A stretch of DNA of 39,074 nucleotides from Candidatus Omnitrophota bacterium. GTDB taxonomy: Bacteria > Omnitrophota > Gorgyraeia > Duberdicusellales > 4484-171. This document shows positions 1 through 39,074 of the stretch, in pieces. The notes below the pieces were generated by a model. It saw nothing but the letters and a program-made list of their open reading frames with translations. It made no database searches and was not told where the DNA came from. How positions within the stretch are numbered: position 1 is the stretch's first letter; each line of letters opens with the position of its first letter. The position numbers were made by a program, and so were the translations under genes. The stretch spans positions 1-39,074 of the forward strand of contig JAFGHG010000142.1 of assembly GCA_016939345.1 (NCBI GenBank), written 5' to 3'.

Positions 1-234
1 ATCGATAAGTTTAAGGGCCATGTCGAGGATACCGGCTCGGCCGCTGTCCAAATAGCCCTTTTGACTGAAAGGATCAGCTATCTTACAGACCACTTAAAAA
101 AGCACAAAAAAGACTTTCATTCCCGCCGCGGTCTATTGATTTTAGTAGGCAGGCGCAGGCGCCTGATCTCCTATTTAAAGAACAAAGACCCCCAAGGCTA
201 CGGAGAGGTTGCTAAGGAGCTTAATCTTAAATAG
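1..234 (+). CDS. rpsO: 30S ribosomal protein S15, C-terminal part (5' end cut by window edge)
   Basis: Frame 1 is open from the window edge to TAG at 232-234. The translation ...[49 protein letters not shown]... matches conserved S15 helices. The gene lies directly upstream of pnp, as in many bacteria. Confidence 0.9.
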
Positions 235-235
235 T

Positions 236-2323
236 ATGTCCGCTTCTATTTCTATCACCAATATCGGAAATAGCGAAATTTCTTTTTCCACAGGCCTATG
301 GGCAAAACAAGCTAATGGCAGCGTATGCGTAAGCTGCCAGGATACTTTAGTTCTGGCTACAGTCTGTATGAGTAATGATCCTATTCCGGGAAAGGATTTT
401 TTTCCTTTGACTGTTGAATACCAGGAGAAGACTTACGCCATGGGTAAAATACCCGGCGGTTTTTTTAAGAAAGAAGGAAGGCCAAAAGATAAAGAGATAC
501 TTACCGCTAGATTGATCGATAGACCCATAAGACCACTTTTTCCAGAGGGCATGACCAATGAGGTCCAGTTGGTTGTAATGGTCTTATCAAGTGACGGTAT
601 TAATGATCCTGATGTCTTGGCTATAAATGCTGCCAGCTGTGCCCTTATGATATCCGATATACCCTTTCTTAAGCCGGTAGCTGCAGTTAGGATCTCTAAA
701 TTGGATAAAGATTATATTGTTAATCCCAGCTATGAACAGCGTCAAATTTCTCCTATGGATTTGGTAGTTGTGGGAACAGAAGAAAAGATAATCATGCTCG
801 AGGGAGCCCTTAATGAGGTTGGCGAAACAGATGTCCTTGAGGCCATTAAAGCAGCCCAGCCAAAGATAAAAGAGCTTATAAATGTTCAAAAGAATTTGCA
901 GAAAGAAGTCGGTAAGCCAAAAAAGGAAGTTCCTTTGCTTGAGCTGGATAAAGATCTGCTGAATACTGTAAAGGAAAAGTTTGGAAAGAAAATAGAAGAT
1001 GTCTACGGGCTGGATGATAAAAATGAGCGTAAAGCCGTTATTAAAGAAATAATAAAAACCCTTACAGAAGAACTGGTTACTGATGAATCTGAAATAACTG
1101 AATCTAATATTGCAATGGCAGTTTCAGCCATAGATGAGGAGATTTTACGTAACAACATTTTGACCAAGGGTTTGCGTCCTGATTCCAGGGCTCTTGACGA
1201 GATAAGGCCTATCGAGTGTATGGTAGGGGTTTTGCCTCGGACTCACGGCTCAGCAACATTTCTTAGAGGCCAGACTCAGGCCTTAGCCACAGTCACTTTA
1301 GGCTCAAGTTCTGATGAACAGTTCATCGAAGCCTTGGAGGGTGAGAGCTCTAAGCATTTCATGCTCCATTATAGTTTCCCGCCTTTCAGCGTAGGAGAGG
1401 TAAAAGCAATGCGCGGGCCTTCCCGAAGAGACATCGGTCATGGAGCTTTGGCAGAGAAAGCTCTTTCTCCGGTAATACCTCCCAAAGAAGATTTCCCTTA
1501 TACAATAAGAGTTGTTTCAGAGATTCTGGAATCAAATGGTTCATCTTCAATGGCTTCAGCCTGTGCAGGGTCGTTGTCTCTTATGGATGCAGGCATACCA
1601 ATAACCAGACCAGTTGCCGGTATAGCAATAGGTTTGATCGATAACGGTTCTGAATATAAAATCCTTACAGATATCGCCGGAGGAGAAGATCATCACGGAG
1701 ATATGGATTTTAAGATTGCCGGGACCAGAAACGGCATTACCGCAATACAGCTTGACACAAAGATACATGGTTTAACTTATAAAATTATAGAAGAGACCCT
1801 TAAAATAGCTAAAGATGCCCGCAACAGCATTCTCGATAAGATGAGCCAGGCTATTGATGGCCCCCGCAAATCACTTTCTCAGTATGCACCAAAGATTAAG
1901 TCTTTTGAGGTTGATCCTGAAAAGATCGGAGCTATTATCGGTCCGGGAGGCAAGACAATAAAGAAGATCCAGCGAGATAACAATGTTAACGTTGATATCG
2001 ATGATGAGACCAGCATGGTTTCGGTTTCTGCTGAAACAGATGATGATTTAAACAGGGCAGTTCAGCAGATCATGAATCTGGTTAAGGAGATTGAAGTCGG
2101 AGAAGTCTATGAGGTTAAAGTCGAAAGGATAGTAAATTTCGGCGCGTTTTGTGAGATAGCTCCTGGGAAATCCGGCCTTATTCATGTTTCAGAATTATCG
2201 GACAGCTTTGTCAAAGACGTTAATGATTACTTAAAAATCGGGGATATTCTTCAGGCAAAGGTTATCGGTGTTGATCCTCAAGGAAAAATCCGACTAAGCG
2301 CAAAGCAGGCTAAACCGGCTTAA
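236..2323 (+). CDS. pnp: Polyribonucleotide nucleotidyltransferase (PNPase)
   Basis: This is the ORF-track entry 209..2323. I chose the ATG at 236 because the TTG at 209 lies inside rpsO. The protein has two RNase PH-like halves, a KH motif (GPGGKTIKKI) and a C-terminal S1 domain (VGEVYEVKVERIVNFGAFCEI). Confidence 0.95.
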   Translation: MSASISITNIGNSEISFSTGLWAKQANGSVCVSCQDTLVLATVCMSNDPIPGKDFFPLTVEYQEKTYAMGKIPGGFFKKEGRPKDKEILTARLIDRPIRPLFPEGMTNEVQLVVMVLSSDGINDPDVLAINAASCALMISDIPFLKPVAAVRISKLDKDYIVNPSYEQRQISPMDLVVVGTEEKIIMLEGALNEVGETDVLEAIKAAQPKIKELINVQKNLQKEVGKPKKEVPLLELDKDLLNTVKEKFGKKIEDVYGLDDKNERKAVIKEIIKTLTEELVTDESEITESNIAMAVSAIDEEILRNNILTKGLRPDSRALDEIRPIECMVGVLPRTHGSATFLRGQTQALATVTLGSSSDEQFIEALEGESSKHFMLHYSFPPFSVGEVKAMRGPSRRDIGHGALAEKALSPVIPPKEDFPYTIRVVSEILESNGSSSMASACAGSLSLMDAGIPITRPVAGIAIGLIDNGSEYKILTDIAGGEDHHGDMDFKIAGTRNGITAIQLDTKIHGLTYKIIEETLKIAKDARNSILDKMSQAIDGPRKSLSQYAPKIKSFEVDPEKIGAIIGPGGKTIKKIQRDNNVNVDIDDETSMVSVSAETDDDLNRAVQQIMNLVKEIEVGEVYEVKVERIVNFGAFCEIAPGKSGLIHVSELSDSFVKDVNDYLKIGDILQAKVIGVDPQGKIRLSAKQAKPA

Positions 2324-2380
2324 AAACCGCTGCTTATTCTGACTTCATAAATAATCAGTGTTTTCGCAAAAAAGTTTAAG

Positions 2381-4609
2381 ATGAAGCATCTTTCATCCTT
2401 TTTAAAGAGTGTTGTTTTTTTCCTTCTGTCTATCCTAATACTTTTAAGCCTTATCTCCTATAACCCCTCAGACATAAAATTTCTTAACTACCCTCCAAAA
2501 GGTTCGATATCTAATTTTGTAGGGATTGTCGGAGCCTACATTGCTTTTGCTCTTTTTTTTATCTTTGGATATGCCGCGTATTTTTTCCCTTTTTGTTTTG
2601 CCTGCCTTGGTTTAAACAAGCTGGAAATGATAAGGTTTTCCGGTCTTGGAAAAAGCCGCATCGTAAACGTCCTGGCCTTTACCTTCTTTATAGTTTTTCT
2701 TTCAGGGTTTATCGGGCTTTTTTTCTCAAGCGATACTGCAACCTTTAAATCTTCCGGGGTGATAGGATTTTTTCTAGGCGGATTTTTTAAGAAATATTTT
2801 GCTTTTAGTTCTTATATCATACTTTTTATACTTATGGCAGCATGCATGGTTGTATTCTTCGGCCTTTTCTTTATAGATTTTGTAAAGGCCTCGCGCAAAA
2901 TGTTCATAAGCATCTTTAACAGGATTAAGGAAAGAAGGCCTAAGGTCGAACCCAAACCAATAGTAAGAGAGCAGGTAAAAAAACGAGAAGGCGTAAAGGA
3001 AAAGATAAAAGAAGCTTTTTCGAAAAAGGAAAAAGTCAAGCCGGAGATAAAGATGTATGCTCCCAAAATAGAACCCCGGGAAAAGAAAGATGCCTTGTCC
3101 AGCGGCTTGGGTGTTGTTACTGCTTCGGCGACAGCTTCCAACAAAGAACAGATTCAGGATAAGATAAAGGATTTAGAAAACCAGCAGACCAAGACTTATG
3201 ATCCCAGAAATTATAAGTTGCCCCATGTATCATTATTAAAGGTGCCGCCCTTTCCTGATGCCCAGGAAACAAAAGAAGACATTGAGGCTAACATAAATAA
3301 CCTGGAAACCACTTTTTCTGATTTTGGAGTTGAGGCAAAAGTTGTAAGCGTACAAAAGGGCCCGGTTGTTACTATGTATGAGGTTTCTCCTCAATCTGGA
3401 ACAAAAATACAAAGGATATCTTCTTTAGCCGATGATATTGCTTTGGCCATGAAGTCGGCAAATGTAAGAATAGTCGCTCCTATACCAGGAAGAGGTACAA
3501 TAGGTGTGGAAATACCTAATTTAAAAAAACATCTTGTTTTTTTAAGAGAAGTCATTGAAGAAAAGATATTCAATCAGGCTTCTTCAAAGCTTACAATAGC
3601 GATAGGAAAGGATGTTTCAGGAAATCCTATCATAGCTAAATTGGATGATATGCCTCATCTTTTGATTGCCGGGGCAACCGGAGCCGGAAAAACAGTCTGC
3701 GTTAATTCTATAATATCTTCTATTCTTTTTAAGGCCAAGCCCGATGAGGTAAAATTCATCATGGTCGATCCTAAGATGGTCGAGCTGGCTTCATTTTCAG
3801 GCATACCCCATCTGATACATCCTATAATCTCTGAGGCAAAAAAAGCTTTTTTCGCTTTGAACTGGGCAGTTGAAGAGATGGAGAGAAGATACAGGATGCT
3901 AGCAGATTCTGGATCTCGCAATATAGATGTTTACAATAAGTCGAACCAAAAACTTCCTTACATTATAATAGTAGTTGATGAATTAGCAGACCTTATGATT
4001 GTAGCCAGGGAGAGTATAGAGACTGCCATACAAAGGCTGGCTCAGCTTTCCCGGGCAGTGGGAATACATCTGATTTTAGCTACTCAAAGGCCTTCTGTTG
4101 ATGTAATTACCGGGGTAATAAAAGCTAATTTTCCTGCCCGCATATCCTTTAAGGTTTCCTCAAAAGTTGATTCCCGTACAGTACTTGATATGATGGGGGC
4201 TGAGAAGCTTATCGGAAAAGGAGACCTTTTGTTTTTAAAGCCTGGAGCCATAAAGCTTATCCGGGCCCAAGGGTCATTCATAGACGACAGCGATATAGAA
4301 GTTTTGACTGATTTTATCCGAAAACAAGGCCGGCCGGTTTATGAAGAGGCTATTGTTGAAGGAGAAAAGAAACAAGCTTTAGACTTAGGAAGTGATGATT
4401 TATTTGAGGAAGCAGTAAAGATAGTTTTACGCACTAATCAGGCTTCGGCCTCTTTGTTGCAGCGCAGGCTAAGAGTTGGTTACACCAGGGCAGCCCGATT
4501 GCTTGATCTTATGGAGCAGGAAGGCATAGTAGGACCTTTTCGCGGAAGCAAAGCCCGCGAAATAATAGTAGATCCGGAAGTTTTTCTTGTTGAGAAAGGC
4601 TGGTCTTGA
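2381..4609 (+). CDS. ftsK: DNA translocase FtsK/SpoIIIE
   Basis: It has an N-terminal multi-TM region, a Lys/Glu/Pro-rich linker and a motor domain with Walker A (LLIAGATGAGKTV). The C-terminal gamma winged helix is present (LLQRRLRVGYTRAARLLDLMEQEGIV). Confidence 0.9.
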   Translation: MKHLSSFLKSVVFFLLSILILLSLISYNPSDIKFLNYPPKGSISNFVGIVGAYIAFALFFIFGYAAYFFPFCFACLGLNKLEMIRFSGLGKSRIVNVLAFTFFIVFLSGFIGLFFSSDTATFKSSGVIGFFLGGFFKKYFAFSSYIILFILMAACMVVFFGLFFIDFVKASRKMFISIFNRIKERRPKVEPKPIVREQVKKREGVKEKIKEAFSKKEKVKPEIKMYAPKIEPREKKDALSSGLGVVTASATASNKEQIQDKIKDLENQQTKTYDPRNYKLPHVSLLKVPPFPDAQETKEDIEANINNLETTFSDFGVEAKVVSVQKGPVVTMYEVSPQSGTKIQRISSLADDIALAMKSANVRIVAPIPGRGTIGVEIPNLKKHLVFLREVIEEKIFNQASSKLTIAIGKDVSGNPIIAKLDDMPHLLIAGATGAGKTVCVNSIISSILFKAKPDEVKFIMVDPKMVELASFSGIPHLIHPIISEAKKAFFALNWAVEEMERRYRMLADSGSRNIDVYNKSNQKLPYIIIVVDELADLMIVARESIETAIQRLAQLSRAVGIHLILATQRPSVDVITGVIKANFPARISFKVSSKVDSRTVLDMMGAEKLIGKGDLLFLKPGAIKLIRAQGSFIDDSDIEVLTDFIRKQGRPVYEEAIVEGEKKQALDLGSDDLFEEAVKIVLRTNQASASLLQRRLRVGYTRAARLLDLMEQEGIVGPFRGSKAREIIVDPEVFLVEKGWS

Positions 4610-5424
4610 TGCAGGAAATTTGCCGAAAGCTACGCCAGAAACGTAAAGAATTAGGTTACTCCATAGAACATGTGGTGGAAAAGACCAAACTGCACCCTTC
4701 AGTGATAAAGGACATTGAAGACTGTAACTTTGAAAATATAAGCAGTACATACTTAAAAGGGTTTATAAAGATTTATGCTTCATTTTTAGAGGTTGACACA
4801 AACCAGTCTGTAGAGGATCCGGAACTTGTTAAGCCGGATGTAAAAAAAATTTTTCAGCAGAAAACCTTACCGCAAAAGGAAAACATACAAAAAGATGTTC
4901 ATCAAAAAACATCTGCCCCCCAGAAAAGAAAGCCAAGGCCGGATTTAGCCAAGATAATCGTCGAAAGATTAAAGAAGATATCGCCAGAAGTTCGTAAAAA
5001 AATAGCTAAGGTTTTGATAGCCTTGCTGGTTGCCTGGTTGGTCTTTTCTTTAGGCAGGCTGGTTATTACAAAAGTCAAAAGTTTTTTTGCCAACAAGCCA
5101 AAAGCCGAGAAGACCAAAGAAACTGTTAATGATGAAAGGAGTATGGTTGATATCGAGCAGGGTCAGGAGATAACCGCATCTATTACAGCCAAAAAGAAAT
5201 GCTTTTTAAGGGTAACCGTAGACGGCAAGCTTTTATTTGAGGGGGTGCTTAATAACGGAGCCGTAGAAAGCTGGAAAGGCGTAAAAGAAATAGAATTTAA
5301 GATAAGCGACGGCTCTGCCGTTTATCTTGAAGTCAACGGAAAATCTATTCCTACCCTTTCTTCTATCCGAAAACCCATAAAGAGCCTTAAAATAACCCCA
5401 TCCGGAATATCCATCGATAAATAA
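4606..5424 (+). CDS. rodZ: RodZ-like cytoskeleton protein (XRE-type HTH, one TM, DUF4115-like C-terminus)
   Basis: Its start overlaps the ftsK stop (ATGA). It has an N-terminal HTH (LRQKRKELGYSIEHVVEKTKL), a TM segment (VLIALLVAWLVFSLG) and a C-terminal beta domain (FLRVTVDGKLLFEGVLNNG...YLEVNGKSI). Confidence 0.6.
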   Translation: MMQEICRKLRQKRKELGYSIEHVVEKTKLHPSVIKDIEDCNFENISSTYLKGFIKIYASFLEVDTNQSVEDPELVKPDVKKIFQQKTLPQKENIQKDVHQKTSAPQKRKPRPDLAKIIVERLKKISPEVRKKIAKVLIALLVAWLVFSLGRLVITKVKSFFANKPKAEKTKETVNDERSMVDIEQGQEITASITAKKKCFLRVTVDGKLLFEGVLNNGAVESWKGVKEIEFKISDGSAVYLEVNGKSIPTLSSIRKPIKSLKITPSGISIDK

Positions 5425-5438
5425 TATAATTAATAAGT

Positions 5439-5466
5439 CCGAAACCCGAATATCGAATTCCGAAGC
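5439..5466 (+). repeat. Four tandem heptamers, YCGAAnn (CCGAAAC CCGAATA TCGAATT CCGAAGC)
   Basis: CGAA occurs at 5440, 5447, 5454 and 5461, an exact 7-nt period. The repeat lies in the rodZ-rimO spacer and ends 9 nt before the rimO ATG. Confidence 0.75.
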
Positions 5467-5475
5467 AATTCTTAA

Positions 5476-6738
5476 ATGACCAAAATTCAAATGGCTAAGA
5501 AGACTTTCTCAATAATATCTCTGGGTTGTTTTAGAAACACCTATGATTCAGAGGTGATCATCAAGCGCTTTCAGAATAAAGGCTACAGGTATGTTTGCGA
5601 AGCTTCTCAAGCTCTGGATTTGATGATAATTAATACCTGTGGTTTTATTGAGGAGGCTAAGAAGGAGTCATTAACGCTTATTAGAGAGGCGTTATCTTTA
5701 AAGAGGAAGGGCAGGATAAAAAGAATTCTTGTTTCTGGATGTCTTTCCCAGCGTTACAGGAATGAGCTGAGAAAATCTTTGCCCCAGGTTGACGAGTTCA
5801 AAGGAGTAGAAGAATTTGAAATAGGATTTGAAAGCGGCTTGAAACTTACGACCAAAAACAGCGCTTTTGTAAAAATCTCTGAAGGTTGCATTAATTGCTG
5901 CAGTTTTTGCGCAATACCTTTGATAAAAGGAAGCCTAAAAAGCAGACCATCAAAGGATATTATCAGGGAGGTTAGATTTTTAAATGATAGGGGTGTTAAA
6001 GAGATAAATATAATCGGTCAGGATATTACCAGCTGGGGAAAAGACCTTGGTAAAAGCAGGGGGTTTAGCCGGCTTCTTGCCTCAATTGAGGAGGCCGCAG
6101 ATAAAGTTTCCTGGATAAGGCTTATTTATACTCATCCTAAGCATTTTAGCAGCGAGTTGATAGAAATGATAGGTAAAAGCGCTAAAATCTGCAATTATAT
6201 TGATTTGCCAATACAGCATATAAATGATAAAATTTTAAAGTCAATGAACCGCGGGATTTCCAGCGATAAGCTTATATCTTTGATAAAAAAAATAAGAAAG
6301 ACCATTCCCAAAGTCGCACTAAGGTCCTCGATAATCGTTGGTTTTCCCGGAGAAAACAATAAAGACTTTCAAGAATTAAAAGATTTTCTTAAATTTATCA
6401 AATTCGAGCGTCTCGGAGTATTTGTCTATTCCCGGGAAGAAGGCACCAGGGCTTATGATTTTGTTCCTCAGGTACACCCGGCAACAAAGAAAAAACGCCA
6501 ACGTTTATTAATGGAACAGCAAAAAGATATAGTTGCAGAGTTTAATAAAGGATTGCTTGATAAAAAAATATCCGTTTTGATTGAAGAAAGGCAAAACAGC
6601 ACTTTTATCGGCCGCAGCGAATATGATGCTCCGGAGGTAGATGGGCAGGTCTTTGTTAAGAGAAAAGGATTAAAAATCGGCCATATTTACCAGCTGAAAA
6701 TCACTGATTATTTTGGTTATGACCTTATAGCCGAATAA
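5476..6738 (+). CDS. rimO: Radical-SAM methylthiotransferase, RimO-like (ribosomal protein S12 methylthiotransferase)
   Basis: It has an N-terminal MTTase domain (SLGCFRNTYDSE), a radical-SAM cluster motif (CINCCSFC) and a C-terminal TRAM-like segment. Separating RimO from MiaB by eye is not certain. Confidence 0.7.
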   Translation: MTKIQMAKKTFSIISLGCFRNTYDSEVIIKRFQNKGYRYVCEASQALDLMIINTCGFIEEAKKESLTLIREALSLKRKGRIKRILVSGCLSQRYRNELRKSLPQVDEFKGVEEFEIGFESGLKLTTKNSAFVKISEGCINCCSFCAIPLIKGSLKSRPSKDIIREVRFLNDRGVKEINIIGQDITSWGKDLGKSRGFSRLLASIEEAADKVSWIRLIYTHPKHFSSELIEMIGKSAKICNYIDLPIQHINDKILKSMNRGISSDKLISLIKKIRKTIPKVALRSSIIVGFPGENNKDFQELKDFLKFIKFERLGVFVYSREEGTRAYDFVPQVHPATKKKRQRLLMEQQKDIVAEFNKGLLDKKISVLIEERQNSTFIGRSEYDAPEVDGQVFVKRKGLKIGHIYQLKITDYFGYDLIAE

Positions 6739-6831
6739 AAATAGTTACTCGTATATAGCATCTAGTTTCTAGTCAAGTTATTGATTTAAGAAAAAACAAT
6801 ATGCCAGTTGCTGGCAACTAGATACTTTATT

Positions 6832-7398
6832 ATGAATACGCCAAATAAAATCACCCTTCTGCGGATAATCCTGTCTTTTTTTTGTATCGGCTTCATATTA
6901 GCCGATGATTATGCTTCTTTGATAACTGCTTTTATACTTTTCATTGTAGCCTCTTTGACCGATATTCTTGACGGTTTCCTAGCCAGGAAGAAAAATCTCA
7001 CGTCTGACCTGGGGAAACTTTTGGACCCGATAGCTGATAAAATACTTATTATCGGAGTGCTTTGCGCTTTTCTTCAGCTAGGAATTATCGATGCCTGGAT
7101 AGTAAGTCTTATAATGCTCAGAGAGTTTATAATAACCGGTTTAAGGCTTTACGGTTTGAATAGAGGAGTGGTGCTTGAGGCTAAGAGGTTTGGCAAGCAC
7201 AAGACATTATCCCAGGTCACAGGTATTTTTATTATTTTTTTGACTTTAATCTTGATTCATATCTTACCAGGTAACAAATTTTTATTATTTCTAAAGGATA
7301 GTTTTATACCTTTGATGATGTGGTATATTGTAGTCATAACCCTTTCATCAGGCGTATATTATTTCTGGGTTAACAGGAGAGCAATACGAACTTTTTGA
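6832..7398 (+). CDS. pgsA: CDP-diacylglycerol--glycerol-3-phosphate 3-phosphatidyltransferase
   Basis: It carries the CDP-alcohol phosphatidyltransferase motif DILDGFLARK...GKLLDPIADK. I prefer the ATG at 6832 (MNTPNKITLLRI) over the TTG at 6808 given in the track. Confidence 0.85.
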   Translation: MNTPNKITLLRIILSFFCIGFILADDYASLITAFILFIVASLTDILDGFLARKKNLTSDLGKLLDPIADKILIIGVLCAFLQLGIIDAWIVSLIMLREFIITGLRLYGLNRGVVLEAKRFGKHKTLSQVTGIFIIFLTLILIHILPGNKFLLFLKDSFIPLMMWYIVVITLSSGVYYFWVNRRAIRTF

Positions 7399-7418
7399 AT
7401 AATAGTCAAACAGTAAAA

Positions 7419-7506
7419 AGTTTAGGTTTAGCAGTGGGATTGGGTAGTGAGTGTTTTAACTAACTACCCACTGCCAACTACCTAACTCACAACTCGAATC
7501 TAACCC
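7419..7506 (+). repeat. Structured intergenic repeat, copy A (G/T-rich 5' arm, C/A-rich 3' arm)
   Basis: It shares an identical 21-mer, CCAACTACCTAACTCACAACT (7474-7494), with 21145-21165, plus AGTTTAGGT, GTAGTGAGT and ACCCACT blocks in the same order. GCAGTGGG (7431-7438) pairs with CCCACTGC (7467-7474). Confidence 0.7.
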
Positions 7507-7537
7507 AAATACAATCTGTAACCAGAAAAGGGGATTC

Positions 7538-8011
7538 ATGAAAAAATTATCAAAGAAAGACACGATAGTCGTTTTGATTAGTACTTTGTTTGGGGTGGGT
7601 TATACGCCGCTGTGCCCGGGAACCGCATCCTGCGTTGTGGCTGTTGCTTTATTTATATTGATCAAAAGCAGAATAGTTTTCTTTTTCGTCACCCTTGCCA
7701 GCACCATTATTGCTTTTTTAATCTGCACCAGGGCCGAGAAGATATTTGCTGAAAAAGACAGTAAAAAAATAGTCATCGACGACTTTTCAGGTATGCTTAT
7801 AACCTATCTTTTCCTGCCCAAAGATATAAACATTCTTTTTATACCCGCCGGGTTTTTTCTTTTCCGTATGCTTGATATGCTTAAAATACCTCCTGCTGAT
7901 AAGATCGAAAGCCTGCCCGGAGCAAAGGGTATTGTCGGAGATGATGTGGCAGCAGGTATTTATTCGCTGTTAGTTATTCAGGCAGTAAGGTTTATTTTTC
8001 CAATAGTCTGA
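7538..8011 (+). CDS. pgpA: Phosphatidylglycerophosphatase A
   Basis: It is a small membrane protein with PgpA-like segments (FGVGYTPLCPGTASC, IDDFSGM, IVGDDVAAGIY). It sits next to pgsA. Confidence 0.75.
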   Translation: MKKLSKKDTIVVLISTLFGVGYTPLCPGTASCVVAVALFILIKSRIVFFFVTLASTIIAFLICTRAEKIFAEKDSKKIVIDDFSGMLITYLFLPKDINILFIPAGFFLFRMLDMLKIPPADKIESLPGAKGIVGDDVAAGIYSLLVIQAVRFIFPIV

Positions 8012-8526
8012 TACACCGGCCCTTTTGGGGTAAGAGTGCTTTTTTTAAGCACAATGTCTTTGACCGTAAAAATATCACTTATTCTTATGCCTTCTAATTT
8101 TTCTATAAGCTTATCCAGATTCTTTGCTGATTTAATCCTTGCCAGGGTAATATGAGCTTTAAATTTGGCCTCTACCGGAAATCCTAAAGCTTTAAGCCCT
8201 TCTTCCAGTTCAAAAGCCATATTTTTAAGAAGTTCTTCTTCCGTGGTGCTGAAGAATAAGACCTTCGGCCGGCGTTGGTTGGGGAAAAAACCGGCATCTT
8301 TGAGGTAAACATCAAAAGCCTTGAACTTTTTGGCTGTTTTGGCTATAGCCTCTAAAATTGGCTGGACTTTTCCTTCTTGGATATCGCCTAAAAATTTTAA
8401 GGTCATATGCAGGTTATCTGCCTGTACCCATTTGCAATCCAGCTGACAGGGCTTTAAGTCTTCTATCAGCTGAGATATTTTATCCTTAATATATGAGGGC
8501 AGTTCTATGGCAATAAAAGCTCTCAT
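7978..8526 (-). CDS. thpR: RNA 2',3'-cyclic phosphodiesterase / 2'-5' RNA ligase family (2H phosphoesterase)
   Basis: It has the two HxT motifs (HMTLKFLG and HITLARI) at typical spacing in a protein of about 180 aa. Confidence 0.8.
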   Translation of the reverse strand: MRAFIAIELPSYIKDKISQLIEDLKPCQLDCKWVQADNLHMTLKFLGDIQEGKVQPILEAIAKTAKKFKAFDVYLKDAGFFPNQRRPKVLFFSTTEEELLKNMAFELEEGLKALGFPVEAKFKAHITLARIKSAKNLDKLIEKLEGIRISDIFTVKDIVLKKSTLTPKGPVYQTIGKINLTA

Positions 8527-8537
8527 TATCTGATTAT

Positions 8538-8664
8538 GGTAACGTCTATCGGTTAAGGTTACGATGCCCGTTTCGGTAACGTAGTTCGGTTACGTAAAAT
8601 AATAAAGATAAAGACGTTACCCTAACCTAACTACGATACGGGCTTCGTTACCGTAGCCGTTACC
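8538..8664. repeat. About 127-nt imperfect inverted repeat built from GGT(A/T)ACG / CGTTACC heptamer words
   Basis: GGTAACG or GGTTACG occurs at 8538, 8557, 8575 and 8588. The inverted CGTTACC occurs at 8615, 8646 and 8658. GGTAACGTCT (8538-8547) is the exact reverse complement of AGACGTTACC (8612-8621). The centre is AT-rich. Confidence 0.7.
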
Positions 8665-9139
8665 TACATACGGATAATTGATTGGATATTAATTCTATTA
8701 ATTTAAGGCTGGCTTTACGCCTTATAGCATCTCGGCTGCCTTTTATAAAAAGTTTTTCCGATAAAGATATTTTTTTAAAAGCCAAAGCTATATATACTGT
8801 TCCGACCTTTACTCCTTTTTTGGCCGCCGGTCCGGCAAAACCCACAATAGATACGCCGATGTCAGCGTTAAACAGTTTTTTGACTTTTTTAGCCAAGAAT
8901 AGGGCAATGTCAGCTGATACGCCTTGGGTTTTCTGAAGTGTCGTCAGTGGAAGCTTAAAAAACTTATTTTTTGCCTGGAGAGAATAGACTATCAGCCCGC
9001 CTTTAAAAACCTTTGATGAGCCGGCTGTTTTAGTCAGGATATAACTGAAAAAACCTGCACTGGCTGATTCAGCTGCAGCCAGGGTGAGTTTTCTTTTTTT
9101 TAAACAGGATATTATTTCTTCACAGGCTTTCGCGGCCAT
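8660..9139 (-). CDS. pncC: CinA C-terminal domain protein (nicotinamide-nucleotide amidohydrolase PncC-like)
   Basis: This 159-aa protein has CinA_C-like sequence (LTLAAAESASAGFFSYILT...GGLIVYS...GVSIVGFAGP). Confidence 0.75.
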   Translation of the reverse strand: MAAKACEEIISCLKKRKLTLAAAESASAGFFSYILTKTAGSSKVFKGGLIVYSLQAKNKFFKLPLTTLQKTQGVSADIALFLAKKVKKLFNADIGVSIVGFAGPAAKKGVKVGTVYIALAFKKISLSEKLFIKGSRDAIRRKASLKLIELISNQLSVCR

Positions 9140-9153
9140 ATTTTATCTCCCAC

Positions 9154-11103
9154 TCAATACCGGTCCTCGATCATTATCTCATCATAAACGTCTTTGTTCA
9201 ATTCATTGATAAACATCGAAGGCCTGGTTATTATCGCGCCGTTACGGTAGGTGTATTTTGTCTGGGGATAAGTTATGTGTAAAAGCGATTTTGTCCTGGT
9301 AACAGCCACATAGAAAAGGCGCCGTTCCTCTTCAAGGGCGCTTTCGCTGCCAAGGGATTTGGGATGGGGGAACTCATAATCGCAGAAACCAATAAGGAAA
9401 ACTACTTCCCATTCCAGGCCTTTTGCCTGGTGTATTGTGGAAAGGACCAGGATCTCTTCTTTATCGGACGCTTGGGCCCTGCTTTCACCCTTAAAATCTT
9501 CATAAGTACTGAGGTCAAGAAGGAATTGCTTGATGTCAGGATAATTTGAAGACATTTTGATAAGTTCTTCCAGGTCCTGTATTCTTTCGTCGGCATTATC
9601 AAAAGAGAGGTAACAGTACTCTTTGTATATTTTTAATATTTCATTAAGAGCTGTGACCGGATTCTTTGTCGCCTGGACTTTTGCAAAAAGGGCTGAGAAT
9701 TCTTTAAAGCCATCCCGTTGGCGCTTAGGTAAAGTTTTTGCAGCTGATTCAAGGTCCCGGGTTTTACTGTATTTATCCCAGATCTTATAAGCAAAGCTTC
9801 TGCCTATTCCTTTATGTATGCATATTGCCCTTTTAAAAGACAATTCATCCTGGGAATTGATTGTTATTTTTAAATAGGACAGGACATCCTTTATATGAGC
9901 CTGTTCGAAAAATCGCATGCCTCCCCGTACAATATAGGGAATATTTCTTTTAAGCATCTCCATTTCCAGTTCAAGCGCCTGAAAACGTGAACGGAATAAA
10001 ACTGCCATGTTTTTCAAGGCAATACCTTCACGGTTTAATTCTATTATTCTCTGGCCGATAAACTGAGCCTGTTGGTATACATCTTTGGTTTTGACCAGAT
10101 AGGGGAGCTCCTGAGGGTCTTTTTTCGGCTCAAGGGTCTTGGGAAATTGATTTAAGTTATGCCTGATTATCTCATTAGCCAGATTAAGTATCTGGGGGCT
10201 GGAGCGGTAGTTTATTTCCAGTTTAAATATCTGCGTTCCTTCAAAGACTTTTGGAAAATCAAGTATATTATTTATATCAGCAGCCCGGAAGGAATATATA
10301 GACTGGGCATCATCACCCACCACCAGGATATTTTTATGATGGCAGCTCAAGAGCTTGATTATTTCGAATTGCAGTTTATTAGTGTCCTGATATTCATCTA
10401 CAAGGATATAGCTAAAATTCTGGGAATACTTCTTGCAAATTGCCCCATCTTCCAGAAGATAGAGCCAGTTAGTTAAGAGATCGCTGAAATCCATAACGTT
10501 TGCCGCTTTCTTTTTCTTTTTATAATAGCTGATAATCTTTTTTACTTCGGGAGTGTAGTCTTCAATATGAGAATGAAACCTGTTGATTATCTCATCAGGT
10601 TCCTGCAAAGAGCTTGCTGCCAGGGAATAAATATTGTATATCAGATTTTTTTTGGGGAACATTTTTTCTCTTTTATAAAGCCCCAGATCTTGGAGGCAGT
10701 CCTCAAGCAGGTCGCAGGCATCTTCTTTGTCCACGATTGTAAAATTAGCTGAGAATCCTAATTTTTCAGCCTCCTTGCGCAAGGTGATGTTCCCGATATG
10801 GTGAAAAGTCCCGGACCAGAGATTCTTAAGGCTTGATTTAAGCAGGACCTCAGCCCGGTTTATCATCTCGTTGGCAGCCCGGTTGGTAAAGGTGGCGAGA
10901 AGGATGTTCTCGGTAGGTACACCTTTTGCCAGAAGATAGGCCAGGCGGTAGATCAGGACTCTGGTTTTCCCGCTGCCGGCTCCGGCCAGGACCAAGGAAG
11001 GGCCTTCGGCATCTCTCACTACTCTTAACTGCTGGGTGTTTAAGTTCTGCTCATAATCAATATGGGCGTCTGAAGTAAATGGTTTTAATTTATAGGTTTT
11101 CAT
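9154..11103 (-). CDS. ATP-dependent DNA helicase, UvrD/PcrA/Rep superfamily 1
   Basis: It has Walker A AGAGSGKTRV and helicase motifs (LLATFTNRAANEM, ILVDEYQDTN, VVGDDAQSIYSFRAA, VLSTIHQAKGLEW, YVAVTRTK). Confidence 0.9.
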   Translation of the reverse strand: MKTYKLKPFTSDAHIDYEQNLNTQQLRVVRDAEGPSLVLAGAGSGKTRVLIYRLAYLLAKGVPTENILLATFTNRAANEMINRAEVLLKSSLKNLWSGTFHHIGNITLRKEAEKLGFSANFTIVDKEDACDLLEDCLQDLGLYKREKMFPKKNLIYNIYSLAASSLQEPDEIINRFHSHIEDYTPEVKKIISYYKKKKKAANVMDFSDLLTNWLYLLEDGAICKKYSQNFSYILVDEYQDTNKLQFEIIKLLSCHHKNILVVGDDAQSIYSFRAADINNILDFPKVFEGTQIFKLEINYRSSPQILNLANEIIRHNLNQFPKTLEPKKDPQELPYLVKTKDVYQQAQFIGQRIIELNREGIALKNMAVLFRSRFQALELEMEMLKRNIPYIVRGGMRFFEQAHIKDVLSYLKITINSQDELSFKRAICIHKGIGRSFAYKIWDKYSKTRDLESAAKTLPKRQRDGFKEFSALFAKVQATKNPVTALNEILKIYKEYCYLSFDNADERIQDLEELIKMSSNYPDIKQFLLDLSTYEDFKGESRAQASDKEEILVLSTIHQAKGLEWEVVFLIGFCDYEFPHPKSLGSESALEEERRLFYVAVTRTKSLLHITYPQTKYTYRNGAIITRPSMFINELNKDVYDEIMIEDRY

Positions 11104-11201
11104 ATTTTGATGATTTTAAATAATAAACCGGCTTTATCTTATCATAATAAATACAAAGATAAAGAAATTTTGGTCCAGCCGCACATAAAACCGGGGATTT
11201 A

Positions 11202-11210
11202 TGGTATAAT
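11202..11210 (+). promoter_or_regulatory. Extended -10 element TGGTATAAT
   Basis: The element ends 6 nt before the ATG at 11217. This implies a leaderless or near-leaderless transcript for the small lipoprotein ORF. Confidence 0.35.
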
Positions 11211-11216
11211 AGCAAT

Positions 11217-11405
11217 ATGAAAAAAATCATTTTTATATTATCAATCTGTATTTTTTTCTGCGGTTGCTTACCCAAGAAAGTTAATCCTGAATGGAAGGAC
11301 AGCAACTTAACCAAGCAGAAGTACTTAAAAGGCAAAATGAAGCGGGCAGAACTCCATGATAACACGAAAAGGTTTTTGCATAGGCTCTGGGACCCTTCCT
11401 GGTAA
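11217..11405 (+). CDS. Small putative lipoprotein (62 aa)
   Basis: It has an N-terminal KK, a hydrophobic core and an FFCGC lipobox-like cysteine. There is no SD. An extended -10 (TGGTATAAT) ends 6 nt before the ATG. Confidence 0.4.
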   Translation: MKKIIFILSICIFFCGCLPKKVNPEWKDSNLTKQKYLKGKMKRAELHDNTKRFLHRLWDPSW

Positions 11406-11437
11406 TGCCTCGGCAGTGGCCGCCGGCCATATAGGCG

Positions 11438-11466
11438 TTGACAGGCGTAATCTATGATGATACAAT
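11438..11466 (+). promoter_or_regulatory. Sigma-70-type promoter (TTGACA-17 nt-TACAAT)
   Basis: The -35 is a perfect TTGACA at 11438-11443. The spacer is 17 nt and the -10 is TACAAT at 11461-11466. It lies about 80 nt upstream of the ACT-domain gene. Confidence 0.6.
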
Positions 11467-11547
11467 CTCGTAAATTGTTGTTAAATTAAGATATCAGATA
11501 TTAGGTTTTAGGCAATTGTAGTAACATTTTCATTGAGGAGGTAAGCA

Positions 11548-11955
11548 ATGAAAGCAAAGCTGGCAGAAGAACTTCTACTTATAACTCAAAATAGAGTAGG
11601 AAAGTTGGCAGAGATCTCAAGGACTATTAAAGATAATGGTATTAATATTATGGCTATTTCGGCATGGGCATTTGACGACCAGGCTTTTTTCAGAATTGTC
11701 GCTTCCGATCATATAAAAGCAAAAGAGATCCTTGAGAGCATAGGAAAGGTCGAGATAAAGAAAATAGTTATTGCTGAGATGCCCGATGAAGTCGGCCAGC
11801 TTCTCGAATTAGCTTCCCGGCTTAAAGACAACGATATAGACCTTAATTATGTTTACGGTACTACTGCTGAGGTGGGCAAGCCGGCAACCATTATCTTTTC
11901 TTCCAACAATGACATCAAAGCCCTTGATGTCATTGCTGCTAAATCAGCTATTTAG
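11548..11955 (+). CDS. ACT-domain (amino-acid-binding) protein, tandem ACT
   Basis: This 135-aa protein shows two ACT-like repeats (ITQNRVGKLAEISRTIKDNGINI and EMPDEVGQLLELASRLKDNDIDL). The SD is strong (GAGGAGG) and a consensus promoter lies upstream. Confidence 0.65.
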   Translation: MKAKLAEELLLITQNRVGKLAEISRTIKDNGINIMAISAWAFDDQAFFRIVASDHIKAKEILESIGKVEIKKIVIAEMPDEVGQLLELASRLKDNDIDLNYVYGTTAEVGKPATIIFSSNNDIKALDVIAAKSAI

Positions 11956-11974
11956 CAAAGCCTAGATTAATTGC

Positions 11975-13183
11975 ATGACAATTCTCTTTCCAGAAGGTTT
12001 TTTTTGGGGTGCTGCACTTTCAAGTTACCAATCTGAAGGAGGAAACATTAATACTGATTGGGCTCATTGGGAGAAGGAGCACGCCCTGGAGAAGGCTGCT
12101 GCTGCCTGTGATCATTATAACCGCTTTAAAGAAGATTTTAATCTTGCCAGATCAATGCATCTAAATTCGCTTCGTTTGTCATTTGAATGGGCCAGGGTAA
12201 ATCCAGAACCCGATGTTTTTTCTTCAGAAAGTCTTCAGCACTACAACCAGGTTGTCGATGAACTTTTAAATTTTAAGTTAAAGCCGTTTCTTACCCTTCA
12301 TCATTTTACAAATCCGGATTGGTTTATGAAGAAAGGCGGCTGGTTGAATCCGGCTAACATCGATTTTTTTATAAGCTATGTAAGGAATATCGCCCAGGCT
12401 TTAAAAGGGAAAGTTGAATATTGGATAGTATTTAACGAGCCCCTGGTCTATATTTATCACGGATATATAACCGGTATCTGGCCCCCCGGCATCAGAAACT
12501 TTGGCCAGGCAAAAAAAGCCATGGATAATATATTAAAAGCCTATGCTTACAGCTACCAGGAGATAAAACAAACCTCCAGCCGGGAGTTTCAGCCCCTGGT
12601 TTCTATTGCCAAGCACATCCGTTTTTTTTCTCCCTGCACTCAAGGATCGGGCCTGCTTAATTGCTTCAGCAGCTTCTTAAGGGATAAATATTTTAATATC
12701 AATCTTATCGAGCACTTAAAAAAGAGAAAAATCTTAGATTATCTGGCTATAAACTACTATTGCAAAGAATATGTGCAGTTTAAAGGCATATTCGGCAGAG
12801 AGTGCAGCCATGATTTTCATCCCGAGAGAAGAAATAACGTAGGCTGGTATGTTTCTCCCGAGGGTTTTTATGATACCTTGATAAGGCTAAAAAGATACCG
12901 GCTTCCTATTTTTGTCAGCGAGAACGGGACTGCCGAGAGCCAGGAGTACCTTTATAAAGAATATCTAGAGGCTCATCTTCAATCTTTGGCCAGAGCCTGT
13001 TCAAAAGGAGTGGACTTGCGAGGCTATTTTTGGTGGTCTTTGTTTGATAATTTTGAATGGGAAAAAGGATACGGCCCAAGATTCGGCTTGTATGAGGTCG
13101 ACTATAAAGATTTCAGGCGCTACCCAAGGCCTTATTCTTCCTTTTATGCTGATGTTTGTAAATACAATAAGATCGAAGTATAA
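11975..13183 (+). CDS. Glycoside hydrolase family 1 beta-glucosidase
   Basis: It has the GH1 N-terminal signature FPEGFFWGAALSSYQSEGG, the acid/base NEP (VFNEPLVY) and the nucleophile ENG (FVSENGTAE). Confidence 0.85.
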   Translation: MTILFPEGFFWGAALSSYQSEGGNINTDWAHWEKEHALEKAAAACDHYNRFKEDFNLARSMHLNSLRLSFEWARVNPEPDVFSSESLQHYNQVVDELLNFKLKPFLTLHHFTNPDWFMKKGGWLNPANIDFFISYVRNIAQALKGKVEYWIVFNEPLVYIYHGYITGIWPPGIRNFGQAKKAMDNILKAYAYSYQEIKQTSSREFQPLVSIAKHIRFFSPCTQGSGLLNCFSSFLRDKYFNINLIEHLKKRKILDYLAINYYCKEYVQFKGIFGRECSHDFHPERRNNVGWYVSPEGFYDTLIRLKRYRLPIFVSENGTAESQEYLYKEYLEAHLQSLARACSKGVDLRGYFWWSLFDNFEWEKGYGPRFGLYEVDYKDFRRYPRPYSSFYADVCKYNKIEV

Positions 13184-13209
13184 TAATAAAATATGAAGGG
13201 CCAAAAAGC

Positions 13210-13914
13210 ATGGTTAAGTATTTAATATTTGGGTTAACACTTGTTCAGTTGTTTAATATTATGCCTTCAGCAGAAGCTAAAAGCATTGAAGAAAGGCTTC
13301 AAGGTAAGAAAAAAATTTCTTACAGCGTGTCTTTTAACGGCATGTCTTCAGGAGATATCGAATGGGAATACCTTGGAAAAGAAAAGATTGACGGCAAAGA
13401 AGTAGAGGTGCTTTCCGTAAATTCAGACACTACAATACTCAATTTATTCGATCTTACCAGCAAAGAGAAAGTTTATCTAGACCCCAGCACTTATCTGCCG
13501 TATAAGGTTGAGAGAGATTTAAAGGTCTTTGGCAAGGATGAAGTTGTCCAGGAGTATTATAATCAGGAAAAAGGTTATGTGAAGCTGGTCAGAAATGACG
13601 GCCAGGAAAAGGTTGATATCCTAAAACAGGATAAACCCATACATAACATACTTGCCCTGCTTTATTTCTTCCCCGATAATATAGCCTTCGAGTCAGGTAA
13701 ATGGCTTGATTTTAACCTGCCTACGCAGAAGATAAAGATCAAGATGGTAAAGGAAAGGTTTCTCAATGTTGACAGCCAAAAGAAAGAGACCTATTTTTTA
13801 CTGGGCCGGGGGGCGAAACATTTTAGCCTCTGGCTGGATAAAAAAAATAGCCTGCCTTTGAGATTGGAATTTGTCTTCCCGGTGGGAAAAGTTGTAATCA
13901 GCCCTAAAGATTAA
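13210..13914 (+). CDS. Secreted hypothetical protein (possibly DUF3108-like)
   Basis: It has a signal peptide (LFNIMPSAEAK) and beta-rich sequence. The family assignment is tentative. Confidence 0.55.
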   Translation: MVKYLIFGLTLVQLFNIMPSAEAKSIEERLQGKKKISYSVSFNGMSSGDIEWEYLGKEKIDGKEVEVLSVNSDTTILNLFDLTSKEKVYLDPSTYLPYKVERDLKVFGKDEVVQEYYNQEKGYVKLVRNDGQEKVDILKQDKPIHNILALLYFFPDNIAFESGKWLDFNLPTQKIKIKMVKERFLNVDSQKKETYFLLGRGAKHFSLWLDKKNSLPLRLEFVFPVGKVVISPKD

Positions 13915-13939
13915 ATCCCCTTATTAAAATTTAAAAAAG

Positions 13940-14962
13940 CTATTTGGCCACTATCAGGGAATTTCTGCCGCCGAAATGGTCATTTTCAGTCAGCTTATTA
14001 TAGGGATCAGGAAACCATTTATTCGAGGCAACAAACTTATAACGGTAAGTGCCTTTTTCAAGAGGAAGATTGATGCTCCAGATATCGCTGCTTACCCGGT
14101 TCAGCCTGTAAGCTTCTGTTAGTTTCCAATTATTAAAATCACCAACCACATATACATTGTCGAAGTCTTTGCCTTTTAAGAACAGTGATGCCCAGGTGTT
14201 CCTGTTGGTAATACCTACAATTTCATCAGTCAGGCCGCTGAAGTCTTCGGCCCCCCGGGATTTGGGTTTATAATCGAATATGTTCTTGCCTTTTGAGGCA
14301 GCTTCCCTTAGATGAACATTGGTGCGGATACTTGATTTAAGCAGTAATCTATCCAGGCGGTTCTTTACCTTTTGAATAAAGTCGCGCGAAAAAGTCGAGC
14401 GGTTGTCTACTTGGTTAAGCAGGAAAAAGGGTGTCGGTGAAGTACCGTTAAACTCTTTAACCATTATCATAATATTTTTTAGTATTTCCATTCCCTGCAG
14501 TGAAAAATCACAGGCCATAAGAGGTATAAGGGCATAGTTGCTTGCGACCAGGGAATTAAGAGTTAATATCCCAAGATTAGGCGGACAGTCTACCACAACG
14601 TATTCGAATTCTTTTAAATATTTGCTTGCCAGCATGGCTATGATTTTTAATTTATCCGGATTATTGGATAATTTATGTTCTAAAGAAGCAAGTCCTATGG
14701 AAGAGGATATAAGCGAAAAATTGTCATTTATAACGGTTGTGCATTTATCGAGCTCGAAAGGCTCATTAACGGCCACTTTTTCAGCTATATCAGCTATAGT
14801 GACTTCGGTATTACCTGACAGAGCAAAACTTGCATGACCTTGAGGGTCAAGGTCGATCAAAAGAACTTTATGCCCTTTTTTACTTAGGCCGGCAGACAAA
14901 TTAACAGCGGTTATGGTCTTTCCGCAGCCGCCTTTTTGGTTTAAGACAGATATAACATTCAT
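13940..14962 (-). CDS. ParA/MinD-family ATPase fused to a C-terminal CBM48 / AMPK-beta-type glycogen-binding module
   Basis: A deviant Walker A (VLNQKGGCGKTITAVNL) and DLDPQG mark the ParA part. The C-terminus VYVVGDFNNWK...GTYRYKFVASNKWFPDPYN...FGGRNSLI resembles the AMPK1_CBM/CBM48 consensus. I chose the ATG at 14962, which is preceded by AAAGGAGG, not the track start at 15007. Confidence 0.85.
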   Translation of the reverse strand: MNVISVLNQKGGCGKTITAVNLSAGLSKKGHKVLLIDLDPQGHASFALSGNTEVTIADIAEKVAVNEPFELDKCTTVINDNFSLISSSIGLASLEHKLSNNPDKLKIIAMLASKYLKEFEYVVVDCPPNLGILTLNSLVASNYALIPLMACDFSLQGMEILKNIMIMVKEFNGTSPTPFFLLNQVDNRSTFSRDFIQKVKNRLDRLLLKSSIRTNVHLREAASKGKNIFDYKPKSRGAEDFSGLTDEIVGITNRNTWASLFLKGKDFDNVYVVGDFNNWKLTEAYRLNRVSSDIWSINLPLEKGTYRYKFVASNKWFPDPYNKLTENDHFGGRNSLIVAK

Positions 14963-15657
14963 ATATCCTCCTTTTTCGAAAGAGTTATGTCTTTGATAAT
15001 AAGCCATTTTTTCCGCCAGTCACTGGTTATTACTTTTATATCATCGGCTTCCGGGTCCGGACGGGAAAAAAATACTTTGATCTGTTTTATTCTGGATAAA
15101 TTAACCTTATTGATTTTGTTAGTATCCAGAGGAAGGGGTATTTTTATGAATGATCCTGAATTTTGAGAGTCGATTTTTACCTGGACCGGAAGCCTTACGT
15201 TCGAAAAGAAATTAGCATCTTTAACGATTACATCAATAGATAAAGGCTCTGTTGCGTTTTTTATCCAAAGATTAAGGTTGTTGGCATAAAGATTTTGTTC
15301 TTTATTGAAGTTAAAGGCCACGCCTGTTTTATCTGCCTCTGGTATCAATAGAAAGACGGAGGAGCTGGTTTTTTTAAAGAGGTCTTTGTCCTGGTTTATA
15401 GGTACTATAGAGGAAAACTGGTTTGTCTCGATCAGATCATGCTGGCTTGATACTTCTTGGGATGATTTAGGTATGAAGACAAGTTCGAAGTTAAGCAAGA
15501 AAAGAGAGATAATGATAGCTATGCCTACAGGAATAAAAATAAAAAATATTTTTTTCTTACCTGTCTTTTTACTGGAAGCAGTTGAAAAAAAAGCTTCCTG
15601 TAGGCGTTTAGAATCTACGTCTACGTAGTCAAAAAATGACCCCGGCCCTTTATTCAC
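14959..15657 (-). CDS. Single-pass membrane protein with a beta-rich extracytoplasmic domain (possibly CBM/jelly-roll-like)
   Basis: It has a basic N-terminal tail, a TM segment (IFFIFIPVGIAIIISLFLL) and a C-terminal beta-rich domain. Its TGA stop overlaps the ParA-CBM48 ATG (ATATGA). The start is GTG with no SD, so the start position is uncertain. Confidence 0.55.
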   Translation of the reverse strand: MNKGPGSFFDYVDVDSKRLQEAFFSTASSKKTGKKKIFFIFIPVGIAIIISLFLLNFELVFIPKSSQEVSSQHDLIETNQFSSIVPINQDKDLFKKTSSSVFLLIPEADKTGVAFNFNKEQNLYANNLNLWIKNATEPLSIDVIVKDANFFSNVRLPVQVKIDSQNSGSFIKIPLPLDTNKINKVNLSRIKQIKVFFSRPDPEADDIKVITSDWRKKWLIIKDITLSKKEDI

Positions 15658-15725
15658 GGATATATATTATCATTGAAAGTAAAAAAAATCAACTATATAA
15701 TATGATAATATTAATAACTTTTTAG

Positions 15726-15755
15726 TTTCAACTTTCAACTTATAAACTGTAAAAC
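15726..15755 (+). repeat. Tandem 7-8-nt repeats TTTCAAC TTTCAAC TTATAAAC TGTAAAAC just upstream of lpxA
   Basis: I read the repeat directly from the sequence. It ends 6 nt before the lpxA ATG. Confidence 0.55.
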
Positions 15756-15761
15756 AAAAAA

Positions 15762-16649
15762 ATGATTCATCAAACAGCTGTCATAGAAAAAGGAGCAATG
15801 CTGGGTGAAGACATAAGCATAGGTCCTTATGCTATTATTGAAGAAGGCGTTTCTTTAGGCAACAGGGTTAAGGTTCTTGCCGGTGCCAGGATAAAAGGCA
15901 ATACGACTATCGGAGATGACAATCTTATAGGTCAAGGAGCAATTATCGGAGAGACGCCTCAGATGTCGGGGTTGAGAGAGAACAACGGCCGGGTTATGAT
16001 CGGCAAAAACAATATCATCAGAGAATACGTTACCATTCATTCTTCGACCTCTCCCGATAAAGAGACCTGCCTTGGTGATGATAATTTTCTTATGGCTTTA
16101 TCCCATGTAGCCCATGACTGCCGGCTAGCAAACGGGGTTATCCTTTGTAACGGCTCTCTTTTGGCCGGACACATCGAGGTCGGCGACAAAGCCTTTATTT
16201 CTGGCAATGTCGTGGTCCACCAGTTCGTCAGAATCGGAAGATTGGCCATGGTAGGAGGGCTTTCTCGGGTCAATCAGGATATACCCCCATTTATGCTTGT
16301 TGTCGGAGACTCCCGGGTCTGGGGCTTGAATACTGTAGGCTTAAAAAGATCAGGTATGTCAGCGTCAGATAGAATAGAGATAAAAAAAACTTTTGAGCTT
16401 CTTTACCGCAGCAAACTGCCGCTTAATAAAAGCCTTGAGGAAATAAAAAAAATTAATTCACCTTTTGCCAGAGAGATCGTTGATTTTATTCAGGTTTCTA
16501 AACGGGGGATATGCGGTCCGAAGAAGGATAACTTTTGGGAAAGACTGTTTTTAGATTACCCTTATCTTTTGAGACAAAACATTTTAACTCATTCTCTGTT
16601 TTTAAAACAGGTACGCTCAAAGGACTTTAGCGGTAAACAACTCTTTTGA
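15762..16649 (+). CDS. lpxA: Acyl-ACP--UDP-N-acetylglucosamine O-acyltransferase
   Basis: The N-terminus (MIHQTAVIEKGAMLGEDISIGPYAII) is followed by left-handed beta-helix hexapeptide repeats and an LpxA-like C-terminal helical domain. Confidence 0.88.
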   Translation: MIHQTAVIEKGAMLGEDISIGPYAIIEEGVSLGNRVKVLAGARIKGNTTIGDDNLIGQGAIIGETPQMSGLRENNGRVMIGKNNIIREYVTIHSSTSPDKETCLGDDNFLMALSHVAHDCRLANGVILCNGSLLAGHIEVGDKAFISGNVVVHQFVRIGRLAMVGGLSRVNQDIPPFMLVVGDSRVWGLNTVGLKRSGMSASDRIEIKKTFELLYRSKLPLNKSLEEIKKINSPFAREIVDFIQVSKRGICGPKKDNFWERLFLDYPYLLRQNILTHSLFLKQVRSKDFSGKQLF

Positions 16650-16678
16650 CCCATTTTTTTTGAATCAGTTTTGGGTCA
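16647..16678. terminator. Possible bidirectional hairpin between convergent lpxA and trmI (TGACCCA ... TGGGTCA)
   Basis: It is a 7-bp stem with an 18-nt T-rich loop and includes the lpxA stop codon. As a terminator it is weak. Confidence 0.25.
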
Positions 16679-16689
16679 GGTTATTTGTC

Positions 16690-17493
16690 TTATAAAAGGA
16701 TTTTGGTGGCAAACACCAGCCAGCCTGTGTGAGAGGGCATTCTTTGCTCAGGCCTGGTTTTTCCTTTTCTAACAAGGATCTTCCTCACTAAAACTTCCAT
16801 GCTTTCGATATTTATAAAACCTTTTTCTTCAAGAGAAAAAACCGTCCGTGAAAGCTGTTCAAAACTCGGGCATATTGTAGCCAGTCTTGCGCCGCCTTTT
16901 AAAGATTTATAAGCAGCGTCGATTAGCTCCCATTGGCTTCCTATATCGATCATCACAAAGTCAGCATCTTTTTGCGGAAACTCACCGCTAATCTCCATTA
17001 AATTAAATTCTACCCATTGGCTCAGACCGTTTTTCTCAATGTTTTTTTTGGCGTTTTTTAGGAATTCTTCGTTTCGTTCATAACTGTGAACCTTGCCTTC
17101 TGGCCTGACGAAATTAGCCAGGGCAGTTGTCAGGGCTCCGCTTCCTATGCCGCTTTCAATGACTTTTGCTCCGGGAAATATCTGGGATTTGACCAGGATC
17201 ATGCCGATATCTTTAGGGTAGAGTATCTGGGTCTGCCTTCTTACTTTCATGATCATCTCATAAAGGTAAGGCCTGAGCAGGTAAAAATCAGTCCCTAGAT
17301 TGGTGGTAATTTTTTCTCCAAACTGCCTGCCTATCGCATCCTGGAGCTTAAAAAAGCCTTTTGCAGTGTGGATGGTGTTTTTTGAGGCTTTAAGCAGGAA
17401 ATTATGCTTATCATCGTTATAGATAAATACCAGGTCGCCTTCTTTGATCATAATTAAAGATAATACAATTGCCCGGCTGTTTTTGCAAGGCAT
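16690..17493 (-). CDS. trmI: tRNA (adenine-N1)-methyltransferase TrmI/GCD14 family
   Basis: It has the SAM motif VIESGIGSGALTTALA and an N-terminal beta domain (IKEGDLVFIY). The start could instead be the internal ATG at 17451. Confidence 0.8.
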   Translation of the reverse strand: MPCKNSRAIVLSLIMIKEGDLVFIYNDDKHNFLLKASKNTIHTAKGFFKLQDAIGRQFGEKITTNLGTDFYLLRPYLYEMIMKVRRQTQILYPKDIGMILVKSQIFPGAKVIESGIGSGALTTALANFVRPEGKVHSYERNEEFLKNAKKNIEKNGLSQWVEFNLMEISGEFPQKDADFVMIDIGSQWELIDAAYKSLKGGARLATICPSFEQLSRTVFSLEEKGFINIESMEVLVRKILVRKGKTRPEQRMPSHTGWLVFATKILL

Positions 17494-17598
17494 ATTTATC
17501 TTGAAGCTGGTTATTTTTATAAAGCAGATGTATAATTAAATATGCCTTTGGTTACTGCCACACATTATTTCTTACAGTTAAAATAACAGCTTATAATT

Positions 17599-18837
17599 AT
17601 GGTTGGGCTTACAATAACAGAAAGATTTTTTTTAGAGTTCATTAGGCCGGATAATGATGACAGCCTTAGAGATGCTATTAGAGAGTTAGGCGATAAAAAA
17701 AATGAAATCGACTGGACCGGCATTGCCCAGCACGGCCACAAGATAGCCCCTTACATTTTTTTTACCATAAACAGGCTCGGCCTGGATCTTGCCGTACCCA
17801 GAGACATATCATTGATAACAAAATTCAATTACCTTTATTTTCAGGAGAAAAACAAAAAAAATATTCAGGCCCTGGCAGAGATAGGAAAAAAATTCAAAGA
17901 GGAAGGAATTGATCTGCTGTTTATAAAGGGAGCTGCTTTGATTTTTACGGTCTATAGCGATGATAAAGGTTTAAGGTATATGGACGATATAGATGTTTTA
18001 GTTAGGCATGAGGACCTGGCTAAAGCTGAAAAAATTCTTCAGGATATAGGCTATGTTGAAGGTTATGAGAGGCTGTCTAAAGAGCACCAGACGCGTTTTA
18101 CCAAGGAGTTTTTTTCCCGGCATCACTTTCATTATGTCTATTTTAAAGATCAGGTCCGCTTAGAATTGCATTGGAATGTTGCCAAAGTAAACAATAAAGC
18201 CTTTCTTGATAAGTTATTCCGATCATCCCATCCAATAACTTTGCATGGCTCAGAGGTAAAAATCACCAATGCCGAGGCCAGTGTGTTAATGGCATGTTTA
18301 AACTTTTCAAAAGATTTCTATGAATCTTTTGTAAGAAAGGGCATTGAATCAGAAGCTGACCATAAGGAAGCCTTTTATTATGCCATATTCTTTTTTTGCG
18401 AGTTAAAAGAAATATTGAGATATTACCATAACGATATTTCCTGGAAAGATTTTCTCTATTGCGTTAAATCAATTAAAAGGGAATACGAAATTTTTACTCT
18501 TCTTTTACTGGCTGATAAAATTGCCAAAGCCCCTATACCGGCCTTTGTTTTAAGGAAGGCTCAATCCAGTTTTTTTTCTTTTATCTTCGGGCTTTTCAGC
18601 CGAAACTTGAAATACACTAATTTTAGAGAACTTTTTGAATTGAAAGAGAAAATATTCAGATTTCGAAAAAGGCTTTATCATTTGCCCAGGATGCCTGGAA
18701 TCTTTCTCCGGAAGATATTTGTTTTAATCACTGGGATATACGGGCTGATTTTGAAATTTTTATCTAATCATTTCCCTTCAGGCGCCATATTTCTGAAAAA
18801 AATTGTCGGATTTTTTAAACGCCTGTTCGGTAATTAA
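17599..18837 (+). CDS. Uncharacterised nucleotidyltransferase family protein (NTP_transf_5-like)
   Basis: The motif GAALIF...LRYMDDIDVLVRHEDLAKAEKIL is typical of the PF14907-type family, recognised from memory. The C-terminus is hydrophobic and basic. Confidence 0.6.
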   Translation: MVGLTITERFFLEFIRPDNDDSLRDAIRELGDKKNEIDWTGIAQHGHKIAPYIFFTINRLGLDLAVPRDISLITKFNYLYFQEKNKKNIQALAEIGKKFKEEGIDLLFIKGAALIFTVYSDDKGLRYMDDIDVLVRHEDLAKAEKILQDIGYVEGYERLSKEHQTRFTKEFFSRHHFHYVYFKDQVRLELHWNVAKVNNKAFLDKLFRSSHPITLHGSEVKITNAEASVLMACLNFSKDFYESFVRKGIESEADHKEAFYYAIFFFCELKEILRYYHNDISWKDFLYCVKSIKREYEIFTLLLLADKIAKAPIPAFVLRKAQSSFFSFIFGLFSRNLKYTNFRELFELKEKIFRFRKRLYHLPRMPGIFLRKIFVLITGIYGLILKFLSNHFPSGAIFLKKIVGFFKRLFGN

Positions 18838-18848
18838 AACCAAAGCCC

Positions 18849-18877
18849 TTGATGCTGATAAAATTTATGTTTATAAT
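18849..18877 (+). promoter_or_regulatory. Candidate promoter (TTGATG-17 nt-TATAAT)
   Basis: The -35 is at 18849-18854 and the -10 at 18872-18877. It is upstream of the RmlD-like SDR gene. Confidence 0.4.
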
Positions 18878-18964
18878 GTCTATTATCATTTTAGGAGGCA
18901 GGGGCTTTTAATGCTGGTGCTGTGATATCCGTCCATTCGTTTAAGAATCCAAAGAATTAGATAT

Positions 18965-19783
18965 ATGAATAATAAAATACTTATTTTAGGCAAGGGCTTC
19001 ATCGGAACCAGGATCAAAGAGGAATTGAACTGTGATATAACTTCTCAAAATATAAATTCTTTTAAGGATTTGGTGGGTTTGATAGATGAATATAGCCCCG
19101 GGGTTATAATAAACTGCGTTGGTCATACCGGCGAAAACGTAGACCAGTGCGAAGCTGACAGGGATAAGACTTTAACGGCGAATGTTTTTGTCCCTATCAT
19201 GCTGGCAGAAGCAGCTTTCAGATATAAGATTAAGCTGGTTCATATAAGCAGCGGATGCATATATCATTTCGATTACCAGAATCAGAAGCCAATCAGCGAA
19301 GACCAGCCGGCTGACTTTTTTGATTTATTTTATTCCCGGACAAAAATATACTCCGAGAGAGCTTTGACAGCCCTGGCTGATAAAAAGAATATTTTGATTT
19401 TAAGGATACGTATCCCCCTGGATAATCGTCCCCACCCCAAGAACATCCTTACCAAGTTGCTCTCATTTGAAAAGATATTAGACTGCCAGAATTCATTAAC
19501 CTATATTCCTGATTTTATAGAAGCCCTTAAGTACCTTATCAATATTGACGCCTGGGGTATCTATAATGTGGTAAACAGGGGTTCTTTAAGATACTCTGAG
19601 CTTTTGGACATTTATAAAAAGTATTTTCCTGATTTTAATTACTCATTAACCAATGCCGCGGAGCTTGGTTTAATAAGAACCAATTTAATATTATCAGTAA
19701 ACAAACTGGAAAAATCCGGTTTTAAGATAAGGGAAATTCACGAAGTCTTAGAGCAATGCATAGAAAAATACCTAACCCATTGA
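18965..19783 (+). CDS. NAD(P)-dependent sugar-nucleotide reductase/epimerase, RmlD-like SDR
   Basis: It has the Rossmann motif ILILGKGFIGTRI and the catalytic YSRTK (YxxxK). Confidence 0.65.
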   Translation: MNNKILILGKGFIGTRIKEELNCDITSQNINSFKDLVGLIDEYSPGVIINCVGHTGENVDQCEADRDKTLTANVFVPIMLAEAAFRYKIKLVHISSGCIYHFDYQNQKPISEDQPADFFDLFYSRTKIYSERALTALADKKNILILRIRIPLDNRPHPKNILTKLLSFEKILDCQNSLTYIPDFIEALKYLINIDAWGIYNVVNRGSLRYSELLDIYKKYFPDFNYSLTNAAELGLIRTNLILSVNKLEKSGFKIREIHEVLEQCIEKYLTH

Positions 19784-19852
19784 TAACCTAAGATAAAATT
19801 TCTTGTAAAATATTAAAAATTAGATATCATATCCCTAAAAGTAACCACAATT

Positions 19853-21046
19853 ATGAAGTATATAGTTGTAATTTTAGACGGAGCAAGCGACCACCCGCTT
19901 GAGATACTTGGAGGCAGGACACCTCTTGAGGCAGCAGAAATCCCTGCAATAGATTCTTTAGCTAAAAAAGGCCTTATTGGCAGGGTAGCAACAGTACCTC
20001 AAGGTTTTAATCCTTCCAGCGACATAGCCAACCTTTCTCTTTTAGGCTATGATCCCGGAGAATACTATACCGGCAGGGGTCCGCTGGAGGCTGCAAATTT
20101 AGGCATAGACTTAGGCAAGAACGACTTAGCTTTTCGCTGCAATTTAGTCACTGAATTGGAAGATAAGCTTTTTGATTACAGCGCCGGCCATATAACTGAT
20201 AAGGAAGCGAAGATACTTATAGAAGAGCTTAATTCCAGCTTGAAGACTGAAAAGCTGGAGTTTTTCTTCGGCACAAGCTACCGCAACCTGCTTATTGTCC
20301 GTGGAGGCAAGGATCTGGGCCTGGATAAATTGAAATATTTTGCTCCTCATGACATCATGGGCCAGAATATAAGCAGATATCTTCCTAAAGGCGAGGCAGC
20401 AGAGCTGATTGTAGAGCTTATGCAGCGCTCAAAAGAGATATTAAGGCCTCATGAGATAAATAAAGTAAGAATAGATCTGGGTGAAAGCCCGGCTAATATG
20501 ATATGGCTTTGGGGCTGCGGCCAGAAGCCGCTCATGCCTACTTTTAAACAGAAGTACGGCCTGCAGGGAGCTGTCATCTCAGCCGTAGACCTGATAAAAG
20601 GTATAGGCAGGATAATCGGTATGGATGTGCTGGAAGTTCCGGGAGCAAACGGTTATTATGACACTAATTATCTGGGTAAAGCCCAGGCCGCTCTCGAATA
20701 TCTTAAAGAACATGATTTTGCTTTTATCCATATTGAAGCTACTGATGAAGCCGGTCATAACCAGGATTTAAGGATGAAAATAGCCTGTCTTGAGCGGATA
20801 GATAAGTTTGTTATATCGACAATAGTCAAAGAATTGGAAGGCAAAGATTACAGGATTTTGATTACACCTGATCATCCTACCCCGATAGCAATACGTACTC
20901 ATACTGACGAACCAGTTCCTTTTCTGATTTCCGGATCAGGCATAGAGAAGGGTGATTATAGCGGTTATAGCGAAAAAGAAGCCCAGACCAGCTCTATGTA
21001 TTTTGAAAAAGGATCTGATTTGCTTAAGTATTTCTTCAGCCACTGA
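19853..21046 (+). CDS. apgM: Cofactor-independent phosphoglycerate mutase, archaeal ApgM type (alkaline-phosphatase superfamily); alternative role possible
   Basis: The N-terminus MKYIVVILDGASDHPLE..GGRTPLEAAEIPAIDSLAKKG...SDIANLSLLGYDP..YYTGRGPLEAA...AFRCNLVT closely resembles ApgM family sequences. Confidence 0.78.
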   Translation: MKYIVVILDGASDHPLEILGGRTPLEAAEIPAIDSLAKKGLIGRVATVPQGFNPSSDIANLSLLGYDPGEYYTGRGPLEAANLGIDLGKNDLAFRCNLVTELEDKLFDYSAGHITDKEAKILIEELNSSLKTEKLEFFFGTSYRNLLIVRGGKDLGLDKLKYFAPHDIMGQNISRYLPKGEAAELIVELMQRSKEILRPHEINKVRIDLGESPANMIWLWGCGQKPLMPTFKQKYGLQGAVISAVDLIKGIGRIIGMDVLEVPGANGYYDTNYLGKAQAALEYLKEHDFAFIHIEATDEAGHNQDLRMKIACLERIDKFVISTIVKELEGKDYRILITPDHPTPIAIRTHTDEPVPFLISGSGIEKGDYSGYSEKEAQTSSMYFEKGSDLLKYFFSH

Positions 21047-21066
21047 TCCTTGTTGGTTATATTTTT

Positions 21067-21180
21067 AGTTTAGGTAGTGAGGCTAGGGTAAAGAAGTGTG
21101 TTAAGTAGTTGGGTGTAGTAGTGAGTATGACCCACTACACATTACCAACTACCTAACTCACAACTTGACCTTAACCCTAA
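21067..21180 (+). repeat. Structured intergenic repeat, copy B (long imperfect hairpin)
   Basis: It carries the same 21-mer at 21145-21165. GTTAAGTAGTTGG+GTGTAGT (21100-21119) pairs with ACTACAC...CCAACTACCTAAC (21134-21157). An outer arm, GGCTAGGGTAAAGAAGTGTG, is roughly complementary to CACAACTTGACCTTAACCCTAACC. Confidence 0.7.
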
Positions 21181-21181
21181 C

Positions 21182-21199
21182 CTGATTACAATTAATCAG
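21182..21199 (+). terminator. Small hairpin CTGATTA-caat-TAATCAG followed by TAGATTTTCT
   Basis: It is a 7-bp AT-rich stem immediately 3' of repeat copy B, between apgM and cstA. Confidence 0.3.
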
Positions 21200-21220
21200 T
21201 AGATTTTCTAAAGCAACATC

Positions 21221-22804
21221 ATGAGTCTAATCTTATTCATTTTTGTAATCTTAGCATTATTGGCCGGATATGTTTTTTACGGGAACTATGTGTCGGCTGT
21301 TTTTGATATCGACCCCCAAAAAAAGACACCAGCCTATACTAAATACGATGGTGTTGATTATGTCCCGGCTAAAAATTGGCTGATAATATTCGGCCATCAT
21401 TTTGCTTCCATTGCCGGAGCCGGACCGATAATCGGCCCGGTCTTAGCCTATATGCTTTGGGGCTGGGCTGGAACTTTGGTCTGGATAATAATCGGTTCGA
21501 TCTTTATGGGAGCAGTTCACGATTTTTCTTCCTTAGTCGTATCCTTAAAGGAAGAAGGCGTAAGCATCGGCCAGGTAGCCGCAAAATACATATCAAAAAG
21601 AGCAAGCATACTGTTTCTTTTGTATTTATGGTTTGCATTGGTCATCATCGTGGCTATATTTGCGGCAATTTGCGCTAAGAGCTTTATAACCCAGCCGGAG
21701 GTGATAGTATCTTCCTTGGGGCTGATACCTGTGGCTGTGCTTGTGGGTTTTTTGATATACAAGCTAAAAATAAATCTGTTTATCTCGACTTTATTCGGTT
21801 TGGCATCTCTGGCAGCCCTGATATATCTTGGCGGATTATTGCCGATAAAGCTTTCAGGAGTTGATCCTTATTTTGTTTGGGTAACCATACTGTTGGTTTA
21901 TGCTTTTTTTGCTTCGGTTATTCCGGTAAATATCCTGCTTCAGCCTAGAGACTACCTTAGCAGTTTTCTCCTTTTCTTTGGCATAGCTGTTTCTTTTATC
22001 GGAATATTCAGCAGACCCTTTTCTCTTGAGGGAGCCAAGGTTATTAGTTTCGGCTCCAAGGTCGGGTTTATTTTTCCTATGATGTTTATAACCGTTGCCT
22101 GTGGTGCTATTTCCGGTTTTCATTCTCTGGTGGCCAGCGGAACAACTTCTAAGCAGTTAAACAACGAAGGGAACGCAAAGAGGGTTGGTTTTGGAGCAAT
22201 GCTGCTTGAAGCAGTATTGGCTGTTATTGTCCTGTTTGCCGTTGCCTTTGGATTAAAGACAATTCCTAAAGGCGTTAGCGAACCGGCAGAGATCTTTGCC
22301 CTTGGTTTTTCTAAGATCAGTTATTTTTTAGGTGATTATGCTAAATTCATAGCTTTAGTAATACTTAATGCTTTTATTCTGACCACGCTGGATTCGGCGA
22401 CCAGGATTACCAGGCTTCTTACTCAGGAGATTTTTAAGTTTAACAACAAGTGGCTGGCCACTGCCTTGGTTATTTCAGCAGGAGCCTACTTGGCCTTGAT
22501 GAACAAATGGCAGGTGCTTTGGCCGGTCTTCGGTGCAGCCAACCAGCTGGTTGCCGGTTTAGCCTTGATAGTTGTCAGCGGCTGGTTGTTCTGCAAAGGG
22601 AAAAAGTATCTTTTTGCCTTTATCCCGGCGATTATAATGATAGGCATTACCATTACCGCCCTGGGATTTAAAATAGTGGATTTTTTTCAGAAAAAAGATT
22701 ATACTCTTTGTGTTGTTTCGTTTATACTTATTGTTCTTGGAGTATGGGGCCTTTTTGAGTTCAGGAAGATGACAAGATGCAGATTAAACGGAAAAATAAA
22801 TTAA
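21221..22804 (+). CDS. cstA: Carbon starvation protein A family transporter
   Basis: It is a polytopic membrane protein with the CstA N-terminal signature (VPAKNWLIIFGHHFASIAGAGPIIGPVLA). Confidence 0.85.
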   Translation: MSLILFIFVILALLAGYVFYGNYVSAVFDIDPQKKTPAYTKYDGVDYVPAKNWLIIFGHHFASIAGAGPIIGPVLAYMLWGWAGTLVWIIIGSIFMGAVHDFSSLVVSLKEEGVSIGQVAAKYISKRASILFLLYLWFALVIIVAIFAAICAKSFITQPEVIVSSLGLIPVAVLVGFLIYKLKINLFISTLFGLASLAALIYLGGLLPIKLSGVDPYFVWVTILLVYAFFASVIPVNILLQPRDYLSSFLLFFGIAVSFIGIFSRPFSLEGAKVISFGSKVGFIFPMMFITVACGAISGFHSLVASGTTSKQLNNEGNAKRVGFGAMLLEAVLAVIVLFAVAFGLKTIPKGVSEPAEIFALGFSKISYFLGDYAKFIALVILNAFILTTLDSATRITRLLTQEIFKFNNKWLATALVISAGAYLALMNKWQVLWPVFGAANQLVAGLALIVVSGWLFCKGKKYLFAFIPAIIMIGITITALGFKIVDFFQKKDYTLCVVSFILIVLGVWGLFEFRKMTRCRLNGKIN

Positions 22805-24018
22805 TCGTTCAAAAATACGGCGGAAGCTCAGTTGCCAACCCTGAAAAGATAGAAAAGGCTGCTAAGAGGGTGATAGCCTATGCTAAAAGAAGAAACAGGG
22901 TTGTGGTGGTGATCTCAGCTATGGGCGATACTACTGATGACCTGGTTGAGCTGGCAAAACAGATCAATCCCCTGCCTTCCGAGCGGGAAATGGACATGCT
23001 TATGTCAACAGGAGAGCAGATATCAAGTGCTCTTTTAGCTATGGCCATACACAAAAGAGGGGTAAAGGCCATATCTTTTACCGGAGCCCAAGTCGGCATC
23101 ATAACAGATACTGACCATACTCAGGCTAAAATACTTAAGATAGAGACTGATAGGATAAAGAGAGAATTAACCAAAGGGAAAATAGTTATAGTTGCCGGAT
23201 TCCAGGGCTTAAGTACTGCCCTTGAAATAACTACTCTGGGCAGAGGAGGTTCTGATCTCAGCGCTGTAGCTTTAGCCGTAGCACTTAATGCTGATGTTTG
23301 CGAGATATATACGGATGTTGACGGGATATATACCACTGATCCCAGGATTGAGCCTGGGGCAAGAAAATTAAAATACATAACTTTTGATGAGATGCTTGAG
23401 CTTGCTTCCCGAGGAGCTCAGGTAATGCATACCCGTGCAGTAGAGGTTGCCAAGAAATTCAACATACCCTTGCATGTCCGGGGTAGTTTTTCCAAAAAGG
23501 AGGGAACAATAATTATGGAGAAGCCGCCAGTTATCGAGGAGCCGGTTGTAAGAGGAGTGACTTTAGCTGATAGCGAGGCAAAGATAACCCTATCTGAAGT
23601 TCCCGACAAACCGGGTATAGCTGCCAGCATATTTACTATTCTGGCCAGAAAATCTGTTAATGTAGACATGATTGTCCAGAACGTCAGCCATAAGAGATAC
23701 ACCGACATCTCTTTTACAGTCCCCAAGAAGGATTTAAAGAAAGCCATAAAGATATCCCGACAGATGTCAAGGTCGATAAAGGCCGGCGCAGTTACCAGTG
23801 ATGAAACAATAGCTAAAGTATCGATAGTGGGTGTAGGCATGAAATCCCACTCAGGAGTTGCAGCAAAATGTTTTTCCTTGCTCGCTAAAAACAGGATAAA
23901 CATCGATATGATCTCGACTTCAGAGATAAGCATCTCCTGTGTTGTAAAAAAAGATGCAGGTAAAAAAGCAGTAAAAGTTCTTCACAAAGGTTTTAAATTA
24001 GATAAAATAAAAACGTAG
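22777..24018 (+). CDS. lysC: Aspartate kinase with C-terminal tandem ACT domains
   Basis: It has KLIVQKYGGSSV, VVVISAMGDTTD, the kinase core and two ACT repeats. The SD AGGAAG lies 8 nt upstream of the ATG. The start overlaps the cstA 3' end by 28 nt. Confidence 0.9.
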   Translation: MQIKRKNKLIVQKYGGSSVANPEKIEKAAKRVIAYAKRRNRVVVVISAMGDTTDDLVELAKQINPLPSEREMDMLMSTGEQISSALLAMAIHKRGVKAISFTGAQVGIITDTDHTQAKILKIETDRIKRELTKGKIVIVAGFQGLSTALEITTLGRGGSDLSAVALAVALNADVCEIYTDVDGIYTTDPRIEPGARKLKYITFDEMLELASRGAQVMHTRAVEVAKKFNIPLHVRGSFSKKEGTIIMEKPPVIEEPVVRGVTLADSEAKITLSEVPDKPGIAASIFTILARKSVNVDMIVQNVSHKRYTDISFTVPKKDLKKAIKISRQMSRSIKAGAVTSDETIAKVSIVGVGMKSHSGVAAKCFSLLAKNRINIDMISTSEISISCVVKKDAGKKAVKVLHKGFKLDKIKT

Positions 24019-24108
24019 ACACAAGATTAGTGAATTGTATCTAGTGATTTTATTACGAAACACCAGATTCAAAAGTGGTAAATTTTATAACATAATAAGG
24101 AGTTGATT

Positions 24109-25683
24109 GTGACCAAGAAAATGCAAATTTATGATACAACCTTAAGAGACGGTTCCCAGACAGAAGGCATTTCTTATTCTCTTATGGATAAGATCAATAT
24201 TGCCAAGCAACTGGATTCTTTCGGTATTGATTTCATAGAAGGTGGATGGCCGTTTTCAAACCCCAAGGATACTGAGCTGTTCAATTACTTTAAGAAGAAT
24301 CCCTTAAAGCATTCTAAAATTACGCCTTTTGGCTCAACTGCTCATCCTTCTAACCCTGCCTCCAAAGATAAGAATCTCCTGGCTTTGATAAAGGCTGATA
24401 CCGAATATGTAACTATTTTCGGTAAAACCTGGGATCTTCATGTCAGAGAGGTCTTAAAGATAAAACTTGAGGATAACTTAAAGATTATTTCTGAGAGCAT
24501 TAAGTTTCTTGTTAAAAAAGGAAAAAGGGTCTTTTATGATGCCGAGCATTTTTTTGACGGCTATAAGGCTAACCCGGAGTATGCTCTTTTGAGCTTGAGG
24601 GCTGCGGTTGAGTCCGGTGCTGAATTGCCTGTGCTTTGTGACACCAATGGCGGAAGCCTGCCCTGGGAAATCAAAGCAATAACCGAGGCAGTTAAAAAAG
24701 AGCTTGGAATAAAAGATTTTGGCATCCATTGCCATAATGATTTGGGTATGGCAGTGGCAAATTCCGTTATTACTGTTGGTTCGGGTTGCTGTCATATTCA
24801 GGGTACTATTAATGGTTACGGCGAACGCTGCGGCAACGCTGATTTGGTTACTATTATTGCAGTATTGCAGGTCAAGATGAATGAAAAAGTGGTTACTCCG
24901 GCCAAGATCAGCGAATTGACCCACTTATCAAACTATGTCAGCGAGCTGAGCAATATGGCCAATAAGGATAATCATCCTTTTGTAGGCAGAAGCGCTTTTG
25001 CCCACAAAGGAGGTATACATATCGATGCAGTCACTAAGAACCGCCAGGCCTATGAGCACATAAACCCGGTTCTTGTCGGCAACACCACCCGCTTTGTAGT
25101 TTCCGAACTTGCCGGGAAAACAACCTTAGTGGTAAAAGCAAAAGAATTGGAATTTGATCTTGATAAAAAGTCCAAAAAAGCTAAAAAGATATATAAGTTG
25201 CTACAAAAGCTGGAAAGCCAGGGTTATCAGTTCGAAGCTGCCGAGGGCTCATTTAAACTCTTGCTTCAAAAGGAATTTAGAAGATATAAAAGATTCTTTG
25301 ACCTTTTGGGTTTTAGGGTCATAATCGAAAGGCGTGATGATAACCGCCTTATTTCAGAAGCAACTATCAAGATGAGGATTAACGGTAAACTGGAACATAC
25401 GGCCTCAGAAGGCGATGGACCGGTTAATGCTTTGGATGGCGCTTTGCGAAAAGCCCTTCTAAAATACTATCCTAAACTCTCAGAAATGCACCTTACTGAT
25501 TTTAAAGTCCGGGTGCTTGATGAGAAAGCCGGAACAGCTGCCAAAGTAAGAGTTCTTATCCAGTCCCAGGATAAAGATGAAAATTGGTCGACTATCGGCG
25601 TTTCCGAGAACATCATCGAAGCTTCCTGGGAAGCCTTGGTAGACTCTGTTGAGTATAAGCTGCTAAAAGATTTCTATAAGTAA
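24109..25683 (+). CDS. cimA: (R)-citramalate synthase (long CimA/LeuA-related type with LeuA_dimer C-terminal domain)
   Basis: The sequence MQIYDTTLRDGSQTEGISYS...IEGGWPFSNPKD is characteristic of the CimA branch rather than LeuA. I chose the GTG at 24109, 6 nt after the AAGGAG SD. The track TTG at 24103 abuts the SD, and the ATG at 24121 is also possible. Confidence 0.78.
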   Translation: MTKKMQIYDTTLRDGSQTEGISYSLMDKINIAKQLDSFGIDFIEGGWPFSNPKDTELFNYFKKNPLKHSKITPFGSTAHPSNPASKDKNLLALIKADTEYVTIFGKTWDLHVREVLKIKLEDNLKIISESIKFLVKKGKRVFYDAEHFFDGYKANPEYALLSLRAAVESGAELPVLCDTNGGSLPWEIKAITEAVKKELGIKDFGIHCHNDLGMAVANSVITVGSGCCHIQGTINGYGERCGNADLVTIIAVLQVKMNEKVVTPAKISELTHLSNYVSELSNMANKDNHPFVGRSAFAHKGGIHIDAVTKNRQAYEHINPVLVGNTTRFVVSELAGKTTLVVKAKELEFDLDKKSKKAKKIYKLLQKLESQGYQFEAAEGSFKLLLQKEFRRYKRFFDLLGFRVIIERRDDNRLISEATIKMRINGKLEHTASEGDGPVNALDGALRKALLKYYPKLSEMHLTDFKVRVLDEKAGTAAKVRVLIQSQDKDENWSTIGVSENIIEASWEALVDSVEYKLLKDFYK

Positions 25684-25745
25684 GCCGGCGATCCCCCCCT
25701 AACTCGTCCAAATAGTATAAAAATAACCTTATATTTATATTTTAT

Positions 25746-25773
25746 TTGTCTTTTTAGGGGGCAGTGATATAAT
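25746..25773 (+). promoter_or_regulatory. Candidate promoter for the ilv operon (TTGTCT-16 nt-TATAAT)
   Basis: The -35 is at 25746-25751 and the -10 at 25768-25773. It would give a leader of about 195 nt before ilvB. Confidence 0.4.
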
Positions 25774-25880
25774 TAGAAACGATTATTTTAGGCCTATGAC
25801 CTCTTAAATATTTAAAGCGAATGAGCTTTTTTAGCATAATTCTATCCAATTTAGGCAGTTTTAAGGCAGGCTTATTTGTG

Positions 25881-25899
25881 GTCCGCTCCCTGAGCGGAT
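25881..25899 (+). promoter_or_regulatory. Short GC-rich hairpin in the ilvB leader (TCCGCTC-cct-GAGCGGA)
   Basis: It is a 7-bp stem (25882-25888 with 25892-25898) followed by TTTACT. It could be an attenuator or terminator element, but the U-tract is weak. Confidence 0.3.
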
Positions 25900-25973
25900 T
25901 TACTATGCCAACTCTATTTTTAACTTTTTTGCAAAAAAATAAAACAAATTCAAGATAAAAAAAGGATAATGCA

Positions 25974-27656
25974 ATGAAGATGAAAGGCGCGAAAATATTG
26001 ATTGAAAGTTTATTAAAGGAGAAGGTTGAAGTTATCTTCGGCTACCCCGGAGGTTCGGTCATACCTTTTTTTGATTATCTTTATGATGCCCCGATAAAAT
26101 TTTATTTACCCAGGCATGAACAGGCTGCTGCTCACGCCGCAGACGGTTATGCCCGCTCTACCGGCAAAGTAGGAGTTTGTGTTGCTACTTCCGGTCCGGG
26201 CGCAACAAACCTGACTACAGGCTTGGCTACAGCTTATATGGATTCAATACCTATAATTGCTATTACCGGTCAGGTAAAGACTACTTTGATTGGAAATGAC
26301 GCTTTTCAGGAAGCAGATGTTACTGGAATAACCCGTTCTATCACCAAGTATAACTACTTGGTAAAGGATGTTAAAGATCTGGCTTATACTGTAAAGGAGG
26401 CTTTTCATATAGCTGCCTCGGGAAGGCCTGGCCCGGTTGTCATTGATTTGCCGGTTGATGTTCAACTGCAGGAAGCTGAGTTCAGCTATCCTGAGAGGAT
26501 TGAGGTCAGGACATACTCCCCGACTCTTTTCGGCCACCCCGGACAGATAAAAAAAGCCTGCAGGCTTATTTATAAAGCCAAGCGGCCGGTTATACTTTCT
26601 GGAGGAGGTATAATTTCTTCCGGAGCCCATGGGGAGATACTGCGTTTTGCCGAGAAAATAAATTCACCTGTAAGCATGACGCTTTTAGGCATGGGAGGGT
26701 TTCCTTCTACACACGATCTTTCTTTAGGGATGCCGGGCATGCACGGCACTGTTTATGCTAACATGGCGATTACTGAGTCAGATCTGATTATATCAGCTGG
26801 CTGTCGTTTCGACGACAGGATTACCGGAAAAATCGAGGCCTTTGCTCCAGAAGCAAAAATAATCCATATAGATATAGACCCCACATCGATCAGTAAAAAC
26901 ATCAAGGTCGATGTTCCTATTGTCGGAGATGCTAAAAATATCATTGGTCAGCTTATTGAGGAACTGCAAGAAGATAAGCTTAGCGATACCAGCAGCTGGC
27001 ACAAGAAGATAAAAGAGTGGAAAAAGAAGCATCCTCTGACTTATAAAAAAGACGAAACAGGAAAGATAAAGCCCCAGCATGTAATAGAGGAGCTTTACCG
27101 TCAGACTAAGGGAAAGGCGATCGTCAGCACAGAAGTAGGTCAAAACCAGATGTGGGCAGCCCAGTTTTATAAGTATAATTACCCGCGCCAATTTTTATCC
27201 AGCGGCGGCCTGGGGACTATGGGCTATGGTTTTCCCGCGGCAATAGGAGCTAAAGTGGCTAATCCCAAAAAAGAGGTCATAGTTATAGCCGGTGATGGTT
27301 CGTTTCAGATGAACATCCAGGAGCTGGCAACCCTGAGCACTTACAATATTGGCGTTAAGGTTATAATCCTTAACAATAATTATTTAGGCATGGTAAGGCA
27401 GTGGCAGGAGTTATTTTATCAACGCCGTTATTCAGGCACTCCGCTTAAGAATCCTGATTTTGTAAAAGTAGCATCAGGTTACGGCATCAAGGGTCTTAGA
27501 GTAAAAAACCCTGCTGATGTCAGAAAATCAGTTAAGGACATACTTTCTTACAAAGGGGCTGTAGTTGCTGAATTTACTATTGAACCTGAGGAGAATGTAT
27601 TTCCTATGGTTCCGGCAGGAGAAGCCATTAACAGGATGATCGGCGGAATGGCTTGA
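25974..27656 (+). CDS. ilvB: Acetolactate synthase (AHAS) large catalytic subunit
   Basis: It is a ThDP enzyme: [22 protein letters not shown] and the ThDP-binding motif [15 protein letters not shown]...GDGSFQMN. Confidence 0.92.
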
Positions 27657-27663
27657 TTTTGCT

Positions 27664-27885
27664 ATGGTCAACAAAAGAAAGCGAATACAGGATAGGCGCC
27701 AGAGAGTCAAAGACCGCCGGCAAAGGATGTATGATAGAAGACGGGAATCTGAATTCCGCCAATATGAAAAAGATGAAAGAAGAAGAAGAGAAGACAGAAG
27801 GCAGGGTAAAAGAGACAGGCGTTTCAATGTAGTTGACAGGCGTCAGATTGACAATGAGCTTTACGAAGAACATAGACAGGAGTAG
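27664..27885 (+). CDS. Hypothetical 73-aa arginine-rich protein with DRR(Q) heptad repeats
   Basis: The ORF fills the ilvB-ilvN gap exactly. It starts 7 nt after the ilvB stop and its stop lies 3 nt before the ilvN ATG. It has 24 Arg in 73 aa and six DRR units encoded with differing codons. It has no clear SD of its own. Confidence 0.55.
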   Translation: MVNKRKRIQDRRQRVKDRRQRMYDRRRESEFRQYEKDERRRREDRRQGKRDRRFNVVDRRQIDNELYEEHRQE

Positions 27886-27888
27886 ATA

Positions 27889-28362
27889 ATGAAACATACG
27901 ATCCAGGCTTTAGTTGAGAACAGGTTCGGTGTTCTAGCCAGGGTTTCCTCTTTATTCAGTGCCAGAGGCTATAACATCGATTCTTTAGCAGTTGGAGAGA
28001 CCCAGGATCCCCAGGTATCTTGCATGACCATTGTTGTTAATGCCGAAGATGAAAGGATACTGGAACAAATAAAAAAGCAGCTTCATAAACTGATCGATGT
28101 AATCACAGTAGTTGATTTTACCAGAAGAGAATACATCGACAGAGATCTTATTTTGGCTAAGGTCCAGAAGAAAAAAGGTAAAGAGGGTTTGGTCGAAAAA
28201 TTAATAAAAAAATATCCAATCAAGCTGGTAGAACAAAAAAAGGATTTTTATATTTTGGAAATCTGCTCTGACCGGCATCAGGAAGAGGAGATTCTTAAGG
28301 AGCTGAATTCCATAGGCATCAAGGAGCTTGTAAGAACTGGCAGAATCGCAATCGGGAAATAA
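27889..28362 (+). CDS. ilvN: Acetolactate synthase small regulatory subunit (ACT domain)
   Basis: It begins HTIQALVENRFGVLARVSSLFSARGYNIDSLAVGET. The SD AGGAG lies 6 nt upstream of the ATG. Confidence 0.9.
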   Translation: MKHTIQALVENRFGVLARVSSLFSARGYNIDSLAVGETQDPQVSCMTIVVNAEDERILEQIKKQLHKLIDVITVVDFTRREYIDRDLILAKVQKKKGKEGLVEKLIKKYPIKLVEQKKDFYILEICSDRHQEEEILKELNSIGIKELVRTGRIAIGK

Positions 28363-28386
28363 ACGAACATCAATAATATTGAATGG

Positions 28387-28472
28387 GCCCCGTAAAAAGC
28401 TAGCATGTAGCTCGCTTAACGGGGCTCAATTCGAATAATCCCTTGACATTGAGTTAATTCAAATGTCAGGGG
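28387..28472 (+). promoter_or_regulatory. Two stem-loops in the ilvN-ilvC spacer
   Basis: In hairpin 1, GCCCCGT (28387-28393) pairs with ACGGGGC (28419-28425), with an apical AGCTA/TAGCT stem (28398-28412). Hairpin 2 (28440-28472) has CCCTTGACATT paired with AATGTCAGGGG, about 11 bp including one G-U. Neither is followed by a U-tract. Confidence 0.5.
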
Positions 28473-28496
28473 AAAGTCTCATTGAGGAGGTAGAAG

Positions 28497-29486
28497 ATGG
28501 CAAAGGTTTATTATGATAAAGATATAAGCATGGATGTTTTAAAGAAAAAGACAGTTGCTATTATAGGTTACGGCGCCCAGGGAAGGGCGCAGGCGCTTAA
28601 CCTTAAAGATTCTAAGGTCAAAGTTCTTATATCTGAGCTGCCCGGCACAAATAATTATAAACAGGCCATAAAAGACGGCTTCCAGCCTTTGACAGCTGCC
28701 GAGGCATCAAAAAAGGCTGATATTATCCATATTCTCACTCCGGATACCATACAGGCACAGGTATATAAAAAGGATATTGCCCCTTTTTTAAAGAAGGGTA
28801 AAGCCCTTGGATTCTCTCACGGATTCAATATCCATTTTCATCAGATACTGCCGCCGCCTGACGTTGATGTTTATATGGTCGCTCCTAAAGGGCCGGGATC
28901 ACTGGTAAGAGATATGTATGAGCAGAAGAAGGGAGTGCCCTGCCTTTTTGCTGTTTATCAAAACCCTTCAAAGAACGCTAGAAAAATCGCCCTTGCTTAT
29001 GCCAGGGCGCTTGGCGGTTCCCGTGCAGGAGTTATTGAAACTACATTTTCTGAAGAGACTGAAACAGACCTTTTCGGAGAGCAGGTTGTTCTTTGCGGAG
29101 GCCTTACCAAGCTTATTCAGAAAGGTTTTGAGACCCTTGTTGAAGCAGGTTATCAGCCGGAAGTAGCTTATTTTGAATGCCTGCACGAGGTAAAACTTAT
29201 AACTGACCTTATTTATTCAAAGGGTATAGGCGGTATGCGTTATGTTGTATCTGATACAGCAGAATACGGAGATCTTACCCGCGGCCCGAGGATAGTCACC
29301 GGGGAGACCAAAAAGGAGATGAAAAAAATTCTTTCTGAAATCCAGTCGGGAGAATTTGCCCGGGAATGGATACTAGAGACCCAGGCTGGAGCTCCGGTTT
29401 TTAAGGCTAAACGGAAGATAGAAGAAGATCATATAATAGAAAAAGTAGGCGCGTCTTTACGCAAGATGATGTCTTGGATCAAATGA
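28497..29486 (+). CDS. ilvC: Ketol-acid reductoisomerase (class I)
   Basis: It has MAKVYYDKD...[20 protein letters not shown] and [10 protein letters not shown]. The SD is strong (GAGGAGG). Confidence 0.95.
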
Positions 29487-29621
29487 GTCTTATTTTTTTC
29501 AAGCCGAAGGCGAAGAAAAAACATTTAGACGAAATTTAACCTTGACGCATGATGTGCCAAAGGCTGCGATTTAGGTTCACTTCTTTGCCTGAATCGCCTG
29601 CTCATTAAAGGAGGGTTTAAG

Positions 29622-31493
29622 ATGAAGAGACCTGTAATCATTGTTTTGATTGGTATTGTGGTGGCAGCCGGAATATTTTTTGCTGTGCAGACCTTTATCA
29701 AGCCGGGCAAGATCGGCGATATCGAATCTTTAGTGCCTTCCGAAGCAATTTATTACATTTATTCTTATCAGCTTGGCCAAAAAATAGAGGATTTTTGTAA
29801 CTCCGATTTTTTCTTAAAGATTAGCAACCTTTCTTTTTACCAGGAGTATTTACAGCCTTCCATTGACAAGAAAGAAAAGCTTTATAAAAATCTTTCTCAA
29901 GTTTACAACAGCGATTCAGCTCTGGCAGTATTTTCTCCGGGAATTGTCGCGCCTTCAGGCGGAATAGAGCCTATGATCGAGCCTGGAAAATTTATGTTAT
30001 TAGTGCGTATGGATACAAAGAAAAATATAAAAAAGACAATCGGAGATCTTTATCTTTTACTAAATGAGAAGGAAGATGTCTCTTATTCTACTTATAAAGG
30101 CATAAAGATAACCCATTATCAAATTCCTTTAGACAAAAGCAAGTTTCCCTTTCCTGATCTAAAAATAAGCTATGCTGTTTTAGGAGATATTTTAGTCAGC
30201 TCTAATACTGATGAGCTGTTAAAGCAATCAATAGACCTGTTTAATAAAAGCAGTACTGATTCTTTGCTCAATGATGAGGTATATAAAAAAATATCAGGCA
30301 AATATGCCGACAAAAAGAAAGATTCGTTTTTCTGGACTTTTATCAATTATAAGCGCTATACTGAAAAATTTCTCGCCCAGGTAGATGATATGTTTATTGA
30401 TCAGGCTCAGAATGAAAAGATGAGGGATTTTATTGAGAGTTTCATAGATGTTTCTGCCGGCATTATTTCCTATCTCGGATATGATAGCAGCAAATCTGGT
30501 TTTGTAGGCGAAAGCTATCAGCTTTATGATAAAAGTAAAGACGATCATGGCCTTTTAGAGATATCTTCTTCCAAAGGAAGCAAGAATGACCTGACCGCAG
30601 TGATTCCTCCTCAGTTTTTTGTTTATTTTGGCTGTTCGGGCAATATCTCCGGCTACTGGAACTATTTCAGCAAATTGATGATGTCTTCAGAGGAAATTAA
30701 ACAAAGCGCTATGGGAGATAGCATGTATGCAGCAGATAAACAGCCGTCTTTTTCTAAAACCATAAAAAGTTTGGAAACCTATTTAGGTTTAAGCATTGAG
30801 AAGGATGTTATGCCTTTGCTTGGTAATGATTTCAGCTTTGTAATCTCCGATTTAGAAGAAGTTTCTCTTGCTCCTAAAAGCGGGCAGATAAATCCCATGC
30901 AGCTTTTTCCCACGCCCATGCCTACGCTTAGCCTTTTGTTCGAAACAAAAGACCAGTCTTCGGCCGAGAAACTCAAGAGTTTGATAATTGAAAAGGTTAC
31001 CCAATTAAGTCCATCTCAGCCGGAGTCAGAACCATTTTTAAGCATAGCTGAAGATAGTTATGCTGGAGTTAATTTAAGTGTTATTTCGATAAAAGAGTTG
31101 CCGTTTCATCCGGTCTGTTTTGTTCTTAATGATAAGTGTATAATCTCTTCTACCACGGACCATGCTAAAAAAATAATCGATACTTCAAAACAAAGCTCTA
31201 ACAGCCTGGAAAACAACCTTGATTTTTCTTTTGATCCAAATAAGATTTTAAAAGGAAGTGCTGCCACTTTGATAGTTAAGTTTGCTGATTTAATAGATGC
31301 TATTGCTCAGACAAAAATCGTAAATTTTGCCAAGCCGAGCGTTGCTTTATTTAGCCAGGGTAAAGTTACTACCAATGATATCGATGACATAATCGATATT
31401 CTGGATGATATAAGTATTATTGCCCAGGCCAATGACATTACAGCAGATGGCACAGGCAGCGGGCTGTTTTATATTGGTATAGAGGGCTTATAG
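29622..31493 (+). CDS. Membrane-anchored hypothetical protein (DUF3352-like, tentative)
   Basis: It has an N-terminal TM (VIIVLIGIVVAAGIFFAV) and a large soluble domain. The SD AAAGGAGG is present. The family call comes from general architecture only. Confidence 0.55.
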   Translation: MKRPVIIVLIGIVVAAGIFFAVQTFIKPGKIGDIESLVPSEAIYYIYSYQLGQKIEDFCNSDFFLKISNLSFYQEYLQPSIDKKEKLYKNLSQVYNSDSALAVFSPGIVAPSGGIEPMIEPGKFMLLVRMDTKKNIKKTIGDLYLLLNEKEDVSYSTYKGIKITHYQIPLDKSKFPFPDLKISYAVLGDILVSSNTDELLKQSIDLFNKSSTDSLLNDEVYKKISGKYADKKKDSFFWTFINYKRYTEKFLAQVDDMFIDQAQNEKMRDFIESFIDVSAGIISYLGYDSSKSGFVGESYQLYDKSKDDHGLLEISSSKGSKNDLTAVIPPQFFVYFGCSGNISGYWNYFSKLMMSSEEIKQSAMGDSMYAADKQPSFSKTIKSLETYLGLSIEKDVMPLLGNDFSFVISDLEEVSLAPKSGQINPMQLFPTPMPTLSLLFETKDQSSAEKLKSLIIEKVTQLSPSQPESEPFLSIAEDSYAGVNLSVISIKELPFHPVCFVLNDKCIISSTTDHAKKIIDTSKQSSNSLENNLDFSFDPNKILKGSAATLIVKFADLIDAIAQTKIVNFAKPSVALFSQGKVTTNDIDDIIDILDDISIIAQANDITADGTGSGLFYIGIEGL

Positions 31494-31501
31494 GTGTTTA
31501 G

Positions 31502-33001
31502 ATGAGAAAAATATTTATTTTTGATACGACACTTCGCGATGGCGAACAGGCTCCTGGTGCAGCTCTCAGCTCAGGACAGAAGCTTGAAATTGCTTTTGCC
31601 CTTGAGAACCTGGGAGTGGACATAATTGAAGCCGGCTTTCCTATTGCCAGTCCTGATGATTTTAAGGCTGTGGATTTGGTCGCCGCGAGCATAAAGAAAA
31701 GCGGAGTCTGCGGTTTGGCTCGATGCATAAAGAAAGACATCGAAGCCGCAAGAGATTCATTGAAAAAAGCCAAAAAACCCCGTATACATATTTTTCTTGC
31801 TACTTCCAAGATACACCTTAAGTATAAGTTTAAAAAGGCTGAAAGCGAGATAATCGAGCTGGCAAGAAAGTCTGCTAGGCTAGCCAGGAAATACTGCGAT
31901 GATGTAGAGTTTTCTCCTGAAGATGCCACCAGGTCAGACAGAGATTTTCTTTACAAGGTAATTGAGACCGCTGTAAATGAGGGAGCAAAGACTATAAACA
32001 TTCCCGATACTGTGGGGTACAGCTATCCCCAGGAGATTTTTTCCCTGATCAGCGACATAGGTAATAATGTACCAAATATAGCCAAGGCTGTTATTGCTAT
32101 ACATTGTCATAATGATCTTGGTTTGGCAACAGCCAATTCTCTTTCAGGAGTTTTGGCCGGGGTAAGGCAAGTCCACTGCACTATAAACGGTATCGGAGAA
32201 AGGGCAGGAAACGCTTCTTTGGAAGAGCTGGTCATGGCTTTGAAGGTAAGAAAAGATGTGTTTAAGGATTTTTATACTCAAATAAACACAAAAGAAATTT
32301 ACCGGGCATCTCATCTTGTAAGCAAATTGACCGGTTTTGTCGTGCCGCCGAACAAAGCTATTGTCGGAGCGAATGCCTTTGCTCATGAATCGGGGATTCA
32401 TCAGGATGCCATACTAAAAAAACGCATAACCTACGAAATAATGAACCCCCGCGATGTAGGCATTGCCCGGACCCAGCTGATCCTCGGAAAGCATTCAGGC
32501 AGGCATGCCCTTGCTAAAAGGCTTAAGGAGCTGGGATTTCGGCTTAACGAGCAGGGGATAAACGATATTTTTAAAAGGTTTAAAGAGCTTGCTGATAAAA
32601 AGAAAGATATTTTTGACGATGATTTGATAGCTTTGGCGGAAGAAGAGACCCGCACAAGAAAGAAAACCTTTGAACTTGTTTCCATAAGGGCAGTTACCGG
32701 AACAGACATAGTCCCTGAAGCAACGGTACAAATAAAGCATAAACGAAAAATCTCTCAAGCCAGTTCCAGCGGTGATGGCCCGGTAGACGCCTGTTATAAG
32801 GCTATAGATAAGATAACCAATTTAAGGCCTAAACTGCTTAATTACAAACTGGATGCCGTAACAAAGGGAAAGGATGCCCAGGGTATGGTGCAAGTGCAGA
32901 TTAAGCTCAAGGGCGTTTCTATGGCCGGTAGAGGCGCAAGCACCGACATACTTGAAGCTTCAGCAAAAGCTTATTTGGATGCCATAAACAAAATACTTTA
33001 G
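31502..33001 (+). CDS. leuA: 2-isopropylmalate synthase
   Basis: It has IFIFDTTLRDGEQAPGAAL, HCHNDLGLATANSL and a C-terminal LeuA_dimer domain. Confidence 0.9.
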   Translation: MRKIFIFDTTLRDGEQAPGAALSSGQKLEIAFALENLGVDIIEAGFPIASPDDFKAVDLVAASIKKSGVCGLARCIKKDIEAARDSLKKAKKPRIHIFLATSKIHLKYKFKKAESEIIELARKSARLARKYCDDVEFSPEDATRSDRDFLYKVIETAVNEGAKTINIPDTVGYSYPQEIFSLISDIGNNVPNIAKAVIAIHCHNDLGLATANSLSGVLAGVRQVHCTINGIGERAGNASLEELVMALKVRKDVFKDFYTQINTKEIYRASHLVSKLTGFVVPPNKAIVGANAFAHESGIHQDAILKKRITYEIMNPRDVGIARTQLILGKHSGRHALAKRLKELGFRLNEQGINDIFKRFKELADKKKDIFDDDLIALAEEETRTRKKTFELVSIRAVTGTDIVPEATVQIKHKRKISQASSSGDGPVDACYKAIDKITNLRPKLLNYKLDAVTKGKDAQGMVQVQIKLKGVSMAGRGASTDILEASAKAYLDAINKIL

Positions 33002-33041
33002 ATGCTGTTCTGCATTAATTAGAGTATTTTTACATAGCTGG

Positions 33042-33497
33042 ATGAAATACATTATCAATTTAATAGCTCTTCTTATCCTGGGCCTTATGATCTGGGGTGT
33101 GGTAAAGTTCAAGGATAGCAGCACTTACTATTCTTGGCAGGGTAGTGCCAAGAAGGTAAAAAAGACCGCTGATGATTTTATTCAAGCCCGGAAAAACACC
33201 ATTCAGATGGAATTGAATCCGGAACGCAAAAGGCCACTGACTTTTATCAAAAAAGAAGAAATGCTCAGGATCTATGTTCCCGATGTCTTTGAAGGTTTTA
33301 GCGAAAAAGCCTGGGCAGATTTCTGGGATTTTATATATAGTCCGGTCAAGGACAATAGCGGGACTTTTGCGACAAAAAAACAAAGGCCTAAAGAAGAAAT
33401 AGAAGCTTACCTGATATATCGTTATCCCAAGCCATTTTCTTATTTCAGGCAGGACCACTGGTTTTATTTTTGGGAGATAGTGCTTGGTGAAGATTAA
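33042..33497 (+). CDS. Hypothetical membrane-anchored protein (151 aa)
   Basis: It has an N-terminal TM (IINLIALLILGLMIWGVV) and a Trp/Phe/Tyr-rich C-terminal part. I recognised no family. Confidence 0.45.
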   Translation: MKYIINLIALLILGLMIWGVVKFKDSSTYYSWQGSAKKVKKTADDFIQARKNTIQMELNPERKRPLTFIKKEEMLRIYVPDVFEGFSEKAWADFWDFIYSPVKDNSGTFATKKQRPKEEIEAYLIYRYPKPFSYFRQDHWFYFWEIVLGED

Positions 33498-34431
33498 TAA
33501 AGATTTGCATTTATATGGTTTGATAGGGCATCCCACAAAACACTCTCTTTCTCCTCTGATGCATAATGCCGCTTTTAAGGAGATGGGCATTAAGGCAAAA
33601 TATTTACTTATTGATGTTGAGCCTGGCCAGCTAAAAGAGTTCTTACTTAATCCCCTGTTTGCTTTTAAAAGCCTGGAGGGAGAAGATTTGGTTTCCCGTG
33701 ACCTTAAGGGTTTCAATGTGACCATTCCTTACAAGGTTAAAGCTAAAGAAATTCTTGAAGCTAACTTTCAAAATTCCCAAAGCCCTGAAGCAAACCACAG
33801 CCTTTTAGTCGGAGCCATTAATACTGTTTTACGCAGCGGCAAGGGTTTTAACTGGTTTAACACCGACGCCCTAGGATTTATGCAGGCAATAAAGAAAGAT
33901 TTAAAACTTAAAGGGCAAAATAAGTTAAAAGTTTTAGTCATCGGCTGTGGTGGTGCGGGACGGGCAGTTATTTCAGGTTTAAGTTTAGACGATGATGATC
34001 TGGCTGAGGCTATATATGTTTTTGAGATCAATCCCCAAGTCGCTGCCTCTGCAAGCAAGCACTTTGCAAACTTTCCCAAAGCATCAGAAAAGCTTCAATT
34101 CATTAAAAAAGAAGATATACCCCCGCTGATAAATCAATGCAGTCTTCTGGTAAATGCTTCTTCTCTGGGAATGAATGAAGCTGATAGTTCACCTATAAAT
34201 AAAAGCCTCCTTCATAAGGATTTAAGGGTATATGACCTTGTTTATAACCGGCAGACCCAATTAATAAAAGATGCAGAATCCTTAGGGATACAGGCTGAGG
34301 ACGGCTTGAGCATGCTTTTGCATCAAGGCGTTAAAGCTTTGAGCTACTGGCTGGACCGGGAAATACCCGAAGGTGTGGTAGAGATGATGAAAAAGGCTTT
34401 AAAAGATAAGATAAGGAGTAAAAATGCTTGA
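33484..34431 (+). CDS. aroE: Shikimate dehydrogenase
   Basis: It has LYGLIGHPTKHSLSPLMHNAAF, NVTIPYK, GAINTV and GCGGAGRAV. The start is TTG or GTG and overlaps the upstream ORF. Confidence 0.85.
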   Translation: MVKINKDLHLYGLIGHPTKHSLSPLMHNAAFKEMGIKAKYLLIDVEPGQLKEFLLNPLFAFKSLEGEDLVSRDLKGFNVTIPYKVKAKEILEANFQNSQSPEANHSLLVGAINTVLRSGKGFNWFNTDALGFMQAIKKDLKLKGQNKLKVLVIGCGGAGRAVISGLSLDDDDLAEAIYVFEINPQVAASASKHFANFPKASEKLQFIKKEDIPPLINQCSLLVNASSLGMNEADSSPINKSLLHKDLRVYDLVYNRQTQLIKDAESLGIQAEDGLSMLLHQGVKALSYWLDREIPEGVVEMMKKALKDKIRSKNA

Positions 34432-35302
34432 TATGCTGATGCCCTTTGATAAGGTTTTGGTTTTTATTCTTGGAGCAATGATCGGAAGTTTTTTGAATGT
34501 CTGCATCTTCCGGCTTCCTAAAGAGCAATCGATTGTAAAACCCCGTTCATTCTGTCCAAAGTGCAAAAAGCCCATAAAGTGGTACGATAATATACCGGTT
34601 TTAAGTTATATTTTATTAAAGGCTAAATGCAGAAATTGCCAGGAGAAAATATCCTTGAGATACCCTGTGATAGAGATTTTAACCAGTGTTATCCTTGGAT
34701 TTCTTTATATAAATTTCAGCTGGTCTATATTGTTTTTTGAATTTTCTTTTTTCTTCTGCCTGCTTATAGTGGTCTCATTTATTGACATTGATTACCATGC
34801 TATACCGGCTTATTTATGCGTTTTCGGTATCGCCGTAGGTCTTTTATTCGCATTTTTCCAAAGTGGAAATTTTATTAATATAATTATAGATTTTATGAAG
34901 GTATTCGCAGGCTCACGAGCCCAGGAGATCAACAATCCGCCCACAGCTTTCTTAAACTCGACATTGGGTTTGCTTTTCGGCCTCGGATTTACTTATCTTT
35001 TTAAATTATTCGGAGATGTGTTGATTGGTTTGTACCTGTCTTTGCGCAAGAAAGATTCCATTGAAGGAGAGAAAGAGTCTATGGGGCTTGGTGATGTTGA
35101 TTTTATGGGTATGGTAGGAGTATTTATGGGTTTTAAGGCAGTTATAATGGTTTTCTTCCTGGCTCCTTTTTTTGCGATAATCTATTCAATTATTGCCTTG
35201 ATTTTTAAAAGGTCTCATCTAATACCTTATTTGCCCTACTTGTCAGCCGCAACTCTGGTCACTTTTTTCTGGGGAGATAGAATACTGAGATTAATATTCT
35301 GA
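34424..35302 (+). CDS. pilD: Prepilin peptidase (A24 family)
   Basis: It has the N-terminal Cys motif (CPKCKKPIKWYDNIPVLSY...CRNCQEKI) and the catalytic Asp regions (FIDIDYH, GLGDVDFMGMVG). Confidence 0.85.
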   Translation: MLDMLMPFDKVLVFILGAMIGSFLNVCIFRLPKEQSIVKPRSFCPKCKKPIKWYDNIPVLSYILLKAKCRNCQEKISLRYPVIEILTSVILGFLYINFSWSILFFEFSFFFCLLIVVSFIDIDYHAIPAYLCVFGIAVGLLFAFFQSGNFINIIIDFMKVFAGSRAQEINNPPTAFLNSTLGLLFGLGFTYLFKLFGDVLIGLYLSLRKKDSIEGEKESMGLGDVDFMGMVGVFMGFKAVIMVFFLAPFFAIIYSIIALIFKRSHLIPYLPYLSAATLVTFFWGDRILRLIF

Positions 35303-35333
35303 TTAAATACAGTATTTTTGTCATTAGGATTTG

Positions 35334-35364
35334 TTTCGAATTTCGAAATTAGAAATTCGAATTT
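35334..35364 (+). repeat. Four tandem heptamers (TTTCGAA TTTCGAA ATTAGAA ATTCGAA) containing two 12-bp palindromes
   Basis: TCGAA occurs at 35336, 35343 and 35357, with TAGAA at 35350, giving a 7-nt period. The palindromes are AATTTCGAAATT (35339-35350) and AAATTCGAATTT (35353-35364). The site is 45 nt upstream of aroC. Confidence 0.75.
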
Positions 35365-35408
35365 ATCATAGTGATATCTTATAGAAGTATTAAGAAGGAG
35401 TAGTAATT

Positions 35409-36548
35409 ATGCGGATATTAACTGCTGGCGAATCCCACGGGGCCTGTAACATAGCTATTATTGAAGGATTTCCTAAAGGCGTAAGGCTGGAGGAAAGCAT
35501 TATAAATAAAGATCTTTTAAGGAGAATGCACGGTGCTGGCAGGGGTAAGCGTATGGCCCTAGAACAGGATCAAGCTAAAATTATTGCCGGTTTGCGCAAT
35601 AAGTTCAGCCTTGGCAGCCCCATAGCCTTGCTTATCGCAAATAAAGATAACCAGATATTTTCCCAAAAAAAAGACCTTCTTAAAAGTTTAAATGTACCCA
35701 GGCCAGCACATGCTGACCTTTCAGGGTCTTTAAAATATCAGGAAAAAGATATAAGAAACATACTTGAAAGGGCTTCGGCCCGTGAAACCGTAGCCAGGGT
35801 CGCCTGCGGTTCTGTATGCAAACAGTTCCTGTCAAACTTTGGCATCTCGTTTGCCAGTTTTACTGTAAGCGTAGGACAGGTTTATTCAGGCTGTAAGCCT
35901 AAGAATACAGCTGAAATACTTTCAAAGACGAAGAAATCAAAACTTAACTGCATTGATCCGCTGGCAGAGGAAAAGATGATTGATTTGATTAATGAATGTG
36001 CAGATTCCCATGATACTCTTGGAGGGATAGTAGAGCTCTGGATAGACGGTCTGGTGGCCGGGATAGGAAATATGATGCATTTTGACAGAAGGCTTGATGC
36101 AAAGCTTGCTTCTGGCCTTATGAGCATACCGGCTGTAAAAGGAGTTGAGGTTGGTCTTGGTTTTGATTATGCAAAGCAAAGAGGCTCCAAATCACACGAT
36201 GCGATATATTATTCTTCATCAAAAGGCTTTTACAGAAAGACCAATAATTCCGGCGGTATTGAAGGAGGTCTTTCTACTGGAGAGCCGGTTGTTTTGCGAT
36301 TAGCCATGAAGCCGATAGCCACCTTGACTAAGCCGCTGGAATCAGTAAACATGGTTACAAAACGTAAAGCCAAGGCTCCTTCGGTGCGTTCGGATACCTG
36401 CGCAATCGCAGCCTTGGGTCCGATATCTGAAAGCATGGCAGCCATTTCTGTTTTTGACAGCTTTTTAGAAAAGTTTGGTTCTGATTCTTTAAAGGAAATA
36501 CAGAGAAGTTATCTGCAATACAAGAGAAACATCCACAGGTTTAAGTAG
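35409..36548 (+). CDS. aroC: Chorismate synthase
   Basis: It has MRILTAGESHG, RPAHADL and SARETVARV. The SD AAGGAG is present. Confidence 0.92.
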   Translation: MRILTAGESHGACNIAIIEGFPKGVRLEESIINKDLLRRMHGAGRGKRMALEQDQAKIIAGLRNKFSLGSPIALLIANKDNQIFSQKKDLLKSLNVPRPAHADLSGSLKYQEKDIRNILERASARETVARVACGSVCKQFLSNFGISFASFTVSVGQVYSGCKPKNTAEILSKTKKSKLNCIDPLAEEKMIDLINECADSHDTLGGIVELWIDGLVAGIGNMMHFDRRLDAKLASGLMSIPAVKGVEVGLGFDYAKQRGSKSHDAIYYSSSKGFYRKTNNSGGIEGGLSTGEPVVLRLAMKPIATLTKPLESVNMVTKRKAKAPSVRSDTCAIAALGPISESMAAISVFDSFLEKFGSDSLKEIQRSYLQYKRNIHRFK

Positions 36549-36565
36549 ATACAAGGAGGAGGCAA

Positions 36566-36727
36566 ATGTTTGATTTTAGCAAGTTAGGCGATTTATCCAA
36601 AGTAGCATCACAGGCAAAACAGATCCAGGAAAAACAGGAACAGGCCCAGAGAGAGCAGATAGATATTTTACGCAAGATTTCAAGTCAGATAGATGAGGTA
36701 TTGACTTTGCTCAAGGAAAAGAGATGA
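36566..36727 (+). CDS. Small coiled-coil protein (53 aa) resembling only the N-terminal helix of YbaB/EbfC
   Basis: This ORF is not in the track because it is under 60 aa. A strong SD (AAGGAGGAGG) sits just upstream of the ATG. The translation is MFDFSKLGDLSKVASQAKQIQEKQEQAQREQIDILRKISSQIDEVLTLLKEKR. Its stop overlaps the next gene's start (ATGA). Confidence 0.45.
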   Translation: MFDFSKLGDLSKVASQAKQIQEKQEQAQREQIDILRKISSQIDEVLTLLKEKR

Positions 36728-37614
36728 AAAAAATCCTTCGACAAATATTAATTTTTGTTTCTTTTGGGCTAATCTTATCTTTAGCTGTTTTTGCCCAGGA
36801 ACAAGATAAAAACTTTTTCTGGAAGGCAGAATCAGGCCAGGCAAAGGTATATATTTTGGGTTCAATACATTTGGCAAATGACGATCTTTATCCTCTTGAT
36901 TCAAGGATCGAAAAGGCTTTTGATGAGGCAGATAAACTGGTTGTTGAGATAAATTTTAACAACCTGGACCAATTTCATGCTGGCAATAAATTCATGCAAG
37001 CCGGTCTTTATACTGACGGAGATTCTTTTGCAAATCATACATCGCGAGAGGTTTATGAGCTGGCCGGAGAAAGATTTAAAAAACTAGGCAGCAATGTTAA
37101 TGCTTTTTCTTCTTTTAAGCCCTGGTTTTTGTCGGTGTTCCTGTTGCAGGTTGAGCTGGCTAACCGGGGTTTAACAGCGGAGAAAGGAATAGATTTGCAT
37201 TTTTTAGCTAAAGCCAGAGGTAAAAAAGAAGTCCTGGCTCTTGAGACTGTTGATTATCAATTGGATATCTTTACCGGTATGACTGACAGGCAACAAGAAT
37301 TGCTTCTTTTTTCTACTTTAAAAGATATCGATACCTTGGAAGAAAAGCTTAATAAGATGCTCAGGGCTTACAAGAGCGGAGATGCCAAGACTCTGGAAGA
37401 TATGATATTCCGGTGCGCGAATGAATACCCGGAAACAAAACCGGTTTTTGATAGGTTATATACCAAGCGAAATATTGAGATGGCAGAAAAAATAGACACT
37501 TATTTTAAAACTAATAATATTTACTTTGTCATTGTCGGGGCCGGGCATCTGGTCGGCAAAGATGGGATAATATCACTTTTAAGGGAGAAAGGATACAAAC
37601 TCGATCAGTTGTAG
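36724..37614 (+). CDS. TraB/GumN family protein
   Basis: It has a signal peptide, KVYILGSIHL near the N-terminus and FVIVGAGHLVGKDGII near the C-terminus, both typical of TraB/GumN. Confidence 0.78.
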   Translation: MKKILRQILIFVSFGLILSLAVFAQEQDKNFFWKAESGQAKVYILGSIHLANDDLYPLDSRIEKAFDEADKLVVEINFNNLDQFHAGNKFMQAGLYTDGDSFANHTSREVYELAGERFKKLGSNVNAFSSFKPWFLSVFLLQVELANRGLTAEKGIDLHFLAKARGKKEVLALETVDYQLDIFTGMTDRQQELLLFSTLKDIDTLEEKLNKMLRAYKSGDAKTLEDMIFRCANEYPETKPVFDRLYTKRNIEMAEKIDTYFKTNNIYFVIVGAGHLVGKDGIISLLREKGYKLDQL

Positions 37615-37627
37615 CAGGAGGCAGTAA

Positions 37628-38134
37628 ATGAAAAAGATGTTATTAATTGGTTTTTGCTTTATTCTTTTTGTATCAATATCACTTTTCTCGGAGAACATGT
37701 CTGGCAATCTCTTTGTCGATAATATTACAAAGGTTAACGAATTCGTAAACAGCCAGCGGCCCTTGATGATAGGTGATATTATCTACAGGACTAAACTTGC
37801 AATCAATGACGAATCCTACGGCTACTATTGGCTTAAACTAAGGTATATAGGCTATGACAGCAGCCAGATCAAAATACGCTATGAGTTCAGCAAGGATGTT
37901 CCTGAAAACGAGGGCAAGATCTATGAGGAGGTTTCAACACTTATTATGCCTTTGGATGAGCAAGAAAAAACTTATATAAAGATACATCAGCTTCCTAAGC
38001 TGCCTGAAGATGCCACAGTTCCGGCTAAGACTTTAGTGGTAAGCGTCTATGACCGCGACAAGAGCCTGATAAAAGTAGAAGAATTCGGAAAATACAAGTC
38101 CTTCGTAGATAAAGAAAAGGAAATAGAAAAATAA
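37628..38134 (+). CDS. Secreted hypothetical protein (168 aa)
   Basis: It has a signal peptide and is tightly spaced with its neighbours (13 nt upstream, 1 nt downstream). The SD AGGAGG is present. Confidence 0.5.
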   Translation: MKKMLLIGFCFILFVSISLFSENMSGNLFVDNITKVNEFVNSQRPLMIGDIIYRTKLAINDESYGYYWLKLRYIGYDSSQIKIRYEFSKDVPENEGKIYEEVSTLIMPLDEQEKTYIKIHQLPKLPEDATVPAKTLVVSVYDRDKSLIKVEEFGKYKSFVDKEKEIEK

Positions 38135-38135
38135 C

Positions 38136-38423
38136 ATGGCTGGAAGTTACTGGCAGGAAAGCCCGCCAAATGGACCAAAACCTGATTTTTATCAAGAATG
38201 TAAAAAACGAGCCTTAAAATCAGGGGTCTTTAGCTTCATAAGGCAATACCCGAGAATATCGATTGTTTTCCTGATTATTATAGCTATTGTTATATTGTCG
38301 TTGCCAATACCTTTCAGAGAAAAGATTCTTATCCCCCTTAGAGCTTTTGTTATCGGTTTTTTATTGGCTTTAGGCTTATTTTTTTATAGATTGCATAAGC
38401 TAAATAGCCGCAAAAAAGAATAG
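38136..38423 (+). CDS. Hypothetical two-TM membrane protein (95 aa)
   Basis: It has two hydrophobic segments and starts 1 nt after the upstream stop. Confidence 0.45.
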   Translation: MAGSYWQESPPNGPKPDFYQECKKRALKSGVFSFIRQYPRISIVFLIIIAIVILSLPIPFREKILIPLRAFVIGFLLALGLFFYRLHKLNSRKKE

Positions 38424-38437
38424 GGATATTTTGCCGG

Positions 38438-38465
38438 TTGACTCTTGTATCAGCCTGGTTATAAT
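38438..38465 (+). promoter_or_regulatory. Sigma-70-type promoter (TTGACT-16 nt-TATAAT)
   Basis: The -35 is at 38438-38443 and the -10 at 38460-38465. It is upstream of the zinc-ribbon gene. Confidence 0.5.
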
Positions 38466-38497
38466 GATAGTATTTAACTGCTAGGTTTGGGGTAGAT

Positions 38498-38812
38498 ATG
38501 AAAAAATGTCCATTTTGCGCCGAAGAAATACAGGAAAAGGCTGTTAAGTGCAGGTTTTGCGGCGAATTTATAAGTAAAAAGAGTCCGGAAAAATGGTTTT
38601 ATAGAACATATATTATTGTTGTAGCTTTTTTGTGCATCGGTCCCTTTGCTTTGCCTTTAGTCTGGTTTCATCCCAAATATAGCCGAAATGTAAAAATTAT
38701 AATCAGTATAATTGTAATTTTTTTGAGCATACTAGCAACAATATTGATGAAAAAATCATTTGATATTCTAAGGGATTATTATAAGCAGTTATCCGATATA
38801 ATGGGCGGTTAA
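38498..38812 (+). CDS. Zinc-ribbon membrane protein
   Basis: It has an N-terminal CPFC...CRFCG zinc ribbon followed by two TM segments. A near-consensus promoter lies upstream. Confidence 0.6.
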
Positions 38813-38839
38813 TTTTTAATTTTGAAAGGAAGATTTTAA

Positions 38840-39074
38840 ATGAAAAAAATACTTATAGCAGATGACGAAAAAGATACCTTGGTTTTTTTACAAAGAGGGC
38901 TGAATAAACATGGTTTTGAGGTTGCTTGTGCATATGACGGACTGCAGGCAAAAGCAATTTTGGAGAAAGAAAATTTTGATCTGATAATTTTGGATTTAGT
39001 CATGCCCAATATGGGCGGCTGGCAGGTTTTGGAATGGTTAAGGAATGAAAAAAAGATCACTGCCCCTGTAATAA
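38840..39074 (+). CDS. Response regulator receiver domain (3' end cut by window edge)
   Basis: The sequence MKKILIADDEKDTLVFL...DLIILDLVMPNMGGWQVLEWL is CheY-like, with the acidic pocket and phospho-acceptor Asp. It is not in the ORF track because it runs off the window. Confidence 0.85.
   Translation, partial: MKKILIADDEKDTLVFLQRGLNKHGFEVACAYDGLQAKAILEKENFDLIILDLVMPNMGGWQVLEWLRNEKKITAPVI

Follow-up and report, generated by a model that had tools for sequence, protein, structure and literature searches.

The stretch of DNA analyzed here, which we call the window, comprises 39,074 nucleotides from a Candidatus Omnitrophota bacterium and carries two overlapping genes on its reverse strand. The downstream gene, referred to as ParA-CBM48 (13940..14962 (-)), encodes a protein of 340 aa plus the stop codon, as delimited by the ORF, the starts of its homologues, Pfam and an AlphaFold2 model. 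Its first part (residues 1-255; 14198..14962 (-)) is assigned to the Soj-like ATPases of the ParA/MinD type on the basis of PDB phmmer, Foldseek and residue conservation. Its last part (residues 256-340; 13943..14197 (-)) is predicted by Pfam, PDB phmmer and AlphaFold2 to be a beta-sandwich of the CBM48/AMPK1_CBM type. The upstream gene (14959..15657 (-)), an ORF read directly with a GTG start, encodes a 232-aa single-pass membrane protein, hereafter the partner. In the window, the unit is surrounded by an lpxA-like gene and by genes for a tRNA methyltransferase, a DUF3108 protein and a GH1 enzyme.

The mechanical ORF list runs the ParA ORF on to 15007. We set the start at 14962 because 31 of 33 homologues begin at the methionine of MNVIS or MKVIS. 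The ParA ATG (14962-14960) overlaps the TGA of the partner gene (14961-14959) by 4 nt (ATGA), and a Shine-Dalgarno-like AAAGGAGG (14967..14974 (-)) lies 4 nt before this ATG, within the end of the partner gene. Both elements had been pointed out in the initial annotation and can be read directly from the DNA. The same ATGA overlap joins the partner and fusion genes in 11 of the 15 close (type-1) loci. A scan for promoters and terminators near the operon gave nothing better than shuffled sequence; the sole plausible promoter-like site near the operon lies at 15731-15702(-).

The ATPase, its CBM48 module and the membrane partner

The initial annotation had described the protein as a ParA-type ATPase with a deviant Walker A and a DLDPQG motif. 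Both are present: KGGCGKT, read directly, occupies residues 10-16 (14915..14935 (-); signature lysine K10), and DLDPQG occupies residues 37-42. The protein matched Pfam AAA_31 (1.3e-40, residues 1-169) and CbiA (2.6e-19). Among solved structures, a PDB phmmer search with the ATPase retrieved ParA-ATP (8ray, 8.3e-33), Thermus Soj (1e-24) and MinD (1g3q, 2.5e-14). The AlphaFold2 model of the 340-aa fusion, a single-chain prediction, had a pLDDT of 90.7 and a pTM of 0.89, and Foldseek aligned this full-length model to Soj/ParA with E-values of 1e-21 to 1e-23 and TM scores of 0.90-0.92, normalized by target length. We counted 61 full-length fusions in all, 60 of them distinct. K10, K15, T16, D37, D39 (DLDPQ) and D125 (VVDCPP) are kept in 58/58 complete fusions, as is the cysteine within KGGCGKT, and the Walker A is invariant in the homologue alignment. 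From its motifs and modeled fold, we conclude that the ATPase is a Soj-like member of the ParA/MinD family with intact catalytic motifs.

The last ~85 residues had initially been likened to AMPK1_CBM/CBM48 domains, and this holds. Pfam AMPK1_CBM matched residues 268-337 (E 3.7e-10; 40.3 bits against a curated cut-off of 26.8), with scores reaching 61.7 bits in relatives, and CBM_48 was also above its cut-off (8e-5; 23.3 bits against 22.4). When the C-terminal 96 aa were searched against the PDB with phmmer, the best matches were the CBMs of AMPK beta1/beta2 (6.7e-5), followed by GH13 amylases, GlgB, LSF1 and SEX4. AlphaFold2 placed seven strands at residues 256-339 (pLDDT 87-94), forming an all-beta domain that follows the final helix of the ATPase without a flexible linker. 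In the whole-chain Foldseek search, matches to the ATPase domain predominated, and the CBM had no fold match of its own.

W279, K309, W316, G331 and N334 of the fusion align to W100, K126, W133, G147 and N150 of AMPK beta1. In AMPK beta1, W100G and K126Q abolish glycogen binding, while W133L and G147R reduce it (PMC6274970). Across the 60 distinct fusions, the first tryptophan is kept in 60/60, the next position is K or R in 60/60, the second tryptophan is kept in 60/60, the glycine in 59/60, and the last position is N or D in 60/60. By its sequence, we take the C-terminal module to be a true AMPK-beta-type CBM48, for which there are no glucan-binding data. The AMPK beta CBMs (1z0m, 4yef, 4y0g) are thus its best sequence match, with the glucan-site positions kept; unlike them, the bacterial CBM sits on a P-loop ATPase and not on a kinase scaffold subunit. 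Because 60 distinct homologues retain the fusion together with its catalytic and glucan-contact residues, we consider that this arrangement goes beyond chance.

For the partner, the ORF, hydropathy and AlphaFold2 agree with the earlier description of a basic tail, one transmembrane segment and a beta-rich C-terminus. Its Lys-rich N-terminal tail is followed by one hydrophobic helix, predicted at about residues 37-59 (15481..15549 (-)), where hydropathy is maximal from residue 37 (mean 3.0) and AlphaFold2 places a helix at 41-56. In the window partner, five K+R residues precede the helix and one follows it; as K/R are richer on the N side in 48 of 50 partners, we predict an N-in, C-out orientation. 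Only the N-terminal 25-40 residues, which start with a short helix, are then predicted to reach the cytoplasm, and the rest to be periplasmic. Alignment and pattern identified in this tail the motif DSKRLQEAFFS (residues 15-25; 15583..15615 (-)), followed by a Lys-rich tract. D15, F23 and F24 are invariant in the partner alignment, and a hydrophobic-x-x-x-[FY][FYL] motif followed by poly-Lys occurs in 46 of 48 distinct partner N-termini (44 by pattern, plus those of loci L013 and L014 by eye). We infer that this motif is a candidate ATPase-contact peptide.

The predicted periplasmic part of the partner (residues 81-228; 14974..15417 (-)) was modeled by AlphaFold2 as beta-rich, with a pLDDT of about 76-94 except in a loop around 201-220. 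In Foldseek it resembled a CBM-like jelly roll, the matches being CBM29, CBM16, CBM61, CBM11, SGBP-B and NDUFAF1 (E about 1e-4; TM 0.45-0.56, normalized by target length). The partner itself had no match in Pfam, NCBIfam or PADLOC; the partner-like gene of another locus (L015) matched Pfam CBM27 at 1.6e-7. A single-sequence search with the 232-aa partner returned only itself, and a profile of seven positional equivalents returned 12 clusters. To judge from these comparisons, the partner family evolves fast. Between the two main partner types, hhalign gave a probability of only 5%. Homology is thus not demonstrable, and what we claim for them is a common architecture and a short motif.

Spread of the fusion and its genomic neighborhood

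At 90% identity, the ParA-CBM48 fusions that we found fall into more than 120 clusters, from dozens of Omnitrophota (GTDB) species, and PF16561 was present in all 120 listed clusters (45-100% identity). The survey called for in the initial annotation therefore showed that other contigs carry the fusion too, and its recurrence across clusters and species excludes an assembly chimera. At 50% identity, most of the best 150 representatives combine a ParA with a CBM48 at the C-terminus. In most relatives, the ATPase and the CBM are separated by long, variable, Pfam-free linkers of 20-350 aa. When we analyzed long proteins matching in two stretches with Pfam, 8/8 of those tested were ParA plus a C-terminal CBM48, with linkers up to about 350 aa. 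Variants with linkers of up to that length were labeled Nitrospirota, Desulfobacterota and Latescibacterota; the long-linker taxonomy was recovered for only two clusters, with the labels Nitrospirota and Leptospirillia. In current annotations, the fusion and partner proteins are called only "AAA family ATPase", "chromosome partitioning protein" or "hypothetical protein".

Including the window, 62 loci carry a fusion ORF, among them that of Ca. Velamenicoccus archaeovorus LiM. In each of the seven close-homologue context loci (L001-L007), the fusion gene is immediately preceded on its own strand by a gene in the partner position, and an upstream same-strand ORF for a membrane protein of 150-280 aa is found in 50 of the 62 loci. 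The type of partner co-varies with the type of fusion. The expected co-occurrence with a membrane partner was thus confirmed across the fusion loci within the Omnitrophota, and the two genes form a conserved module across this phylum. Fusions outside the Omnitrophota keep the CBM and are without this membrane partner.

A link to alpha-glucan genes had also been anticipated, and it was found at related loci, in the form of amylopullulanase-type GH57, GH57 branching-enzyme and GT4/GT5 glycogen-synthase-like genes. A GH57 gene lies inside the fetched flanks in 30 of the 62 fusion loci, and in 24 of the 62 the order GH57, partner, fusion was observed on one strand. The Velamenicoccus GH57 matches a characterized GH57 amylopullulanase at 2.6e-87, with no N-terminal extension, and the amylopullulanase-type GH57 has no Pfam-detectable CBM of its own. 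Two of the close-homologue loci (L003 and L007) have, at a distance of 1-5 kb, a GH57 cluster with a branching enzyme among its members. In a locus from Latescibacterota (L064), two GT4/GT5 genes with a starch-synthase domain (glycogen-synthase-like) and the gene of a GH57 branching enzyme bearing a BE_C domain come after the fusion. In 12 loci, a gene for an Alginate_exp-type outer-membrane porin lies upstream of GH57 on the same strand. The window's own subfamily has no adjoining GH57 gene, and the window has no alpha-glucan gene within its 39 kb. Such genes are present in close relatives, and glycogen synthesis has been reported as encoded in Omnitrophota MAGs (PMC8542988).

A possible role in organizing glycogen

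Our preferred explanation, which we hold to be probable by a modest balance only, is that the fusion binds glycogen bivalently under the control of an ATP switch and, together with its membrane-anchored partner, tethers, positions or partitions granules of alpha-glucan. The mechanism is inferred. In our model, ATP binding would dimerize the ATPase via its signature lysine, on the pattern of Soj and MinD, and the dimer would bear two CBM48 modules, converting weak monovalent into strong bivalent binding to glycogen particles. This gain in avidity would parallel the effect of dimerization on the membrane-targeting helix of MinD. The domain identities and the conserved residues are observed directly, whereas glucan binding and ATP-dependent dimerization with its avidity are only inferred. 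We further hypothesize that the cytoplasmic tail of the partner binds the dimer and/or stimulates ATP hydrolysis, like the N-terminal peptides of ParB, MinE and McdB; gene order and genomic association are observed, and the contact between tail and ATPase and its stimulating effect are again inferences. Given such avidity and tail-stimulated hydrolysis, ATP cycling would tether, space or partition cytoplasmic alpha-glucan granules against the membrane, or, should the dimer bind DNA as well, against the nucleoid, although each of these steps, and what is positioned, remains an inference. In many relatives, the ATPase would probably work with the cytoplasmic GH57 amylopullulanase-type enzyme of the same operon. 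The interpretation as a glycogen system is supported, while the words "positioning" and "segregating", already used in the initial annotation, remain inference, with no experiment or complex model behind them.

Several points sit uneasily with this explanation. The window lacks an alpha-glucan gene, the two main partner types cannot be shown to be homologous, and this partner is missing from fusions outside the Omnitrophota. The predicted periplasmic bulk of the partner is neither needed nor explained by a simple granule-positioning model. In canonical ParA systems the stimulating partner resides on the cargo; here it is the ATPase that bears the cargo-binding module, with its partner anchored in the membrane, so that the terms "cargo" and "matrix" are undefined. 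Finally, the Omnitrophota are an uncultivated and possibly predatory phylum. Most of its members are reported to be ultra-small (PMC10066038). The need for granule positioning is not obvious in ultra-small cells, which counts against our preferred reading.

Known systems offer partial precedents. With Soj/ParA (Thermus Soj 1wcv/2bek, H. pylori Soj 6iub, ParA-ATP 8ray), the fusion shares the fold at about 30% identity, the signature lysine of the deviant Walker A, the switch aspartates, the Walker B and the position aligned to R189. Unlike Soj/ParA, it lacks ParB/parS, adds a CBM48, has a membrane-protein partner and carries an invariant cysteine in the Walker A. McdA/McdB and the orphan ParA systems (PpfA, ParC, PomZ, MipZ) likewise devote a ParA to a non-DNA cytoplasmic body, with a small, fast-evolving partner bearing a charged N-terminal peptide, and Foldseek matched the fusion to McdA (6non/6nop) at E about 1e-16. 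In those systems the partner sets cargo specificity, whereas here the ATPase carries the cargo or surface module, the partner is membrane-anchored with a predicted periplasmic domain, and no carboxysome or chemotaxis genes lie nearby. As no McdB or carboxysome genes were found in the window or in related loci, the likeness to McdAB is functional and architectural only.

The fusion also recalls MinD/MinE, in that the ATPase ends in a surface-binding element, to which dimerization would lend avidity, and a small partner could act via a short N-terminal peptide at the membrane. In contrast to MinD, to which the sequence similarity is weaker, this C-terminus is a predicted beta-sandwich of glucan-binding type, of 85 aa. 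MinCDE itself was rejected, as the C-terminus is a CBM48 rather than an amphipathic helix and minC/minE are not among the neighbors. PhaM/PhaP of PHB granules are functional analogues, polymer-granule binders that link granules to a scaffold for their distribution at division; PhaM is not an ATPase, and there is no sequence or fold relation. A BY-kinase (CapB/Wzc) was ruled out by the C-termini of the fusions (at most two Tyr in the last 25 residues of any of them), by the partner with one transmembrane segment and no Wzz domain, and by NCBIfam tyrosine-kinase scores far below the cut-offs. PADLOC gave no reason to consider anti-phage defense, with a P-loop-level match only for the ATPase (E 9.7e-4, residues 9-39) and none for the partner.

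Alternative explanations and significance

An unlikely alternative is a glycogen-sensing switch, in which the CBM48 would be a regulatory input and not a handle for cargo. Occupancy by glycogen would modulate the ParA-type ATP switch, which would act on the partner and, by way of the partner's predicted periplasmic CBM-like domain, on an envelope process such as glycan uptake, envelope remodeling or division. The known role of the AMPK beta CBM is glycogen sensing, and the CBM found here is of that type. Because the window's subfamily has no linker between ATPase and CBM and the model reached the pTM given above, a fixed, allosterically couplable orientation of the CBM is suggested. The mostly extracytoplasmic prediction for the partner and the porin gene before GH57 in 12 loci would also suit an envelope output. 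However, the variable linkers of most relatives fit a tether better than an allosteric module, and fusions outside the Omnitrophota retain the CBM without the membrane partner.

We give still less weight to an energy-charge-gated glycogen coat or scaffold. Here the ATP-bound dimer would coat glycogen, or recruit or exclude the co-operonic GH57; at low ATP the coat would come off and degradation would begin, so that the system would control access, not position. ParA-family proteins are known to bind surfaces in an ATP-dependent manner, and this proposal would make sense of the one-strand order of GH57, partner and fusion in 24 loci and of an amylopullulanase-type GH57 lacking a detectable CBM. 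It leaves the membrane partner without a role, though; the window's own subfamily is not adjacent to GH57, and there is no evidence for contact between GH57 and ParA.

A further possibility, which we regard as improbable, is that the ATPase localizes an envelope polysaccharide machine, placing or assembling a trans-envelope apparatus for glycan uptake or export, made up of the porin and the membrane partner with its CBM-like periplasmic domain, while the CBM48 holds the cytoplasmic alpha-glucan end. BcsQ (cellulose secretion) and TadZ/CpaE (pilus) are ParA/MinD-family proteins that work with membrane machines, and the fusion matched Pfam CBP_BcsQ above the cut-off (3.2e-9) and BcsQ in Foldseek (E about 1e-12). 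Upstream porin genes and the CBM-like ectodomain of the partner point in the same direction. Yet the similarity to Soj/ParA is far stronger, no bcs/tad genes lie in the conserved neighborhood, and the neighborhood census revealed no conserved synthase, inner-membrane channel or ABC transporter. The porin gene, moreover, is about 0.3 kb from GH57 in locus L020 and is missing in type-1 loci.

Scarcely tenable, in our view, is an ordinary chromosome- or plasmid-partition ParA (Soj) with an incidental accessory domain. In its favor, the closest solved relatives are chromosomal Soj/ParA, and the positions aligned to what we take to be R189 (in "DARTN") and R218 (in "NIRLSEA") of B. subtilis Soj are Arg in 59/60 and Lys or Arg in 34/60 fusions. 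Against it, the neighbor that is conserved encodes a membrane protein, strong constraint acts on the glucan-contact residues, and the contig, with its housekeeping genes (pnp, ftsK, ilv, leuA, aro), does not resemble a plasmid. We rejected canonical ParABS and chromosome partition because there is no ParB anywhere nearby: parB is not adjacent, no ORF of the window or of the 87 fetched loci contains a GERRxRA motif, and the neighborhood census shows no ParB cluster.

Returning to the ATP-switched glycogen binder, we tentatively extend it to a more general proposal, possible in our judgment but less than probable: that the glycogen particle itself is the surface for ParA/MinD-type cycling, with a membrane-anchored, MinE-like activator, in a system core to the Omnitrophota and having other partners in Nitrospirota, Desulfobacterota and Latescibacterota. 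If true, the matrices of this ATPase family, the nucleoid for ParA and the membrane for MinD, would be joined by glycogen as a third kind, and bacteria would have a first ATP-driven system dedicated to organizing or partitioning their glycogen granules.

ParA/MinD ATPases are a general bacterial means of placing chromosomes, plasmids, carboxysomes and chemoreceptor arrays, and glycogen is the most widespread bacterial carbon store. We know of no system that organizes or partitions bacterial glycogen. In the literature, we found no description of a ParA with CBM48, glycogen or AMPK1_CBM, and nothing of the kind in two Omnitrophota genome papers. A ParA that carries its own glycogen-binding module would bring in a new class of cargo. 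It would also represent a new design, with cargo or surface specificity on the ATPase and not on the partner. The module offers testable handles in the form of glucan-site point mutants, the partner peptide (about 35 residues) and the co-operonic GH57. It appears to be a core feature of the Omnitrophota, and may inform the physiology of this phylum.

ATPase and carbohydrate-binding module of the fusion

The fusion gene occupies 13940-14962(-) and encodes a 340-aa product. Its ORF was listed mechanically out to 15007, and the alignment of 33 homologues places the true start at the ATG at 14962-14960 (product MNVIS...). This ATG and the TGA of the upstream gene overlap as ATGA (14962-14959, read from the sequence), and AAAGGAGG precedes it at 14974-14967(-), both as described in the initial annotation. 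The ParA-type motifs claimed for this gene are present as well, with KGGCGKT at residues 10-16 and DLDPQG at residues 37-42, and Pfam assigned AAA_31 (1.3e-40) and CbiA (2.6e-19) to the protein. A CBM48-like C-terminal region had also been proposed, and Pfam supports it: residues 268-337 matched AMPK1_CBM (3.7e-10; 40.3 bits against a cut-off of 26.8), while the CBM_48 score of the C-terminus barely exceeds its cut-off.

In a PDB sequence search with residues 1-255, the closest sequences were chromosomal ParA/Soj proteins (8ray, 8.3e-33; Thermus Soj, 1e-24; Helicobacter pylori Soj, 1.5e-24), with MinD (about 1e-14) and McdA (about 5e-11) further off. An AlphaFold2 model of the fusion, built with 33 homologues as input, reached a pLDDT of 90.7 and a pTM of 0.89, and Foldseek matched it to Soj/ParA with a TM of 0.90-0.92 normalised by target length. 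We analyzed conservation in 60 distinct fusion proteins, 58 of them complete. All 58 have the signature lysine, the Lys and Thr of Walker A, the two switch aspartates and the aspartate of Walker B, so that the fusion is, judged from its sequence, an active-looking ParA-family ATPase whose activity is inferred. Using a residue numbering that we take to be that of B. subtilis Soj, the position aligned to R189 is Arg in 59/60 fusions, and at the R218 equivalent 34/60 have Lys or Arg and the window has His; nucleoid binding by the fusion is, on these alignments, neither asserted nor excluded. The Walker A motif (14915-14935(-)) carries a Cys in 58/58 complete fusions, at a position where ParA proteins usually have Val, and C126 (DCPP) is kept in 57/58. 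The invariant Walker A Cys is, in the proteins aligned, a signature of the ParA-CBM48 family, and its meaning is unknown.

A phmmer search of the PDB with the 96 C-terminal residues returned the carbohydrate-binding modules of AMPK beta1 and beta2 at the top (6.7e-5), followed by amylases, GlgB, LSF1 and SEX4. We anchored AMPK beta1 numbering on S108, T134 and T148 of rat beta1; W279, K309, W316, F330, G331 and N334 of the fusion then align to beta1 W100, K126, W133, L146, G147 and N150. In AMPK beta1, glycogen binding is abolished by W100G and K126Q and weakened by W133L and G147R (PMC6274970). The aligned positions hold W (60/60), K/R (60/60), W (60/60), F/Y (60/60), G (59/60) and N/D (60/60) in the distinct fusions. 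In the AlphaFold2 model, a seven-strand beta domain (residues 256-339) directly follows the last ATPase helix (236-254) without a flexible linker; this fold obtained no match of its own because the ATPase dominated the whole-chain Foldseek search.

The initial annotation had cautioned that a fusion unique to this contig would be an assembly chimera. This was ruled out by a large family of fusions across species and clusters. PF16561 was present in all of the best 120 clusters (45-100% identity, 310-357 aa), and every named one among them is labelled Omnitrophica/Omnitrophota. A scan of one genome per GTDB species, using the last 136 residues as query, brought the fusion ORF to 62 loci, counting the window and seven context loci of close homologues (61 full-length, 60 distinct). 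They come, among other sources, from the complete Ca. Velamenicoccus archaeovorus LiM genome and from MAGs carrying the labels Syntrophaceae, Thermodesulfobacteriota, 'delta proteobacterium', Latescibacterota and Planctomycetota. When 1.84 billion representatives at 50% identity were searched with a profile, the best 150 matches (E <= 1e-61) were mostly ParA proteins with a second, C-terminal match. Pfam analysis of eight long two-stretch proteins returned, in 8/8, a ParA, a Pfam-free linker of ~100-350 aa and a C-terminal AMPK1_CBM; two long-linker clusters are labelled Nitrospirota and Leptospirillia. The fusion alignment shows an insert of 20-40 aa, containing a charged helix, in most relatives from Omnitrophota; the window subfamily, the compact, linker-free form, lacks it entirely. 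In type-2 Omnitrophota fusions (those with the second kind of partner, see below), the insert lies between ATPase and CBM at window residues 255/256, and its conserved charged helix has a consensus of about LEKRMKEILKEELPKL. The same profile search also returned very long proteins (P0134, 1812 aa; P0271, 6207 aa; P0166, P0249 and P0274) with 4-19 tandem matches to its CBM48 part.

The membrane partner

The upstream gene (14959-15657(-)) encodes 232 aa from a GTG start, and its homologues begin at the same place. The single hydrophobic helix and beta-rich C-terminal domain described for it were recovered, the latter as a prediction. Searches of Pfam, NCBIfam and PADLOC gave no match for the window partner. 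In 7/7 context loci, which represent six homologues, the fusion is immediately preceded on its own strand by a gene of 216-240 aa that has no Pfam match; the ATGA overlap occurs in 11/15 loci of the window type, and in 50/62 fusion loci an ORF of 150-280 aa lies upstream on the strand of the fusion. Partners fall into two main types. Type 1 partners (about 220-240 aa, DSxRLxxxFFS) go with 340-aa fusions and type 2 partners (about 187-205 aa, MDKKDIYEHLAKIYLDASSKKKK) with longer ones; L016, L023, L031, L036 and L042 carry intermediate partners. Homology of the two types was not demonstrated by hhalign (probability 5%).

In 46/48 distinct partner N-termini (44 by pattern; L013 and L014 by eye), a hydrophobic-x-x-x-[FY][FYL] motif is followed by a poly-Lys tract and then by a single hydrophobic helix. 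The median K+R count is 6 before the helix and 2 after it, with the N side richer in 48/50, and this excess predicts an N-in, C-out topology. AlphaFold2, with 12 homologues, predicted a confident beta-sandwich for residues 81-228, which Foldseek matched to type-B CBM jelly rolls (CBM29, CBM16, CBM61, CBM11, SGBP-B) and NDUFAF1 at E about 1e-4 and a TM of about 0.5, normalised by target length. Given the predicted topology and the ectodomain, only the first 25-40 partner residues can touch the ATPase. The predicted periplasmic CBM-like domain is the main point unexplained.

At L015, a partner-like gene with the N-terminal motif ELSKTYFANNKK (4372-5238(-)) runs divergently from the fusion instead of preceding it on one strand; the C-terminal domain of its product matched Pfam CBM27 above cut-off (1.6e-7), and also a mannanase galactose-binding-like domain. 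Fusions outside Omnitrophota come without this membrane partner. In Desulfobacterota/Syntrophaceae-type loci, a conserved 145-192-aa protein starting MPFIRKRRIWWEPV is encoded downstream of the fusion (L019 2392-2904; L052 6557-6994; L058 6661-7098; L059 6557-6994; L061 6618-7196). It has a basic N-terminal peptide and no Pfam domain above threshold, and is a candidate alternative partner in these loci.

Genes surrounding the fusion

Among 628 neighbouring genes grouped by clustering, no family recurs more often than GH57, which is present at 29 loci and tied with the type-2 partner. GH57 lies inside the fetched flanks of 30/62 loci, and in 24 of those 30 the order GH57, partner, fusion is kept on one strand, with 620-960 nt between the end of the GH57 gene and the start of ParA. 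The Ca. V. archaeovorus locus comprises GH57 (3093-4646; Pfam 1.4e-64), partner (4757-5335) and fusion (5341-6453; AMPK1_CBM 8e-17). Its GH57 aligns, from residue 2 on, with a GH57 amylopullulanase that has been characterised structurally (2.6e-87; PMC12106739), and a cytoplasmic location is inferred from the absence of a signal peptide. Within the window subfamily, L003 and L007 carry, 1-5 kb from the fusion, a GH57 cluster of an AmyA-type enzyme, a second GH57, a GH57 branching enzyme with BE_C, and DUF4912. In the Latescibacterota locus L064, downstream of the fusion come two genes of the GT4/GT5 kind (starch-synthase domain) and one for a GH57 branching enzyme. Glycogen synthesis has been reported as encoded in Omnitrophota MAGs (PMC8542988). 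For this phylum, 176 complete genomes have been reported (bioRxiv 10.64898/2026.06.07.730766). No alpha-glucan genes were found in the 39-kb window, where the GH1 near the fusion belongs to a beta-glycosidase family, not alpha-glucan.

Other genes recur around the module. At 12 loci (L020, 1326-2768; L017, L022, L030, L032, L033, L035, L038, L043, L046, L050 and L055), the GH57-partner-fusion block is preceded on its strand by a gene for an outer-membrane porin of the Alginate_exp family, which at L017 lies directly upstream of the partner. A DUF3108 gene of unknown function (13210-13914(+)) is convergent to the fusion gene, 25 nt from its stop, and many Omnitrophota loci, L001, L004, L020 and L040 among them, have a DUF3108 gene next to the module. 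The cytoplasmic GH1 gene (11975-13183(+)) and a small ACT-domain gene (11548-11955(+)) form a pair that recurs downstream of the module at 11 loci; a patatin/cNMP-binding gene, absent from the window, often joins it in relatives. A small unlisted ORF, MKKIIFILSICIFFCGCLPKK..., with a lipoprotein-like signal and lipobox (11218-11405(+)), matches a 62-aa gene of L001 in position. Within the ilv/leu/aro biosynthesis stretch, two HMGL-like/LeuA_dimer paralogues (24103-25683(+) and 31502-33001(+)) are probably of the citramalate or isopropylmalate synthase types. Pfam gave no match for the ORFs at 29622-31493(+), 33042-33497(+) and 37628-38134(+) (623, 151 and 168 aa).

Models of fusion function

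All criteria of sequence and fold place the fusion protein in the ParA/MinD family, with a predicted CBM48 as its C-terminal domain. ParABS, MinCDE, McdAB, BY-kinase and a PADLOC defence component were each excluded, their defining features having been tested and not met. In concept the fusion most resembles orphan ParA cargo systems, but its specificity module is fused to the ATPase. We found no description of a ParA with CBM48, AMPK1_CBM, glycogen-binding or glycogen in the full-text literature or in two Omnitrophota genome papers, subscription literature being outside the search. Database entries name these proteins 'AAA family ATPase', 'ParA family protein' or 'chromosome partitioning protein'.

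The fusion contains an intact Soj-like ATPase, and a CBM48 with a conserved glucan site sits at the C-terminus of every family member, at any linker length. The membrane partner overlaps and co-varies with the fusion, and no more than a short conserved peptide of it is predicted to lie in the cytoplasm. Linkage of the fusion to cytoplasmic alpha-glucan enzymes recurs in operons, the location of GH57 being inferred. We lean, with some reserve, towards a family of models in which the fusion would tether, space or partition glycogen granules together with its partner. ATP-driven dimerisation would let the fusion bind glycogen bivalently, on the analogy of MinD and the avidity of its membrane-targeting helix; the partner tail may bind or stimulate the ATPase, as the N-terminal peptides of ParB, MinE and McdB suggest; and the ATPase cycle would position granules relative to the membrane or the nucleoid. 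Dimerisation, tail contact and positioning are inferred.

A glycogen-sensing switch controlling an envelope process is unlikely, though it deserves mention. An energy-charge-gated coat or GH57 scaffold appears more doubtful. We give little credence to a BcsQ/TadZ-like factor that would localise a glycan machine. An ordinary partition ParA can be set aside as highly improbable. The granule-positioning models contain a narrower claim, which we consider likely: that the fusion is an alpha-glucan-binding ParA-family ATPase acting with a membrane partner.

Follow-up and report, generated by a model that had tools for sequence, protein, structure and literature searches.

In the Omnitrophota contig analysed here (the window, 39,074 nt in full), a small open reading frame (ORF) lies between ilvB and ilvN, the genes of the catalytic and regulatory subunits of AHAS, and ilvC is found downstream of ilvN (Table 1). 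The TPP_enzyme_N/M/C domains of ilvB were matched with E-values of 1e-40 to 1e-58. The TGA of ilvB (27654-27656) precedes the ATG of the small ORF (27664) by 7 nt, and the ATG of ilvN (27889) follows 3 nt past its TAG. The small ORF is in the same reading frame as ilvN and in the +1 frame relative to ilvB. An earlier note on this DNA, made from the sequence alone, had placed the ilvB stop, both ends of the ORF, the AGGAG motif and the ilvN ATG, all of which are correct to the base, and its translation and its counts of Arg, Lys, Asp and Glu matched exactly on recheck. The region was recovered with 100% identity across 27600-29085 in an independent assembly, a Logan contig from SRR13394437 (L001).

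On that contig the gene caller picked an overlapping ORF of 59 aa (27653-27832) over the frame described here. The overlapping frame contains stops in every relative that carries a related small ORF and had no match in the family search, and we judge it to be spurious. Two antisense ORFs of 89-99 aa also overlap the region; they are expected by-products, because the tract is T-poor.

The small ORF has no Shine-Dalgarno (SD) sequence of its own, so that it is probably translated by re-initiation after ilvB; an SD is present for only about half of the genes in the window. An internal ATG at 27727 (M22, 'MYDRR...') would mimic the 'MKDRR' N-terminus seen in related ORFs (see below), but is the less likely start because the 21 codons upstream of it hold two more in-phase DRR heptads.

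Table 1. Features at the ilvB-ilvN junction (window positions)
Feature	Position	Strand	Basis
ilvB, AHAS catalytic subunit, 560 aa	25974..27656	+	TPP_enzyme_N/M/C domain matches
Overlapping alternative-frame ORF, 59 aa, TTG start	27653..27832	+	frame called on Logan contig
DRR microprotein gene, 73 aa, net charge +12	27664..27885	+	TAG stop (27883-27885) included
Seven [D/E]RR triads in heptad register (residues 10-60)	27691..27843	+	shuffle tests; no DNA tandem repeat
Family C-terminal motif DRR-FNVVD (residues 51-58)	27814..27837	+	motif scan
ilvN Shine-Dalgarno AGGAG, within the last small-ORF codons	27878..27882	+	6 nt 5' of ilvN ATG
ilvN, AHAS regulatory subunit, 157 aa	27889..28362	+	ACT_AHAS_ss and ALS_ss_C matches

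A periodic arginine-rich peptide and its family

The encoded peptide is 33% Arg (24 Arg, 5 Lys, 8 Asp and 9 Glu in 73 aa), and its [DE]RR triads start at residues 10, 17, 24, 38, 44, 51 and 58 (modulo 7: 3, 3, 3, 3, 2, 2, 2). In 100,000 composition-preserving peptide shuffles, at least seven [DE]RR triads occurred with a frequency of 5e-5 and at least four adjacent spacings of exactly 7 never occurred (0/100,000, p<1e-5), so that the seven-residue period described in the earlier note is far above composition-matched chance. The six DRR triads, read directly from the DNA, use differing codon combinations and Tandem Repeats Finder detected no 21-nt repeat, just a weak AAG/10-nt run at 27764-27800, which agrees with the view that no recent DNA repeat is involved. 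A stop-free frame across the 232-nt spacer arose in 1.9% of base-composition shuffles, by itself a modest figure for a tract that is poor in T and 69% purine.

Besides the window copy, we detected six distinct DRR ORFs of 39-56 aa in Omnitrophota MAGs and metagenomes (L014/L083, L021/L084, L031, which is P0001 and also occurs as L086-L088, L033, L034, and L082, which is P0002), together with one copy (L009) interrupted by an in-frame TGA, indicating that a family gene can decay. Every one of these ORFs lies between ilvB and ilvN, on the ilvB strand. They have in common [D/E]RR pairs that are typically 7 residues apart, with an invariant acidic residue before each RR, and a C-terminal motif DRR(K)FN(I/V)(L/V)(D/E), of which the DRR-FNVVD of the window is the counterpart to DRRKFNIL(D/E) in the short members. 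The number of DRR triads ranges from 3 to 7 and the window copy is the longest member, while a net charge of +9 to +14 is kept whatever the length (39-73 aa). Hydrophobic residues are few, mainly Ile, Leu and Val, and grouped C-terminally just before ilvN.

When about 650 kb of related loci were scanned in six frames, low-GC Omnitrophota ORFs with at least three DRR turned up in the ilvB-ilvN slot only, and a pattern scan of metagenomes gave only confirmed slot copies plus one unrelated kinase N-terminus. The pattern [DE]RR.?[FW][ND][IV][LV] had 10 matches in 1.3 million six-frame residues, 9 of which were in ORFs of this slot, that of the window included. P0001 is called as a gene in NCBI and JGI annotation, and its exact sequence is present on 4 contigs, shown for three JGI samples. 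With the window peptide as query, neither a word-indexed search of 5.8 billion clusters nor an exhaustive phmmer search of 1.84 billion representatives returned a match; two unnamed proteins of 41-43 aa, which are family members, were recovered solely with a profile built from the relatives' ORFs. No relatives of the DRR microproteins were found in Pfam (none at E<=1 for the window ORF and none at E<=0.1 for P0001 and P0002), NCBIfam, PHROGs or PDB, and a scan of viral contigs yielded no family member. The statement in the earlier note that no characterised family has this architecture is borne out, since these databases, Rfam and the protein searches together gave just the two unnamed members. 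The family is previously undescribed and has been found so far solely at the ilvB-ilvN slot in some Omnitrophota.

The window copy was scored with HMMER against a profile of the short members; with composition correction the score was 4.4 with a bias of 36.6, which is no match. Because the correction cancelled this link, we turned to tests of motif and register in which composition is controlled. Ungapped alignments of the window copy with short members are best in heptad register, where 11-14 of 32 positions are identical, and composition-preserving shuffles give this register match a p of about 1e-4. Together with the C-terminal motif, this suggests that family membership of the window copy goes beyond mere composition.

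The short members allowed selection to be measured. L031 and L033 differ in the ORF by 12 synonymous and 2 non-synonymous changes (dN/dS 0.024, with 0.061 for their ilvN), and L014 and L021 gave a dN/dS of 0.115 (ilvN 0.097); across the short members, on which it was measured, dN/dS ranged from 0.02 to 0.15 with synonymous sites near saturation. Purifying selection on the short family ORFs is as strong as on ilvN, and it is the amino-acid sequence that is under selection, rather than the RNA or a DNA repeat. The earlier note had argued for selection on the peptide, which these values and the lack of a 21-nt repeat support; conversely, its proviso that the purine-rich tract might be conserved at the nucleotide level only was not upheld, the RNA fold of the spacer showing no excess structure (z = 0.00). 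The 73-aa version has no carrier closer to the window than about 73% ilvB nucleotide identity. Its sequence features make it very probable that 27664-27885 is a real protein-coding gene, and the extra cistron first noticed between ilvB and ilvN looks real and has a family of counterparts in the same slot. We regard the gene call as well supported; its function we infer, and it is discussed below. If the gene call is right, the ORFs give an uncultivated phylum a new family of microproteins under strong constraint, one that standard pipelines miss or misframe.

Occupancy of the ilvB-ilvN slot in related genomes

Of 82 loci, 27 have ilvB and ilvN touching or overlapping (spacer of 10 nt or less) and 21 have them 11-60 nt apart, so that at 48 the spacer (60 nt or less) is too short for a DRR ORF. 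The nearest relatives of the window by IlvB and IlvN are without the ORF. Of the synteny comparison proposed in the earlier note, one part was confirmed, as loci with the ORF keep the DRR spacing while changing at many synonymous sites, and the other was not, as most relatives have no such spacer. Since most relatives do without it, the DRR ORF is dispensable for AHAS and not a core AHAS subunit; it is an accessory gene. For the three carrier lineages, the bootstraps of the neighbour-joining (NJ) tree (19-49%) are too low to tell one origin from several.

The slot is a hot spot of insertion and deletion. Other cargo includes a TM-GAF-HD-GYP gene (in the slot itself in 7 relatives, directly 3' of ilvN in 5 others), a nucleotidyltransferase-HepT fusion and a secreted protein. 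The HD-GYP gene and the DRR ORF appear to avoid each other (0/7 vs 12/63), but this anticorrelation is not significant. The junction of the AHAS subunit genes is usually regarded as invariant; in Omnitrophota it is a recurrent landing site for regulators, namely the DRR peptide, the GAF-HD-GYP protein and a toxin-antitoxin-like fusion.

Possible functions of the DRR microproteins

The reading that we prefer, and hold with moderate confidence, is that the ORF is a genuine gene of an undescribed Omnitrophota family, coupled to its neighbours by a translational relay, whose product is an accessory polycation that binds a polyanion, most likely RNA. The small ORF would be a link in a ribosome relay, in which translation starts 7 nt past the ilvB stop and ends 3 nt before the ilvN AUG, on the ilvN SD. 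In L031 and L033, ilvN has no SD and starts 8 nt past the small-ORF stop, so that ilvN translation there probably depends on the small ORF. The product would be largely disordered or helical and would fold on binding its polyanionic ligand, probably mRNA or the ribosome, in the manner of arginine-rich-motif (ARM) peptides, and the Asp or Glu beside each RR may confer a preference for guanine. AlphaFold predicted one helix for the window copy (residues 4-72, pLDDT 84) and a low-confidence, half-disordered model for P0002 (pLDDT 64); such models are typical of peptides that become ordered on binding.

ARM peptides, such as those of lambda and P22 N and of HIV Rev and Tat, are segments of 15-25 residues within larger regulators and have a known cognate hairpin. 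They act by binding RNA, and the DRR microproteins resemble them in being very short and highly basic, with RR/ERR clusters, and in being predicted as helical or disordered until bound: at 33% Arg and a net charge of +12, the window copy would, on the AlphaFold models, be a short Arg-rich segment of this kind. Unlike the ARM peptides, they form a periodic array over the whole protein, and fold and inverted-repeat scans found no cognate hairpin or structured RNA target in the window; a highly conserved 8-bp hairpin is located directly 5' of the ORF solely in L021/L084/L082. Small proteins of the DUF1127 type (e.g. YjiS; PMC11707872, PMC12501420) are also bacterial Arg-rich microproteins of less than 60 aa, with an implied role in binding RNA or protein. 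They differ from the DRR family in having no DRR periodicity and in occurring in other phyla and genomic contexts, and the window ORF had no match to Pfam PF06568 (DUF1127). Nucleic-acid binding is our best guess for the DRR peptide. The peptide is compact and synthesisable, so that its ligand, whether RNA, c-di-GMP or AHAS, is directly testable; any positive outcome would either define a repeat of a new RNA- or nucleotide-binding type or be the first case of a bacterial AHAS operon with an additional component.

The peptide could instead be an AHAS accessory subunit or assembly factor, co-translated with the enzyme and binding the holoenzyme so as to modulate its assembly, activity or valine feedback. 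Gene order in operons often mirrors the assembly order of complexes, and the ORF sits exactly between both subunits, is tightly coupled to each, was not found at any other location and is constrained as strongly as ilvN. It also resembles the genes of the AHAS small subunits (IlvN, IlvH, IlvM) in following the catalytic-subunit gene immediately and in being translationally coupled to it, but it has no ACT domain or similarity to them: ACT_AHAS_ss and ALS_ss_C have no match in the DRR ORF and both match the next gene, a bona fide IlvN. The position is weak evidence of function, since unrelated genes occupy the same slot, and AHAS works without the ORF at the many loci that have no room for it. 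Charge complementarity with IlvB and IlvN was not found, as these are no more acidic in carriers than in non-carriers and are net basic in the carriers (in the window IlvB +10 and IlvN +4, against +12 for the peptide). Given this patchy distribution, the unrelated slot genes and the basic partners, a role in AHAS assembly is weakly disfavoured, and we consider it rather unlikely.

The ORF might also serve translation only, as a relay or regulatory uORF that carries ribosomes over an inserted spacer and sets the IlvN:IlvB ratio, with a polybasic nascent chain or the terminal Ile, Leu and Val codons tuning ribosome transit over the ilvN start and the free peptide having no function. We consider this unlikely. 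It would fit an ORF that exactly fills the spacer with its stop overlying the SD and AUG of ilvN, and whose Ile, Leu and Val residues are gathered at the end facing ilvN. It would also fit the closely following, SD-less ilvN of L031 and L033. In L021, L082 and L034, by contrast, 27-32 nt separate the ORF stop from ilvN, and in L021 and L082 ilvN is preceded by an SD; the small ORFs of all three loci have SDs of their own (AAGGTG in L021/L082 and AAGGAGG in L034). Nor would a relay require a dN/dS of 0.02-0.15 or an invariant acidic residue before each RR.

Leader peptides of ilv operons (ivbL and ilvL in Escherichia coli) are encoded ahead of the first structural gene, abound in Val, Leu and Ile codons and act via alternative RNA hairpins. 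The window ORF, located between ilvB and ilvN, is Arg-rich, with 24 Arg codons, scattered Ile, Leu and Val codons and no regulatory codon run, and has no associated structure: we found neither terminator or antiterminator hairpins nor inverted repeats, no terminator-like site in 27657-27888, and a fold z-score of 0.00. Its family is, moreover, under purifying selection for amino-acid sequence. Its Arg codons are the common ones of the genome (AGA 11, AGG 5, CGN 8; AGA 30% and AGG 32% in the window overall), and sensing of rare Arg codons or tRNA-Arg was rejected on these grounds, which also leave the Arg-codon-dense cis element suggested in the earlier note unsupported. What it has in common with these leaders, and with the uORF that controls ilvBNC in Corynebacterium (PMC10272879), is being a small ORF in an ilv transcript at a place where its translation could affect a downstream ilv cistron, and the Corynebacterium case lends the relay a precedent. 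If the ORF is a relay only, it provides a clean natural case of a relay ORF whose sequence is nonetheless conserved. Fusion to IlvB or IlvN by read-through or frameshifting was rejected; the frame relations vary among family members, so that there is no conserved fusion mechanism.

A third reading, which we find quite unlikely, is that the peptide binds the guanine-nucleotide second messenger c-di-GMP as a sponge or effector, through DRR and RxxD-type contacts as in CleD, and functionally replaces or complements the HD-GYP phosphodiesterase encoded at the same place in relatives. The presence of HD-GYP genes within or just after ilvB-ilvN means that a link between c-di-GMP and this operon exists in the phylum. 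The Cle arginine-rich region is defined by tandem [Y/F]xGP[D/E][R/K]R (PMC5677366), and in the minimal CleD peptide, DRRRFNSADYKGPRRRKAD, a c-di-GMP dimer is held by contacts of the form DRR-x11-[R/K]RxxD, with Tyr and Gly of the second repeat of CSP being critical (Y163A and G165A lose 25-40-fold; PMC7382256). Like these (PMC5677366, PMC7382256), the DRR microproteins are short Arg-rich peptides that appear unstructured alone, as apo-CSP is, to judge from the models; the DRR of Cle is essential for ligand contact, and the DRR(K/R)FN of the family C-terminal motif corresponds to the first six residues of the minimal CleD peptide. RxxD occurs five times in the window copy, and the relaxed arrangement DRR-x(9-13)-[RK]Rxx[DE] three times; L021 has one of the latter and L014, L031, L033, L034 and L082 none.

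In Alphaproteobacteria, the Cle regions extend CheY-like receivers at the C-terminus, whereas the DRR proteins are stand-alone (39-73 aa) and carry 3-7 DRR triads in heptad register, without the GP and aromatic positions or the x11 spacing to [R/K]RxxD. By regular expression, the tandem motif is absent from all seven family peptides (0/7), and no member has the strict DRR-x11-[RK]RxxD; most of the short members are devoid of RxxD, the short members have a single aromatic residue, and motif matches come cheaply in Arg-rich sequences. The 39-kb window contains no c-di-GMP gene, and the HD-GYP anticorrelation is the non-significant one given above. Among PilZ motifs, [DN]xSxxG occurs in no member, RRxxxR only in the window copy, by composition, and Pfam PilZ has no match. 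Binding of c-di-GMP is possible by analogy, although the defining Cle motif is absent. We likewise give a low probability to the broader idea that DRR microproteins are stand-alone sensors or sponges of a guanine-nucleotide second messenger (c-di-GMP or a relative) with repeated DRR contact units in the AHAS operon, whose slot holds a GAF-HD-GYP phosphodiesterase gene in sister lineages. If true, this would couple c-di-GMP signalling to the synthesis of branched-chain amino acids in Omnitrophota in a way not known before, and the engineered c-di-GMP-sequestering peptides would have a counterpart in nature.

That the window ORF is a non-functional leftover, whether a frame that happens to be open in purine-rich spacer DNA or the remnant, in decay, of a lost insert such as the HD-GYP gene, is very unlikely. 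The slot does gain and lose inserts, T-poor sequence opens long ORFs in several frames, L009 is a decaying copy, '(R)KF(N/T)I' is common to the HD-GYP N-terminus and the family C-terminus, and the NJ tree pairs the window with L008, a carrier of the HD-GYP gene. This pairing has 19% bootstrap, however, and the heptad periodicity with mixed codons, the family motif, the register match to short members and the exact fit of start and stop to both neighbour genes all speak against a leftover. An origin as an HD-GYP stub was rejected because hhalign against the HD-GYP N-terminus gave a probability of 0.4% and blastn found no DNA similarity of the window spacer to the L008 insert; the shared (R)KF(N/T)I(L/F) is left as an unexplained resemblance.

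Finally, the ORF might be incidental to an RNA element that acts in cis, as a riboswitch, an attenuator or a purine tract bound by protein. The 69-71% purine content and SD-like AGGAG/AGGA motifs of the spacer might suggest such an element, but it is extremely improbable and was rejected on the fold z-score, the terminator and repeat scans and Rfam 15 (no match at gathering thresholds, just lncRNA noise at E about 0.8-0.9), and relatives keep the protein while synonymous sites are saturated.

The reading frame between ilvB and ilvN

On re-reading the window, the ilvB stop, the start and stop of the 73-codon DRR ORF, the ilvN start and the AGGAG before it all lie where the earlier note had put them (see the table). 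According to Pfam, the ilvB-ORF-ilvN arrangement is followed by ilvC and preceded by a citramalate/isopropylmalate-synthase-like gene. The composition of the peptide (24 R, 5 K, 8 D and 9 E; computed net charge +12) and its heptad spacing were likewise confirmed, with [D/E]RR starting at residues 10, 17, 24, 38, 44, 51 and 58. At least seven [D/E]RR were reached in 5 of 100,000 composition-preserving shuffles of the peptide, and four adjacent 7-residue spacings in 0 of 100,000. Taken by itself, the open frame is no more than modestly unusual (1.9% of base shuffles of the spacer contain an equally long one); the T-poor tract accounts for this, for the antisense ORFs and for the 59-aa ORF that overlaps the frame. 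In a Logan contig (SRR13394437) identical to the window over 27600-29085, that 59-aa frame was called as the gene and the DRR frame passed over, exemplifying how small arginine-rich genes in purine-rich tracts are miscalled.

Features of the window and of related loci (L001-L088) from MAGs and metagenomes
Feature	Locus	Position	Strand	Remarks
ilvB, AHAS large subunit	window	25974-27656	+	Pfam TPP_enzyme_N/M/C; TGA 27654-27656
DRR ORF, 73 codons	window	27664-27885	+	ATG 27664; TAG 27883-27885; read from sequence
AGGAG before ilvN	window	27878-27882	+	read from sequence
ilvN, AHAS small subunit	window	start 27889	+	Pfam ACT_AHAS_ss, ALS_ss_C
59-aa TTG-start frame	window; L001 (Logan contig)	27653-27832; 54-233	+	
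Untranslated gap, 290 nt, 5' of ilvB	window	25684-25973		
Promoter-like site in the gap	window	25746-25773		TTGTCT-16-TATAAT with TG
Hairpin in the gap	window	near 25880-25900		GTCCGCTC...GAGCGGAT
623-aa ORF between ilvC and leuA	window	29622-31493	+	
DRR peptide	L014, L083			MKDRRKNPEDRRKKSQKRPTTKERRLAKHDRRKFNILEV
DRR peptide	L021, L084			MKDRRKNPEDRRTKKEKRPKENERRSPKKDRRKFDILKV
DRR peptide	L031 (P0001; also L086-L088)			MKDRRVNSQGDRRKVLKKAKKTGQDRRKNKKDRRKWNVLDLDN
DRR peptide	L033			one substitution relative to L031
DRR peptide	L034			KDRREKTDDRRQKEADRRKKRKRVKKSDNKRKGLENRRERNADRRRRNILDPDSW; TTG start
DRR peptide	L082 (P0002)			MKDRREGLKDRRQKKGKLPESREKRIAKKDRRKFNILDVDN
DRR-type ORF	L009	~3815-3995		divergent; in-frame TGA after codon 10 with no start codon 3' of it; no FN motif
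Histidine kinase start	L085	3001-3078		MKDRRHGLKDRRQ, directly before HisKA helix
Leader 5' of DRR ORF	L021; L084; L082	3790-3845;; 1055-1113		8-bp hairpin AUCCCGAU-AGUA-AUCGGGAU (z = -1.9)
Leader 5' of DRR ORF	L031; L033	367-454; 3773-3860		
ilvB-end duplication	L014; L083; L009	~3770-3871; ~2900-3000; ~3700-3820		
TM-GAF-HD-GYP gene in slot	L008, L020, L028, L032, L036, L043, L055	1484-2929 (L008)		start/stop overlap ilvB and ilvN
HD-GYP gene right after ilvN	L056; L060, L063, L066, L072	~543-1982; ~4470-5900		
Polbeta nucleotidyltransferase + HepT-like RNase fusion in slot	L041	3184-4001		272 aa; toxin-antitoxin-like
Signal-peptide protein in slot	L035	3483-4001		142 aa; no Pfam family
ORF-less slot spacers	L070; L060; L073; L032; L064	1089-1171; 3827-3930; 3820-3937; 2062-2318; 3882-3963		units CACGAAT/ATTCGTG (L060, L070), AGCTCATG (L073), ACAAATTACAA (L032)

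A microprotein family in a variable slot

A scan of species-representative genomes with IlvN gave 80 loci, nearly all from Candidatus Omnitrophota MAGs and some labelled Planctomycetia, which assigns the window to this phylum; the nearest relatives found are only ~73% identical to the window in ilvB DNA. Across 82 loci the ilvB-ilvN junction (hereafter the slot) is strikingly variable. The two genes overlap or are at most 10 nt apart in 27, and are separated by 11-60 nt in 21 and by 61-260 nt without a DRR ORF in 15; the slot holds a DRR-type ORF in eight, a ~480-aa gene in seven and other genes in two (L035 and L041 carry such cargo), and ilvB was not seen upstream of ilvN in the remaining two. 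The synteny comparison proposed by the earlier note has a mixed outcome: the frame persists in the slot of some relatives, at near-saturated synonymous sites, and is absent from most Omnitrophota AHAS operons. Short units in the ORF-less spacers are repeated directly and then inverted, forming long imperfect hairpins; they may represent REP-like elements or arrays of operators. The DRR leader of L031 and L033 likewise contains two copies of CACGAAT.

The earlier note was right to read an extra conserved cistron here: the feature is real, and with it comes a family of microproteins not described before. All DRR ORFs of the relatives lie between ilvB and ilvN on the ilvB strand, and in a six-frame scan of ~650 kb of related loci, ORFs with at least three DRR were confined, among low-GC Omnitrophota sequence, to the slot. 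A pattern scan of JGI metagenomes confirmed two more copies in the slot and also picked up an unrelated histidine kinase from high-GC DNA (L085). Signalling proteins of unrelated bacteria also bear paired DRR units as tags at the N-terminus. The [D/E]RR triads are paired seven residues apart, in the forms of 39-41 aa at positions 3/10 and 23/30, and all members, short or long, carry a net charge between +9 and +14. The L009 ORF probably reflects either gene decay or an error in the assembly.

Against the profile of the short members (39-56 aa) the window ORF scored 4.4 bits in HMMER (bias 36.6), which cannot decide membership because the composition correction removes the score. Of the 10 matches to the pattern [DE]RR.?[FW][ND][IV][LV] among 1.3 million residues of six-frame translation, nine lie in slot ORFs, including DRRFNVVD of the window. 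When the window peptide is aligned without gaps to the short members, the best alignments have offsets of 8, 15 and 22, in heptad register, and 11-14 of 32 positions are identical (p ~1e-4 from composition-preserving shuffles). These motif and register tests, which control for composition, argue that the longer window copy does belong to the family. Offset 22 sets M22-Y-D-R-R over the family M-K-D-R-R and retains the 27-residue distance to the C-terminal DRR-FN, so residues 22-58 resemble the family core, to which the window copy adds a C-terminal acidic tail and, at its N-terminus, two further heptads. Translation could conceivably begin internally, at 27727; the DRR heptads 5' of that point are in phase, which favours the start at 27664, 7 nt past the ilvB stop.

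Selection, translation signals and rearrangement at the junction

In two pairs of relatives the small ORF is as constrained as the adjoining ilvN: L031 and L033 differ by 12 synonymous and 2 non-synonymous changes (dN/dS 0.024, pS 0.49; ilvN 0.061, pS 0.51), and dN/dS between L014 and L021 is 0.115 (ilvN 0.097). With synonymous sites near saturation, this excludes conservation at the nucleotide level only. Selection on the peptide rather than a recent DNA repeat, as previously proposed, is further borne out by the mixed codons of the DRR triads and by the absence of a 21-nt tandem repeat in the DNA. Initiation signals are good in L021 and L082 (AAGGTG) and in L034 (AAGGAGG with a TTG start). 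The ilvN of L031 and L033 has no SD and begins 8 nt past the small ORF stop, which points to termination-reinitiation and so implies translation of the small ORF. The missing SD of the window ORF is unremarkable, since only 17 of the 32 window genes have one.

The untranslated leader just 5' of the DRR ORF is conserved far beyond synonymous sites, with 3 differences in 58 nt between L021 and L082 (pS 0.59-0.79) and 2 in 88 nt between L031 and L033 (pS ~0.5). The fold of the L031/L033 leader is not significant and Rfam gave no match to it. Candidate roles for the conserved leader are protein binding, promoter activity and processing.

In three loci the 3'-terminal ~40 nt of ilvB, which encode 12 residues, are tandemly duplicated just 5' of the DRR ORF, a rearrangement scar at the junction; the duplication is in frame in L014 and L083, extending IlvB by 23 C-terminal residues, and out of frame in L009. 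The juxtamembrane (R/H)KF(N/T)(I/V)(L/F)F of the HD-GYP proteins resembles the family C-terminal RKFNIL, a hint that the 5' stub of an HD-GYP gene could have given rise to the small ORF; hhalign gave only 0.4% probability for the two families, and no DNA similarity remains between the window spacer and the L008 insert. Bootstraps of 19-49% on the NJ tree are too low to decide between one and several origins.

Possible functions of the product

AlphaFold models the window peptide as a single helix (residues 4-72, pLDDT 84) and P0002 with low confidence (pLDDT 64), helical only at 22-39; Pro or Gly separates the N-terminal triads of short members. What the members share is thus not a fold but the character of a polycation that is disordered or helical in part. 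Inspection by eye showed neither a hydrophobic core nor a signal peptide or transmembrane segment in the peptides. Our best estimate, by analogy with arginine-rich motifs, is that the peptide would bind a polyanion, RNA by default, and the acidic residue preceding each RR may add guanine recognition. It is a clean, synthesisable candidate from an uncultivated phylum.

A rival reading, modulation of AHAS, draws on the position of the gene. Most Omnitrophota AHAS operons do without the DRR gene, which makes it accessory, and the acceptance of unrelated cargo in the slot weakens the argument from position. IlvB and IlvN of carriers are no more acidic than those of others (window IlvB +10, IlvN +4), and an obligatory AHAS role is unlikely. 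Another rival is that the DRR ORF acts as a sequence-constrained translational relay.

Binding of c-di-GMP is a long shot, put forward as a hypothesis and not as a classification. A CleD-derived peptide, DRRRFNSADYKGPRRRKAD, binds a c-di-GMP dimer via DRR-x11-[R/K]RxxD (PMC7382256). The family DRR(K/R)FN matches that peptide over its six N-terminal residues, RxxD occurs five times in the window copy, and an HD-GYP gene is a recurrent ilvBN partner in Omnitrophota. However, no family member has either that strict spacing or the tandem [Y/F]xGP[D/E][R/K]R that defines the Cle family (PMC5677366), and RxxD is mostly absent from the short members, which have a single aromatic residue. The TM-GAF-HD-GYP protein itself (~480 aa; Pfam HD_5, GAF_2) is a predicted c-di-GMP phosphodiesterase whose gene is translationally coupled to the ilvBN cluster in 12 Omnitrophota loci, in two alternative positions, which suggests that branched-chain amino-acid synthesis is linked to c-di-GMP signalling or to metabolites sensed by the GAF domain.

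The idea of an Arg-codon-dense cis element coupled to tRNA-Arg supply finds no support, as the Arg codons of the ORF (11 AGA, 5 AGG, 8 CGN) follow the usage of the other window genes (AGA 30%, AGG 32%) and give no pointer to rare tRNA-Arg sensing. An RNA element in the window spacer was also rejected: its fold equals that of shuffles (z = 0.00), no terminator-like site or inverted repeat was found, and no Rfam family matched even at E<=1.

Elsewhere in the ilv-leu cluster, the untranslated gap 5' of ilvB, with its strong promoter-like site and hairpin, had no Rfam match and could be an ilv leader or attenuator. The 623-aa ORF has a hydrophobic segment at its N-terminus and matches no Pfam family; leuA directly follows ilvC in L086 and L087, and the ORF is another lineage-specific insertion in the cluster.
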